DNA from: Botryllus schlosseri
Taxonomy: Eukaryota
Reading direction: 5' to 3'
NCBI GenBank assembly: GCA_051294905.1
Contig: CM119371.1
Coordinates: 22,570,001 to 22,634,000 of the forward strand
Length of the DNA: 64,000 bases
Below, in pieces: positions 1 through 64,000 of this stretch. Position 1 is the first letter of the stretch; the number at the start of each line of letters is the position of its first letter. A program made the translations under genes and the position numbers. Under the pieces are notes generated by a model. The model was not told the origin of the DNA, searched no databases, and saw only the letters and a list, made by a program, of their open reading frames with translations.

Positions 1-127
1 TCGACTTTTCCGAAGGTGACGAATTTTCCAGAGTGTGATACGATTCATCCGACATCGAGAGTCATCATCACGCGCCTAAGTGAAACTGTCCAAGTTGAGT
101 CGCGTTCGATTGTCTGCGTTCAGCCAT

Positions 128-352
128 TGTGATTTATTCTCGTCGCTTGTAGACATGCTGAACGCCTCGTTACCAATTCAAAGTGATCTATTATCATCGC
201 TTGTGTAGAGTTGCTGACTACTTCCATATTTATTCCAAATAATTTATTCTTCTCGCCTGTATAGAGATGTCGAACGCCACCCTGCCATTTAAAAAGTGAT
301 TCATTCTCATCGCTTGTAGAGCTGGTGAACGCCTTTCTACTATTTAAGGTGA
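128..352. repeat. Degenerate ~56-bp minisatellite, ~4 units
   Basis: Recurring gtgat(t/c)tatt(c/a)tc(g/a)tcgcttgtaga...ctgaacgcc unit near 129, 183, 243 and 296. Confidence 0.7.
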
Positions 353-733
353 TATATATAGAATGTATTTTGGATCGGAGGTTCAGCAGCTCTTTGTATG
401 TTGGTCATTGTACAATCTGACTTTGCCTTGTACAATCTCACTTTGCCTATGTGGATGATGATTCGGAACTTGTATTACATTGACAATTCTGTTGACTGGG
501 ATCAGTCAAATGGGGGAGTGTTCGCGCTTGCGCATTTCATTTGTTAATCCTGATTTTAGTAATCATTTGTAATCAAGCCTTTTCAGATAGGCTGTTCTTA
601 CCGCTATATAAAGCGTCTGCGAACCACTATTTGTTGGTTATTTACGTTGACGCAAAATTGATTGTAAATCTTACTTAACTTACTTCGGTTCCTTGCTTTC
701 GTTAATCTCAATTCTGTTACGTTCGTCGGCCGT

Positions 734-864
734 ATGTTGCTGTTGCTGTGCTAAGTGTCAGCTATCTTCATCAAGTTGTATGTTGCTGTTGCTGCACTAC
801 GTGTCTGCTATCTTCATCAATTGGATGTTGCTGTTGCTACACTATTCGTCAGCTATCTTCATTC
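734..864. repeat. ~45-bp tandem repeat, 3 units
   Basis: atgttgctgttgct...gtc(a/t)gctatcttcat repeated three times. Confidence 0.85.
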
Positions 865-2803
865 GGCTTCGACTGGAGCGTGCTATTATGTTATTAAAGT
901 TATGGAACACGCGTATGAATTACAACGATTAGCATCCGTAGATAACCCCATAGACAGGCTTCTGCGCCTATAATCGGCAGCGCAGGATTCGGACTGCCGC
1001 GCAGAAACAAGGGGTTTGAAAATTTTTCAAATGTTTCGGGGTAACATCAATTTACATACGTAAATTAGATAAACCTCCTGATGTTGACGAGCTTATGCGT
1101 GCGATATATATATAGGCCGCCGTAAAATACACTTTCGCACAATGCTAAAATAACTTGAAATAACATAAATATATAATTTCATTTGTAACGAGTCCGGATG
1201 TGCTATCAATTAGCGAGTCCACGATCTCCCTTGAATGCATGTTCATTGTTCAGCAATATGAGCTCTTATTACAACGAATCAGAATTTTTCTATCACTACG
1301 TTTCGTGACCGATGATGGTGTACAAATGAATGAAAAATTTCTGGAGATAGCGTGTTGATATCCATATAGGCGATTCTCCCTAATTGGAGGCATTGATAAT
1401 ATGAATCACTGAATTGCAAATCAGCTATGAAATATTCCGTCGGCATTTCAAAGCGACATTTAATAAAGGAGAATATTACTTGAAAGATTTTTTCAAAAGT
1501 GAGTCTATTCCCCACCAGACATCCCGAAATTCCCCACCAGTGGGGAATTCCCCACCGTTTGGGAACCACTGCTCTAACGGCTTCACGTGCCGAAAATGAA
1601 ATTGCGACGGCCAACATGTATAGATCGAAGAAAATACGTTCATTTATTGAAGTAGCTGGTATCTATTTTCCGTCGATACCTACATCCAATTTAAGATATG
1701 CAGTAGCTGAACTGAAGAGTGCCAATGTGGTAAAGAACAAGTTACAAACTGAATCAGCTATAACCTTTTATATTTAGATAGTAGTAAATCAGACCCCAAA
1801 GGGGTCGGCGCGGCACAACACACTAACTTTACCACACGTCAACGTATCATAGATGCGGTTCGCAGGAGGATGTGTGAGACTGTGAGGTGGGGAGGGGAAT
1901 TGAACAGTAGCAGATATCAATAACGGAAAATATACCACAGCCACGTGTCTGCCACATTGCAAATCAAGCTTAACCTATCGTAAATGTAAGTTCTGTTACC
2001 TTCCTAAAAAGCTAGACCATCGTCGATGCGTGCATATCACTATTTGCAGAGGAGGTGAAAATCGAAGCCTTCACTGCTGTACTATACTTGGGGATTACGT
2101 CCACATATGCATCACTATATTACGCCGCGTATCATAATTTCTCAAGTAACTTACATAAGGCAGGATTTCCGATTCGAGGTGACGAGTAACAAGGCCGTTA
2201 TAGGCCATATCGTCACCTCCAGTCAACTTTGTATGTTTGACAAATCAATAAATGTCTGTCTGTCTGTTATGTCACCTACGACAATATTACTGAAATACTA
2301 TCAATGTTTAAACGGATATCTATTCCATAAAATGGTTGTGATTACTTACCACCTATACCACATTGTACTGCGCAGCTGTTGTCGTGCTGTAGTTCCCCAA
2401 GCACTTCCATAGGGGACGGTTTCCTATGTTGCCTCGGGAAAGTGTCACGTATAACAATATTAATTAAACACTTCAACATTTAAACATATATCTATTAGAT
2501 AACACACTTCAGAGTACATTCGTCCACGACATTATACCGCACTTTTGCCAATGTACAGCTATTTCCCAAGTATTGCGACATCTTAGCATTCTGCACCTTG
2601 TCATCTGTACAGCGATCAGGACCTCACTATATTGCACCAGGGAACTTGTTGACTATCCACTGTTGAATAACGTATTCGCTGGAACACGCGAATATTTTTG
2701 GAGCGGACACTACCTAACGGCCTATGGTGATTATGCTTCACCAAAGTTCTATTCCTAATATACTACTACTTTTATTATTCATCATATATTGATGATAGGT
2801 GAT

Positions 2804-3083
2804 CAGTGGTTCCCAAACTATTTCGGCTTATGGCATACTAGAAAAACTCTCAAACTGCGCCACTCGCTTCACCCTATCGACGAAATGCAGGCACACTAGA
2901 AAAATTATGTAATGCTCGCGGCACACTGACCAGAAAGTTACTTGACATATATATTTACGTGTTAATACCCGCATTTCGTAAATATGTATTTCAAGAAACT
3001 TTCTGGTCAGTATGTCACGAGCATTTGAGAATTTTTCTAGTGTGCTTGCATTATGTCGATGCGGGGAAGCCAGTGGCGCAGTT
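2804..3083. mobile_element. Palindromic hAT-type MITE remnant
   Basis: Starts with hAT-type terminus cagtggttcccaa; ~105-bp imperfect inverted arms (~2853-2959 vs ~2977-3083) around a short loop. Confidence 0.65.
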
Positions 3084-3280
3084 GTTTAAGTACCAGCGTC
3101 ACGACACCAATGGCAGTGTTTCGAATCCCGGTTCGGACCTGTTTCTGTATCGGGGGTTTATCTGGGTTCTTCATCGCTGACCTCACTGCATACGCGGCGT
3201 CGTACGAAAAGCCCATATGAGTCAAGTACAGCCGGGCCTACAAAATCGGCTGCAACAGACCTTGACGTGGTCGCATGGAA
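3069..3280 (+). mobile_element. tRNA-derived SINE (family 1)
   Basis: Pol III A-box-like tggcgcagttg (~3074) and B-box-like tttcgaatcc (~3119); body gggtttatctgggttcttcatcgctgacctca...gaaaag shared with the reverse copy at ~13660-13853. Confidence 0.7.
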
Positions 3281-5120
3281 ACGAGAATGGAGGTTGCGAA
3301 TGAATTTGTGTCTAGAAATTATCCGCGAAGCATGCCGGAAGCAAGGACATACGAACTAGGGGTAGTGCAAACCCCTGAGAGTTTTCAGTTCGTGTCAGGA
3401 TGTCTGAAGATATACCAGTCATAGACGGTTACAGTCTTTTGTACTGATAACACGTTTCACCTAATCTGAGATATAATATTACAGTACTATTTTATGAGTG
3501 GCTTATATCGATACACAATACGCATGCATCCAGCCCTTTATTTTTATTTCATGATTGCAAAAACTGTTCACAGTGCAGGTTGAATAACGAAAAACATTTT
3601 ACGCGGCTAACGGCCTCGGCAGGCATGTTTGATTTTCCATTAACACGCATGCGATAAGGGAACATATCATTCGCTGTTGTGAGAGTAGTCGTAAATTATA
3701 TCCACAGATAGCTGTAATTCATACCAATTCAATACTAACAAGATCTTGGATATTGGTGTTGTACAAGATGGCCACTGTGACTAGTAAGGCCGTGCAAATA
3801 TACCCGAGGATTACGTCGTAATTCAGGTGGCTATTGCATGTAATAATGTGACAGAAACAGCGATGCTATCCGATTTCGATATCATAGGCTTTAGCTGTTC
3901 CCGTCCATGATATGGGCATATCATCTTAGTATATTGACACCAAAACTCGCAATGTTTCATATTGGTATGAAAAGATACATTACCGTATTGCGCAGAAACG
4001 ACGGAAGCGTGTCACCTATATAATGAGACAATTTGTTAGGATTGTGTTAGGCCGTTGCAAATTAGTTATTTATATCTATAAAAATGTTATATAGACAACA
4101 ATATGTACTCTGAAAACACAAACACGAAAGTGAGTGGCTGAAAAGTGGCTGCCACGCGCGCCTCATCGACACGGGGTATGGGTCATCATACGCAAACCGC
4201 CAACTTCCAGCGCAAGTGAGCAGTATATCAGAAGTCATATCTACAAAACTACATGCCGGATTCAAGTCATTCAGAGCTCTTTCGAGAGATAACATCGCCC
4301 TGAAGTCATTCAAGCAATCATCAGAACATATTACGGTGTAAAAATCACGTCACGGCCAATTGAATTACAGTCTTCTCATTTCCTGGAGAGAAATCAGAAC
4401 ACATGGTGGTATAATATCATGACCTATGGTCTTTGAACTAATTTAATTAGTTCGTTTTGTTGCGCATTGAAATGCGGTATCCGGCAATGTTTTGGTGATC
4501 GGTTGAAGTCCCGTGGTTCCGAGTTTATGAACAACTTCGTGGCCATTCAAATTTTGGCATTGAGGCCCGCTGTTCCAGGAAGGTTAACTTGTGCAGACTT
4601 GGTGCAGCTCGCTCTTTTCTTTACATACCCATCAGTTAGTAACTTTTTCTGATATATAGTCATTTTCTTTACTGCTTCACTACTCTGACATACTACAATT
4701 AATCCATAAATGCATGCTGACGCAACAATCGGCGTAAGTCACACAAGATCAACACCATATACATTTGCAAATACCCTATAACCAGTCCGCTGCAGTCCTT
4801 GTTCATTCAAATCATGTCAAAGTTAATGGACAGTGAAATACCTTCACCGGTACGTCTATAGGTGTGGTTAGAGATGGTTCAAGTGTTTTTTGTTCTACAT
4901 CTCCCAAAGACTTATTTATTTATCTTCTCTATTATTCTTAAAAGCTTCTTTGCCCACTTATCGCGAAGCTTGGACGCGTTTTTTCCTATTCATAGTGTGT
5001 TTTAGGCCACGAGCAGTATGATTCAGTTGATACATTGGATATATTCTATAATTGCTTATGGTGAGTATTGACATGGAGGTATATCCTAATGACATTTATT
5101 ACTGTGCGATTACATTAACG

Positions 5121-5701
5121 CAGTGGTTCTCAACCTTTTTGTCTTCATTCCCCACTTCAGATTCATTCCGAGTGTTCATTACCCACTACCCAAAACTCCT
5201 ATACCCATAAAAATGGCCCCGTCGAGGGTGAGTGATACCTGTGATATCTGACTGATACCTGCGTATATAGCCACAGGGCCCTTCAAAATAAGGTAACCAC
5301 ATTTTGAGAAAAGAAGACATTTTTATAAATTCTGAAAGCTCCAAGAAAACTGGTGATTTTGAAAATTCTTCGACCAATAGTATTGTGTTGACTAAAAAAA
5401 AAGTCATCACATTGACTCGGCTCGCGATTTTTTACGAAACTCTGATGTTCGCCGCGTGCCGTTGGATTCGCATTTTTCGTGGCATTTAAATCGTTTTTAG
5501 AAAAAAAGAGGGCAAATTCCCCGAAAATAGGACATTTAGCACTTTCAATTAATAAACTTCTGTACATACATTCCAAAGCAGTTACCTGGTCGCTCATGTG
5601 TTTCCGTAAATGTGTAGACTATACTGTATAATGTATATAATGTTCAACAAATGCGTCTATTCCCCACCGGTGGGAAATTCCCCACCGGTTAGGAACCATT
5701 G
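5121..5701 (+). mobile_element. hAT (Charlie/Buster-type) MITE
   Basis: TIRs cagtggttct / aggaaccattg; perfect 8-bp TSD cattaacg. Related reverse copy at 30640-31082 and a related right end at ~1500-1571. Confidence 0.9.
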
Positions 5702-6419
5702 CATTAACGGTAACTAATACACAATCTAAATTGCTTTCAAGATTCGATCGCATCACTGCTATCAGTAGAAAACACGACATGATATCGATACAGTGGAAAG
5801 ATGAGTAGCATTAGAAACGGCTTCGTGCCTCAATTCAACATCCACGTAGTTCTACGAATAGCAATAGAAAATGGAAAAATCAGGTAACGCACATCGATCG
5901 AGAGTTGAAGAACTATATCCCAAAATGAAAGCCCAATGGAAATGGGAAGGTATATAAGTTTGTTCGCTTGTGGTATTCGTGGTGTTTGTGGTATTCATGG
6001 TGTTTTAGGCTTTAATAAGACACCGCTTATGCGGAACACGTCACGAAGAGGAGCCAAGATAAACATTCAAAGCTAGGAATTATGGAGTCAACTTATGCAT
6101 CGATCCCGCATCCCATTGGTGTTGCTAATACATCGAATATAAAAATGGAATAGCTCGATAGATTATCTACAAAACCATACCAAATTTCAAGAAACAAATC
6201 TATGGCTCTATTGGTGACCGGTGTACTGCAAAATCCCCCAAACCTCTCTAACTTGGTTCGCATGACTCGATGTCCTAACATTTTCGGTCCAATATCGCCC
6301 CCAATCGGCCCTTTGGTATTTTCACCCTCCCGTTTATCTAATTCACCCACTGGGGGCGGTATCGCGCACGTTGGGAACAACTGGGTTATATAGTGAAATA
6401 GTCTTAGTGTCGTCCTACA

Positions 6420-6660
6420 TCATCAGTGTTATTGTATGTTTATGTCAAACACTATAAAGTACCATGCCAAATAACGAAAAAGACTATAGGCGTCGCATAA
6501 CTGCAAATATTCGGGAGTTTGTCGCCCTATATAAGACCTATGTGCTATGTCATCATTGTTATTTTGTATTATGTCAAACACTATGTACAGTACATTGCCA
6601 AATAGCGAAAAAGACTAGGAATCGCATAAATGCATATATTTGGGAGTTTGTTGCCTGCCC
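6420..6660. repeat. Local tandem duplication, two ~130-bp units
   Basis: ttatgtcaaacactat...gccaaata(a/g)cgaaaaagacta...tcgcataa.tgca.atatt.gggagtttgt occurs twice. Confidence 0.8.
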
Positions 6661-7339
6661 TGTTCCCCGTCGGGCATGCTTTATATCCTACAGAAACCAG
6701 TAGGAAGTTTACTGCCTATGTATACCCGGAATAAAAAAAACATATCGGCCTGGAGGCCGGTACCGAAGAGTCGGGTAATTTCTTTGACCCGCGAATCGAT
6801 GATCAGTGAACGAAACTAATGCTCTTATTATCCAGCATACCGAGATCAAAATTCGAAACTTTTAATAACAGACAATCCCACGTCAATAATTTCCCATGGC
6901 CGCAAATGTAGAACATACTCATAAAGCAACTGATATCCACTATATAGTCAGTATTGTAACAGCTATGCTGAAAAAAAATCTGGTATATTCACTAGCCTCA
7001 GGATGGACAACAGTTTTACCTGCTCTAGTAGCCTTGATACTAAAAATTACTGATGTTGATATATTCTTTGCATTAACATTGATAACCAGAATTCGTACAC
7101 GGGAAAGTTTCGAGGAAAAAAAACGGAAAGTTGGTTATTCACAGAGTCGGAATCGTCAACGATAAACCGTCGTATGCAAGTTACATGGTGCTACTCGAAG
7201 ATTATAATGCAACTATCATTGGCCATACGGCTAAATAAGTTTTGATGCCAAAGCTTTCCAGCATTATAAAATGTTATTTGCTGTATTCTATGCATTATTT
7301 AATGTACACTTTCAAGGTATCACTGCTTAGGTAATAGGT

Positions 7340-10300
7340 TTCTTCACCCACTTATAATTTTAGTGCGGTGATTTTGTTCAGTACGGACGTTCAATAACCT
7401 CGTCTTATCCCGTAACTGAAAATCGAATCTGTTGAATTCCGATTGATGGTTCAAGAAAAGCGAACAAAACCAAACTGAAAAAGTCCCCGTTCATTGTTAC
7501 ATCTTTTGTCTTCCGCAAACGCATATATACGCAGGCCAACGACGCATCACGACAAAATCAGAATTACGATAAATCTTGATGCACGTACCGTCCCGTTCCT
7601 GTAATAACTGAACCTTCTCGTATATGCCTAAATATGAATATAATTTCCTTCGATATTAAATTGCCGAACCTCAGACTCATTTCCCATTGCCTTTCTATTG
7701 AGTCAATCAATCTACGCGTGAATGCGAATCGCCCTTCCAACCCGCGCTGGCCGCGCAGCAGGTCAAAAGATGATACAAAACGGGCTGTCGGCCACTATGG
7801 ATTCCCTTTTTGTATCATCTTCAAATCCGTTACCATTAGGGACAGTTTCATTGGAAGCGAAGCATACAGAATTGCCGCTGATCCTTCTGTTGAATGGATT
7901 TCAAGTCAACGTAACGATGAATCAGTTATAGTATCAAATCAGAGTGTCTTATATGGTGTCGACACAGGCAAACCTCACGCCTCAGTGAAATTGTATCACG
8001 TCACAATTTCCATTTGGCTACAGGCAATTTGACGGTCATATTTGACCGGCTTGCCGAGCATTAAATATGGTAAAACGGGTATCAATCAAAAGCTGACTCT
8101 GCACTGATTACGAAAATATAAATTTTATTCCGCTCGTGGCCCTGGAACTGCCACAATCAGCCTCGAATTTTTCATTGTTATGGAGATTGGCATTGGGACG
8201 TAACAATGCTGTCTGGCTCTTTTTCTCTTGAGCTACTCTCTCGTTTCGCCAGACAGCATTGTGGCGTCCCAATGCCAATCTTCATAACATTGAAACATTC
8301 GAGGCTGATTGTGGGAGTTCCATGGCCACGAGCGGAATAAAATTTATATTTTCGTAATCAGTGCAAAGTCAGCTTTCGATTGATACCCGTTTTACCATAT
8401 TTAATGCTCGGCAAGCCGGTCAAATATGACCGTCAAATTGCCTGTAGCCAAATGGAAATTGTGACGTGATACAATGTCACTGATGCGTGAGATTTGCTTG
8501 TGTCGACACCATATAGGACACTATGATCAAATGCACTGTATTTACGGCGACCCATTCGCCTGCGCATTGGAATACGTCTTCATCGAAATTGGTGTCAAGA
8601 TGCCCATGTCAACCTCGATTATATATTTTGTAACCGTATTTACTGGCAGCTTACACTATGACGGCGGATATATGAATGAATATAACGAAATAATGTTATT
8701 GACTGTATGCAACAGATATTGTATCTGGAAGTAAATTTGCCATACTTTGTTTGATTGCGCTGACGAGCTATTGGGTTTTGCAGCAATCGTCAGTGGTTTT
8801 AAAACGACATTATTGTGAATTATAATATTACTGTTATGGCTGTTACGACCGGACTGATACGATTCATAGTGTTCAAGTTCAAACATGAACCTCTTATGCG
8901 ACCTCAAATGACATATTGCCTGTTGCACTCCGCCAGAAATTATTTCCCATATATTTGTGATCTGTGAAGCATTGTGATATAATACCGTGGTTTGATCAGC
9001 GTGTAAAACAATTATTATTTTCATAATAATATGTAGCCTTACGTGAGATGTTGCGAATGCTCAATCTAGGTCTCGCGGCTAAGCTGATGGTAAACATGGA
9101 AACTATATTTGACGCTGATGATATATATTGCTAGTCGCAGGGGTCGCATATATTCGTTTAGATGAAACTGACACGCGTTATTATTCCCGAACAATTAAAA
9201 TACATATTCCAATGAGTTTGAGTACTCGAATTATTGTATGTATTCCCAGCTATAGTCACATTGTTAAATATACTTTAGAACCGAGTTGTTATATGTAATT
9301 TCAATTTCCCTATGCCTACCTCTTTATTTTCTACCAGGCGCGTCCGCGTACCGACAAAACATTTTGTCGAAGTTTTCCAGCACAGAATCTCGAAATCTAC
9401 GTATAACAGTGATAACATGACATGTAGGAAGTACAGGAGTATCCAAACTCTGGACGAATTAGGATGAGGGAATCAATCGGGAAAACTTTGACATGCGGCG
9501 AAGCAATAATCAATATCCCTGTCCGTCTCTTCCACGTCTCCATCTCAGACGAGACACGACCGCCTCTATATCCTAACAATATATGTAACTGTCACTTGTC
9601 AGTTATTTTTCACGATAGATGGTTCTTACTGCTTCACTGCCCTTACATAATCCGCAAAATCACACTGACGCAGCAAAAGACATAAACTACAGAAGATCCA
9701 CGCCGTACACCTTCGCAAATACCCGCCCACCAATCCGCCGTATTTGCTCTTTTAAATCTCGTCAATAGACAATTAATTACCCCCACTCGAAGGTCTACGG
9801 GTGGATTAAGTTGTTAAGTTGGATCACGGGTTTTTGTCAATACTCATATTTATTTATCTCCTCAACAATCCAGAAGATCTTCTTTGTTCGCCAAGCTCGT
9901 AGGTGTTTAATCATCTGCATGATCTGTTGTGTGAGCAGTATGATTCCGTACATACATTCTATGTAATCAATTTCCTGATGGTGACGATTTATATGGTGGC
10001 ATATCCTGATGACTTTCGTTACCGTGTACGATTCTAGTTTTGTTGTTATTAAAGAAAAAATAAATTTCAACTCTTTATTATTGGCGACGGATTTTCATAT
10101 CTCGATAATATATTAAAGTTAGCTTATCACTATGTCTCGCCGATCGACTCAGAGACCTACTGTATTAATATTGCAATTGCCTCCAACGATGCACTCAATT
10201 TATTCAATATTTCTATCAGTTCAAAACACAACATAATAGCGATCCAATTTAAAAGATGGGTAGACTTCGGAACGAATTGGCCAACACAATGAAACATCCA

Positions 10301-10410
10301 CTTATAGTTATACGAATAGCAATAGAAAATGGAAAAAATCAGGCAACCCATATTAAACGAGAGTTGAAGACAGTAGCCAAATATGAAAGCCCAATATAAA
10401 TGTAAATGCA
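7340..10410 (-). pseudogene. Decayed coding sequence of an unidentified multicopy gene family
   Basis: Long, nearly open minus-strand frames with scattered stops (e.g. ...FAFTRRLIDSIERQWEMSLRFGNLISKE..., ...DLKEQIRRIGGRVFAKVYGVDLL...). The same frame is kept in paralogous blocks at ~4640-5110 and ~21520-23850. Interrupted by the 7940-8525 foldback. Confidence 0.5.
7940..8525. mobile_element. Foldback MITE, P-element-like termini
   Basis: ~275-bp near-perfect inverted arms around a ~30-bp loop; termini CAGAG...CTATG; 7-bp TSD atcaaat at 7933-7939 and 8526-8532. Confidence 0.85.
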
Positions 10411-11274
10411 TGTTTCGCTGAGTAGCACAGGAGAGGTTACGATACGATACGTGTCAACAGTCACAAAATATACAGGAAGACTTGATGTTGATATAGATTT
10501 GCTTGATTTGGCATATATTGCCGTATATGTCAATATTGCTACACACCAGCACTGTGCGGGCCTTGCCAGGTGTATCAAATTAACAATCTGCTTCAGCGAC
10601 CCTAAAAATCACAATTTCGCAGCGGCGAAATTATATATTGATTGCAGCAGAAAATTGGTATCGTGATCCCATTTTCGAGTTTTAACATAGTATTGACGAA
10701 CGAATATTGCTATTGCCTGAAACGTCTCCGGATTTAGCGTTGGCCGTGTGTCCATATAAGCCTCGGGTGAATAGATCATTGAATTAGCAATGTTACATAA
10801 CGTGCAGTATGCTACCCAGCATAGACAGAGCATTTAAGTGGCTCGTGGGTTAGTGGATGTGTTTTCAGAGTCCAATGATGTAAATAGTGTTTGTCTTGTC
10901 GAAGGAGTTGCTACATAAATTGTGGTTAATGAAAGGGTATTGCTTCATTGTGTGTTTACCATGCCATGAGTTGTTTGATAGTTTATTTTGGCAACAGATC
11001 AAAATTAGACTATTTAGTTTCAATGCTGCAACGTCCAAACCTTTAAATCGCAATCATTCGTGTAGTAGGCCTATCACAGCATCCGATACATGCCTTCTGT
11101 TGCAAGGCACGATAGCGCAAATGAGACTTTTGTGAAGCCGCGATCAATACCCAATCAATAGTACAATGACGTAAATAAGATCGAAAAAGATGGAAAACTA
11201 TTCTTCAAAAAGTATTGGAATGGACGTTTCGCGAAAGTCGAGTCCACGTAAGGTCGATTTGACATCCTTATATC

Positions 11275-12628
11275 CAGGCCGTGTTATTTTTGGCATTTCA
11301 GGAGCCAGATGCCAAAAATGCCAAAATTAAAAATTTGAAAATGCCAAAAATAAGCAATTTTTGGCATATGCCAAAAATAACACGGCCTGTCAAATAGTGT
11401 ATTTCGTTCATGGTGTTGTGTTAACAGGACCGCGTTACAAGCGAGAAGAGCGTTTGTGAAAGGCAGGTTTCTTAATCTGGGTCCAGCCCATCCATTAGGG
11501 GTGAAAGCATGGTGTCCTAAATGGTGTGGGCACAGCGAGATTGAACGGCTGACTGCATTTGGTTACGTCATACTTTCCATTTGTCCAAAGGCAATTTTAC
11601 GACCATTTTTGACCGGCTTGTTGAGTACAAAATTTGATGAAACGGGTATCAATGAGAAGCTGCCGCAGTACTGATTATTAAAGTATAAATTACATTCTGC
11701 TCATGGAACTGGAATCCCCAAAATCAACCACGATTTTTGCATTGTGAACGAGCTGAACATTGTGACGCAACAAACTGTCTGGATATTTCTGAGCGACATA
11801 GTCTCGTTTTGCCAGACAGTCTTGTTGCGTCAATGTTCTTAAACAAGCTAACCTTCCCAGGACTATTCCATGCGAGTTGGTAATATTAAAGCCACCTGAA
11901 GTGACAAAAGTCCTCCGAAAATATATCGGTAGACTGAAGGAGAAATGATAAACGGGCTACTAAATAGAATGTGTTGAGAGACAACACAGGAAACTCCTGG
12001 AAAAGGATCGGGAAGAAAATTATTTCCGCGATGAGATCGATGGCACTGGCGAAGTGATCTCTTTTAATGATGCATGAAGCCGGCTCGGCTCTCCAAAGAT
12101 TTTGAAGCTCTGAATGAAGCTCTGTGGATGACTGGCAACATTCTTTCCCTCAACGGCTACTGTTGAAGCCGATATTTCCCAGATTCGCTGGGCGAGAAAT
12201 AAATTTAGGAGAAACTTAGCTGACCTGAGTTTGGAAGCACTGTTACAGTGCAAACGATTTAAGTCTATTCAACAGCTGTAACAATCAGCTGTTGAGCGTG
12301 TTTGTTAGGCTTCTCTTTCTTTTTTTTGCTTATTGGCACCGATTCCGATGGATACTGCACATTTTGTGGTTTCGTTTGATATTATTAACCTATGAAATCG
12401 TTAGGTTTTTTCTTCTTATTGTTTGTTGGCACTGATTATACGTGGATGCTGCACATTTTGTGGTGTCTTTTGACAAACTAGCCCAAATAAAGCGTTTTTG
12501 TGACTAATTCGAGGCTGAAACTATCTATTTAGAGGACGATGCCAAAACTGCCAAAAATAAAAACCGAAAAATGCCAAAAATAAGTTATTTTTGGCAGTTT
12601 TGACATATGCCAAAAATAACACGGCCTG
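11275..12628 (+). mobile_element. 1.35-kb non-autonomous hAT element, copy 1, with transposase C-terminal remnant
   Basis: TIRs caggccgtgttattttt / aaaaataacacggcctg. ~11845-12281 translates (broken) to ...CG*LATFFPSTATVEADISQIRWARNKFRRNLADLSLEALLQCKRF, resembling a hAT dimerisation domain. TSD imperfect (ttatatc on both sides). An empty paralogous site is visible at ~27835-27865. Confidence 0.85.
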
Positions 12629-12945
12629 CGGTTATATCCGATCATTATATCGCACTGTGTCTCTCGTATGAGCTTGTACATTGTGTTTTCATGCAGAACA
12701 ACTCCGTAGATCGATTTGTTGCGTGACTGTAATCCGTCCCTGGGGGGCGATATCGCCCACGTTGGGAACCAATGCTTTAAACAGTGGCTCTAACGAAGAT
12801 ATAATTTGGAATATTTCCATACTGTCGCTGTAATAATTATGATGTCTCATTGACCCTACGTATTTGTGGAAGGAATACTAGAGATTGTATACCTCGGGTG
12901 CTAGAAATTTGATCTGTTTTTCTGGAGACATGCGTTGAGGCCTTT

Positions 12946-13399
12946 GGTTCTATACCAATACCAAGAAAATCATAACCGAGAATGGACATTACCGAGAATG
13001 CCATTACCGAGAATGGACGTTACCGAGAATGGTCATTACCGAGAATGGTCATTACCGAGAATGGTCATTACCGAGAATAGAACCACCGAGAATGGACATT
13101 ACCGAGAATGGCCAATGTCAAGAATATAGCTTACTGGGACTGATGTTGTCGAGAAATTTATACCTGAGCATCGATACCGAATGCAGCAACGCCGTGATGC
13201 ACCCACACGACCTGTGCATATGCATAACATGTCTGAATCGCATACATTGCATTCTCGGTAATGTCAATTCACGGTGGTGTCCATTCTCGATAATGTCCAT
13301 TCTCTGTGGTGTCCATTCTCGGTAATGTCCATTCTCGGTGGTGTCCATTCTCGGTAATGGCATTCTCATTAATGGTTTTCTCGGTATTGACCGGACACC
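12946..13399 (+). mobile_element. Mutator/Foldback-type MITE with 15-16-bp subterminal tandem repeats
   Basis: Arrays of (catt)accgagaatgg facing inverted arrays ccattctcggtaatg; G...C termini; perfect 9-bp TSD gaggccttt. Confidence 0.9.
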
Positions 13400-13659
13400 G
13401 AGGCCTTTTCGGTCAGCGCGGGGCCTACGTATCGTAGCGTAGGCCACGGTCAACGCAAGGTAAACATAAGTGCTACCAAATAAATTTGAATTATATTTAC
13501 CGTGTAGCTCTTTATATTTTACAACGGTTTCGCATTGTCATATCCGCATCCGTGAATACTATTATTTGGTCTATTTTTTCAAAAACTGTGAACTCAATTT
13601 GCACTTTTTGCCTTCTCAGAATGTCAGAGTTTGTTGCATACAATTCCGTACGCTCCACA

Positions 13660-13853
13660 AGGGCCTACTATACTATATAGTAGGCCCTGGCTCCACTTTA
13701 CTTGATTCATCTGTACTTTTCGTTCGACACCGCACATGCAATGAGGTCAGCGATCAGGAGCCCAGATAAACCTCCGACACATAGAAGTAGCTCTGAACCG
13801 GAATTCGAACCACTGCGATTGGTCCCGATGCATTGTTGCTTAACCAACACGAA
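13660..13853 (-). mobile_element. tRNA-derived SINE (family 1), reverse copy
   Basis: Reverse complement has B-box ggttcgaattcc and the same body as 3069-3280. Confidence 0.7.
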
Positions 13854-14171
13854 CATGCGTTTACTTTGAAGTCTGTTTAGTGTTTACTCCCGTTCCTCGA
13901 TTGCGCAGTACGTGGGCCGTATGCGCAATCCAGATTCAAAATAATGCCAACGTAGCCTATGCCGTAACAACTGTAGTTACGAATCACTGTGGATGCATGC
14001 GGGCGTCTATCGATCAGCGAAATTAAAATTGACATTGTCTCACTAATGTGAGACAAGAAGCATCATATTATATTGTTACCAGGTCGATGTTTTCTAACCT
14101 GGATAATACTTCAATAGCAGAAAATCGTACTTCGAGGCAACAATATGAACAAACCAGGGCGCGCTTATAAC

Positions 14172-17100
14172 CAGACATGTGGTGATTACTTCATGAATGT
14201 AATCAATTGTGATTACGATTACTTCTGAATGACGCGATTACGATTACGATTACAGCAAAATCAGGAAGTAGTCGATTATGATTACGATTACATTGGAAAA
14301 GTAATCACGATTACTCATGATTACATTTATTTTGCATCTTAGAAGTCACATCAGAAGACAATGTATGGATTGCACTGAAAATGCCTAAGAAAACAACTTT
14401 ATTTAAAAAAGATGCGATATTTGCTTGTTACGTCATAAAGTACCCGTTGCCCATTTTATGAAGGACGATTTATCGCACCCAATGATTTGCATTCTTGCCA
14501 GGTCCACATCTGCCGCACCCCAAATTTCCTAATAGGGCGGGGAGCGAGGTTGAAGCGGACTCAAAAGTATTTCGTAAACCAACACAAATTATAGACTATT
14601 TTTGAGAGATTTCATGAACTTGAAAATTGTCTACGAGCATCGCGATTCATATGTCTCTAGATAGCTTGATTTCGAAATACATATGTCTCCTCCTCAAGAA
14701 AATAAAGCATGCATAATTTATAGTAACCGACATTTTGGTGCCTGTCAATACCGCGCCACGACACACCAAAAGCCATAAGCAGTTTTGGCCAACATGCGAA
14801 TCCACGAAGTGTGCTACTAATGAAAGACATTGGCTGAAACTTGGGGTATGTGTCCATTGTCAATAGCCGCGCTGGGTTGGCGTGACTAATAGTGCAGTCC
14901 TTACAATCTGAGCCACAATGGAAATGTTACCCGGGCAGGGTACCCACAGAGCATTAAAGACATGGCAATTTGTGTGTGCGTCTCACACAAGTATTTTTTA
15001 AGTCTGCGACGTTTGGGCCACAACAATATCTTAGTAATTATTACAAGATGCCAGTTGTTATAATGATGAAATACGTGCCCCCAGCTCTCCAGGTAAATCT
15101 GACCATCGGGGGGCTGAGAGAGGATTAATAATGAATAATAATATCATACAATTACCAATATTATTGACGAAATTAAATCTTCTACATGAAAATTTACTAC
15201 CCTATGGGGGCCCAAAACCAACGTTTAGAGCAGAGGTCTCAAACACGCGGCCCGCGGGCCGCATGCGGCCCTCGAGAACATTTTGTGCGGCCCGCGAAGG
15301 CATTTTTCAATTTCAAGTATTCGACAATGTATTCTGGTGTCATATATTTTTTTTAGATTTAGGAACTTAAAGTTCACACTAAAACTACTACAAAAACCTG
15401 AGATCTAAACAAACTTCACTATCACATCACTTCCTAAAATCTACCAGACAGTGGAAGATCGCTATTACGTCACATTTCAGGTTCATGATGACAAAACATG
15501 ATTCGTGACTGAAAATTGTGATTTTGTTTGGTGCGACATTTCTTCAAATTACTCGATTTTGGATTGACTGGGTGATAAACTAAAAATGACTCGAGTTGAG
15601 TAGGGTCGAACGTTTAAATCAGAGAATGACTTATTGCCTCTCGGAATAGTGACTTGGCAATCCTACGGACGCAAAAATCTATGACACTGTAGTGGGGAAT
15701 AGTATTATATCAAAAGCCCGTAGCTTGCGTTGCGTAGGGTATATAGAATATAAAAACCATTGGCATTCTGTAGCCCCCGTGACGTAGATTTGGTTACATC
15801 CTGGATGTTGTTTGTTCTCTCTGTCCATGTTATTATCGGTGGCGAGTAAGGTAGTGGTACGCTCCACAGCTGTAACACCAATGGATTCTTCGGCGATTAG
15901 TCATTTCTATTCCAGGGATTCTTGACCATAGGTCCGTATCCCCTTCGTGGTACAAAGCACCACATCAGGGGGTACCAGATGCATTGTGGAAATTGGCCTA
16001 TATGCTGTGGAATCTCTTCTGGGCTAATTTATTCAACTGGAAAATATTCTTCGCGCTACGCGCGATTTTATGTGAATGGGCTTTCTGATTTTTATATAGG
16101 TCCCATCAGAAATTGTGTTGAAAATCGACAGGGGTCACTGGAAATCTAATTGAAAGTACAAGGGGTACGATCGCTAAAACGGTTAAGAAACAATGCTGTT
16201 ACTATGGAACAATAATGACTATATTCAAGTTGTTATTGATCTGTTGCAATATTAATCGAAGAAAACCTTACGCTGGTTTAATTTGAATTTGGCAATGACA
16301 GTAACAATAGCCTATACTTATCACGAGTATATCAGAAACCCCGATTAGGCTACACCGTTCACATGCTCTGATATCAGATCAATCTTTAGTTAATTCTAAA
16401 ATATTCTACATAAAGTTGTGACATTTCAAAGGTCCAATAGCTGCAATATTACAACCCGACAGGTTTTACGATAGCATCATGTGCCCTCTCGCATGATGTC
16501 TAAACTCATTATTTCTAACAAATTATGTCCGGCACAAAAACTATTTTATTCAAATATTTGAAAATGTGATTTTTTCGTGCCAAGCGTGAATGGTATAATA
16601 GTAAATTACATTTTCTTGGTGGTTGTGAAATGCCTGTCTGCAAGGTGCCGTTAAATAAGGCCTAGTGGGATATTATAGATTGAATACCCCTATTTATTGA
16701 TGCTGCGGCCCGCGGGTCATCACAAATTAGGAAATTGGCCCGTGAGCACATTTGAGTTTGCGACCTCTGGTTTAGAGTGAGGGTCGATTTGCTGTATTTG
16801 TTATGATTCTAGCGCTACGAGCCACGCAAGCCGATGGCGGCAGGTTCAAATGTTGAGTAAAGAATTGTGAAATAACGATTGGCGCCCGTTTCAAGTAGAA
16901 TCATATGAGAATAAGAGAAAGTGATCATAAAATTCTGCCTTCAACTTAATACAGATAATGTAATGCAAGCGGCCATTACGAGAAACGGCTCGGTTATGAT
17001 ATCTATCAGCAGCTGTTGATTTTTAATGTTTGTCGTGGAAACCGTAATGTTTTATTTGACGAGTAGGCTACAAAATTTCAATCCTGTGTCCGGTGTACGT

Positions 17101-17662
17101 TCGTACTACATAGGCCTACTGCTCGCCAAGCAGCAACGGTCAAACTGCGTTTAACTAAGCATAACCAAACATCAATACAAAAGTTACTATTTTAAACTAG
17201 GCAGAGTGGTGATTAATTATCCTGCTGCGAGGTATAGTGGCGTCTGGAATGTATTGATAACCTTGCACGGTGAGTGCTCTTACAATCACACTAATGTACA
17301 TCGAATATCTATTCACTATATGTGGATAGCTGGATGCTTCTTGCGCAATGACGAGCAAAGCTAATAGGCCACTTCTGACGTAATAATGAGCAGCGACATT
17401 TGAAAAGCAGACGTTTGTGCTATCACTAACAGGTATAATACCTCTTCCTTGTTCACAAATGTTCAGTTTATGTCATAGTCCTGTACAATTAAAAAGTAAT
17501 CGTTCTTTCACAAAGAAATCGATTAAATATGGGAAGTAGTCGATTACGATTACGATTACTTCGGAATTTTCTCGAATGTAATCGATTGCGATTACGATTA
17601 CTTGAAAATGCTGTAATCGTCGTAATCGATTACGATTACCAATCGCGATTACCCCATGTCTG
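14172..17662. mobile_element. hAT-type element with (gattac)n subterminal repeats hosting nested insertions
   Basis: Inverted termini cagacatg / catgtctg with gattac/gtaatc arrays at both ends. TSD not conserved (cttataac vs aggccaag), so pairing of the two ends is inferred. The right end recurs inverted at 61917. Confidence 0.65.
15231..16769 (+). mobile_element. hAT (Charlie-type) non-autonomous element
   Basis: TIRs cagaggtctcaaac / gtttgcgacctctg, gcggcccgcgggcc subterminal motifs, perfect 8-bp TSD gtttagag. Contains another degenerate hAT MITE at ~15913-16195. Confidence 0.9.
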
Positions 17663-17856
17663 AGGCCAAGTACCGGTCCGGGTGCTGCTTACAGTAGAAT
17701 GCGTTCTTGCAGTTAAGCTTCAAGATTTAAAATGGCCTCAAATTATTCTAATTTCAATAAAGAAACGATTACAGATGCCGAGCACGCAATACGGGAATAA
17801 ACTGGAGTAGTGATATAGAGACCACGATCAGTAACTGCTTCGACCTCGCTCGCAAC

Positions 17857-18326
17857 TAGGGCTGGGCAAAACCGAGTACCTGAGTGATTCGATTCTGAAT
17901 CACGAATTACGCTTCGAGTCGAGTCGAGTATTCGAGTATCACTCATTATGACGTCACAGCCGAATATACTATGTCAAAGTTCAAATATGTACCTTTTATG
18001 CCAGCACAATTAACATAATGCCTGTTATACGTCACATTAAAGATACTTCGGTATTTTTTAAACCATGCCGATTTCATTGCAATTCTGCATAATGTTCGCA
18101 GCTTTGTACTATGTCTCGTATGCTGTGACACGGCCAATCAAGGTTTTAAGGCTTCGTCAGTGGAAAACAGTATCAAAGCTATAATTCTCGATGGTAAATG
18201 AACGTTCAGTTGCGAGAAGCGTATAATTTCAATACTCGAAAAAATGTTCTTTTACTACTCGACTCGAATCATTAAAATTATTGCTCGATTCAGATTCGAT
18301 TACTCGAATCATTGTGCCCAGCCCTA
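17857..18326 (+). mobile_element. hAT MITE (tagggctgggca family), intact copy
   Basis: TIRs tagggctgggca / tgcccagcccta; perfect 8-bp TSD ctcgcaac. Confidence 0.92.
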
Positions 18327-20433
18327 CTCGCAACTCGCGCCAAAGTTGAAATCTCATGTGACCCGTGGGCCGAAAAGGTTGGCCACACCTGGGCTACATA
18401 GAAACCGTAAATTCTACAATACTCCCGTAACTTCCCCAATGTGACGACCTGTCGTTGCGATGTAACAACCCTCACTGCGACGCCAAACTGGAAATTACTG
18501 ACGTAAACACAGTATAATGGGTTACTGTTATCTTGAATCCGTTTGGCTAGAGTGGCTTGTTTGTGCTTCGAACTAATTGTAATGCAGACTTGCTATTCAT
18601 TATTTGTCGTTGCGAGCTATTATATAGGGCCAAACAACCTGAAGCCATTTAATGAGCGCTTAAAAGTTGTAAAATGGATTGTAATGAACTAAACGCTAGA
18701 GTGCGAACACAATGAAAGTTAATATGTTTTCATTGTTGTCTTATCGGGGGACAATGTTACGACAAAATATGAAAAGACATGTCTTAAACGCCCTAAGCAA
18801 CAACTTTTCACAAACCTCAAAATCTTAAATTACTAATTTACCCAATTCAAAGTATCACAAGAATAGCGATACAGAGGTAAGATAACCTGATGAAATCTAC
18901 CAATCCAATATTCGCTCAACCATATAGCAGTTATTAAATAAAATCACCGAATGCATTGAAATGAAGCGTTATTTTAAATGGGTTAAATGGATAGCTACAT
19001 GACAATGTTTCAGACGTGGGGCATAACTCGAATCAGCAGTATAATTTGGTTGCCATTCTTGCTCTACCGACTTCACGTGTCGAAGGTGTAGTATAAGTGG
19101 TTAAGTTGCAGCGGCCAACATGTATAGAGCGGAGAAAATACATTCATTTACTAAAGTAACTGATATCTATTTTCGTCGATACCTACATTCAATTATGGAT
19201 ATGCAGTAGCTGAACAGTGCTAATGTGGTAAGAAACAAGTCACAAACTGAATCAGCTAACCTTATAAATTTAGATATTAGTCAATCTGACTCTAATGGGG
19301 TCAGCGCTGCACCAACTACAAGCCTTATCACGCGTCAACGTATCACAGATACGGTTGGCCAGAAGGTTGCGTGACACTGTGAGGTGGGTAGGGGAATTGT
19401 ACAATAACAGAAATCAATAACGGGCATATCACTGTTTGCACTTGAGTTGAAAATCGAAGCTTTTACTGCTGCACAATATTTGCGATTACGACGACCTGTA
19501 AACACTATATTATACGAAGCGTGTTGTTATTTATCAAGTAATTAAATGTAGCACAGGCTTTCCGATTCATGTCATGCACGACAATATTACTGAAACAATA
19601 TCAATGATTAAACGGATATTTATTCCATAAAATGGTTATGACCACGTCCACCTATACAACATTGAACTGCGCGGCTGTTGCCGTGCTGTATTTTCCCAAG
19701 TACTTCCATAGAGGACGGTTTCCTATTCTACCTCGGGACACTGTCACGTCTAACAATATTAATAAAACACTTCAACACACATCAGAATACATTCGTCCAC
19801 CACACTATGCTGCGCTTCTGTCAGCGCACAGTAATTTCCCATACATTGCGACATATTAGTATCTGGATCCTGCACCGTTTCACCTGCGCACCTGTCGGGG
19901 CCTGACTGTGCTATTGCATTGCGGGTTATCGCTGACTATCAAGTGCTGAATATTTGCATGTACACGCGGACGTTTTCGCAATGGTATCAACTAAACCGTT
20001 CGTGGCGATATGCAAGGCCGAAACAACACTTCGTCACCCACCCCCAAACGATGGTCCCCCAGAACTACCGGTAAAGATGAGTAAGGTATTGTCTCGGAAT
20101 ATGTACGACTCGTATATAATAATTACACATATTCGGGCGGACATGTTTGTATATAATGACTTCGTTACATGATGTAATTTCGTGACCTTTTGTCAGCTGT
20201 ATGGCAAAACATATTGAAATCGGCCAAACGTACTGAACTAAAAGACGCACACGATTTCAAATTGAAATTTATTTGCTGCTAAATAATTTTTCTGTGCGAG
20301 ATGGCATTTGTCTTGTGGGGTTCAGATTGCCAGGACAGGAACATTCGGCATCATCCATTTAGGTGCATGCAAATAAACATATCTATATATTTGAAGAGCT
20401 TCTTCGTGGTGCAGAACTTCAATATACGATTGG

Positions 20434-21123
20434 TAGTATATTGATATTGAAATGAACCCGAATATTTTCGGCTGACACTCGTCAGGGGTTATCGTCAGCA
20501 ACTATAGTAGAGAATTCACAATAACAGCGTATATCAACAATCGTAACACAAAATATGACGTCACCAGCACGGAATGTCGAATACGAGAGCGTTTAATGTA
20601 CTATTGTTAGATGATACACAAACTCTTTTTGTTTGCTTTGACGTTCCTTGACGTCAAAGCGCTTGCAGTAACGCATAAATCAGCATGTCCCTAGATTCAT
20701 TAGAACACGTTCGGCGAAAAGCTCACTCTTAACTCATCCGCTCAAATTGATGCGGAACAATCAAAGGCCATAAATTCTTCAATGACAAACACTTGTTGGA
20801 TAATCCCGCCTGTGCGAAAATTTATCGAGACGGCAGACTTCGCATACTTGGAAAGGGTCGCTCAGACTTTCATTGGTGTGCCTTGGACTCGACTTTTATC
20901 AAAATACACCAGCCAAGGCTGTGTCAACAAAAAGAGTTCGTGTATCATCTAAAAATAGTACATTAAACGCTCTCGTATTCGACATTCCGTGCTGGTGACG
21001 TCATATTTTGTGTTACGATTGTTGATATACGCTGTTCTTTTGAATTCTGTACTAGTCGCTGACGATTACCCCTGACGAGTGTCAGCCGAACATATTCGGG
21101 TTCATTTCAATATCAATATACTA
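20434..21123. mobile_element. Long-TIR MITE / inverted repeat
   Basis: ~200-bp near-identical inverted arms (20434-20633 vs 20926-21123) around a ~290-bp spacer; no clear TSD. Confidence 0.8.
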
Positions 21124-24100
21124 TTCAATCATATCTATATATATATCGAAGTTTTCTGTCAGCATAAGGGCAGACATTTTCGGCCTAATTTTACCCGCTC
21201 CCGAACGTTCCGGCACACTTCTCGGGGTCGCCTCTTATATGGCTTAAAACTTCATAAGTCTTGGCGCGTCGTGGTGCGGTAACGGCTGACGTCGAAATGC
21301 CCGTTTCTATAAATCATATTTGGGAAAGGGTTTCACATAAACAAGACATTCGGCAACATTAAGTAGCGCGTAGCGCGAACTAATTTGGAAAAAGTGCATA
21401 AATTAAAAAATACTTTATAATTTATGGTTTTATTTTGGTCCCCCTTCAAGCTTACCCCCTCCCAATTGAGGGTTTGGGGTGCGACAGTTACGGTCCTGAA
21501 AGTAATGCATTTCTTCACACCCCTAAATGTTCTTAGTGTGGTGACTTTGTTCGGTGCGGATGTTCAATAACCTCGTCATATCCCGTAACTGAAAATCGAA
21601 TACGTTGAAACACTATAATGATGGTTTACTAATAATAACGAACGAAACTCGAATAGTCCACACTTACAGTTACATCTATTCCATAAAACGCATATAACAG
21701 CGGCTAACGCCACTCGGAACCTATAGAATAATGATAAATCATAGCGCACTGCACCGTGCCGATTTCCTGGTCGGCGTAAACACCTTCACCCATCTTCCTC
21801 CATATTAACGATATTCATGCCGATATTAAATTGTCAAATCTCCAAGTCCATTCCTCTATTGCCTTTCTATTGACTCAATAAGTCTGTGCGGGAACGCGCG
21901 GGTCAAAATAGATTCGACAAGGTGTAATTGATTCTCCATATTTATTAATTTGAAAGACTAACTCATCAGTCGACAAAACGGACTCTTGCATTGGAAGCGA
22001 AGCATTACGAATACCAAGTAGGTAATTTCGTACTTATTAAGATTGTCGTCTTTGTTGTCGGTTCTTCACGTCGAAATGACATTCAAGTCACCCTAACCGT
22101 GAATCCGTTGCGCGAAAAGGCACGCATTTGTTTCCTTCGTCACCGAAAATGGTGTCAATATGTTCATGTTCATCTTAACCGCGATTACATATATTTCAAT
22201 CGCATTTACCCGAGATATACCCCTGCGTATTAATCAACATATTGCCTGATCACGTATCTGTCGAATGGGAGCGGAAATGAGCTGTTGAAATGTATTTCAT
22301 TCGTATGTGGCTTCAATCGTGACGTCACAGTTATCGTCACAGTTTTCTGCGACCTCAAATGACATATTTCCAGTATATTTCCACTCGCACTTCTTTATAA
22401 ATGCTATCGTGCATATTTGTGTATCATAAATGCCACGCAAGTCATGGTGACAACGTCGTGCAGCTGAACGAATTATCATATTCATGAATATGCGTTGCAT
22501 TGTGTTACGTTTTCTGGATACTGTGATACGATTTGTCATTTGGTCATTATAGTTATGTGCGCAATAAGGGTTTTCATTAAATGTTGACCGATCGACGAAG
22601 CGTATGCTTGATAATCGTATCAAGAGTTTGTTTTAGCAGCTAATTTGCATTGGCGTGCGAACTACGTACGGTCCGTTGCGCGAGTTTTCGAGCGAATCAA
22701 TTCGGGGATGTGCTGCGTTATCCGTTCAAACAATCTTTGTGATGTACGTCCTACATACCCGCTATCACGGTGGCACTTGTATTCGTAGACGACGTTACTT
22801 GCACTAAAGGCAGGAGGTACTTACTTTCGAGAGTTTGGCATAAGTGGTTAATTTGAAAACGCGACATACGTATTAACACTAAATTAATAACGTTGAACTG
22901 TCGATTTGATTAACCTTTCAAAGCTATTAGATACGTTCCCTAGCAAAGTGTAAAAATACCCGACATTGTTAGGATCGTTTTAACACCCTTGAGATGGAGC
23001 ATTTCAATGTATGCTCTCGATGGCCATTTTTAGATATTATGTTAGATCTCATCCAGTCAATCCGAGAATAGGAAGTATTTAGGAACATCCCAACTCATTG
23101 TAAACTAGGATGAGGGAATCATTAGAGGAGTCTTTGACATGCAGCGAAGAAATAATGCATATAATCTTCCATCTCTTATTCCAGACCTGGAGAGACCACT
23201 TACTATCCTAATATTATATGCAACTGTCACTTGTCACTTATTCTTCAGGATACATGGTCCTCGCTGATTCACTACGCTGACATAATCCACAAAATTATAC
23301 CGACCCTACAGCAGCTCCACGCCGTATACCTGCGCAAACACCCTCTTACTAATCCGATGGATTTGTTCCTTTAAATTACGTCAACAGACAATTAAATACC
23401 CCCACTCGAACGTCCACGTCTGAATAAAGTTGGTTTAAGTGTTTATGCAAATACTCCTATTTATTTAATTTTTTAATGATCCAGAAGATCCTCTTATAGT
23501 TCGCAAAGCTCGAAGCTCGTAAGTGCTTTATTCTCCGCATGATTAGTTGCGCATGCATTATGATTCCGTGAATTCATTTTATGTAAAATAATTCCTGATA
23601 GTGATAAATTACGTAGTGGCATATCATATTGACATTTATTCCCGTACTATTCCAGTTTCGTTGGAAGTAAAGAAAATAAATTTCAAGACTTGTTCATTCG
23701 TGACAGATAACATTTTTCTAAGTTTGCTTATCACTATGTCTCGCCCCGCTATCCTCAAATACCTCCAATATAGGGCTACCATGCAAAGTTCATTAACGGT
23801 AACAAATACAATACAACAATTGCCTTCAACGATTCACTCAATTTATTTAATATTACCTCACCAAGACCTATCACGATTTACGACATATTACATGCGACTG
23901 CAAGAAGTGGGTCCAGAACGATCGGCAGCGCGTAAATCTTGAGCGAAAAGGGCTGCTATTACACTGACCGAAAACATCGTAATATATACAAAATACATAT
24001 GGGCTGAATTACTGGCGCCGGATGTTCCTGTCTTGGCAATCTGACCTTCAGAAGACGAATACCATCCCGCAGGGAAATAGTATATTGCTGTGAGGCAATA

Positions 24101-24229
24101 CCAAATTAAAAGTTTAGTACGTTTGGGCGATTCTATATTTTTTTGATATAGCAGACAGGAGGTCACGAAATAACACCATATGTAACGAAGTCATACCAAC
24201 GGGTCGGCCAGCCCGGCGGTTTTTAAATA

Positions 24230-24877
24230 TTATTCACGGGCCTTACTGTTTCCAAGACACCTCACTCAGCTCTACCGGTAAATATGATAACGCGATCAGA
24301 GAGGACAAGAAATTGATAGCAATATAATTACAATTCCATTTCATTGGCCGATTTTATAATGAATTATGAAAAATTTTCGCGCCTGGCGCTGGCTCACTAA
24401 ACAGTACAGCATACTTCGTGATAAAAGCAAACAACGTGTTGGGGGGGGGTCGGTTTATCACCCTGTGGGAGCCCAAGACACAATTTTTTTCGGGGGTCTG
24501 GCGGAGTGCTGTTTCGTTCCTGACATCGGGCATACGCCCGAAGATGTTTAATTATTATTGAGGGGTCCTACCATTTCAAACACAACTCACCCAGCTCTAC
24601 CTATAAATCTGATTACTTGAGCAGATAGAGGTTGAAAATTTATAGCAATAAATATGCAATTCTCGATCATATTGAATTATTTTATTTTTTCGCACTTTGT
24701 GCGTCTAGGTGAGATTAGCTGACTCACTAAACAGACACCGTATGAAGATGACAAATAGCGGCAAATAGCGGAGAGTCCATTGGGGTCTGGGGTTTAGGTT
24801 TATTACCATATGGAGGGCCCAAGACCAACGCTCTTTTTTTGGGAGGGGGGGTGTGACGAAGTGCTGTTACGGCCCTG
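24230..24877. repeat. Dispersed repeat, two tandem partial units
   Basis: cagctctacc.gtaaat.tgat...ggtttat.acc.t.tgg..gcccaagac...gacgaagtgctgtt.cggccct recurs at ~15075-15220, ~43921-43960 (reverse) and ~56530-56823. Confidence 0.65.
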
Positions 24878-27800
24878 CATACACCAGAACTACCCCGGGC
24901 ATGCCAGGTGTTTCAAATTGACAATCTGCTTCAGGAATTCTCAACATCACTGCAGTGGAACGGGCGAACTGATGCCGTGTAGGAGCTAAATGTACAGGCG
25001 CTTCTACTTTAGGATTTCCACATACAGTGCAGCAATACAATGGTATTTGTCCTGGTGAGTAGAAGTATAGCTAACCAAAGTATTATAGGTTTAGCTGGCT
25101 GACTACTTAACCTGGAGTTAGGCGAAGGATCCACCTTACTGAACAATCTAAGAACGTCTCAGTAAGCTACGTGGCGCGTCGATTCAACTAAATACTTTAA
25201 CAATCATGTAATGAGATTTGAATTTGAGTTACAGACGCGTTCTGCGAAATGAGAATGCCAAAATCATATAAAAAATAATTATTGAACATTTTTCGTGGGA
25301 TACGGATATTTAGAATATTTGATCCGAAATGAGCTGTTCCGTTATCTATAAAGTAGCTAGACGTGATAGATTCTGACCAACGAACTAACGGCCGAGCCGA
25401 CAATAGTGACCGCCAGGAAAATAAGCTTTCTGTACTATAGCAAACAGACTGTCGGAAGCATTTCTGATCAATGATGAAATTCCCATGACAAACCAATGAC
25501 GGTGCACTCCATTGGCGTCAACTGAAATATAATTATAATGCAGAACGTGCAATAAGTGGAATAAGCGATTTCTGAATCGCATAGCCTATATTTGATGTTC
25601 AACGTTACATTCGAATGAATACAAATTGGATACACGATTTCGGTATTTAGAATTAGATCGTTCCCGTACCTGCAGGAGCGTCGCTAAAAAGTCTAATGCT
25701 GGTGCTGGTATCATTGAGACGTGCTGCAGCTGCCCCAAGCCCAACTACCGCATGTGTCCGACTAACAGCGGTTCGGTATGAGGAAAAATCCATAACGAAA
25801 CATCTAAAACTAATCCCAGTGACTTCATTTCAATTCTAGTAACATAAGGTAACGTTGTCCGAACTGCATTAAAAAGGGGGAATTTCTTGACAGCAAACCG
25901 GGGGGAACAGCAATTTTTGCGCAGTGAGCTGAAATCCCATACAACGGCGATGCTAAGATCATTTAACAATGTCCTTCATTCGATAAACATAGCCAGATAA
26001 TCACACATTCGGAACGCAATTTGAGGTTAAAGAACCGTATACCAATTTTAAAGCATGTACAATCAATTACGCAGAAACCCTATATGTCCACTGGGCGCTC
26101 AAGGCCAATCCAGTGTCGTATGAAATCGAATATGGCGCGTTACTGAGCCAACTTCTCTAAAACTACCCAAGCGAACGCACTAAGCGCTCTAGGATACCTC
26201 CAAAATAACGAAGTTTAGCAGAAAAATTAAAATTCGCACTAACGCAAGTTCACGCCATGGTGAGAGTTGAAAGAAAATTCAAAACCACTTCCTGTATCGA
26301 GGCGCGCTACATGTACGCCAGTAGAAGCAGTTAACAATGGACGGCGAGTAATTCTAATCACAACGTCCTGAGCTGCGATAAGCGCTGTATCGCTGGGAAA
26401 TTTGAAAGGCAATACCAATTCTATAAGTTTGCCTAAAATATAAAAATTTAGCTCGCACAATATACTTTGTCAAGCCTGTAAGAGGATCTGAGACAATTCA
26501 GTAGTAAAAAAAAACGAGCACGTGTAAATTTGAATTAACCGCGCAAGGTGAAATCTCGCGGAGTATATCCTGTTCGCGACACTTATACGTCGTGTTCTAT
26601 ATCGCGGGAAACAGGAAAAGGTTTCATGTAACTCGAATTTGAGTGGGAGCAATCATGTTCAGAAACGAAAATGCAGTCGTCTGGCTGCAAAAATAAGAAT
26701 TTTCCCGCGGTCTGTAAATTGCGACATGTATGGAAGACGTGTCTCTAACGTATAACGTCCACGTGGTATCGACTGCACCACGCCCATGGCTGAATCGGTG
26801 AAATAAAACATGGCGCTTTTAAGGCCAAAAGGAAATCCCGTATTACTCTAGAACAGGATGTCTCTCGGTTACGAGATATACACATTTCATGGTTGGGTGA
26901 TAGCAGGGCTCACCGACAACAGGTACGATGATCGAATATTACAATTATCTGCAACGTCTCCTGGTTTAGCGTTGGCCCTCGTATAGATATAAGCCTCGTA
27001 TGCGTGGATCTGTGAATTGGCAATGTGACATAAATTGATGTATGCTGCCGAACATGAACAGAGCATTTAAGTGACTCGTGGGTTAGTGGGGAACCGCCTT
27101 AGGCAATTTGACGGGTGCATATGTTCAGCTATTTTCGTAACAAAGAGGGCAATCAGGCTTTTACAGTTCAATACATCACATCGTATCTTGCGTGTCGGAT
27201 TAGACATCGTGTATCTTATGGAGATAAAACACTTACCACGATAAATAATTGATTGGTATAATTGGTCGCCAAAATAAAATGATCTGATTCGTTTATTTGG
27301 TGTAAATAAACAGCAAATTAGAGTATTATATTTCGATCAATATATTCACACTGTATTCATGACGCATTGGGAGCAAGAATCGTCGCGTTGCGTCATGGGC
27401 GTTGCCCGGTGGTCTGAATTACCAACGCTTGACGTTTGACACAAACATGTCGATGTTGTTTGTCTTATGGAAAGAGTTGTTGCTTAAATTATGTCAAATC
27501 ACAGGGCATTGCTTCATTGTGTGTTTAATATGCCATGACTTGTTTGATAGTTGATTTTGGAAACAGAGCAAACTATAGACTATAGTTTCAATGTTCTTAC
27601 GCAATGTCTAAACCTCGAAACCGAAATTACTCTATCACAGCACCCAATACATACCTTTCGTCGCGAGACACGTTAGCGCAAATGAGATTTTTGTGAAGCG
27701 GCTATCAATACCCAATCAACACTCCAATGATGTAAATAAGATCGATAAAAGATGAAAAACGATTCGTCAAAAAGTATTGAAATAGACGTTTCGCGAATGT

Positions 27801-27973
27801 CGATGTTACATTTGGAGACCACGAAAGGTCGATTTGGCATCCTCTTATCCGTCCATTATATCGCATGGTATGTCGAGTATCAAATTGTAAATCGTGTTTT
27901 TGTACAGATGACATAACAACGCAGATGATCGATTGATTGTCTAACCGTAATCTGTCTAGAAAACAAAATTTAT

Positions 27974-28410
27974 GGTGTCCGGTCAATACAGAGAAGACCA
28001 TGACCGAGAATGCCATTACTGAGAATGGACACTACCGAGAATTGCCATTACCGAGAATAGACACCAGAGAGAATGGACACCACCGAAAATGGACATCACC
28101 GAGAATGGACATTATCGAGAATTCAATATAGGTAATGCAGTCGTGTTATGCATATGAACAGGTCGTGCGTGTGCATCACGGCGTTGCCACATTCGGTATC
28201 GATACATGTATAAATTACTCGACAAGGTCAGTCCCAGTAAGCTATATTCTTGTGATTAGCCATTCTCGGCAATGTCCATCCTCGGTGGTGCCGATTCTCG
28301 GTAATGACCATTCTCAGCAATGTCCATTCTCGGTAATGTTCGTTCTCGGTAATGGCATTCTCGGTAATGTCTATTCTCGGTAATGGTTTTCTCGGTATTG
28401 GTATAGAACC
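27974..28410 (-). mobile_element. Mutator/Foldback-type MITE, second copy (opposite orientation)
   Basis: Same accgagaatgg arrays and core as 12946-13399; perfect 9-bp TSD aaaatttat. Confidence 0.9.
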
Positions 28411-28521
28411 AAAATTTATAGATTCATAATTATAGTACAAGTAAACAAAACTGATTGCAGTGCTCCAATAATAAATATGTTGATCCTAATAAGAACTGAC
28501 CGTATTCGAATAGGCTTAAGT

Positions 28522-30030
28522 CAGTGGTTCTAAACCGCTGTGCCAATTGGACTGCTCAGGTGTGCGACGAGCAAATGTGGTAAACTTTGTCACAGTATAA
28601 CAAAAATCCAAATTTTGAGTGTGTCATTGTTGGTTTTTCTATTGAATTTACCCGATCAAGACACGCGATGCACAATCCGGTGCTGTGAACTGATATAAGG
28701 ATGTCGAGGCGACCGTAGTTACAGTATCTCAATCTGACACCCCCATTAGGTCATGGATTGGGTCTTTCTCTGGGATTTTCATTGTAAAGACGCCCTGACG
28801 GTGATGGCTAAAATCGGGCAATTGGACCGTGATATTGGGGTGTGGCCGAAGTGTTCACCTTTTATTTGTCACCCATCAGAACCGGAGGCAGAACAGGGAC
28901 ATGACGCAAGTTGATGAGCATTTTCTGTTTCTCTTTGTAGTCGTATTCTTGCCATGTATTTGTCATAGATGATAATTTTACACCATACGGATATTAGTTA
29001 TTTTGATTCCTGAAATGCCAACTTATAGCACGCCCCGCCTTTTGAAAGACACTGCTTTTGCAGATCGGTGGACGAGTAGGAGCCTACATAAACGTCCAAC
29101 GACTAGGAAGGCATTCTCACCACCGAGAAATGAACTCATTCGAAAGTGATGTTCGCGTTTACAAGTTGGAATTGCCAGCATAGCCATTCACATTGCCATT
29201 GTTTGGTAGCGTGCCAGCACTGCAGGTAAAATGTAGGCTCATGGCGCAACATTATGTTGCATGCGACAAATTCGAAAATTGATAAGTAAAGTTGATTAAA
29301 TCATAGCAGTTACAAATTTCACCGCCGCCGAGGTTTATTATCCCGGTTTGTTGGAACTACAATCGAACTGCGGGTGGCTGCCAGTAACACTTTTGAGGTA
29401 TGCTATCCTCACAGGTGCTATTGCATAATCTGCGTGGAAATGCGTTTGGCATCCATGTATAATACGCCTCTAAGCCTCTGTATTTGTTAGCGGCGATCGT
29501 GATTGGACTCTTCGATGGGACGGTTAATTACATCGACAATGCGGCAGTGGGCAGACTTTATTGTCAGCCCAATCGTATGAAATTATGCTCAGCCTGGAGT
29601 TTAAACGAGATCTCAGCAGGTCAGTTATATGGTAACAGAGGTAATACCTAGTAATTCAAAACCTCACAAGGATGTGGAGAAAGTTCTTCTTCCGGCCTGC
29701 AATAAAATTGTAAAGAAATGTTTGGGAAGAATTGAAAACGATTCCCATGTCAAATTCCCATGTCCATGATTCGTATACGTATTTGTGAGATGTCCGCAGA
29801 GTTAAAAGAAAACTCAAGCAGAGAAAAGCCTACTTGAGTGCTCCGAAAAGGTAGAGGTAGGCCTACTTAGTCAGTGACCACATCTGTAAGACTATGGTTC
29901 ATGCTATACGCATTCTGGTAGTTTGCCTGTGCCGTAAGCCAAAAGAGTTCAGAACCACCGTGCTACTGTGCCGCGAACTATTTTTCATTATCAAAATGTG
30001 TCGCGAGGTCAAAAAGGTTGAGAACCACTG
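28522..30030 (+). mobile_element. hAT Buster/Charlie deletion derivative with transposase remnant
   Basis: TIRs cagtggttct / agaaccactg; perfect 8-bp TSD gcttaagt. ~29617-29811 reads QVSYMVTEVIPSNSKPHKDVEKVLLPACNKIVKKCLG...LKTIPMSN...IRIRICEMS, matching the Buster motif KPHTIxExLILPA...IPLSxxTxxRRI. Confidence 0.88.
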
Positions 30031-30639
30031 GCTTAAGTGATTGGCTGACGGCGCGATGGTTGTGAGTTAGGAAAGCTTAACCCCATTAGAATGGGAAAGG
30101 GATTCGGAATCGGATTTGAACAAGATTTATGTCGGAGTATCATGCGATGATTGTGCAAGTATAAGTCACATTTGAAATATAGACTTGAATTTATAGGTCA
30201 GAATTGTTACAGGCAGTGTTGGCCAAAGTTGTATATAATGTTACTCAATTAGAAGTACGAGTAGCTCGCAAAGTCGTAATCAAGTACGAATAGAAGTAGA
30301 AGTAGTGCCATTAGAAGCATTTAAAAACGACCTGAAGTAGACGGAGAATTGACTGGCTTTGAATATAGCTAAAGCAGGTAAGGAATTGGGAAAAGTACTG
30401 TTTTATGGACTGTCATGAAACAGAAACTCACATATGCGCCCGGAGAAAAGAGCAGGATTGATGCTGTTACATTGCAAGAGGTATAATTTATCAACTGTAC
30501 AATAATTCGGCCACAGCATATGGTGCAAATGATCATTGTTTAGATATACATCGGCTGCTCTTATATTTTGTGCCAGAGCCGCTTTTCAGAAAAGGACATT
30601 CTATGACGCGCTACGGCGCGAGGTTTCATCTATTTAATG

Positions 30640-31082
30640 CCGTGGTTCCCTACCGGTCGGGAATTTCCCACTTGTGGGGAATTCAATGGTCTCTGGTAGG
30701 GAGTAGACGCATTTGTAAAACATATACAGGATAGTCTACACTCTACAACTACATATTCACGGAGCAACAGGTTTGATTACCTTTACCAGTTAACTGCCCT
30801 GGAATGTATGTATCAAAAATTATATTGCGTGTTGTTAACAAAAACTCATTTTCGCATAACAGGAAAATTCGCATCGGTTTCGTTGAAATGTTTTATCTGT
30901 TGAATATCATCTGCTTTCTCTACATTGCTTTCTTTCCACTTTTCCAATAGCACGCCCCTGCTAAACGTCTGACCAAATGTTTTGGAGGGGCATTTTAAAA
31001 AGGTATATGAGAGTTTTGGGTAGTGCGGAATGAAGACAAAATCTGAACCGGGGAATGAAGGTAAAAAGGCTTGGAACCACGG
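30640..31082 (-). mobile_element. hAT MITE, reverse relative of 5121-5701
   Basis: TIRs ccgtggttcc / ggaaccacgg; TSD atttaatg / atctaatg (7/8). Confidence 0.85.
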
Positions 31083-31770
31083 ATCTAATGTGAGACGTCA
31101 TTTTCCCTGCGGGGTCCGCAATAGAGGATCGTCATTATGTCATCATGAATTTTATTCCTCAACAAAACACAGACAGAGTTCTAACGTAAACCAATTGAAG
31201 TACTGAATAGCGTAGTAGCATCGGTCGATCTCACCTCACTGGATCGTCCATTTAAAAGGCAAGCACTCATCAGAATACGGTTTCCTATAAAAGGCAGAGT
31301 CACACACAATTGACGCCAAAGATTATTAGGGATCATGATTGGCGGTGAATTGGCCTACCGATCCGCTATAACGCCATCCCCTGTTAGAAGGTCATTACCA
31401 GTTTAACACGATAGCCGATTGGAAAATCGAGAACCGTATATAACATCAACAGTTGGCGCAATTGGGAAATTGACCAAGAAATGGATGGTCGTTATAGTAG
31501 ATTTGAATTTAATTCTAGTCCCGGGAAATAAAAGCAATTCTGATATTAGTTAGGAACTTGTTCATGCAACAGCTCACAACTCACCTTGTGATAAGCATAT
31601 ACTATCCTCAACCTCCAGTAATATATCATATGCATGTTGGACGATGGAGGTCTTATTAGTCAGTTAAATTATAGATCTGAACGCAAGGGAAATTACGTTG
31701 AGCCAGACGAAAAAGTCCCAATGAGAACACATTCTCCGTGAAACAGCTCAGAATGTCTTCGTCCTAGTAT

Positions 31771-31772
<2 letters not shown>

Positions 31773-31865
<93 letters not shown>
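31773..31865. repeat. (CT)n microsatellite
   Basis: Uninterrupted ct run of ~90 bp. Confidence 0.98.
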
Positions 31866-31868
<3 letters not shown>

Positions 31869-32616
31869 GGAGGATCACAATACTTGTAGTTGAAAACTGC
31901 AAATAGCGAAAAGTAATTCAGTAAGACTCGAAATATGACGACGTAGAAGTATTAGTCATAGCGGTAAATTAGATTTACTTGAGTAAGTGTTGCAAGGGTA
32001 CGAATACTACTTGGTTATTTTGAAAAAGTTGTTGTACTTCGTTAACCTATACTTACCAGGTTATAGGAAATTAATTAAACATTAAACTCAACCAGCATGC
32101 TTCCCGTGGGGGCTACATTGGTCATTCCCCTAACACGAATATCGTTTATTAAGTCCACGCATACAGTGGTATAGTATATTTTAACCGACTGATTCCATAC
32201 GTCACGTACAGACAAAATTAAAGCAAGTGTAGGGACAACGTAGCAGCAAGTTTCGTGCTATGGAGAAATGTGTTTTATCCTACGTTATGATTTTTACAAT
32301 AACTGACTTTATTCAGCATATATTCATGACTGATGTTTTTAAATCAAAACAACTGACATGCCCGGGAGCTGAGTTATGACAAACCTAGCATATATGCCCA
32401 ATAATGGCCATATATCTCAAAGGTTACTTCAGCAAAATGTATCCTAAGTGACTGTTCAAGCGTATTCTAACAGCGCTGACTAGATACAAGTTTACATATA
32501 ACAACTGGTTTATAAGTATCGACACGATAAGAATAAATGTCATATACATTATATATATTGCCCTTCACTCCTTGGAATATATATCGAACTAATAAACACA
32601 CCTATTACATTCATTC

Positions 32617-33590
32617 GAGATGCTTGTTTTAAATAATGCCAGTCATAATTTCACTGTGAACATCAATCATAAACAAATCTCAATATGTGACTCAGCAAAA
32701 TATCTCGGCGTCACCATTGATTCCAAATTGTCTTGGAAGCAGCATATTGAATGCACAATATCAAAACTAGCTCGGTGTGTGGGAATAATGACCCGTCTCC
32801 AATCTTTGGTTTCCAGATCAGTGCTACGAACCATCTACTTCTCTCTTTTCCACTCTCATCTGCAATATGGAATCGTAGTATGGGGAAATGCATGCACCAC
32901 ATTTTTGTGCAGAATTCGAACCCTGCAAAACCGTGCGATACGGCTGATCTCATCTGTACCTTTACGTACCAATTTATCGCCTTACTACCGTAAGCATCGA
33001 ATTTTGCGAGTTGATGAACTATATCGCCTCGAAGTATCAAAAGTTGTTCACAAATATTTTTCCAATAGTCTGCCTCCTGTGTTTGATGACTTTTTCATAC
33101 CTGCTAAACATGTCCATTCACATTACACGAGATCCTCGTCTAAAGGAAACATCTACCTACCCCCACCCAATAGCAACCTAACTAAGAGATCTGTCGACTA
33201 CTCGGGACCTATCATCTGGAATGCATTACCACCACATATCCGTGAATTGCCCTATAATAGATTCAAAAAAGCCCTACTTGATCACCTCTTGTCGTTACAC
33301 TAACACTGTTGCCCTACCTCGCCCAGACATTGCTTCATTGATCATTTGCCACCATTGTTTAATTTTTTTTCTATTTCCTTCAACTAAACATTTCTTTACA
33401 GCCAGACTGTTCAGAGTCAAGTGTACCTGTTTGATGCTGGTGTGATCAGACTAGATGACCTTCACGGTCTTATCGATCATTCCTATCTAATACCGAATAC
33501 TGTGCACGCATATTTTCTGTACCACCATCACTGCCGTTTGTTATGTACTTTGGTTCGATGAAAATAAAGACTCTCTCTCTCTCTCTCTCT
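32617..33590 (+). mobile_element. 5'-truncated CR1/L2-group LINE: ORF2 C-terminus, 3' UTR and (CT)n tail
   Basis: ORF 32620-33303 has KYLGVTIDSKLSW, YFSLFHSHLQYGIVVWG, LQNRAIR, H.HYTR and G..IWNALP, typical of the post-RT region of CR1/L2 ORF2. The UTR has the CR1-like gactagatgacc motif, aataaa and a (ct)n tail. Confidence 0.92.
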
Positions 33591-35706
33591 CAAGATGAGG
33601 TAGCCTAATTTTATTCCCCGTGGATGATTTTCGGATCAATTTCACACATATCTCGTACCGACATAGGCTATATCTCTTCACGAGGCCTACGATAACTTAA
33701 GTTATCGTACAGTAATACACAATATTAGGATTTGCCATCATATAATTGGTCACCATGAGGAATTAGATTACACGAGGTGTATGTGCGAAGTCATACTGTA
33801 ATGCTTACGCAACAAATTGCACAGATGATAAAGCACCAACATGCTTGAGTAACGATCGATTACTACCAATGACATACAAGCTAATTAGTAAAAACTACAT
33901 TGGAATAATAGAGTAAGGTAAAAATTTGTGCGGGACTAAAATATTACGGCCAACGAAGATATCCAAGATCACTGACAATATAAATGGAAGTCTTTGTAAC
34001 ATATGGTTTAAACAATACAACAAAACCATCTCGCTCTCTAACAATACTAGGATGTTTGGAATTGGATGTCCATTGTAGAGATTTGAAGACTTGAATAAAA
34101 CGGTGGGTGTATAGTTTCGAAGGTATATGGTGTTGAGCTGTTACTCCTTTTGTCGATCTATGCCGCAGGCCCGCAGTATATATATATATATTATATGCCG
34201 ATCGTGTGCGGTTTGACAGCGTAGTGGTTGACTAAATACAAGCAGCAGATATCACGAAAACGTACCAAATAGTATAGGCCTATGGATTATTAGGACAAGA
34301 CGCTTCATCAGGCCACCGTTGGATTAGGCTAGCAGTCAGATCAAGGTAAGAGTTGCACTTTGAGATGATATTTGTTATTGCTTGCACAAAAAATTAAGTC
34401 CTATAGCATCATTCAACCTTATTTTCAGTGATGGCTGAGAATCACTGACATATACAGATACTGTTGGTTATGCATTACAGATATATACTTATATACATTA
34501 GGCCCTAAAGAAAGTAACAGAGATTTTGCGAACGTTCTGTTCATCTTCGTGTTTTGAATGAGAACCTGAATCACCTTCGTTGTAAGAACTATAGTAGCTT
34601 ATTCGCTATGAATATTTTTAGGAAATGTGAGAAAATCGCAGAAATCGTAAGAATATTGATAAGATCTCGTTGATGTTGGGTTCCTGAACTCGCTGCATCA
34701 GGGAGGCAGCAATAAATGAAATTCAACAGAAAACTAAGATGAAAATTGTATCACCAAAAACTATGCTGATTCTAAATAATGTCATGCCACTTCTTCTACT
34801 TGCTTCAGATAAAAACCGTCGAAAACAAGATCATGAACTTTATATCGTCACGCGCGATAGGAAAACCAACCACGTCCAACGCAACCGACCAGATTCTTAA
34901 TTCAAGCGGTATGTAATCGTCATGAGCCGCACAACAAAATTTGGTGGAAATGAGAGTCCCTTATATAAAACGAAACCTAACTCCAGATTGGCCGAAAAGG
35001 TAATAAAACATAATGATATCGCATATCGATTGCGCCATTTACAACATGCCGGCGTATTTTGATAAAAAACTATTATACAGAGGCAACATACATGAATTTG
35101 TGATCGAATTAGCATTCCAAAGTCGTGTGTTCGCTTTCAAATTTGTGTTTTCGAGGATCTTTTCCAGTTGCGTGGCCAAAAAAAAAATTGGATGTGCTAG
35201 ACATATATTTGATGAGTACCAGACCCCAACCCGAAAAAATATTATTTATTATAATATAATTAAAAATACGGTCATGGGCCTCCACTGGGCGATCAAAATA
35301 TATATTGTGTATACTCTTTATACATACATTTCGCAGAAACATATGAATATACCCTTTTCGCGCCAACCAAGTTACGCGATTGACGAACGAGGTGGTTTAG
35401 GTTATGGCAAACGCAATACTAACATGTTCAAGTTCATGTATATTGGCATATTGGCCCAAAATCTTATGAAATATTAACGTGACCACTGCCTATTGTTCCT
35501 AACTAAATTTGTGGGAGCACATGAGTCATTTTATCACCTGGTTTCGTCAACACGCCTCGAATTAAAATTCGAATCTCTCGAGGGTTTGCAGTTGCACGAT
35601 CACCATTATCCTGACGACTAGAGTATAGAAGGGAAAATAACGCTTTAAACGAATCTTAGCATAGAGACCTTCAATTTGGCGTAGTGATATCCAGACAAGT
35701 CAATAG

Positions 35707-37415
35707 TCACTTCAATTACGAGGAGAGAAGCCGATTCAACCATACGGCTCCATGGCTGATGGTGGATCGCCAAACGTCATCTCTTTAAACGGGATGAATG
35801 CTGAAAAAGTCGTCATCGTGCAGGGAAACACTGGCAGGTGAGTTATATCGCATAAATGAAGCGCATGTAATTATATTATCCAACTGTTACAAACCCTATC
35901 ATCAGACCAAATCAAGTAAACAAGAACAGAAGGAACAACAACAGGGCAAAGGGGAATAAAGGTTAAGTAACGATGTTAAATCTCTCCATATCATGATTTA
36001 GATAAGTGGTTCGTAAACATTTTAGCGCGAGACGCAAATCTGAATTTTATTGTCATGTTTTGACCCAAGCTTCCCACATCTAAACAAATACATTTCTAAT
36101 GTGAGTGCTCTAGGGGAGGATGTAGAAAAGAGAGTACCTGCAGACAACAGTTTGTACGCAACACAGTTCTATGGATTCACTTCAAAAAACCATTGCTACA
36201 GTGAGGTAGATGTCACATGATATTTCTCATTGATATTAATACTAATGCACAATTCTTGTACTGTGGTCTATGACCCAGTTGTACGCACATAAATGATACC
36301 CGAACTTTGTCTATTATATATAATTATTAGATCGTGTAACACGACAGTCTGCACATTTTCATGATAAATCCATATTGTCGTGACAACTTTTCTGTGCTTG
36401 TCGTTAATTGGCTCTAGTACCAGGGTTGTAACCAAGTCACAAGGCTCCGAGTCACAAGTCAATCTCACTTTTATATTTTTGACTCGAGTCAAGTCGAGTC
36501 ATTTTCAATTCCCTCCGAGTCAAGTCCGAGTCCAAGTCAGCAAACAGAGGATCGAGTCCGAGTCATGGTATTATGACTCGAGTCCGAGTCCAAGTCATTG
36601 TGTTGACTGCTCAGTTTCCGGTTGAAGTCTTCCTAAACTCACTTTTTACCTCTGTTTTGTGATATTGAATGGTTCGCATTTATAATATATCAATTTTACT
36701 CACTTTTAGCAGTTTCTGGTCGCATTTTCAAGCACCAGTACTACCAAACGAAATCCCAATAGTGTGTTGGCTTCGAAATGACAATGAAATGTCGGTCTTG
36801 GCCGTCTGAATCTCGAGTCAATGACTTGCTTCGAGTCATGCGCAATGACTCGAGCCCAAGTCGAGTCAATACACAGATTGACTCGAGTCGATTCAATTCA
36901 GTATTTTGAGAAAATGACTCGAGTCGAGTCGAGTCATCTGAAAATCGTGACTCGAGTCTGACTCGAGTCATTACAACCCTGTCTAGTACCCAACGCAATA
37001 GCCTTGGATATGCAATTGTGTAGCAGTTTCCCACATGAGACCGTGCGAAGCGCAAAGAAGCAGTCTCGGGATTTCAGCAATTATTACATACATATTTTAA
37101 GCGATCGCTTTGGTGGGGTCACCGCTGATCAACGGCCAATTGATTCCGTTGTAAAAATTCAATCTCAGATCCAAGTTATGCGGGATTGGAATCCGACGGT
37201 CGGCCTGTATATACGAAACCAGCAATGGGAGTAGATCAACATCAACTGCAAAGGGTATCCGTTCGCCTGTGAAACCAGGTATATTGATATATTGTGAATG
37301 CGTATTCCACTAAATGAATATATAGCAGATGTCAGAATGGAATTTATCTTTGTAGCAGATCCCATAGGTCATGAAATGACACGAATGGACAAAAAGACCT
37401 TCGAACCAGAAGCAG
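35707..37415 (+). other. Three candidate small coding exons (35707 or ATG 35752-35837; 37169-37278; 37359-37415)
   Basis: AG/GT-bounded, open and phase-compatible (phase 2, 1, 1): MADGGSPNVISLNGMNAEKVVIVQGNTG-R-SKLCGIG...SPVKP-D-PIGHEMTRMDKKTFEPEA. No recognisable domain. Confidence 0.4.
36421..36981 (+). mobile_element. hAT MITE with gactcgagtc subterminal repeats
   Basis: TIRs cagggttgtaa / ttacaaccctg; perfect 8-bp TSD tctagtac. Confidence 0.92.
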
Positions 37416-37767
37416 GTGACTACATGGATATGATAGATAGAGGATAATAAAATACATAAAAATGTAGTGTAATTAGCCATATTTACTTGAGTATGCACTA
37501 TTAGGAAACGGAGAAATACCTAGTATAGTGATGGCGCGAATGTTCGGCTCATGTTTTCGCAATGCGAATGTGAATCTCGGTAATTCGGATTCTTTCGCTC
37601 ACAAACGAACTTGTTATTGAAATGAAAGTAACTTCCAGTAACGTCAACGTCAGTGCTCAAAATTCTTTTAGAGCAAAAATTACATCCAACATAATCTAAT
37701 ATAATCCTCCAAGCGTTCAATAATACACTGGTTTTCGATAATTTGACTTGAAAAGATTTTGTGTTTC

Positions 37768-38340
37768 TGGATTATAAGATAACTCGTTTCGACCATCACC
37801 ATGTGCTTGGTGATGAACTGGGCCGGACAGAGATCATGACAATATATTCCGCTGCAATGACAGAGTTAGTTTTACGCTGTATATGATATTTACGGTACGT
37901 TGTGAAACATTGTGCATGAGATCAAGAACCATCCTTGAATCTTTATTATTTGGAATGAGTGCTTATATGCCTACTGGATCAAATAAATGACCTCAGCTAT
38001 GATACAACGTGACAACTAGGTCGCCCTAGGAACATCCTATGATAACACGTCCGCTGAGGTAATATCGATATGACTAATGTTACGAATGACACCAGTTGGA
38101 TTTTATTTGTTGAGTATCGACTATACCCCTGGGGCACGGAATGAAAATCAAACCAGCTTTCTAATGCTAATATAGTTGAGAAAATTCGACACAATTAATC
38201 CGAAATCTTTCAAATCAAATTTTCACCGTCGCGTTCGAGAGTTCAATGCAAATAAATATAGACATGGATATAAAGCACGTTAACTTGTATGAATAAATGG
38301 TCAGAGAGGGTAACGAAGCTCGATTTTGCTATAACACTGA
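37768..38340 (+). pseudogene. Possible heavily decayed protein kinase domain
   Basis: In order, with stops and frameshifts: ITRFDHHHVLG...TIY (N-lobe-like), WILFVEY (cf. YIVMEF), MDIKHVNL (cf. HRDIKLEN), KLDFAIT (cf. VADFGIS). Confidence 0.35.
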
Positions 38341-38444
38341 TATCTAGACATAAATTTCAGATGACTCAAAATGACTCCTGTGTTGAGAGAAACGAAATTG
38401 ATGAGTGGCAATCTTGAATCAATTCATAAATAACTGCTTATAGA

Positions 38445-40324
38445 TAGGCTGGGCAAAATCGAGTACCTGAGTGATTCGATTCAGAATCACGTATTATACT
38501 TCGAGTCGAGTCGAGTATTCGAGTATCACCAGGCCGTGTTATTTTTGGCATTTCAGGAGCCAGATGCCAAAACTGCCAAAAATAAAAATTTGAAAATGCC
38601 AAAAATAAGCAATTTTTGGCATATGCCAAAAATAACACGGCCTGCCAAATAGTGTATTTCGTTCATGGTGTTGTGTTACCAGGACCGCGTTACAAGCGAG
38701 AAGAGCGTTTGTGAAAGGCAGGTTTCTTAATCAGCGTTCAGCCCACCCATTAGGGGTGAAAGCATGGTGTCCTAAATGGTGTGGGCACAGCGAGATTGAA
38801 CAACTGACTTCATTTGGTTTACGTCATACTTTCCACTTGTCCAAAGGCAATTTTACGACCATTTTTGACCGGCTTGTCGAGCGCTAAATATGATAAAACG
38901 GGTATCAATGAGAAGCTGCCGCAGTACTGATTATTAAAATATAAATTATATTCTGCTCATGGAACTGGAACCCCCAAAATCAACCACGATTTTTGCATTG
39001 TGATGGAGTTGAACATTGTGACGCAACAAACTGTCTGGCTATTTCTGAGCGGCATAGTCTCGTTTTGCCAGACAGTCTTGTTACGTCAATGTTTTTAAAA
39101 AAGCTATAACCTTCCCAGGACTCTTCCATGCGAGTTGGTAATATTAAAGCCACCTAAAGTGACAAAAGTCCTCTGAAAATATATCGGTAGACTGAAGGAG
39201 AAATGATAGTCGGGCTACTAAATAGAATGTGTTGAGATAGACAACACAGGAAACGCCTGGAAAAGGATCGGGAAGAAAATTCTTTCCGCGAGGAGATCGA
39301 TGGCACTGGCGAAGTGAACTCTTTTCATGATGCATGGAAGCCGGTTCGGCCCTCCAAAGATTTTGAAGCTCTGAAAACCTTTTGTGGATGACTGGCAATA
39401 TTTTTTCCCTCAACGGCTACTGTTGAAATCGATATTTCCCAGATTCGCTGGGCGAGAAATGAATTTAGGAGAAACTTAGCTGACCTGAGTTTAGAAACAC
39501 TGTTACAGTGCAAACGATTTAAGTCCATTCAACAGCTGTAACAATCAGCTGTTGAGCGTGTTTGTTAGGCTTTTTTTTCTTTTTTTTTGCTGATTGGCAC
39601 CGATGGATACTGCACATTTTGTGGTTTATTTTGATATTATTAACTTATGAAATCGTTAGGTTTTTTCTTCTTCTTATTGTTTGTTGGCACTGATTTTACG
39701 TGGATGCTGCACATTATGTGGTGTCTTGTGACAAACTAGCCCAAAAAAAGCGTTTCTGTGACTAATTCGAGGCTGAAACTATCTATTTAGAGGACGATGC
39801 CAAAACTGCCAAAAATAAAAATCGAAAAATGCCAAAAATAAGTTATTTTTGGCAGTTTTGGCATATGCCAAAAATAACACGGCCTGAGTATCACTGATTA
39901 TGACGTAATAATGGTGTATAAAATTTCATGCTTCAAATATTTACCTTTTATGCTACCACAAAGAATATTATGCCTGTAATCCGTCACATTACCGATACTT
40001 TCGTATTATTTCGACTCAGCCGATTTCATTTCACTTTGTAACAATGTTGTGGGAGGATCATGACTTCGGAAATATGTTATTTCCAGTAAAGTTCGTAGCT
40101 TTGTACCATGATTCGTATGCTACGATACGCCCTATCAAGGTTTCAAGGCTTCCACAGTGTAAAATGGTATCGAAACCATAATTCTCGGCGATAAAATAAC
40201 TTTCAGTGGCGAGGGGCGTAAACTTCAGCCTACTCGAAAAAATCGTATTTTGCTACTCGACTCGAATCATTAAAGTAATTACTCGATTCAGATTCGAGTA
40301 CTCGAATCGTTGTGCCCAGCCCTA
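38445..40324 (+). mobile_element. hAT MITE (tagggctgggca family) split by a nested element
   Basis: Same family as 17857-18326; perfect 8-bp TSD cttataga. Confidence 0.9.
38530..39886 (+). mobile_element. 1.35-kb non-autonomous hAT element, copy 2
   Basis: Highly similar to 11275-12628; perfect 8-bp TSD agtatcac. Confidence 0.93.
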
Positions 40325-41658
40325 CTTATAGATAAGAATTCCACTGTATCGACCTGTATCAATCGTTTGATGCTGATATTCGTGTTCTCCAGCCATTGAT
40401 AAAATTTTCGCCGTTTGTATCGGTTCGCTGCATCGGAAAAACTTACAGGCACCTTGTCGACAAACTCAAATCATCATAGAAAACTGACGCAACACGCGAA
40501 ACACTGAAACACGTGACCGTGTGGTTGGACAACGTGATAACGTTTGATATTTAGTTCGTTTCGTGAGCAGATATGGTAAATTCCATAGCTGGAAATCCGA
40601 GCGCAAAAACATATGAAAGCTAGTCCAAATAAATGCTAGTGTCTATTTCTGTCATTATTATTGGAATCGGTCAGGGCGCTGGGACTCCCCAGAATAGCCT
40701 GAACATTCGAAAATATGGGAATTAGGGCGGTGCAATACAATGACAAATTGCTCCAATAGTCCAGATAAATGCAGACTGTTACCCCCAACAGCGATTTCTT
40801 GGAGCCACAGTGCCCCCAGATACGGAATCAATAACCCGCTGCGCCTCTGCTTTGTTTGTTTTGTTTAGGGGTATATTCATGGTGTTTGTCGACTACTATT
40901 GTTATTTACACCAGACCAATATTCTCCATTTTCATTCCGTAACTGCCGACCTGTAGCACGGCCCACTTCTTGGCTTTTTGTAAGACACCGCTTATGCGCA
41001 TGAGATGGCGTGGAGGAGCCTAGATAAAACTCCAATACTTAGGTAGGAATTCTGGACACCACCTGGTTTGGACTGGAACGCGCAACCCATTGGTGATGTG
41101 GCTGCGGATTGTACCACTACGCTATCACCCAACCCTGCGCCCCAGTGATTAAATAGTAAATTGCGTGGAATAGTTGCTCCACATGCCCGGCCCCTGCGGA
41201 AATTTTCATCTATACTCGCAGACAATACAACTATTTACATTTACCGAATCGGCGAGGAAGTAGCTTTCATGCGAAATAAGTTTTTCTAAATTTTGAACTC
41301 GGGTCGTCGGGCATAGCATTGCTACAGCTGTTTACGTCGGAAACGGAAATTGCTAGTGGTGTCCGGTTTCCCAACCAATCAGTCACATGTTTAGCATCTA
41401 TTCGATGGTAAGCATTCTATTTTCTAGCACGTCCTAAAGATGTGAATATAACGTCATATAAATGGTGGACGTGATATCTTGAAATAATAAAATTCACCGT
41501 TCTGAGCTCATAACGGTGTGTGTATTTCGTAGAGTTCATGACCTTTGATAATTTGTTGACTCTTAGTTCCTAGCCGTTTCCCAGATAACATTCAGGTGTA
41601 AAGAATATGATTTAACGCTAATATGTTGAAATGATTCACATTGTAACAAACTTATAAT

Positions 41659-41921
41659 CAGAGGTGGTCAGTAACGAAGTACTTATACTTTTTGAAGTAC
41701 TTGAAGTATATTTTGCATACTCACACTACTTTTTAAGTAGTTATGATTTTAGACTACTACTTTTACTTGACAGTTTTCAGTTTTGCATGCAAAAATAAGC
41801 GTAGAATACCTACTTACTTACTTACTTGTGAACCACCACTCCTACTTCTACTCGAGTAGAAATTCCGGCGTTACTTCTACTTTTACTTGAGTAGCGACGG
41901 TGACTACTTTGACCACCTCTG
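41659..41921 (+). mobile_element. hAT MITE with tactt repeats
   Basis: TIRs cagaggtggtca / tgaccacctctg; perfect 8-bp TSD cttataat. Confidence 0.92.
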
Positions 41922-42158
41922 CTTATAATATGGATGCTTGTATGCGTATCAGGGCATCCCTCTTACCTGTTACAAACGGAAGAGGCACTTCTACCAGCGC
42001 AAATGGAAAGTTTCATTTGGTTCTGGGTGTCATCTGAAACCTTGGGGACGTGACAACAATCCCATCTACTAAATTTTTCAATATATTAGTTGAATAAATC
42101 CATTTAGTTAACATACCCAAATAAATGAAACTGAATATCGATTTATTATTTCAATTAG

Positions 42159-42998
42159 AATGGATCAAGCTGTCGGACACAATCAAGATAGAGAAAAACA
42201 ACCCTCTTAAAAAAGGCACAATGATCTTCAGGGGCAAGAAAAAATTCTTGAATGGATGGCATGACATGGCGATCAAATTAATTCCTCACGACCAAACAAG
42301 TTTTAAAGAAGTAGAATTCCTATTGAAGCTCGGACAACATTCTAATGTGATTCTCGTTTATGACGCGGACGTGTACCGTCAGGCCTTGACATCTTATATA
42401 TACATTGTAATGGAATTTTGTCCCCAAACGCTGAAAGATTACATCGACGGATGCAAAGGGAAAAAAATTGACTTCGTAAGAAATTGGTCTTACGCGAAAC
42501 AACTCGTGGAGGGTGTTGCGTATATTCACAAGCACAATATCGTGCATCGCGATATCAAACTGGAAAATATACTTTTGACGAAGTGTGGTGACTATCTTCG
42601 GGTCGCGGATTTCGGTATTAGCAAGCAGATGAAGGAAGATCAATCCGTAGCCAACATCACCTCGCGAGGAATGGGAAGTGAAGGATTCCAAGCACCGGAA
42701 ATGTTAAAAAAGTGTCCCACGGCCTCTTTTTACTCAGATGCTTATTCAATCGGCATCGTCCTCAGCCTTCTTTTTTCTAATGGATATCACCCTTTTGGTT
42801 CCGATCAAAACAGATGGCGTACAAATATAATCGATCAAAAAGGACTTGACCTTTCCCATATTGTAGTTTTCGACAAACCATACACCACAAAGAGAACGGA
42901 ATTGATAACACTTATCAAGCTAATCCTAATTCGCAACTCGCGTAACCGCCCTCGTCCTGCGGATATGCTGGGCAATCCATTCTTCGAGAGACCCACAG
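42159..42998 (+). CDS. Ser/Thr protein kinase domain exon, IRE1-like family
   Basis: 840-nt phase 1-1 exon (ttcaattag| ... |gtgagt). Intact AIK, alphaC-Glu, HSNVI, VMEFC, HRDIKLEN, DFG, GSEGFQAPE, SDAYSIG, IRE1-type GYHPFG, and RP...L.NPFF. Gly-rich loop is degenerate (LKKGTMIFRG). Confidence 0.92.
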
Positions 42999-43711
42999 GT
43001 GAGTCATTCCGATTGCGTAAAGTTCCTCCGTGGAATGAAATCATGATAATGCGGGTAAGTCAACTGATCCCTGACCTTGGTCACAGAATATTTATCGATC
43101 AGAAATTATGCCGCGAAAATATTACGGTTCGGAACCACCTGCCTAAAGCAATCTGGAGATTTCTCTTTCGTGTTTAAAAATTTCGTCAGTGAACTGAAAC
43201 GTATATATTTCTGGTTTGTTGGCCACTTATAATATTTCCAAGAAAGCAAGGTACATACCATAATTACGGAATTCTAATTTTGTCGAAACTTGGGCCCTGG
43301 GGGATGGTGAATCGTTTCTGCGTACTCCCTAAAGATCACCATAACGTGCTCGTGACGTTCTTACAACATCCTCTTTATTTATCCATTCAAAACGGGTACC
43401 ATCTTGATTCAATCCTAAACTCATGCGGACCAAAACGTAGTGTCCGAGTATTACACCAGTGGTTCTCAACTGTAGGTGTCGATTGGACTGCTCAGGGGTG
43501 CCGCGAGAAAATGAGCTAAAATTATTTCCGATGACATAAAACAAGAGGGACTGTGCGTTCAAATTATGATCCGGTGTCAAATCCATGTTAGAAGTATTTT
43601 ATACAGTTTGACAGCAGCCATCCCCCCCCCCCCCCCACCCCCCACCCCCAACCATCCACCGTATTTGAAGTGCAGTGTACAGATTTTCACTAAAAAATAT
43701 ATAGGTATACA

Positions 43712-44502
43712 CAGGGTTGCCATCGACATGGACCAAAAAAAGGACAGTCGAAAAATTAGATAAGCATTTAAAAGCGTTTTCGTACGTACTGTGTATTTAT
43801 ACGAGGCGTGGCATATCATTCTTCATACTTTCGCCAGAGACAATCTGCTGCAGCAACTCCTCGTTATCAGGAAGCTTTTCATTGATCTCACGACCGCTCA
43901 GGTCTAGGTTTACCTTCACTCAGGGCCGAAACAGCACTTCGTCACCCCCACCCCCCTAAAAAAAAGCTTCTTCACCTCGCTGTGATTGGAGGCGTCAGCC
44001 AATATGGGAAAAGGCTGTACACCAAGTACAGCCAAAATCATTTTTGTCTGTATGGAGCAATATCTCCAGTAACAAGGCTTGTAGTCTTGGTCCTGGCAGA
44101 AGCAAACTACTTGCGATGTTATAATCGGGGAATATTGCGATGTGCAGTCGTTGATGAGGAATGATTGCTGGTTTTTGTCAGCATGGATTCCATGAAATGG
44201 AATGGTAATCCCAAGCTATCCTCAGCAGCAGCTGACACACTTCTTGTGTTTTGGGGTATCAATATATGTTGAAATAGCGGTCTTTTTCATATCGCCTCCA
44301 GGTCAATGACACAATTGCAAATATTGCAACTCAGATATCAGAGGAAAATGATCGAAGTTCTATAGTTGTAAAAATAAGACAAAATAAGGACGCAAGTCAA
44401 AAACAAGGACATTTCTTAGAAATAACGACGGTTGAGTTTTCCAAGACGTAGCTCTTCAAAATAAGGACAAATCTTAGACATAAGGACGATATGGCAACCC
44501 TG
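43712..44502. mobile_element. Old hAT-type element with aaggac repeats
   Basis: Inverted termini cagggttgccat / atggcaaccctg; TSD not conserved. Confidence 0.6.
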
Positions 44503-45863
44503 GATGATTTTGTGATATCGAAGTGACTCCTCCCTTCTTAAACCTTAGCGAAATTTCTGGTAAAATTTTGTTCACTCTTGCAATTTCGCGGTCCGATCAA
44601 GGCATAAAATAAATTTTAGATAATTAGCAGCCAATATGAACATGAAGAAATTATATCTCAAGATGCCAAGGTGGTTCAGAAGAATCAAGTATAGGAATAT
44701 TGGAAATGAATTGATGCCATGCTTTACACACAAATATACCATGACCCAGTGGTTATCAACGTTTTTGTCATTGCGGAACCCCTTTAAACCGTCACGGACC
44801 ATAAGGAACCACCCCTTCTCTAATGTTTAGTTGAACTGTACATCAATCATCGTGCAATCGTTATCTGCCATGTGTAAATATAAACTGTAGACTAGTGATA
44901 AAGATCCACAAAATGACTTTTATTGAAAATAACATTATACTATATACGTAAAACTCGGGAAGTCTTTCTGTAGCGAATTCTGACGCAGAATTTCTTTAAA
45001 TACGCGGTCGTCTTGCTTGAAAATCCACGCCGTCGAATTGATATGAACGGGTGACGAAAATCCATTTCCACAATAATAGGTGTTGACGAATGTAATATTC
45101 AACCATAACGCTTCAGGCGACAATTTTGGGCATGATATATATGGCACGAACATTGACAAACGAAACATAAAACATGCAGCCTAGTCATTTATATCTAGCT
45201 GATCTTCTTGAAGTTACTTTGGAACAGCGGTTATTTATATCACAGGGGAAAATGGATTTTGGAAAACCTATTTTTTTGAAAACCCTAGCGAAACATCTCT
45301 AAACAGCAATATGTTTGTATCAGCAGGCTATTTACTAATAGATGGGTTCTCAACTTTTCATGTATAACGGGCTTCCATTTGACAACTGAAGACGCTGCGG
45401 GTCGCACTACAATATATTACTTCACTGTATGTGCCAGTCGCGTTACTGTAACTGTTTTCGTAATAGATGCCTATATCACTTTGAACTGTCCTCACCTTGG
45501 AAGATTCAGTTTTATATGAGAAGTCCGGCGATTTGGGATCATTTCTGTGCAAACCAATCAACCATTTCTCCTTTCCTATCATGGATGGAGCCCTGAACCA
45601 ATAATTACAGGAGTCAGCTTTGTCAAATTGATGTTTTTCGCTGGCCCCCTTCCCGTGTTTGCTCTGCCAACAACTCCTCTGCAAATGTGTCCAGTCGAAT
45701 GAAATGCACCCAGATTATCAAGTATGCAATGTATGCGGAGATGCTAGGCTAAAGTAGCCTACGCGACGACGTGTTTCAGAAACTGCGATAAAAGATAGAC
45801 TGACATATCTGTTACTCTTCGGGTCACGGTTTAATCAGACAACAGCACCTTGCAATCTGTCAG

Positions 45864-45911
45864 GTGATGTTGTCCTTGCTACCAGTTCCGGAAATAGCGA
45901 AAATTCGCACG
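45864..45911 (+). CDS. Candidate 48-nt linker exon of the kinase gene
   Basis: tctgtcag| ... |gtgtgt, open, phase 1-1: GDVVLATSSGNSENSH. Confidence 0.3.
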
Positions 45912-46000
45912 GTGTGTCAAAGTATTAATAACATCAGACCTTCTCCAGCAGATTAATTGGCTTTAGCGAAATACCAAGCAATTTTGAACCATGTGTCTGT

Positions 46001-46241
46001 ACCGAGCGAGATAGTGTAATGGTTATGCGTCCAGCTTCTCGAGCGGTCGGTCGTGGGTTCGATCCAAAGACTCGAAAATTGGTATCCACAGCTTTCCTGC
46101 TATGCGCTCAGCAATCACGGATAGCATGAAATAAACGGGGGCGCAGACTAGATGACCTCATGGGGCCGCATCGCAACTCCGTCGTCAAAGCATCTCGATG
46201 GTGCAGGCGAAAAAGAATATCATATCTCTCTCTCTCTCTCT
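46001..46241 (+). mobile_element. tRNA-derived SINE (family 2; central region resembles the MetaSINE domain) with CR1-like tail
   Basis: A-box tagtgtaatgg, B-box ggttcgatcc, central ccaaagactcgaaaattggtatccacagctttcctgct..gcgctcagca, tail cagactagatgacct plus (ct)n; possible TSD tctgta. Confidence 0.8.
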
Positions 46242-47607
46242 GTAACTTTGTCGGCTATTTTAACAATCACTCGAAATAGGTATTACAGCTAGCTACGTTT
46301 TTCTAATATTACGTGGATATGTATTTTTGACTGCAGATGAAACTGTCGTGATACCATTTTGAGCTATGCTAAGCTCCGTTACGACAACTGTTCTTCGAGA
46401 AATACACATAGGTTTTCCATTTACATATGATAAAACAAAGACATTGTCCCACAGACCTGATTTCATCGTTTAATATCCCTTACTCTGTTCTTGTTTCTGT
46501 TCAAACCAGTTGCGGCGAGTGAAACACTATTGGAAAGTGTACTACGCAGCGAAATCCTCTTAACCGGACCCTAGACGAATACCGATTATTATCAAAACAA
46601 CAACAGTCTAAACTCAAGCATTTCAAGAAACCAAAACACATCAAAGAATGAGCAATCGGTAAACAAAACAGAGACGGTACGACAAGAGAGCTATGTAACT
46701 AAATTAATCAGTTACAGTACCGTATCATGAGTAAATGAGTTCATAATAAAGATGTTGCGGGCCGCAGGCGCAATTATCAATGAAATACTCAAATAACTGC
46801 GCTTCTACTAGTTGGGATTGATTCAAATTTGTTTTGTGTGGTTTTTGAAAACAACTCAACAATTTCATGGGGTTGATTGGAAAATTTGATTTTTTTTATT
46901 TCAAGTGCTGAATTAAGAATTTTAATTGGCTCTGCGGCCGCTTAGAACCGTTGGAATCGAACCGAAATTTGGTGTGCAGCCTTTGTTATGGTCACCTGAC
47001 AATTTAATCAGTGAATGGCAGGAATCCGAAAAGTTATTTTTAAACTTCGCTAATGTAAATGTTCATTTACATACTCTCGACTCGCCACAACATGTGTGCG
47101 CATCACACAACATAAGTAATCAAACGTCAAACATCAATAATTACGATACTATATTCGAATCGAAGAGTGGTGATTATCGTCCGTCTTCTGAAATGCAATA
47201 TTATCTGTTGATGAACAGACATGATGCATGACCGTGATACTCCAAATTACACTACTGTGTCTAGTATAGTGACTGGGCGCGGGAATAGCTCGTTACACAA
47301 CGGCGATAAATAATTAAGATGTGAAAAAGCTTAGTGGAGTTTACAAATCAGCATGAATTAACATGAATTTTTTTACATTAGGCAATCCTTAGTCTGTCTT
47401 AGTGGAGTTTACAAATCCACATGAATCCACATGATTTTTTACGATGGAGAGTGTTATGGCAATCCTTATTCTATCTTCGTGTGTAAGTGTAATTGTGAGT
47501 ATTCGGATACCAGGGCATAATTGTTTCGCTGAATATTCGTTGCACGCCACATCTCATGTAGTAGCCTAATTAGTAATAATTTCTCTTATGCAATATTGAT
47601 TTTGAAG

Positions 47608-47800
47608 GGGCTGCATACGGAATACACGGAAATCGGACTACGGAGTTGACATCTTCGACAGGGAAGAATAAAATCATGTACGAAATAGAGGAGCTTTACA
47701 GCCTTCGTGACTCGCCTTTGTCGAAGGCACGTCCACCGAATCTAGAAGAAATCATGAAAGCAACGGAACCGGCGAACCCCGAGCGGAACAGAAAAAGTCG
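47608..47800 (+). CDS. Exon encoding a 4E-BP-like eIF4E-binding motif
   Basis: ttttgaag| ... |gtaaat, open in phase 1: GAAYGIHGNRTTELTSSTGKNKIMYEIEELYSLRDSPLSKARPPNLEEIMKATEPANPERNRKS. Has YxxxxL-phi followed by RDSPLSK..P..L as in 4E-BPs. Not in the ORF track. Confidence 0.7.
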
Positions 47801-49876
47801 GTAAATATTGACTTCCTCACTTTCAGCACATGTTTATCAAATGAAGTAACGTAAATAAACCTATAATTAGGGCTGGACCGACCCGAGCACTCGAATTCGA
47901 ATCGAGTAACGATAATCGATATGATCGAATAACGATAAATACGCTCTTCACACTAAGGTTAGATATCACACAGTTGAACTGATTTAAGTACCGATGATGA
48001 TCGCAGTTTTCCAGACTAAAAAAAGCCATGATTATGAATCCTGGTTGATAGTAACGTCTCAACTTGGGGCCATTATTCATGCTAGAGATTTGCCCAACCT
48101 GGCAGTAATTATTTCTCCTTCACAGTAAATTGATAGTATACCATGAAGTTTATCCTTACCTTCCAGTGCATTCTTATAAAATATGTTACCATACTGACAT
48201 GGTAAAAAAGATTTTTCGTACAGTAATTTCGCACCTTTGTCGTACCAAGCAACACACATTTGAGTTGGCAGAGATTCCTTGCCTCGGTGTCATAGCAGGG
48301 CGCCATAAAATTGCGAGAAAATATTTACGTTTCGCCGATGACTATAGTTGGAAAGCCTTGCGTCTTGAAGCGTAGTAAGCCTAGTATACTACCGACATAT
48401 CTCAATATATATTGATGGTATTCATCAAGTACCACAGAAATAGGATAAACTTGTGGATCCAAAAGTTGATGCTAGAAGCCCCTGGTGGAATTGGTGGTCC
48501 GGAGTAGGGGGAGGCGGTAATGTACTGAAGAATTCTGTTTGGGAAACAATAAAATTGATAACTCTTTGCTCCATGAAAATGTATATATATATATATGAAT
48601 ATGTGATGACGTCGTCCGTGGTCGACTGGTCGTGCAAGGCGCACTCAATCGGAAATCTATACAAACTCATCAGATTCTCATTGCTGTGCAACAATAGTAA
48701 TTCAACCTAACAATCGCCAATGAACTCATATAAGACCATTGCGTCAATAGTGGCACCTTTCAGCGACGACAGCAGCGCAACGCACGATCCCACAGAAACT
48801 TTGTGTCAAGTGCATTTAGCCTTCAGGCAGCAATGTTAGCTTTCGCATAAATGATTTTCTGCGCCGCTTAAAGCTTTTGGACGATTTTTTTTAAATTTTC
48901 AGGTAAATACAGAACGGAGAACAGCTGATAAGTCCGAATCCGAATTGGTGCCAGATTCGTACTTTTTCAGATACGCCCGGAGTACGTGGGTGTAAGGTGT
49001 GGGATTTATCCAGATACAGGGTGGATATTGCCAGAATAGTTTTATTTGTGGTCGGAGCCGGATTGGATCAAGATTCCTACTTTTTCTGATATGTCCGCAC
49101 TCCGCAGTCATATTGGAGTGGACCAGGGAATTCGTCGATCTGTACAGTACTGGTTCCCACAGTTATGTTGCTGTTTTATCAAGGGAAATTGCCCATTCAA
49201 CTCTCGCTGCGTTTGAGGAATTACTGTGCGCTTTCGGCCCCCTTCGTGTGTGTGTTAGACAGTAATACAATATACAGGATTTGATGAATCGTTCGGTATC
49301 GAAATACTGCATATTACAAACCTGAAACTCCGTGCGGTTTGCACGATCAGTGCCAATTACTTCAGTGTAGAGCAGTTTTATTCATTAAACACGGACAGTT
49401 GGCTACGGTATTTCTGTATGACCATGAAACGTACAACTGATTTCCCCTTAATTCGGATAAAACCGTTTTCTCCGTCAAAAGTGAGCAGTACCAAAATATC
49501 CGGTATATGCGGAGTGGACCTCATGGCATACCTTATTCTTAATGTAAAGCTGTATTAGATAGTCTTTCGTATTCTTGCATATGTGTGTGATAATCAGTGC
49601 GTCAGTGGAAACGGCCTACCAATAGTTTAATCTCCAGCTTTCTAATTAACTGCCATTTCGTCGTTAGACTGATGAAAGTTTGACGAAACTTATCACTTGC
49701 AATGGGATGAACTGGACTAATGAAGGAATCTAATCCATTATTAGGTAGCAGAATATATCATATTAGCTATAGTCATATGTATTCAAGGTAACAACTACTA
49801 CGCTATAGTTACAAAGGGAACCAAACGTAACATTATCCTTATTCCATCAGTCTCCGTGCGTATACAAGGCCTATAC

Positions 49877-50781
49877 TAGGGATGGTGTGAACGTGACACG
49901 TTCGCGTTCTGTGTGTGAACCTCGGACATTTTGAGGTTCACGTTCGCAAACGAACCTTGATAGGTTCTGCACTGTGAACCTTTTTCATGTATTACAATTT
50001 TCGCTTCATTATAACATCTTTGGTTAAAAATTTATTGCGTTTCAACTGCGGGCCACTTTATGCATGGCGCTGGCAGCATGTAAATCAACACTAAACGAGC
50101 ATGCACATAATCACACAGCATCAAGCGTGAAATACACTGCATGTAGGTAGTCAGCGAAAGGTGCTTATTCAACTAATCAATGAAATTGATATCGTTGTCT
50201 TATGTAAAAAATCCAGCCGGCATACGGGGTCGATCTTGATTTCATATGTTTATTGTATCATAAACACCAATTCCGTGCGATTGGGGTGTTGGCTACTGCT
50301 ATATAACTTGTTTAAGGGGTTATATCGGTAGCAAGTACAGAATCCCGTTTCACACTCTGCTCAATATCAACGTAGCAATACTCAGACGCCGAATACAATG
50401 TCCGGTCTGACCTAGACCATTGAGGAGTAAGCTTATATTCCATTGCAAGCCCTCGTCGAAAATGCTGGCAAGGCGACGGAAGATATTGATTTTATCGGAT
50501 CTTTATATCATTTGATTGCCCCATGCAGTTGATACATTTGGAGACGTTTAAAACGTCAATATGTACTTCAGTACTGTGGCATTATGTGGCCCGAGTCATC
50601 GCTAGGTATAGGGTACAATTGTTCATTAATATAGGCCGTCACTTCACTGAAATGTAGGGTTGGGATTAGCAATATGACGTCGCGTGACGTCATGAGGTTC
50701 ACGTTCGCGTTCACACAGAACCTTTCAAAAAGGTTCGCGTTCACACGAATCTGAACCTTTTAGAGGTTCAAACCATCCCTA
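49877..50781 (+). mobile_element. hAT MITE (tagggatggtgtgaac family)
   Basis: TIRs tagggatggt / accatcccta; perfect 8-bp TSD gcctatac. Confidence 0.92.
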
Positions 50782-52626
50782 GCCTATACAATGTCGTGGC
50801 TCGTTGGCAGCACCAGAAAAATCGAAATCGGCTACTTGAATCTGGACTTCTTAATCTTTCCTTGCTAGGTATTTTCTTCGCGTCTTCCACTATCTTTAAT
50901 GTGGTGAATTGAGTCGATGTGAGGGTCGCCTAATATTTTACTTACTGGCTACTGAAATCAATCAACATCTTGGTTGTGCTCATCATCGTCAACGCAGTCA
51001 GAAGATGGGATGGTTGGTTTCGTGCAACGTTTTAACCAGATCTATCAGTTTATGATTGAAGGTAGTGGCCGCTAATAAGTATATTGACTAGACATAATGA
51101 AGTGCCATACTACCATTAAACACCATTAACTCACGGCGAAGATAAGTTACAGATCTTTCTAAAGAAACATCATCGTATGTCTGTGGTTTTCCACCTGTAG
51201 TTAATTTGAAATATTTCAGGATGCCGCGAGATAATGAGATATTACTATAATACGGTCAGTTCATTAGTTCAGCTCGAGCCCTCTAGGTGTGGGTTTGAGT
51301 ATTCAAAACCAGCCAACGATGCGGCGTGTACATGGAAAGGCACCGACTACTATAGCATATCTGCGTTAAGACTTAAATTTCTTGATGTGACAGCGGAATT
51401 CTGCGCAACACAAACTGAATCAGTGTTGTGACAAAATATACGGAGCATTGTTTCGCTGCTCCGTGATTATCCAGAAACATCGTGATTTTCGGAATACGGT
51501 GCGACTTGGTACCTGCCTAGTACCACATTTATATTTACAGACTATGCGTGGCAGTAGGCCTATAACTTTCCAATATAGTACGATTTGAGTATGGGTTATT
51601 GTCACCGGCTTTAACCTACAAGTTCCTTTGATTTCTAGGTTATCTCGGAAGGAACATCAAAAGACACCCTTATTTGCAATAAATATTACATTCATTCAAA
51701 TGTTTTCGTTTTGTGAAAATCAAGTTCCCATAGTTTTGTTATTGCGACAGTCGTTTCGCCCGCCAGTAATAGGGGAGCTGTGGTAGCCTACCAATGGATT
51801 CAAAATTGCACAATGATCTCTAACCTCCAAATCTTCACCCTATGAGAGCAGATTTTATGCTTGCTCAACACTTTGATACAAGCTCTACCAACCGGACGGA
51901 TACACAATTCATGAATATCCGACTTTGCAAAAATATTGAGGGACATTCAATCCCCCCCCCCCACCGGGAGGGTAGGGAGGAACACGACCTGGGGACCTAT
52001 GAGACAAAATACCGTAAATTTAAATGTTCTAAATTTTCTTGCTGTGTAATATAATGTATATTACGGCAAGCCAAAGAACAATGTTTTGTCGCAACCGTCG
52101 AGAAAATTGACCAAATAATACCTCAAAAGTTGTCATGAAATCACGTTTCGATTTAAGCAAAAACTTACAAATTTGAGGGTACATACAAATATCCCATAAA
52201 TCGAGATTGTGACCTCCAAATAGATCATTATAGCGATAAAACACCAACGGTAAGTAATAAATACAGCAGCTTTGTGTGCAGACGTGTTTCTGTTGTTGCA
52301 TGACTACTTAGTCCAACTATTTTGCTTGATTCCGCTATGGTATATCGTTGGTCTCAACTCTGGAAATTTTGTAATTGAATTGAAAAAAGTCCCCCAAAGA
52401 TGGTATCAAAAAAAATTGAGCCATTATATAGCCTGATACAAGCCCTAGAATTCACATTAAAAATTATTGCCAGTTTGGTCGTGCTGAAGGTTACAAAGAT
52501 AATGAATGCGTCGATCGAAATTTATTTTACTGCCGCAAAAGAGAAAATCTCTGTAAGACACCCCATAACTCGTACAGGTCGAATCTTTTTGCATGTGAGG
52601 AAAGAATCTGCCACCATGCAATTGTA

Positions 52627-54679
52627 CACTGTAAAAAATCTGGTAGATTTACTGGGAAATCTCTCAAAATTTTACAACGAATTACCGGTCGCAGCCAATA
52701 ACTGAACGTAGCTTGTAATTTTACATTTTGATATGTAATATTACCTTAATTTAGCTGTGAAGTCAAGTTACCAGAATTTCTTCGCAAAATTACTGACAGT
52801 TACTCGTTACTGCAGTTTACCAGGCTATTGGCAAAATTGATTAGCTTCAAAATCGCTACAGCCAATGTATATGGGGAACTGAATGTTACTGATATATCAT
52901 TCTGGTGGTGATTTGTCCTGATTCAACCTCGTTCGCGAAACTGGGGTCTGTCATACGGAAATTGGTGGCCCTAGTACCAATTTCAGTATAGTATATAGTA
53001 GGGTACAAGAAACAACTGGCAATCGTAGCTAATGTGGTTTTACACCTTGGCCATTATATTATATTATAAGGCTATGGCTATACGGCCGGTCTCGCCGGTT
53101 ACATTCGTCGTCACGGATAGAACTGATAAGTTAGAAAATCAGTTTAGGATGTATAATATTGTTTGGGAAACTAGAAATATCAGCACCGCATGCTCAGTTG
53201 ATCATTTGTTAATGGCGGACAAGGCGACCAGTAATGGGTTACATTAGGTTACCGTTACGCGTTACTGGGTTTCTGAGATTCGTTGTAAACAACCAACGCA
53301 CAACTGTGACATCACAAGCAGCGTCTGGTTAAGTAAGTACAGTAAGTAGTGAACAACACTTGGAATAAATATCAATTTATACGAGATCAGATGAAAAAGA
53401 AAGGGACTATATGTAATAATAAATGTTTCTGTATGGAAAACACGACCTAGATCATACATTATAACGTGGCCAGTAAACATTATTGGTGGCATATGTGAGC
53501 GGATGAATATCTCACTTATTTCGAAATCGCCTGAGTGTCGTCTGGCCAGTGGCCGTTATTGAGATTTGAGCGAAGGGTGAAGCGAAGCTTGTTGTGCTTG
53601 AAGAAAGTTGAAGATTGCTAGGAATGCTGAATGGGGTACCAATCGTAAAAGGTACAGTACTGCATAGCATTTGTTACCGTGAATATCTACGACTGTGCAC
53701 ACCACCGGGATGACTTTGATTTCATGATTGAAATATTTCATTCGCCGCATTTTCTGTTCTATTTTGGGATATTAGTCGACTTATATAGTGACCTGTGCCA
53801 CCACATACTCCGCCGCGGAGGAGTTGAAACTGTTGGTTTCTTACTGTCATTTTCGGGCCATACATAGAGATGTTTTCATTCACTGCTGGATTTGTTTGGC
53901 ACACACGCCACCTCAAATGAGGAACCTTTTGCTTCAATACATTAGATAAAGTATGTCTTGAATCTCAGCTATATCATGTAAAATGCGGAGCCGTCATCAC
54001 ACAATGTACCAGTACCGGTACTTCGAAACATGTTATATTTTTGTTAGCCCATAGTCTTTTCAATGTCATGTCTAGGTTAGCAACTTTGCTTAATATAGCG
54101 ACTTATGCATGAATTCTTTTCAGTGGAACTGCATGTTACACAGAAGGAATGAGGACGAGAAAAAGAAACAACTGGAAGTTTGGCCGGTGGTGGAATTAAT
54201 TCACCTTCTCTTGAGACCACTCGTGTTACTGCATGTCTCCTAAAGAAGAATTAGACCTCCAGCAGCAATACTTTTCCATCGATAACCATTTCATCGTGAA
54301 TCATTGAATATACAGTTTGTACCAATGTCGTTTTGGGAGTGTGAAGAAACTTTTTCGATATTTTAGCATCGCGTTGCTTTGCGATAGGTATGGATGTACG
54401 CGAATTTACAAGCTGGTATGTAGTCCAGATTTACACGGACAGCATGTAGGTAGGTAGGCGGTAAAATTACAGTCTCGGTCGTAAATGTACAGGAGAACAT
54501 GTAGATTGGATATACCGCGGGAGACTGTAACATTACAGTCTGGTGTGTTAAGTCAGATTACCAGACGAATGTAAGTTAAATTTACGTTGACTAACGGTAA
54601 TGTTATATTACCACGAAATGTCTGGCTACCGTGCTTCCAAACATTTCGCGGTAAATCGAGGTTTTTATTTTTTACAGTG
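52627..54679. mobile_element. CACTA/EnSpm-like non-autonomous element
   Basis: 13-bp TIR cactgtaaaaaat / attttttacagtg flanked by ta on both sides; ttac/gtaa-rich subterminal regions. Confidence 0.7.
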
Positions 54680-57600
54680 TAGAAAAAAATCACGGAGTGT
54701 AATCATGGGAATATCATAGACAATTGTTCAAGTATTTTAGGTCCCACGGTCTCATCGGTACCACATCTCCCCTACATAGTGATCCATTAAATAGGTAGTT
54801 AGATATGGAATGTGGCAACTGTTTGCGTTTGTGACTCAGTAAATACCAGACTATCCCGGAGACTTGTAGATTCACATTATAATTCCCGTGAAATTTGGTT
54901 CAAGAAAGATACTGAACTAGATTTAATTTTTATTTTATCGGAAACAATAGACATATAATCAGCATTTCGAAAGGACGGGGTTTCCAGTTTGAAATGGGAT
55001 GGGTTTTGATCACATAAACCAGTAGTACTTATCTTGCTGGCGATTTTAAAGGGGGCGATATGGGGGGCGCTGAAGAAAAATGGCTTCGCTGTAGAAGATG
55101 TGGTAGTAGGACATATCCTTAATGAGTATTCAGAACAAATTAACAATGCACAAAATTGGCAAATCCCGAAATTTTTGGTCTCGCTACGCGACGATGTTCG
55201 CCACATATGCTTTCATAAATGTAGTGGGTTATTATAATTTATATAAAACGAATTGCGCATGCTTTCAGATCGCCAATTTTTCCCGTTATTTAAAACACTG
55301 CCGTCGTCACGCCTGCTAGGGCTATATTTTCAACACAATGTTTCGAATTAGGTATTTTATCCCAAAGCGCACATCGTGTGAAAATCGAAGAAGGAGACAC
55401 TGTATATTACTTTTGAGAGCCCCTTATACATAAAATAAGTTTTGAAGCTTTATGCACGAAATGAAGAACTAAATATACTTGTATTTGAGAGCCACAAAAT
55501 TAAATCGTCAGAATAATTCTTCATCGTATCATAAAGGATGATACTATCTCGTGTTGCGGCTCACAACCACACATGAACGTTATATAATATGAGTTGCTTC
55601 GTTTGGAATGCATTCATGTTGAAATTAATAACTGCGTACAGTAATAAATTCAATGTGAGCAGATATATGCATCCCATTGTCAGTTGACTTACTTATTTAC
55701 AAACAGCACTGAGGCAAAATCCAATACCATTAACTTCCCCATATTGCCAATCGTCGATGTGAATTCGGGAAGGTTCGAACCACAGGGTCAGAGAGCGTAC
55801 CCGATTGTGGTTATAACAACGTTGATTTGACCCTGAATATACCACACATAATTATTATATGGTTTATTTTAGTCGAACGGTCCTCGAGCGCGATTAAAGC
55901 ACGAAATATTTTCAATACCGAAGTCTCAAAAAGACCGACTGAACTTTGACCTCTTACCAAGACCGAAACTGCTGCAACCCAAACCCCCAATCGGTTAGCT
56001 CGAAGGGTCCCCTAAATTATTTCGGTGAATGAACATAAATTAAACACCATGTTTTGACGACTCCCCCACGGATGAATACGCATAATTATAGGAATATAAA
56101 TAGGCATTTCGGCGTCGGCCATTACCACGCCACGATGCACGAAGACATATGAAGTTCCGGTGAATATGGGACTCCGAGAAGTGTGTCAAAAAGATCGTCA
56201 GCAAGAAAACCTTAGCCGAAGAGGATTGCCCTTATGTTGAGGGTAAACTTCGATGTATATAAGTCTAATTGTCCGAAGGTGCTTAAATCGCTCGTACCAA
56301 ATCATCATGTCGTCGCAATCTGCACCCCACATGGCAAATAACATAAATCAGAGAAAATTATTTGCGAGTAACAAAATACCAATTTTGAATCGTGTGCTTA
56401 CTTCAGTTTAATACGTTTATGCGTTTCAATATCTTTTGATTATATACCGTAGGAAAAGTAACAAAATAACATATAACGATTTAATTGTACCAACGGGCAT
56501 TCCCGAATATGTTCAATTATTAATTACGTGGCCTTCATTTTCCAATACAACAGCTCACTCAACGCTACTGGTAAATCTGATTGAGTGAGCTAAGAGGATA
56601 AAAAGTTTATAGGGACATATATATGCAATTACAACCTATTTCATTCCTGCATTATAGAAAATTTTGGCTTCTAGAGCGACCAGGCCCCATAATCTTTGCT
56701 TTCCATCGAAATCCCGCGACGGGGTTCTTGGGGGTGAAACCCCAATGAGTTTGGTTTATCACGCTATGGGTGCCCAAGACAATCGTTTGTTTAGGGGGGC
56801 TGACGAAGTGCTGTTGCGGCCCTCCCTCTCATACATTGTCTTTATTACAGTCCTTACAATATGAGGGGGGCGCTGGAGCACGATAATTATTGAAAGGGGG
56901 CGCTGGGGGAAAAAGGTTAAGAACCACTGACATAAACCCATCCACCAGCTACGCCATTGTTAGTAGCAATGACTCTGAGCCAGCAAGGGCTGCACAAACT
57001 TCATAAAACAGGATCCACGCCAATCGATGAACGTGTTGTCTATTCAATTTTTAAAATGCACAACTATAACTATATGCAACTACAGACTTTTTAGTATCTG
57101 TAACTACTACAAGACCTAGAAGAGTGGTTTCCCCATTGGGCAATTTTGAGAAACAAGGAGACTAACTAAACGGGTAGTTTGCACAATGTACATATCTATT
57201 TCTGGCCCTAATTTTCAAGTACTCGATGGAAGAAATACCAACAATGTGGCAACTTTACTACTCTTCGAAGTTTAAATGAAGTGGCATTTTGGGATGCATA
57301 TCTATTATTACATTTTAATATTATATATTCACTGCGTAAGTATATTAAAACCCGATACTTTTCGAGATGACACTCTTCAGGGGTAATCGTATGCAAATAG
57401 AAAATTTCTGAAACTTCTGTCTAACTACATTGTATGCCACCGATTGCGACGTCATAGAGATGAATAAAACAACAAATGCAAGCAGACCGTGAGCCCAACT
57501 AGTGACCAATGAATGACAGCTTGATCAGGAATTCCTTCTTCTTACACAAGTGTGACTGGTGGATTTTAATATTTGTTGATTCAAATTCAGACACAACGAA

Positions 57601-58175
57601 AAGTGTGCACCCTCTATAGCCAATAGCCAATATAGAAAATTAGTCTCCGTATAGTTTTTATTATTAACGGAATTATCTCCCAAATGATTGCCAATGAATG
57701 AATTCATAGCCATAACATAATCATGATCAGCCACGGTTTGATTCTCCTTGATTCTAAAGTGCGCGATCGCATAGCTTTGTTTTCCGTGTCCGTTGTTTTA
57801 GTTGTGATGCGTCGTTTGTCCTGCGTATGACTGTCTCCTCACCTCATTCCCGATTACAAGACTACTGTAAGCGTTCACGTCGACACAATTCTCATCGCGA
57901 ATAGGATAGGTGCAAAAGAGTAGAGATGTGTAAATAAAAACATGTAATAAGTCGATAATGAAGCTAGAACAACTGGGCGAGGTGGCAATAATGTTCGAGT
58001 GTTACCACATAGTCAAGTCCATAATATCCGAGAAGACCACTGTATGAACAAGGAAAGTACGTCCGCGATAGCACGCACGCAGTTTAAACCGAGTTTTTAC
58101 CGCCAACTAGGTAATTGCAGGTGTACGCTTTACAATCTTGATTGATCCCCTTGTGTCTAGGAATCTACCATGACC

Positions 58176-58375
58176 TCAATCAGTAGGAATCGGTGGCCTG
58201 TGTGGATTTCTGTCACTGGCCAATCCTCGAGTTCTCTGATCTATCAGTAGACGTAAACATCGCGTTGGAGTAGAGTCGTATCTGATGTCGAATTTGTTGA
58301 CGAATAGCTCTTGCCTTCGCGTTATCCACTTCAAGTCACCGGCGCCGAACACACATGAGCCGTGTTGCCAGTATC
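58176..58375 (-). CDS. Core-2/I-branching beta-1,6-N-acetylglucosaminyltransferase (GT14, GCNT-like), last coding exon
   Basis: tttacag|GA TAC...: GYWQHGSCVFGAGDLKWITRRQELFVNKFDIRYDSTPTRCLRLLIDQRTR...PTD*; matches the GCNT C-terminal CxFGxGDL...FxNKFD motif. Confidence 0.92.
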
Positions 58376-58642
58376 CTGTAAATTAAGCAAAATATTCGAT
58401 AGTCGAAATACAAACCGAAGTCAAACGAGGGTGTAGTGCCAGTTATCATGAATGGGCAAAAAATTTTCTGATAGCAATAAGCTACGTGCAGAGCGTAAGA
58501 TAAACGATAAACGTTATTGGTGACGAGCCTGTCATCGCAATTACTACAAAACATAAAACTAATAAGAAACCGGTGTGTGGACGAATACGATCCTCTATCC
58601 AGCATTCGGGCATTGCATCAACCTTGAACACAGTCCACTTAC

Positions 58643-58971
58643 CCCGACAAGTTTTTTCATTCTCTGTGCCTTTCCATAGAATAGCTCTTGCGATACTCCT
58701 CCAACTTAAAGTTTCGGAAGACCTAGGTGACTTTCTATATATGTGTAGCGTCGCCCAAAAGTGCTCGTCCGGCGTCCTGGTGTAAGAGGTCCAGTTGAGT
58801 AGCGCTCGGCCTTCTTCGCTATCTACGAGTGCCCATTGCAAATAGTCACGCGTAAAAATTGCGTACGCGATGTTCTTCGCGATCGTTAAATTATACGGGG
58901 GCGGCTCCAATAGCTGTTTCGACTGGTGTAGGACTTCTATTGTCTTATTTCCATATGTTGTGTCTTTAAGT
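58643..58971 (-). CDS. GCNT-like glycosyltransferase, penultimate exon
   Basis: ttttgcag| ... |gtaagt; PPPYNLTIAKNIAYAIFTRDY...LLNWTSYTRTPDEHFWATL...ARAILW...TCRG, with the catalytic PDE glutamate retained. Confidence 0.93.
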
Positions 58972-59714
58972 CTGCAAAATCAATCGCATGGTTGAATAGT
59001 AGCACAAGGCGCATAAGATGCTCTTAACTGAATACTTGGTCATACAAAAACTGAGAGTGTGATTTCTATTTGGCGAGGTATGACGTGGGTAATCCTTGAA
59101 TTGATGGCTGGAACAAATTAAGATCATGCTAAACTATGACGGTGCTTGGAATGGATTCATAGCGAACAGGAATGGAACTTCAAGATACTAGCGGGAATCG
59201 AAATGAACCGCCACTTTCAACTATCCTTTATAATTGAAACAAAATACCAACAGTATGTCCACTAGTTACCGTTTTGAATGAGCGAGTGCATGACGCATCA
59301 ACTTTTTCACTGCATATGTTTGCATGCGAGGTCGACCGATATTGATTTTTGCAGGCCGGTAACGATACCCATTATCGACACACTCCCATGGCCGATGAGC
59401 GATAACATATTCCGATAATAATATGGAAGGAGCATGATAACCATTTCACCCAAAATATGATATAATAGCCAAAATGGCCTCTGTACACGCCACATAAAGC
59501 TGAACAGCAAACAAGCAAACTGAAATCAGATAGAATTTTGCACATTCATTGGCATTTAGGGTAACCCAACAAGCAAAACTTGATAAAGAATTGCATATCA
59601 GTCCTGTAACGGTACATTTTAATGCATGAAGAACATTTCTCTGCATTTTCACCAGTTACACTTCCTGCAATTGTGCATCTGAGCCATTTCATTGTTAACA
59701 CGTTCACTTGGGAC

Positions 59715-61185
59715 CAGGGCTGTGGAGTCGGTAAATTTCACCACCGACTCCAACTCCGATTCCGACTCCTGAGACTTTAAACGTACCGGCTTCGACTCCA
59801 ACAGTAATAGCAATTTACTTCGAAAATTATATGTCGCAGTAACGGTTAAATGACGGTTAAATCTTAAACGGTTAAATCTTATAACCATTAGTCCATTACA
59901 CATATGCAAACATGATTACTGATGACATGCAAAATTGTTTCATTGTGGCACAGCTCGAATTATTCACTATGAAATTAACACGAAAGATTGCCTTTCTGAA
60001 TATCCTTCATTTCTTCATATTTGTTAAACATGGACTCACGAATATCCTAATATGCATGAATCATGTAAACATGACCTATATCCAATCCTGTATAATTCGA
60101 AGTATAGCTCTTGTGTATGAGTCAGCAACTGATACAGAGATGTACCTTACTAATTATTTCATTACACACTATACTGATTATAAGCACACACGCTATTACT
60201 AGTAATAAACATTAATCATTAATGAAATTGAGGAAGTAGTCAAATAGCATATGTCTATTCTATACATGCACCAAGTCAAGTAATCCATGACTAGGACTTG
60301 CAGTCTTTCTGAATAATTTGTTCGACCCAAGCTGCTCAACTACACTACAAATATTTTTAATTTTGTCAAAGGTATATTTACATCAATTTAACAAAACCAG
60401 ACGATGTATTCACTCTGTCACAGTATCATGGTAGAATTCCAAAATTGCATCGTTTTTGTGGCTGTATCGCGAAGATGCATGTTGCGATTTTCTTCCCCTA
60501 TGCAATTGATTTTCAATTTCCAAATAATGTCCAATTTTACCTATATCAGGGGTGGCAAATCTTTTCGGCCAAAGGGCTACACGAGATGTACGAACCATTG
60601 CGCGGGAACTGGAATGTTGATAACCTTTTTTTAGTCGTCTGATAGGAGTGAACCGAATTAGGTAACATTGAAAACAAGACTTATTTTACTACGATTTAAA
60701 ATTAATAACAAATATATCATGCCCCTGTGCAGTGTGCACTCACATATATTGGGCTCATTTGGCAAGGACAATATTATTCGGCGTTTAGACATAGCAATAT
60801 CGGCGGCTGTGGTGAACATGCCTCCATTATTTTGTTGCAATTTTCTGATTTCGAGAATTACCTCGCACACCACAAAAATTTTTTCTCGCGGGCCACATTT
60901 GGCTTGCGGGCCGAAGGATGGCCCCCCTGATCTGTATCGATATTATTAATGTGGATTGATGGTACATAAAAATCCTAGTGAAAATCCTTTGAAAGCAATT
61001 GTTATCATGATAAAGAAGTTGGAGTCGGAGTCAGGGTCATTTTCACAAACTCCGACTCCGACTCCAGTCAATATACTGTTTCCACGACTCCGACTCCGAC
61101 TCCAGCCTCTATAGTTTTCACGACTCCGACTCCGACTCCATCAAGCGAAAATCAGCCAAACTCCGACTCCGACTCCACAGCCCTG
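59715..61185. mobile_element. hAT-type element with (gactcc)n repeats in a GCNT intron
   Basis: TIRs cagggctgtggagtcgg / ccgactccacagccctg; TSD cttgggac / ctagggag (6/8). Nested hAT MITE at 60547-60929 (caggggtggc...gcccccctg). Confidence 0.8.
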
Positions 61186-61547
61186 CTAGGGAGAGATGAG
61201 GATGTCTGGGTTAGATACTTCCTTGCTGTCTTGGTCAACAGCTGATTGACAATTCAATTGGTCATATTTTGCTTATTCGGTAACGAATCTTTGAGGTCTA
61301 TTAATAGTTCGTCATAAATACCGCTACTTTTAGTAGGCTACTCCTGAAGTACCATCTTTAGTACTGAGATGCATGGAATTATGTGATTATTCATTATTCT
61401 TTTTGGCGCTCATCGGCTCATCAGTTCAAAGGAGTATGGTTGATCTGTTATTTTCGAATCGATTCCATATAAATGTAATACATATTGTTGACAAGGTGTC
61501 TCGCATATAGGCATGCAACTATGGAAGTGACATCAGTTCCAACACAC

Positions 61548-61672
61548 ACGTGGATGAACTTGACTCTCTTCGCGGCGATTTCGTTGAGTTTTTTCGTGCC
61601 AGACAAACACATCCGACCGTCCATTGCTTCGAGCTGATTCACAATTTCCAGATTAGTTTTTGTGGGATAGTC
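61548..61672 (-). CDS. GCNT-like glycosyltransferase, internal exon (5' exons not found; probably beyond the window)
   Basis: aaaacag|DYPTKTNLEIVNQLEAMDGRMCLSGTKKLNEIAAKRVKFIHV|gtgtgt; the (Q)DxPxKTNxEIV motif is characteristic of GCNTs; the phase 2 end fits exon 58643-58971. Confidence 0.9.
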
Positions 61673-61916
61673 CTGTTTTAAGAGAACGAGATAAATACGG
61701 ACGGATGAATCCAAATATATATATTTTCAGACAGTCAGCAACGAGTACATATTAAAAACAGATTCGACACAACGTATCACATCCGGATTAGCAATGCAAT
61801 TTAGCTATAATAACGGGCACTGTCTTTAAGATAGTATTTGATTTTGCTTCTCAGTTATCTCAGACTCCGACCGATAATTTTACGAATAAATAGCCTCATG
61901 GCAAGTCCTTTGCTAT

Positions 61917-62146
61917 CAGACATGGGGTAATCGCGATTAGTAATCGTAATCGATTACGACGATTACAGCATTGTCAAGTAATCGTAATCGCAATCGATTA
62001 CATTCGAAAAAATTCCCAAGTAATCGTAATCGTAATCGACTACTTCCCATATTTAATCGATTTCTTTGTGAAAGAACGATTACTTTTTATTTGTACAGGA
62101 CTATGACATAAGCTGAACATTCGTTAACATGAACAAGGATTATACC
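61917..62146 (-). mobile_element. End of (gattac)n hAT-type element, interrupted
   Basis: Reverse complement of ~17430-17662. Confidence 0.85.
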
Positions 62147-64000
62147 CAGGCCGTGTTATTTTTGGCATTTCAGGAGCCAGATGCCAAAACTGCCAAAAAT
62201 AAAAATTTGAAAATGCCAAAAATAAGCAATTTTTGGCATATGCCAAAAATAACGCGGCCTGCCAAATAGTGTATTTCCTTCATAGTGTTGTGTCAACAGG
62301 ACCGCGTTACAAGCGAGAAGAGCGTTTGTGAAAGGCAGGTTTCTTAATCTGGGTCCAGCTCACCCATTAGGGGTGAAAGCATGGTGTCCTAAATGGTGTG
62401 GGCACAGCGTGATTGAACGGCTGACTGCATTTGGTTACGTCATACTTTCCATTTGTCCAAAGGCAATTTTACGACCATTTTTGACCGGCTTGTCGAGCAC
62501 TAAATTTGATAAAACGGGTATCAATGAGAAGCTGCCGCAGTACTGATTATTAAAATATAAATTATATTCTGCTCATGGAGCTGGAACCCCCAAATTCAAC
62601 CACGATCTTTGCATTGTGATCGAGTTGAACATTGTGACGCAACAAACTGTCTGGCTATTTCTGAGCTGCATAGTCTCGTTTTGCCAGACAGTAGGGATGG
62701 TGTGAACCTCTGAAAGGTTCAGGTTCGTGTGAATGCGAACCTTTTTGAAAGGTTCTGTGTGAACGCGAACGTCAAACTCATGACGTCACGTGACGTCACA
62801 TTGCTAATTTCAACCCTATATTTCAAGATTGACCCCGTACGCTTGCTAGATTTTTACATCAGAAAACGATATCAATCTCATTGATTGATTGAATAAGCAT
62901 CATTCGCTGACTACATGTAGTGTATTTCGCTCTTGATATTGTGTGATTGCGGGTCAAGCTCACAGCAGAGAGTCACTAAATATTCATAAGTAAGGCTGGA
63001 TAGGCGGAAGGGTGGATATTTCGAGCAAACCTTTGTAACAAAGCAAGTAAAATTTTTCAGAATGTCAACGTGCATGCTCGTTTAGTGTTGATTGTTTATG
63101 CTGTCAGCGCCATGCATAGATTGGCCCGTAGTTGAAATGCAATAAATTTGAACCAAATATGTTATAATGAACTGAAAATTGTAATATATGAAAAAAGGTT
63201 CACAGTGCAGAACCTTCCAAGGTTCTGTTGTGAACGCGAACCTCAAAATTTCCGAGGTTCACACACAGAACGCGAACGTGAACCTCACGTTCACACCGTC
63301 CCTACCAGACAGTCTTGTTGCGTCAATGTTCTTAAACAAGCTAACCTTCCCGGGACTCTTCCATGCGAGTTGGTAATATTAAAGCCACCTGAAGTGACAA
63401 AAGTCCTCCGAAAATATATCGGTAGACTGAAGGAGAAATGATAGTCGGGCTACTAAATAGAATGTGTTGAGAGACAACACAGGAAACTCCTGGAAAAGGA
63501 TCGGGAAGAAAATTCTTTCCGCGATGAGATCGATGGCACTGGCGAAGTGATCTCTTCATAATGCATGAAAGCCGGTTCGGCCCTCCAAAGATTTTAAAGC
63601 TCTGAAAACCTTTTGTGGATGACTGGCAACATTCTTTCCCTCAACGGCTACTGTTGAAGCCGATATTTCCCAGATTCGCTGGGCGAGAAATGAATTTAGG
63701 AGAAACTTAGCTGACCTGAGTTTGGAAGCACTGTTACAGTGCAAACGATTTAAGTCTATTCAACAGCTGTAACAATCAGCTGTTGAGCGTGTTTGTTAGG
63801 CTTTTCTTTCTTTTTTTTTTTTGCTTATTGGCACCGAGTCCGATGGATACTGCACATTTTGTGGTTTCGTTTGATATTATTAACCTATGAAATCGTTAGG
63901 TTTTTTCTTCTTATTATTGTTTGTTGGCGCTGATTATACGTGGGTGATGCACATTTAGTGGTGTCTTTTGACAAACTAGCCCAAATAAAGCGTTTTTGTG
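62147..64000 (+). mobile_element. 1.35-kb non-autonomous hAT element, copy 3 (runs off the window; contains a nested MITE)
   Basis: Highly similar to copies 1 and 2 from the left TIR to the window end. Confidence 0.92.
62692..63304 (-). mobile_element. hAT MITE (tagggatggtgtgaac family) nested in copy 3
   Basis: TIRs tagggatggtgtgaa / ttcacaccgtcccta; perfect 8-bp TSD ccagacag; opposite orientation to 49877-50781. Confidence 0.92.

Follow-up and report, generated by a model that had tools for sequence, protein, structure and literature searches.

A candidate gene joining an IRE1/RNase L-type kinase to a 4E-BP-derived eIF4E-binding tail in Botryllus schlosseri

We analyzed a stretch of 64,000 nucleotides of Botryllus schlosseri (the window) and found an IRE1/RNase L-type kinase exon followed by a same-strand exon of matching phase that derives from the 4E-BP family (Table 1). 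Both modules are real and under purifying selection. From the sequence, we consider it somewhat probable (about 0.55) that they are parts of one gene and one protein, as an earlier note on this DNA had proposed. This reading is favoured because kinases of this family require another exon after the kinase, the ancestral tail is gone, the 4E-BP piece lacks a start and the gap between the exons is otherwise unconserved. Order, strand and phase fit the proposal, whereas a weak acceptor and a stand-alone relative of the second exon speak against it.

Table 1. Features of the candidate gene, in window coordinates.
Feature	Position	Strand	Description
Tentative first coding exon	35752..35837	+	ATG start, reads MADGGSPNVISLNGMNAEKVVIVQGNTG; donor CAG/GTGAGT, phase 2
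Kinase-domain exon	42159..42998	+	840 nt, phase 1 to phase 1; IRE1/RNase L-type without KEN
Putative intron	42999..47607	+	4.6 kb, repeat-rich; 7.3 kb in the duplicate
4E-BP-derived exon	47608..47804	+	Phase-1 acceptor ttgaag/GG, 64 codons, TAA stop 47802-47804
eIF4E-binding motif Y-x4-L-phi	47679..47699	+	Here YEIEELY; Tyr/Leu invariant, 5/5 paralogues
R-D-S-P	47706..47717	+	R33, S35 invariant in the 4E-BP-like alignment
AATAAA, likely polyadenylation signal	47854..47859	+	49 nt past the stop; kept in the duplicate, with >20 identical flanking bases

The kinase exon is bordered by an acceptor, ttag/AATGG (42158/42159), and a donor, ACAG/gtgagt (42998/42999). It ends in phase 1 as previously described, not right after NPFF but four residues later, at NPFFERPT plus one G. 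It matched Pfam Pkinase (1e-39) and, among the best 60 PDB matches listed, the first 13 were IRE1 (2.8e-24 to 3.7e-22), followed by STK11 (4e-21). The alignment to IRE1 spans residues 18-275 and shares the motifs GSEGFQAPEML, SNGYHPFG and NPFF. The kinase had been called catalytically intact, and its sequence suggests that this is mostly true: the VAIK lysine, the alpha-C glutamate, HRD, DFG and APE were all found, and only the glycine-rich loop (LKKGTMIFRG) departs, retaining 1 of 3 glycines. Compared with a tandem duplicate, which lies with it on contig C1, the exon showed a dN/dS of 0.34 and both splice sites were retained.

We also looked at the end of this exon across the kinase family, which counts at least 87 copies in the genome. 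A phase-1 GT lies exactly one codon past the FF dipeptide closing the domain in 21 of 30 paralogous loci and a few codons further on in another 7, while a phase-1 acceptor directly ahead of the first Trp was present in 12 of the 30. The window donor scored 11.6 with a position weight matrix (PWM) built from the family, within the top 0.08% of window GTs, and the duplicate reads CAG/gtgagtcatt at the same site. The kinase exon donor is real; as a conserved phase-1 donor ends the exon, a further coding exon is therefore needed.

The absence of a KEN nuclease downstream of the kinase, claimed earlier, was borne out: searching the genome with PF06479 gave 25 matching places, all of them outside the window, and 87 plus-strand ORFs from 43001 to 57901 gave no Pfam family at E<=0.01. 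Contig C16 (142 bits) and C3:46300-48100 are examples of other places in the genome where genuine kinase-KEN genes are found. The tail was said to stand instead of an RNase domain; KEN is indeed missing, but the nearest paralogues and the tree point to a different tail as the one replaced. These paralogues, on contigs C10 (51% identity) and C3 (49%), possess a terminal exon of ~265 aa located 8.5 and 2.3 kb downstream of the kinase, respectively. Both terminal exons are homologous to the C-terminus of P0271, a protein of another species (5e-37 and 3e-20), and show weak TPR matches. The window pair nests within the clade formed by the C10 paralogue, the C3 paralogue and P0271 (support 100/98). 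Judging from these relationships, the immediate ancestor of the window kinase had a TPR-like tail and not KEN. In the window and in 60 kb around the duplicate, the best match to this TPR-like exon was no better than E 0.04. The kinase family is a large and fast-evolving one of the IRE1/RNase L type, in which a symmetric phase 1-1 kinase exon is followed by a variable C-terminal exon. The order of kinase and motif, which the earlier note suggested seeking in related proteomes, was not recovered in other species, where 0 of 151 family proteins carried the eIF4E-binding motif and the sole regular-expression match falls within the kinase domain.

The second exon was confirmed as a phase-1, same-strand exon whose translation over 47608-47800, GAAYGIHGNRTTELTSSTGKNKIMYEIEELYSLRDSPLSKARPPNLEEIMKATEPANPERNRKS, is the peptide quoted before. 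A search with the Pfam eIF_4EBP profile (PF05456), proposed as a check on the exon, returned a match (E 5.2e-5, profile positions 44-86 of 117) with a score of 23.5 bits, just below the gathering cut-off of 24 bits; a paralogous exon on contig C5 scored 39.6 bits and the canonical gene on contig C2 128 bits. The resemblance to 4E-BP1-3 and Thor extends, as stated earlier, beyond the 7-residue core, with R-x-S-P and a P-P-x-L-x-x-I stretch after Y-x4-L-phi, and the exon aligns without gaps to the canonical 4E-BP of the genome. Checking the Tyr and Leu in related sequences gave the result hoped for, Y24 and L29 being invariant in 5/5 aligned 4E-BP-like sequences of the genome. We take R-D-S-P to be the counterpart of the phospho-regulated R-N-S-P (Ser65) of 4E-BP1. 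Members of the 4E-BP family have TPGG twice, SP and TP phosphosites, and TOS/RAIP motifs for mTORC1 control. They are free proteins of ~110 aa, whereas the window exon is start-less, has Tyr as phi, and reads SSTG in place of TPGG and IMKAT in place of IPGVT. An Ala occupies the Thr70-type TP site, and only the R-D-S-P phosphosite is kept. A TOS-like C-terminal motif (F-[DE]-x-[DE]-x) was found downstream in none of the three loci of the subfamily, and relatives of the exon peptide, sought among proteins of 34-2000 residues, were not found.

Evidence for a functional exon came from the comparison with the duplicate. The 53-codon core differs by 6 synonymous and 0 nonsynonymous substitutions (dS 0.20; 34.8 synonymous sites out of 159), a pattern with a chance of ~1e-4, and the 4E-BP-like match is beyond chance because of it. 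The 13 codons ahead of the Met, whose counterpart in the canonical 4E-BP is the STTPGG segment, showed one synonymous change (1 in 39 nt vs ~15-20% elsewhere). On this substitution pattern we conclude that the exon is translated in its 4E-BP frame. It also looks like a terminal exon, the stop (TAA in the window, TGA at the same place in the duplicate) and AATAAA being conserved. The exon calls for a partner, since from the upstream stop to the motif both copies lack an in-frame ATG, save the Met directly before the Tyr. The proposed acceptor is the only phase-1 AG of the open frame and is kept in both copies, and the split codon is Gly in both (G/GG and G/GT). A GTAAAT donor at 47801 is a possible alternative to the TAA stop.

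The peptide was also modelled with eIF4E-1 of the same genome, as had been proposed for this pair, and scored high (0.86, against 0.00 for the best of 3 controls); as like complexes are already solved, this pass may reflect memory and indicates likeness only. The mark applied was reached by 51/78 solved complexes and 2/108 mismatched pairs. Between runs, no less than 79% of contacts were shared, and the partner had a pLDDT of 67 or more, with modelled contacts involving Y24, L29, Y30 and residues 32-56 on the dorsal and lateral surfaces of eIF4E, where 4E-BPs bind in a like manner.

We then considered the gap between the two exons. It is 68-77% identical to that of the duplicate, and the exons and flanks are 85-98% identical. 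No block both open and conserved in the two copies was found within it by the comparison of the duplicates, a scan that short exons can escape and that also missed the upstream exons of the kinase gene, and 26 plus-strand ORFs of at least 40 aa within the gap had no Pfam match. The duplicated segment is at least 48 kb long, and joint duplication of the two exons is therefore uninformative on their linkage.

The main alternative, possible but in our view doubtful, is that there are two genes, the 4E-BP-like exon being a small independent gene and the kinase ending in another, unconserved exon or by read-through into the intron. On contig C5, the 29 kb upstream of the third exon of the 4E-BP-like subfamily yielded no kinase (best tblastn E 0.026), and this exon has a plausible first exon of its own (...SSSP/G joined to GSKKIMYDR); therefore, stand-alone genes of this kind exist. 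The acceptor in the window is also weak, an AAG with a poor pyrimidine tract and a PWM score of 0.4, a value that 21% of AGs reach, including many AG sites of the gap (3.9 in the duplicate, reached by 6%). Family acceptors (n=20) have a leave-one-out median of 8.7 and range from -4.3 to 15.8, with matrices that are crude, being built from 20 and 28 sites. The failure to detect another exon in the gap counts for less, considering that the same scan missed the upstream kinase exons. A start for an independent gene could conceivably be provided by a short 5' exon, by a spliced leader or by the ATG directly before the Tyr, which would give a 42-aa mini 4E-BP; a Met is in fact present there in all three subfamily copies, in the context AAAATCATGTA. 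However, the 13 codons ahead of this Met are constrained, as described above, no ATG-bearing block is conserved between the 4.6- and 7.3-kb gaps, and a nearby ATG mini-exon candidate (47444 onwards) reads ATA plus a stop in the duplicate. Moreover, read-through tails past the kinase exon are unlike in the two copies (59 vs 15 residues), and separate genes would leave a kinase under purifying selection with no identifiable end.

Considerably less probable is an alternative or cassette use of the 4E-BP exon, which would be included only in a minor isoform or joined to a pre-kinase exon with the kinase skipped. Such skipping is possible because the kinase exon is symmetric, phase 1-1, and the 4E-BP exon (189 nt) would be symmetric too if a GTCGGT donor at 47797 were used, but this donor scores only 1.6. 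The GTAAAT site (GTGAAT in the duplicate) scores 6.8, in the top 2.4% of GTs. Against this scenario, no constrained coding block follows in either copy downstream to 51950, no TOS-like motif lies there, and the stop and AATAAA are conserved right past the exon. Finally, a remnant of a duplicated 4E-BP gene, untranslated, in decay and placed near the kinase by chance, would agree with the score just below the Pfam cut-off and with the lack of start codon, TPGG, TOS and RAIP elements, but it is very improbable given the 6/0 pattern of the core, the frame open in both copies and the Tyr and Leu invariant across 5 paralogues.

Returning to a single gene, the TPR-like terminal exon is gone from the window copy and its twin, and what follows the kinase instead, at a distance of 4.6 kb downstream (7.3 kb in the twin), is a start-less piece of a 4E-BP paralogue. 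The predicted protein would consist of an N-terminal part, the kinase, a fast-evolving linker of 10 residues and an eIF4E-binding tail (YEIEELY, RDSP, IMKAT). The data show the two modules, the selection on them, the gene anatomy and a model that favours seating of the tail on eIF4E; we infer the splice, eIF4E binding, kinase activity and a physiological role. The tail would compete with eIF4G by docking on eIF4E at its dorsal and lateral surface, docking would bring the kinase to the cap complex or let kinase oligomers sequester eIF4E, and cap-dependent translation would be lowered. A function in stress or immune translational shut-off may be imagined on this basis.

More tentatively, and with odds that we hold to be well under even, the kinase exon may be a constant sensor/dimerisation module bearing interchangeable tails at one phase-1 intron: the KEN RNase in IRE1/RNase L, a TPR-like tail in the nearest paralogues and others in relatives. 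The C1 copies would have captured a start-less 4E-BP piece to become an eIF4E-docking shut-off kinase which, on activation, sequesters or phosphorylates the cap-binding factor and so turns cap-dependent translation off. If true, a rapidly expanding and probably immune gene family would have added a third way of arresting translation to RNase L cleavage and eIF2-alpha phosphorylation. If the splice is real, a protein kinase would possess a true 4E-BP-derived eIF4E-binding tail, tying kinases of the IRE1/RNase L lineage directly to the cap-binding complex, and the locus would clearly exemplify natural exon shuffling, with one effector swapped for another at a conserved phase-1 intron. The joined protein predicts Tyr/Leu-dependent eIF4E binding, competition with eIF4G and an effect of kinase activity on binding. 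If the genes are separate, an orphan truncated 4E-BP paralogue under strong constraint remains, of narrower interest.

We know of no architecture combining a kinase with a 4E-BP-derived tail, and among the papers listed by full-text literature searches none deals with a kinase that bears a 4E-BP module. 4E-T, Cup, Mextli, GIGYF and Angel1 are proteins of other activities that carry a linear motif for eIF4E binding; to our knowledge, none of them is a protein kinase or derives from the 4E-BP family proper. MNK1/2, PKR, PERK and GCN2 are kinases that target the machinery of translation initiation during stress or infection; unlike the predicted protein, MNK reaches eIF4E via eIF4G and not by a 4E-BP motif, and the eIF2-alpha kinases PKR, PERK and GCN2 act on another factor. 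Among the solved structures listed, the window kinase is closest to IRE1; with IRE1 and RNase L it shares the C-lobe motifs, the PFF ending and, in the protein as predicted, an effector placed C-terminally to the kinase, and it differs from them by the lack of KEN, the degenerate glycine-rich loop and its membership in a large family with variable tails.

It also differs in its upstream part. In 73 plus-strand ORFs from 33302 to 42069, a set from which short exons may escape, no Pfam family passed its cut-off, and no luminal, transmembrane or ankyrin sensor part was found. The tentative first coding exon is conserved in the duplicate, with the ATG, the open frame and the donor kept and with 2 synonymous and 1 nonsynonymous differences, and its alternative frame carries a stop in the duplicate. 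We tentatively assign it to the kinase gene, in which case at least one further exon must lie between it and the kinase exon.

The kinase exon encodes 279 residues that match the Pfam Pkinase model at 1e-39, and its likeness to IRE1, as claimed in an earlier note on this DNA, was borne out by a search of solved structures, in which the best 13 of the 60 matches listed were IRE1 chains (2.8e-24 to 3.7e-22), followed among the matches listed by STK11 (4e-21). The alignment with mouse IRE1 spans residues 18-275, with GSEGFQAPEML, SNGYHPFG and the closing PFF in common, and no identity above 40% was found among the matches listed to longer proteins. The kinase had also been described as catalytically intact. 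The AIK lysine, the alpha-C glutamate, HRD, DFG and APE are indeed retained, yet the glycine-rich loop has degenerated to LKKGTMIFRG, which leaves kinase activity likely though not assured. The exon ends in phase 1 as described, not right after NPFF but four residues on, with NPFFERPT plus G, at a strong donor (PWM 11.6, top 0.08% of window GTs).

Features of the window and related loci of the same genome (C, contigs, the window lying on C1; L, fetched loci)
Feature	Position	Strand	Description
Open frame of 235 residues	window 32596-33303	+	missing from tandem copy
Tentative first exon	window 35752-35837	+	conserved ATG at 35752 opens MADGGSPNVISLNGMNAEKVVIVQGNTG; ends CAG/GTGAGT
Kinase exon	window 42159-42998	+	acceptor ttag/AATGG, donor ACAG/gtgagt; 840 nt, phase 1 at both ends
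C-rich tract	window 43621-43655		homopolymer-like
Repeat with tRNA-like box	window 46001-46240		box GGTTCGATCC; 81.5% identity, inverted, to C1:22726480-22726739
Short dispersed repeats	window 47320-47510		patch immediately upstream of 4E-BP-like exon
4E-BP-like exon	window 47608-47800	+	reads GAAYGIHGNRTTELTSSTGKNKIMYEIEELYSLRDSPLSKARPPNLEEIMKATEPANPERNRKS
Exon with Pfam Branch match	window 58482-58979	-	core-2/I-branching glycosyltransferase; 3.2e-6, 27.3 bits
Copy of 4E-BP-like exon	C1:22749740		94% identity to window exon
Canonical 4E-BP	C2, L035 1495-1815	-	intronless 106-residue frame; 128 bits; ends FDIEM
Second 4E-BP member	C5, L036 1444-2394	+	316-residue ORF; motif VYDRKFLL near N-terminus, proline-rich tail
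C5 4E-BP-like exon	C5:17830591, L037 1483-1764	-	39.6 bits; 52% identity to window exon; divergent two-exon gene
Class I eIF4E (eIF4E-1)	C2:23396814-23397293, L051:1441-2070	-	intronless ORF
Kinase-KEN gene	C3:46300-48100, L056	-	kinase end HHLFWGGERTMTFIQ continues into KEN exons

The absence of a KEN nuclease downstream of the kinase held up. The Pfam KEN model matched 25 places genome-wide, none of them within the window, and at E ≤ 0.01 no Pfam family matched any of the 87 plus-strand ORFs at 43001-57901; among the 73 ORFs at 33302-42069, no family scored above its cut-off. Genuine kinase-KEN genes were found elsewhere, one on contig C16 (1198-residue frame, 142 bits) and a second on C3. 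In the latter the kinase end and the first KEN residues share one exon, without the phase-1 intron typical of the KEN-less family. The kinase at C3:55869 was considered as owner of the KEN exons at C3:46-48 kb and rejected, as those exons follow the other kinase end. Passages of PMC3710099 describe the KEN domain as expanded separately from the kinase, in Oikopleura and in monocots; a KEN-less kinase expansion is not described in those passages.

In this genome at least 87 kinase matches reach E ≤ 1e-10 (a lower bound, as 139 of the 270 candidates were scored), and clusters on contigs C3, C4 and C10 hold many of them. Exactly one codon past the domain-closing FF, 21 of the 30 fetched loci have a phase-1 GT with A or G as the next base; at 7 more, the window included, it lies a few codons further on, and the alignments of the remaining 2 stop early. 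A phase-1 acceptor stands immediately before the first Trp at 12 of the 30 loci, and on each side of the kinase domain the open frames of the family close after anything from a few to about 60 codons. Because the phase-1 splice positions are conserved and the frames close nearby, the domain is, on this pattern, an internal symmetric exon that requires a further coding exon downstream. Searching 1.84 billion proteins with the kinase returned only family members of other species, at identities of 55% or less; these relatives, which are predictions from Logan or ENA contigs, share no more than 72% identity with any kinase copy of this genome, and their long, unrelated N- and C-terminal parts gave no match to the window.

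What such a downstream exon can look like is seen in the nearest paralogues in the genome, at C10:10117851 (51% identity) and C3:20745823 (49%), the two for which tail exons were covered. Both have a terminal exon, some 265 residues long and closed by a stop, that lies 8.5 kb (C10, L054) or 2.3 kb (C3, L055) downstream of the kinase exon and is homologous to the C-terminus of P0271, a family protein of another species (5e-37 and 3e-20), which itself gives weak TPR matches under the cut-offs. This terminal exon is helical and weakly TPR-like in the C10 and C3 paralogues and in P0271. Nothing better than E 0.04 matched it in the 64-kb window or in 60 kb around the tandem copy. In a kinase tree of 53 rows, rooted only at the midpoint (the 30 loci plus the other-species proteins P0121-P0150 and P0271, minus rows aligned over fewer than 200 or 220 residues, P0151-P0270 being left out), the window pair sits on a long stem (0.49) within a clade of 100/98 support, in which P0123/P0271/P0124 branch first and the C10 copy next, followed by a polytomy containing the C3 copy. 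As the terminal exon is missing at both C1 copies and the pair is nested in the clade that holds P0271 and the C10 and C3 paralogues, loss of the TPR-like tail is most simply placed on the stem of this pair.

The peptide at the 4E-BP-like exon reads as had been claimed. Its match to Pfam eIF_4EBP is significant (E 5.2e-5, profile positions 44-86 of 117), although its 23.5 bits stay below the cut-off of 24. In all five aligned 4E-BP-like sequences of this genome G18, Y24, L29, R33, S35, S38, P42, L45, I48 and T52 are invariant, so that the Tyr and Leu of the eIF4E motif are both conserved. Compared with 4E-BP, the window exon is without TPGG (SSTG instead) and without the second TP site, has IMKAT in place of IPGVT, and no TOS-like end was found for it. 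In a large protein collection no relative of the peptide was found at sizes of 34-111 and 112-2000 residues, which is weak evidence. We also tested the exon as a retrocopy of the C5 gene: in spliced or genomic form that gene aligns to the window over the exon alone (137 nt, 75%), the upstream flanks are no more similar than shuffles, and the weak similarity of the downstream flank is reached by 58 of 2000 shuffles. Between the older C5 exon and the window exon dN is 0.35 and dS 0.58.

The tandem duplicate served as a control. It pairs window 3941-51950 colinearly with C1:22712001-22755017, some 130 kb further downstream, at roughly 83-96% identity; the segmental duplication is at least 48 kb long and carries several copy-specific insertions (window 38460-40340, for example). 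The kinase exons of the two copies share 89% protein identity, and their dN/dS is 0.34 (dN 0.053, dS 0.153), or 0.26 over the C-terminal two thirds. The 53-codon core of the 4E-BP-like exon has a dS of 0.20, and its differences between the copies are exclusively synonymous, a pattern with a chance of about 1e-4 (34.8 synonymous sites of 159); the first 10 codons evolve neutrally (ratio about 1). Since the core changes are synonymous only, the exon is, to judge from these substitutions, translated in the frame of the table in both copies and not a relic.

Do the two exons join? Our preferred reading, to which we give a probability of roughly 0.55, is that they form one gene, in which a KEN-less IRE1-type kinase would carry a predicted eIF4E-binding tail, derived from a 4E-BP paralogue fragment that has no start codon and replaced the lost TPR-like exon. 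Between the upstream stop and the motif both copies lack an in-frame ATG, the sole Met directly preceding Tyr24; the 13 codons ahead of that Met differ by one synonymous change in 39 nt and align gap-free to the STTPGGTRIVY segment of canonical 4E-BP. The sole phase-1 AG of the open frame (ttgaag/G) is retained in both copies, and the duplicate lacks an internal AG that the window has at 47660. As the kinase exon's final base is G in both copies, the codon split by the predicted splice (42998 to 47608; 22742418 to 22749735 in the tandem copy) is Gly in each (GGG and GGT). Across the intervening 4.6 kb (7.3 kb in the duplicate) identity is just 68-77%, with no block open in both copies and conserved between them, and none bearing an ATG. 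A conservation-based exon scan likewise gave no convincing coding block beyond the two exons; it did not pick up the upstream exons of the kinase gene either. Downstream, the two copies share the position of the stop (TAA in the window, TGA in the duplicate), and 49 nt past it an AATAAA, at 47854 in the window, is conserved together with its surroundings. Because the duplicated segment is at least 48 kb long, the joint duplication of both exons is uninformative on their linkage. What the earlier note observed in the sequence is confirmed. No kinase fused to a 4E-BP module appeared among the papers listed by full-text literature searches. It counts against the one-gene reading that none of 151 family proteins of other species has the eIF4E motif, and the lack of matches for the exon peptide in the protein collection counts, weakly, in the same direction.

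The main rival, that kinase and 4E-BP-like exon are two separate genes, strikes us as less probable. It is favoured by the C5 exon, which stands alone: 29 kb upstream and 20 kb downstream of it gave no kinase (best E 0.026). That exon has a plausible first exon of its own about 920 nt upstream with a phase-1 donor, cccag/GTAACG; the splice recreates ...SSSPG-GSKKIMYDR, near the canonical TTPGGTRIVYDR. It is also favoured by the weak acceptor of the window exon, scoring 0.4, a value equalled or exceeded by 21% of all window AGs, and 3.9 in the duplicate, against a leave-one-out median of 8.7 for family acceptors (range -4.3 to 15.8), on splice matrices built from just 20 and 28 sites. Against it stands the start-less frame described for the one-gene reading. 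Use of the 4E-BP-like exon in a minor isoform of the kinase gene, which we rank below both one gene and two, seems improbable. A relic, ranked below them as well, is very improbable given 6 synonymous and 0 nonsynonymous core differences between the copies. Separately, the C5 exon was considered as the tail of a BTB gene 6 kb upstream and rejected, since the BTB ORF ends in a stop.

The putative tail was modelled with the class I eIF4E of this genome. Folded together without use of the supplied alignments, eIF4E and the 63-residue exon peptide scored 0.86, against 0.00 for the best of three controls; of 78 solved complexes 51 came up to this score mark, as did 2 of 108 mismatched pairs. At least 79% of contacts recur between runs, the partner's pLDDT is 67 or higher, and the modelled interface involves peptide residues 21-24, 26, 29-30 and 32-56 and eIF4E residues 29-33, 40-46, 54-73 and 125-139. 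As eIF4E-4E-BP complexes have already been solved, this pass may reflect memorised structures, and the model shows likeness to those complexes rather than binding by this copy.

Upstream of the kinase, the exon opening at 35752 is tentatively the first of the gene: between the copies it has 2 synonymous differences and 1 nonsynonymous, and the other frame is stopped in the duplicate. Since its donor is phase 2 and the kinase acceptor phase 1, at least one further exon would lie between them. The candidate contains EKVVIVQGNTG, and comparison by eye shows V/I-rich Q-G stretches of a similar kind near the N-terminal ends of relatives (AKVLIQGGDF in P0137), which may represent a common N-terminal motif.

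Around these exons GC is about 40% across the whole window, C1:22570001-22634000 of a eukaryotic assembly of 495 Mb. No Pfam family matched the 235-residue open frame at E ≤ 0.01; it may belong to a mobile element. The repeat with the tRNA-like box, in which ARAGORN called no tRNA, may be a SINE. Ahead of the 4E-BP-like acceptor the window has about 85 more bases than the duplicate. The genome combines spliceosomal introns with numerous intronless genes: the CCT family gave 5 matches in single open frames of 554-608 residues, its other members being split into exons, IRE1 is likewise intronless, and intronless ORFs encode all three eIF4E classes (I, II/4EHP-like and III; L051, L052 and L053).
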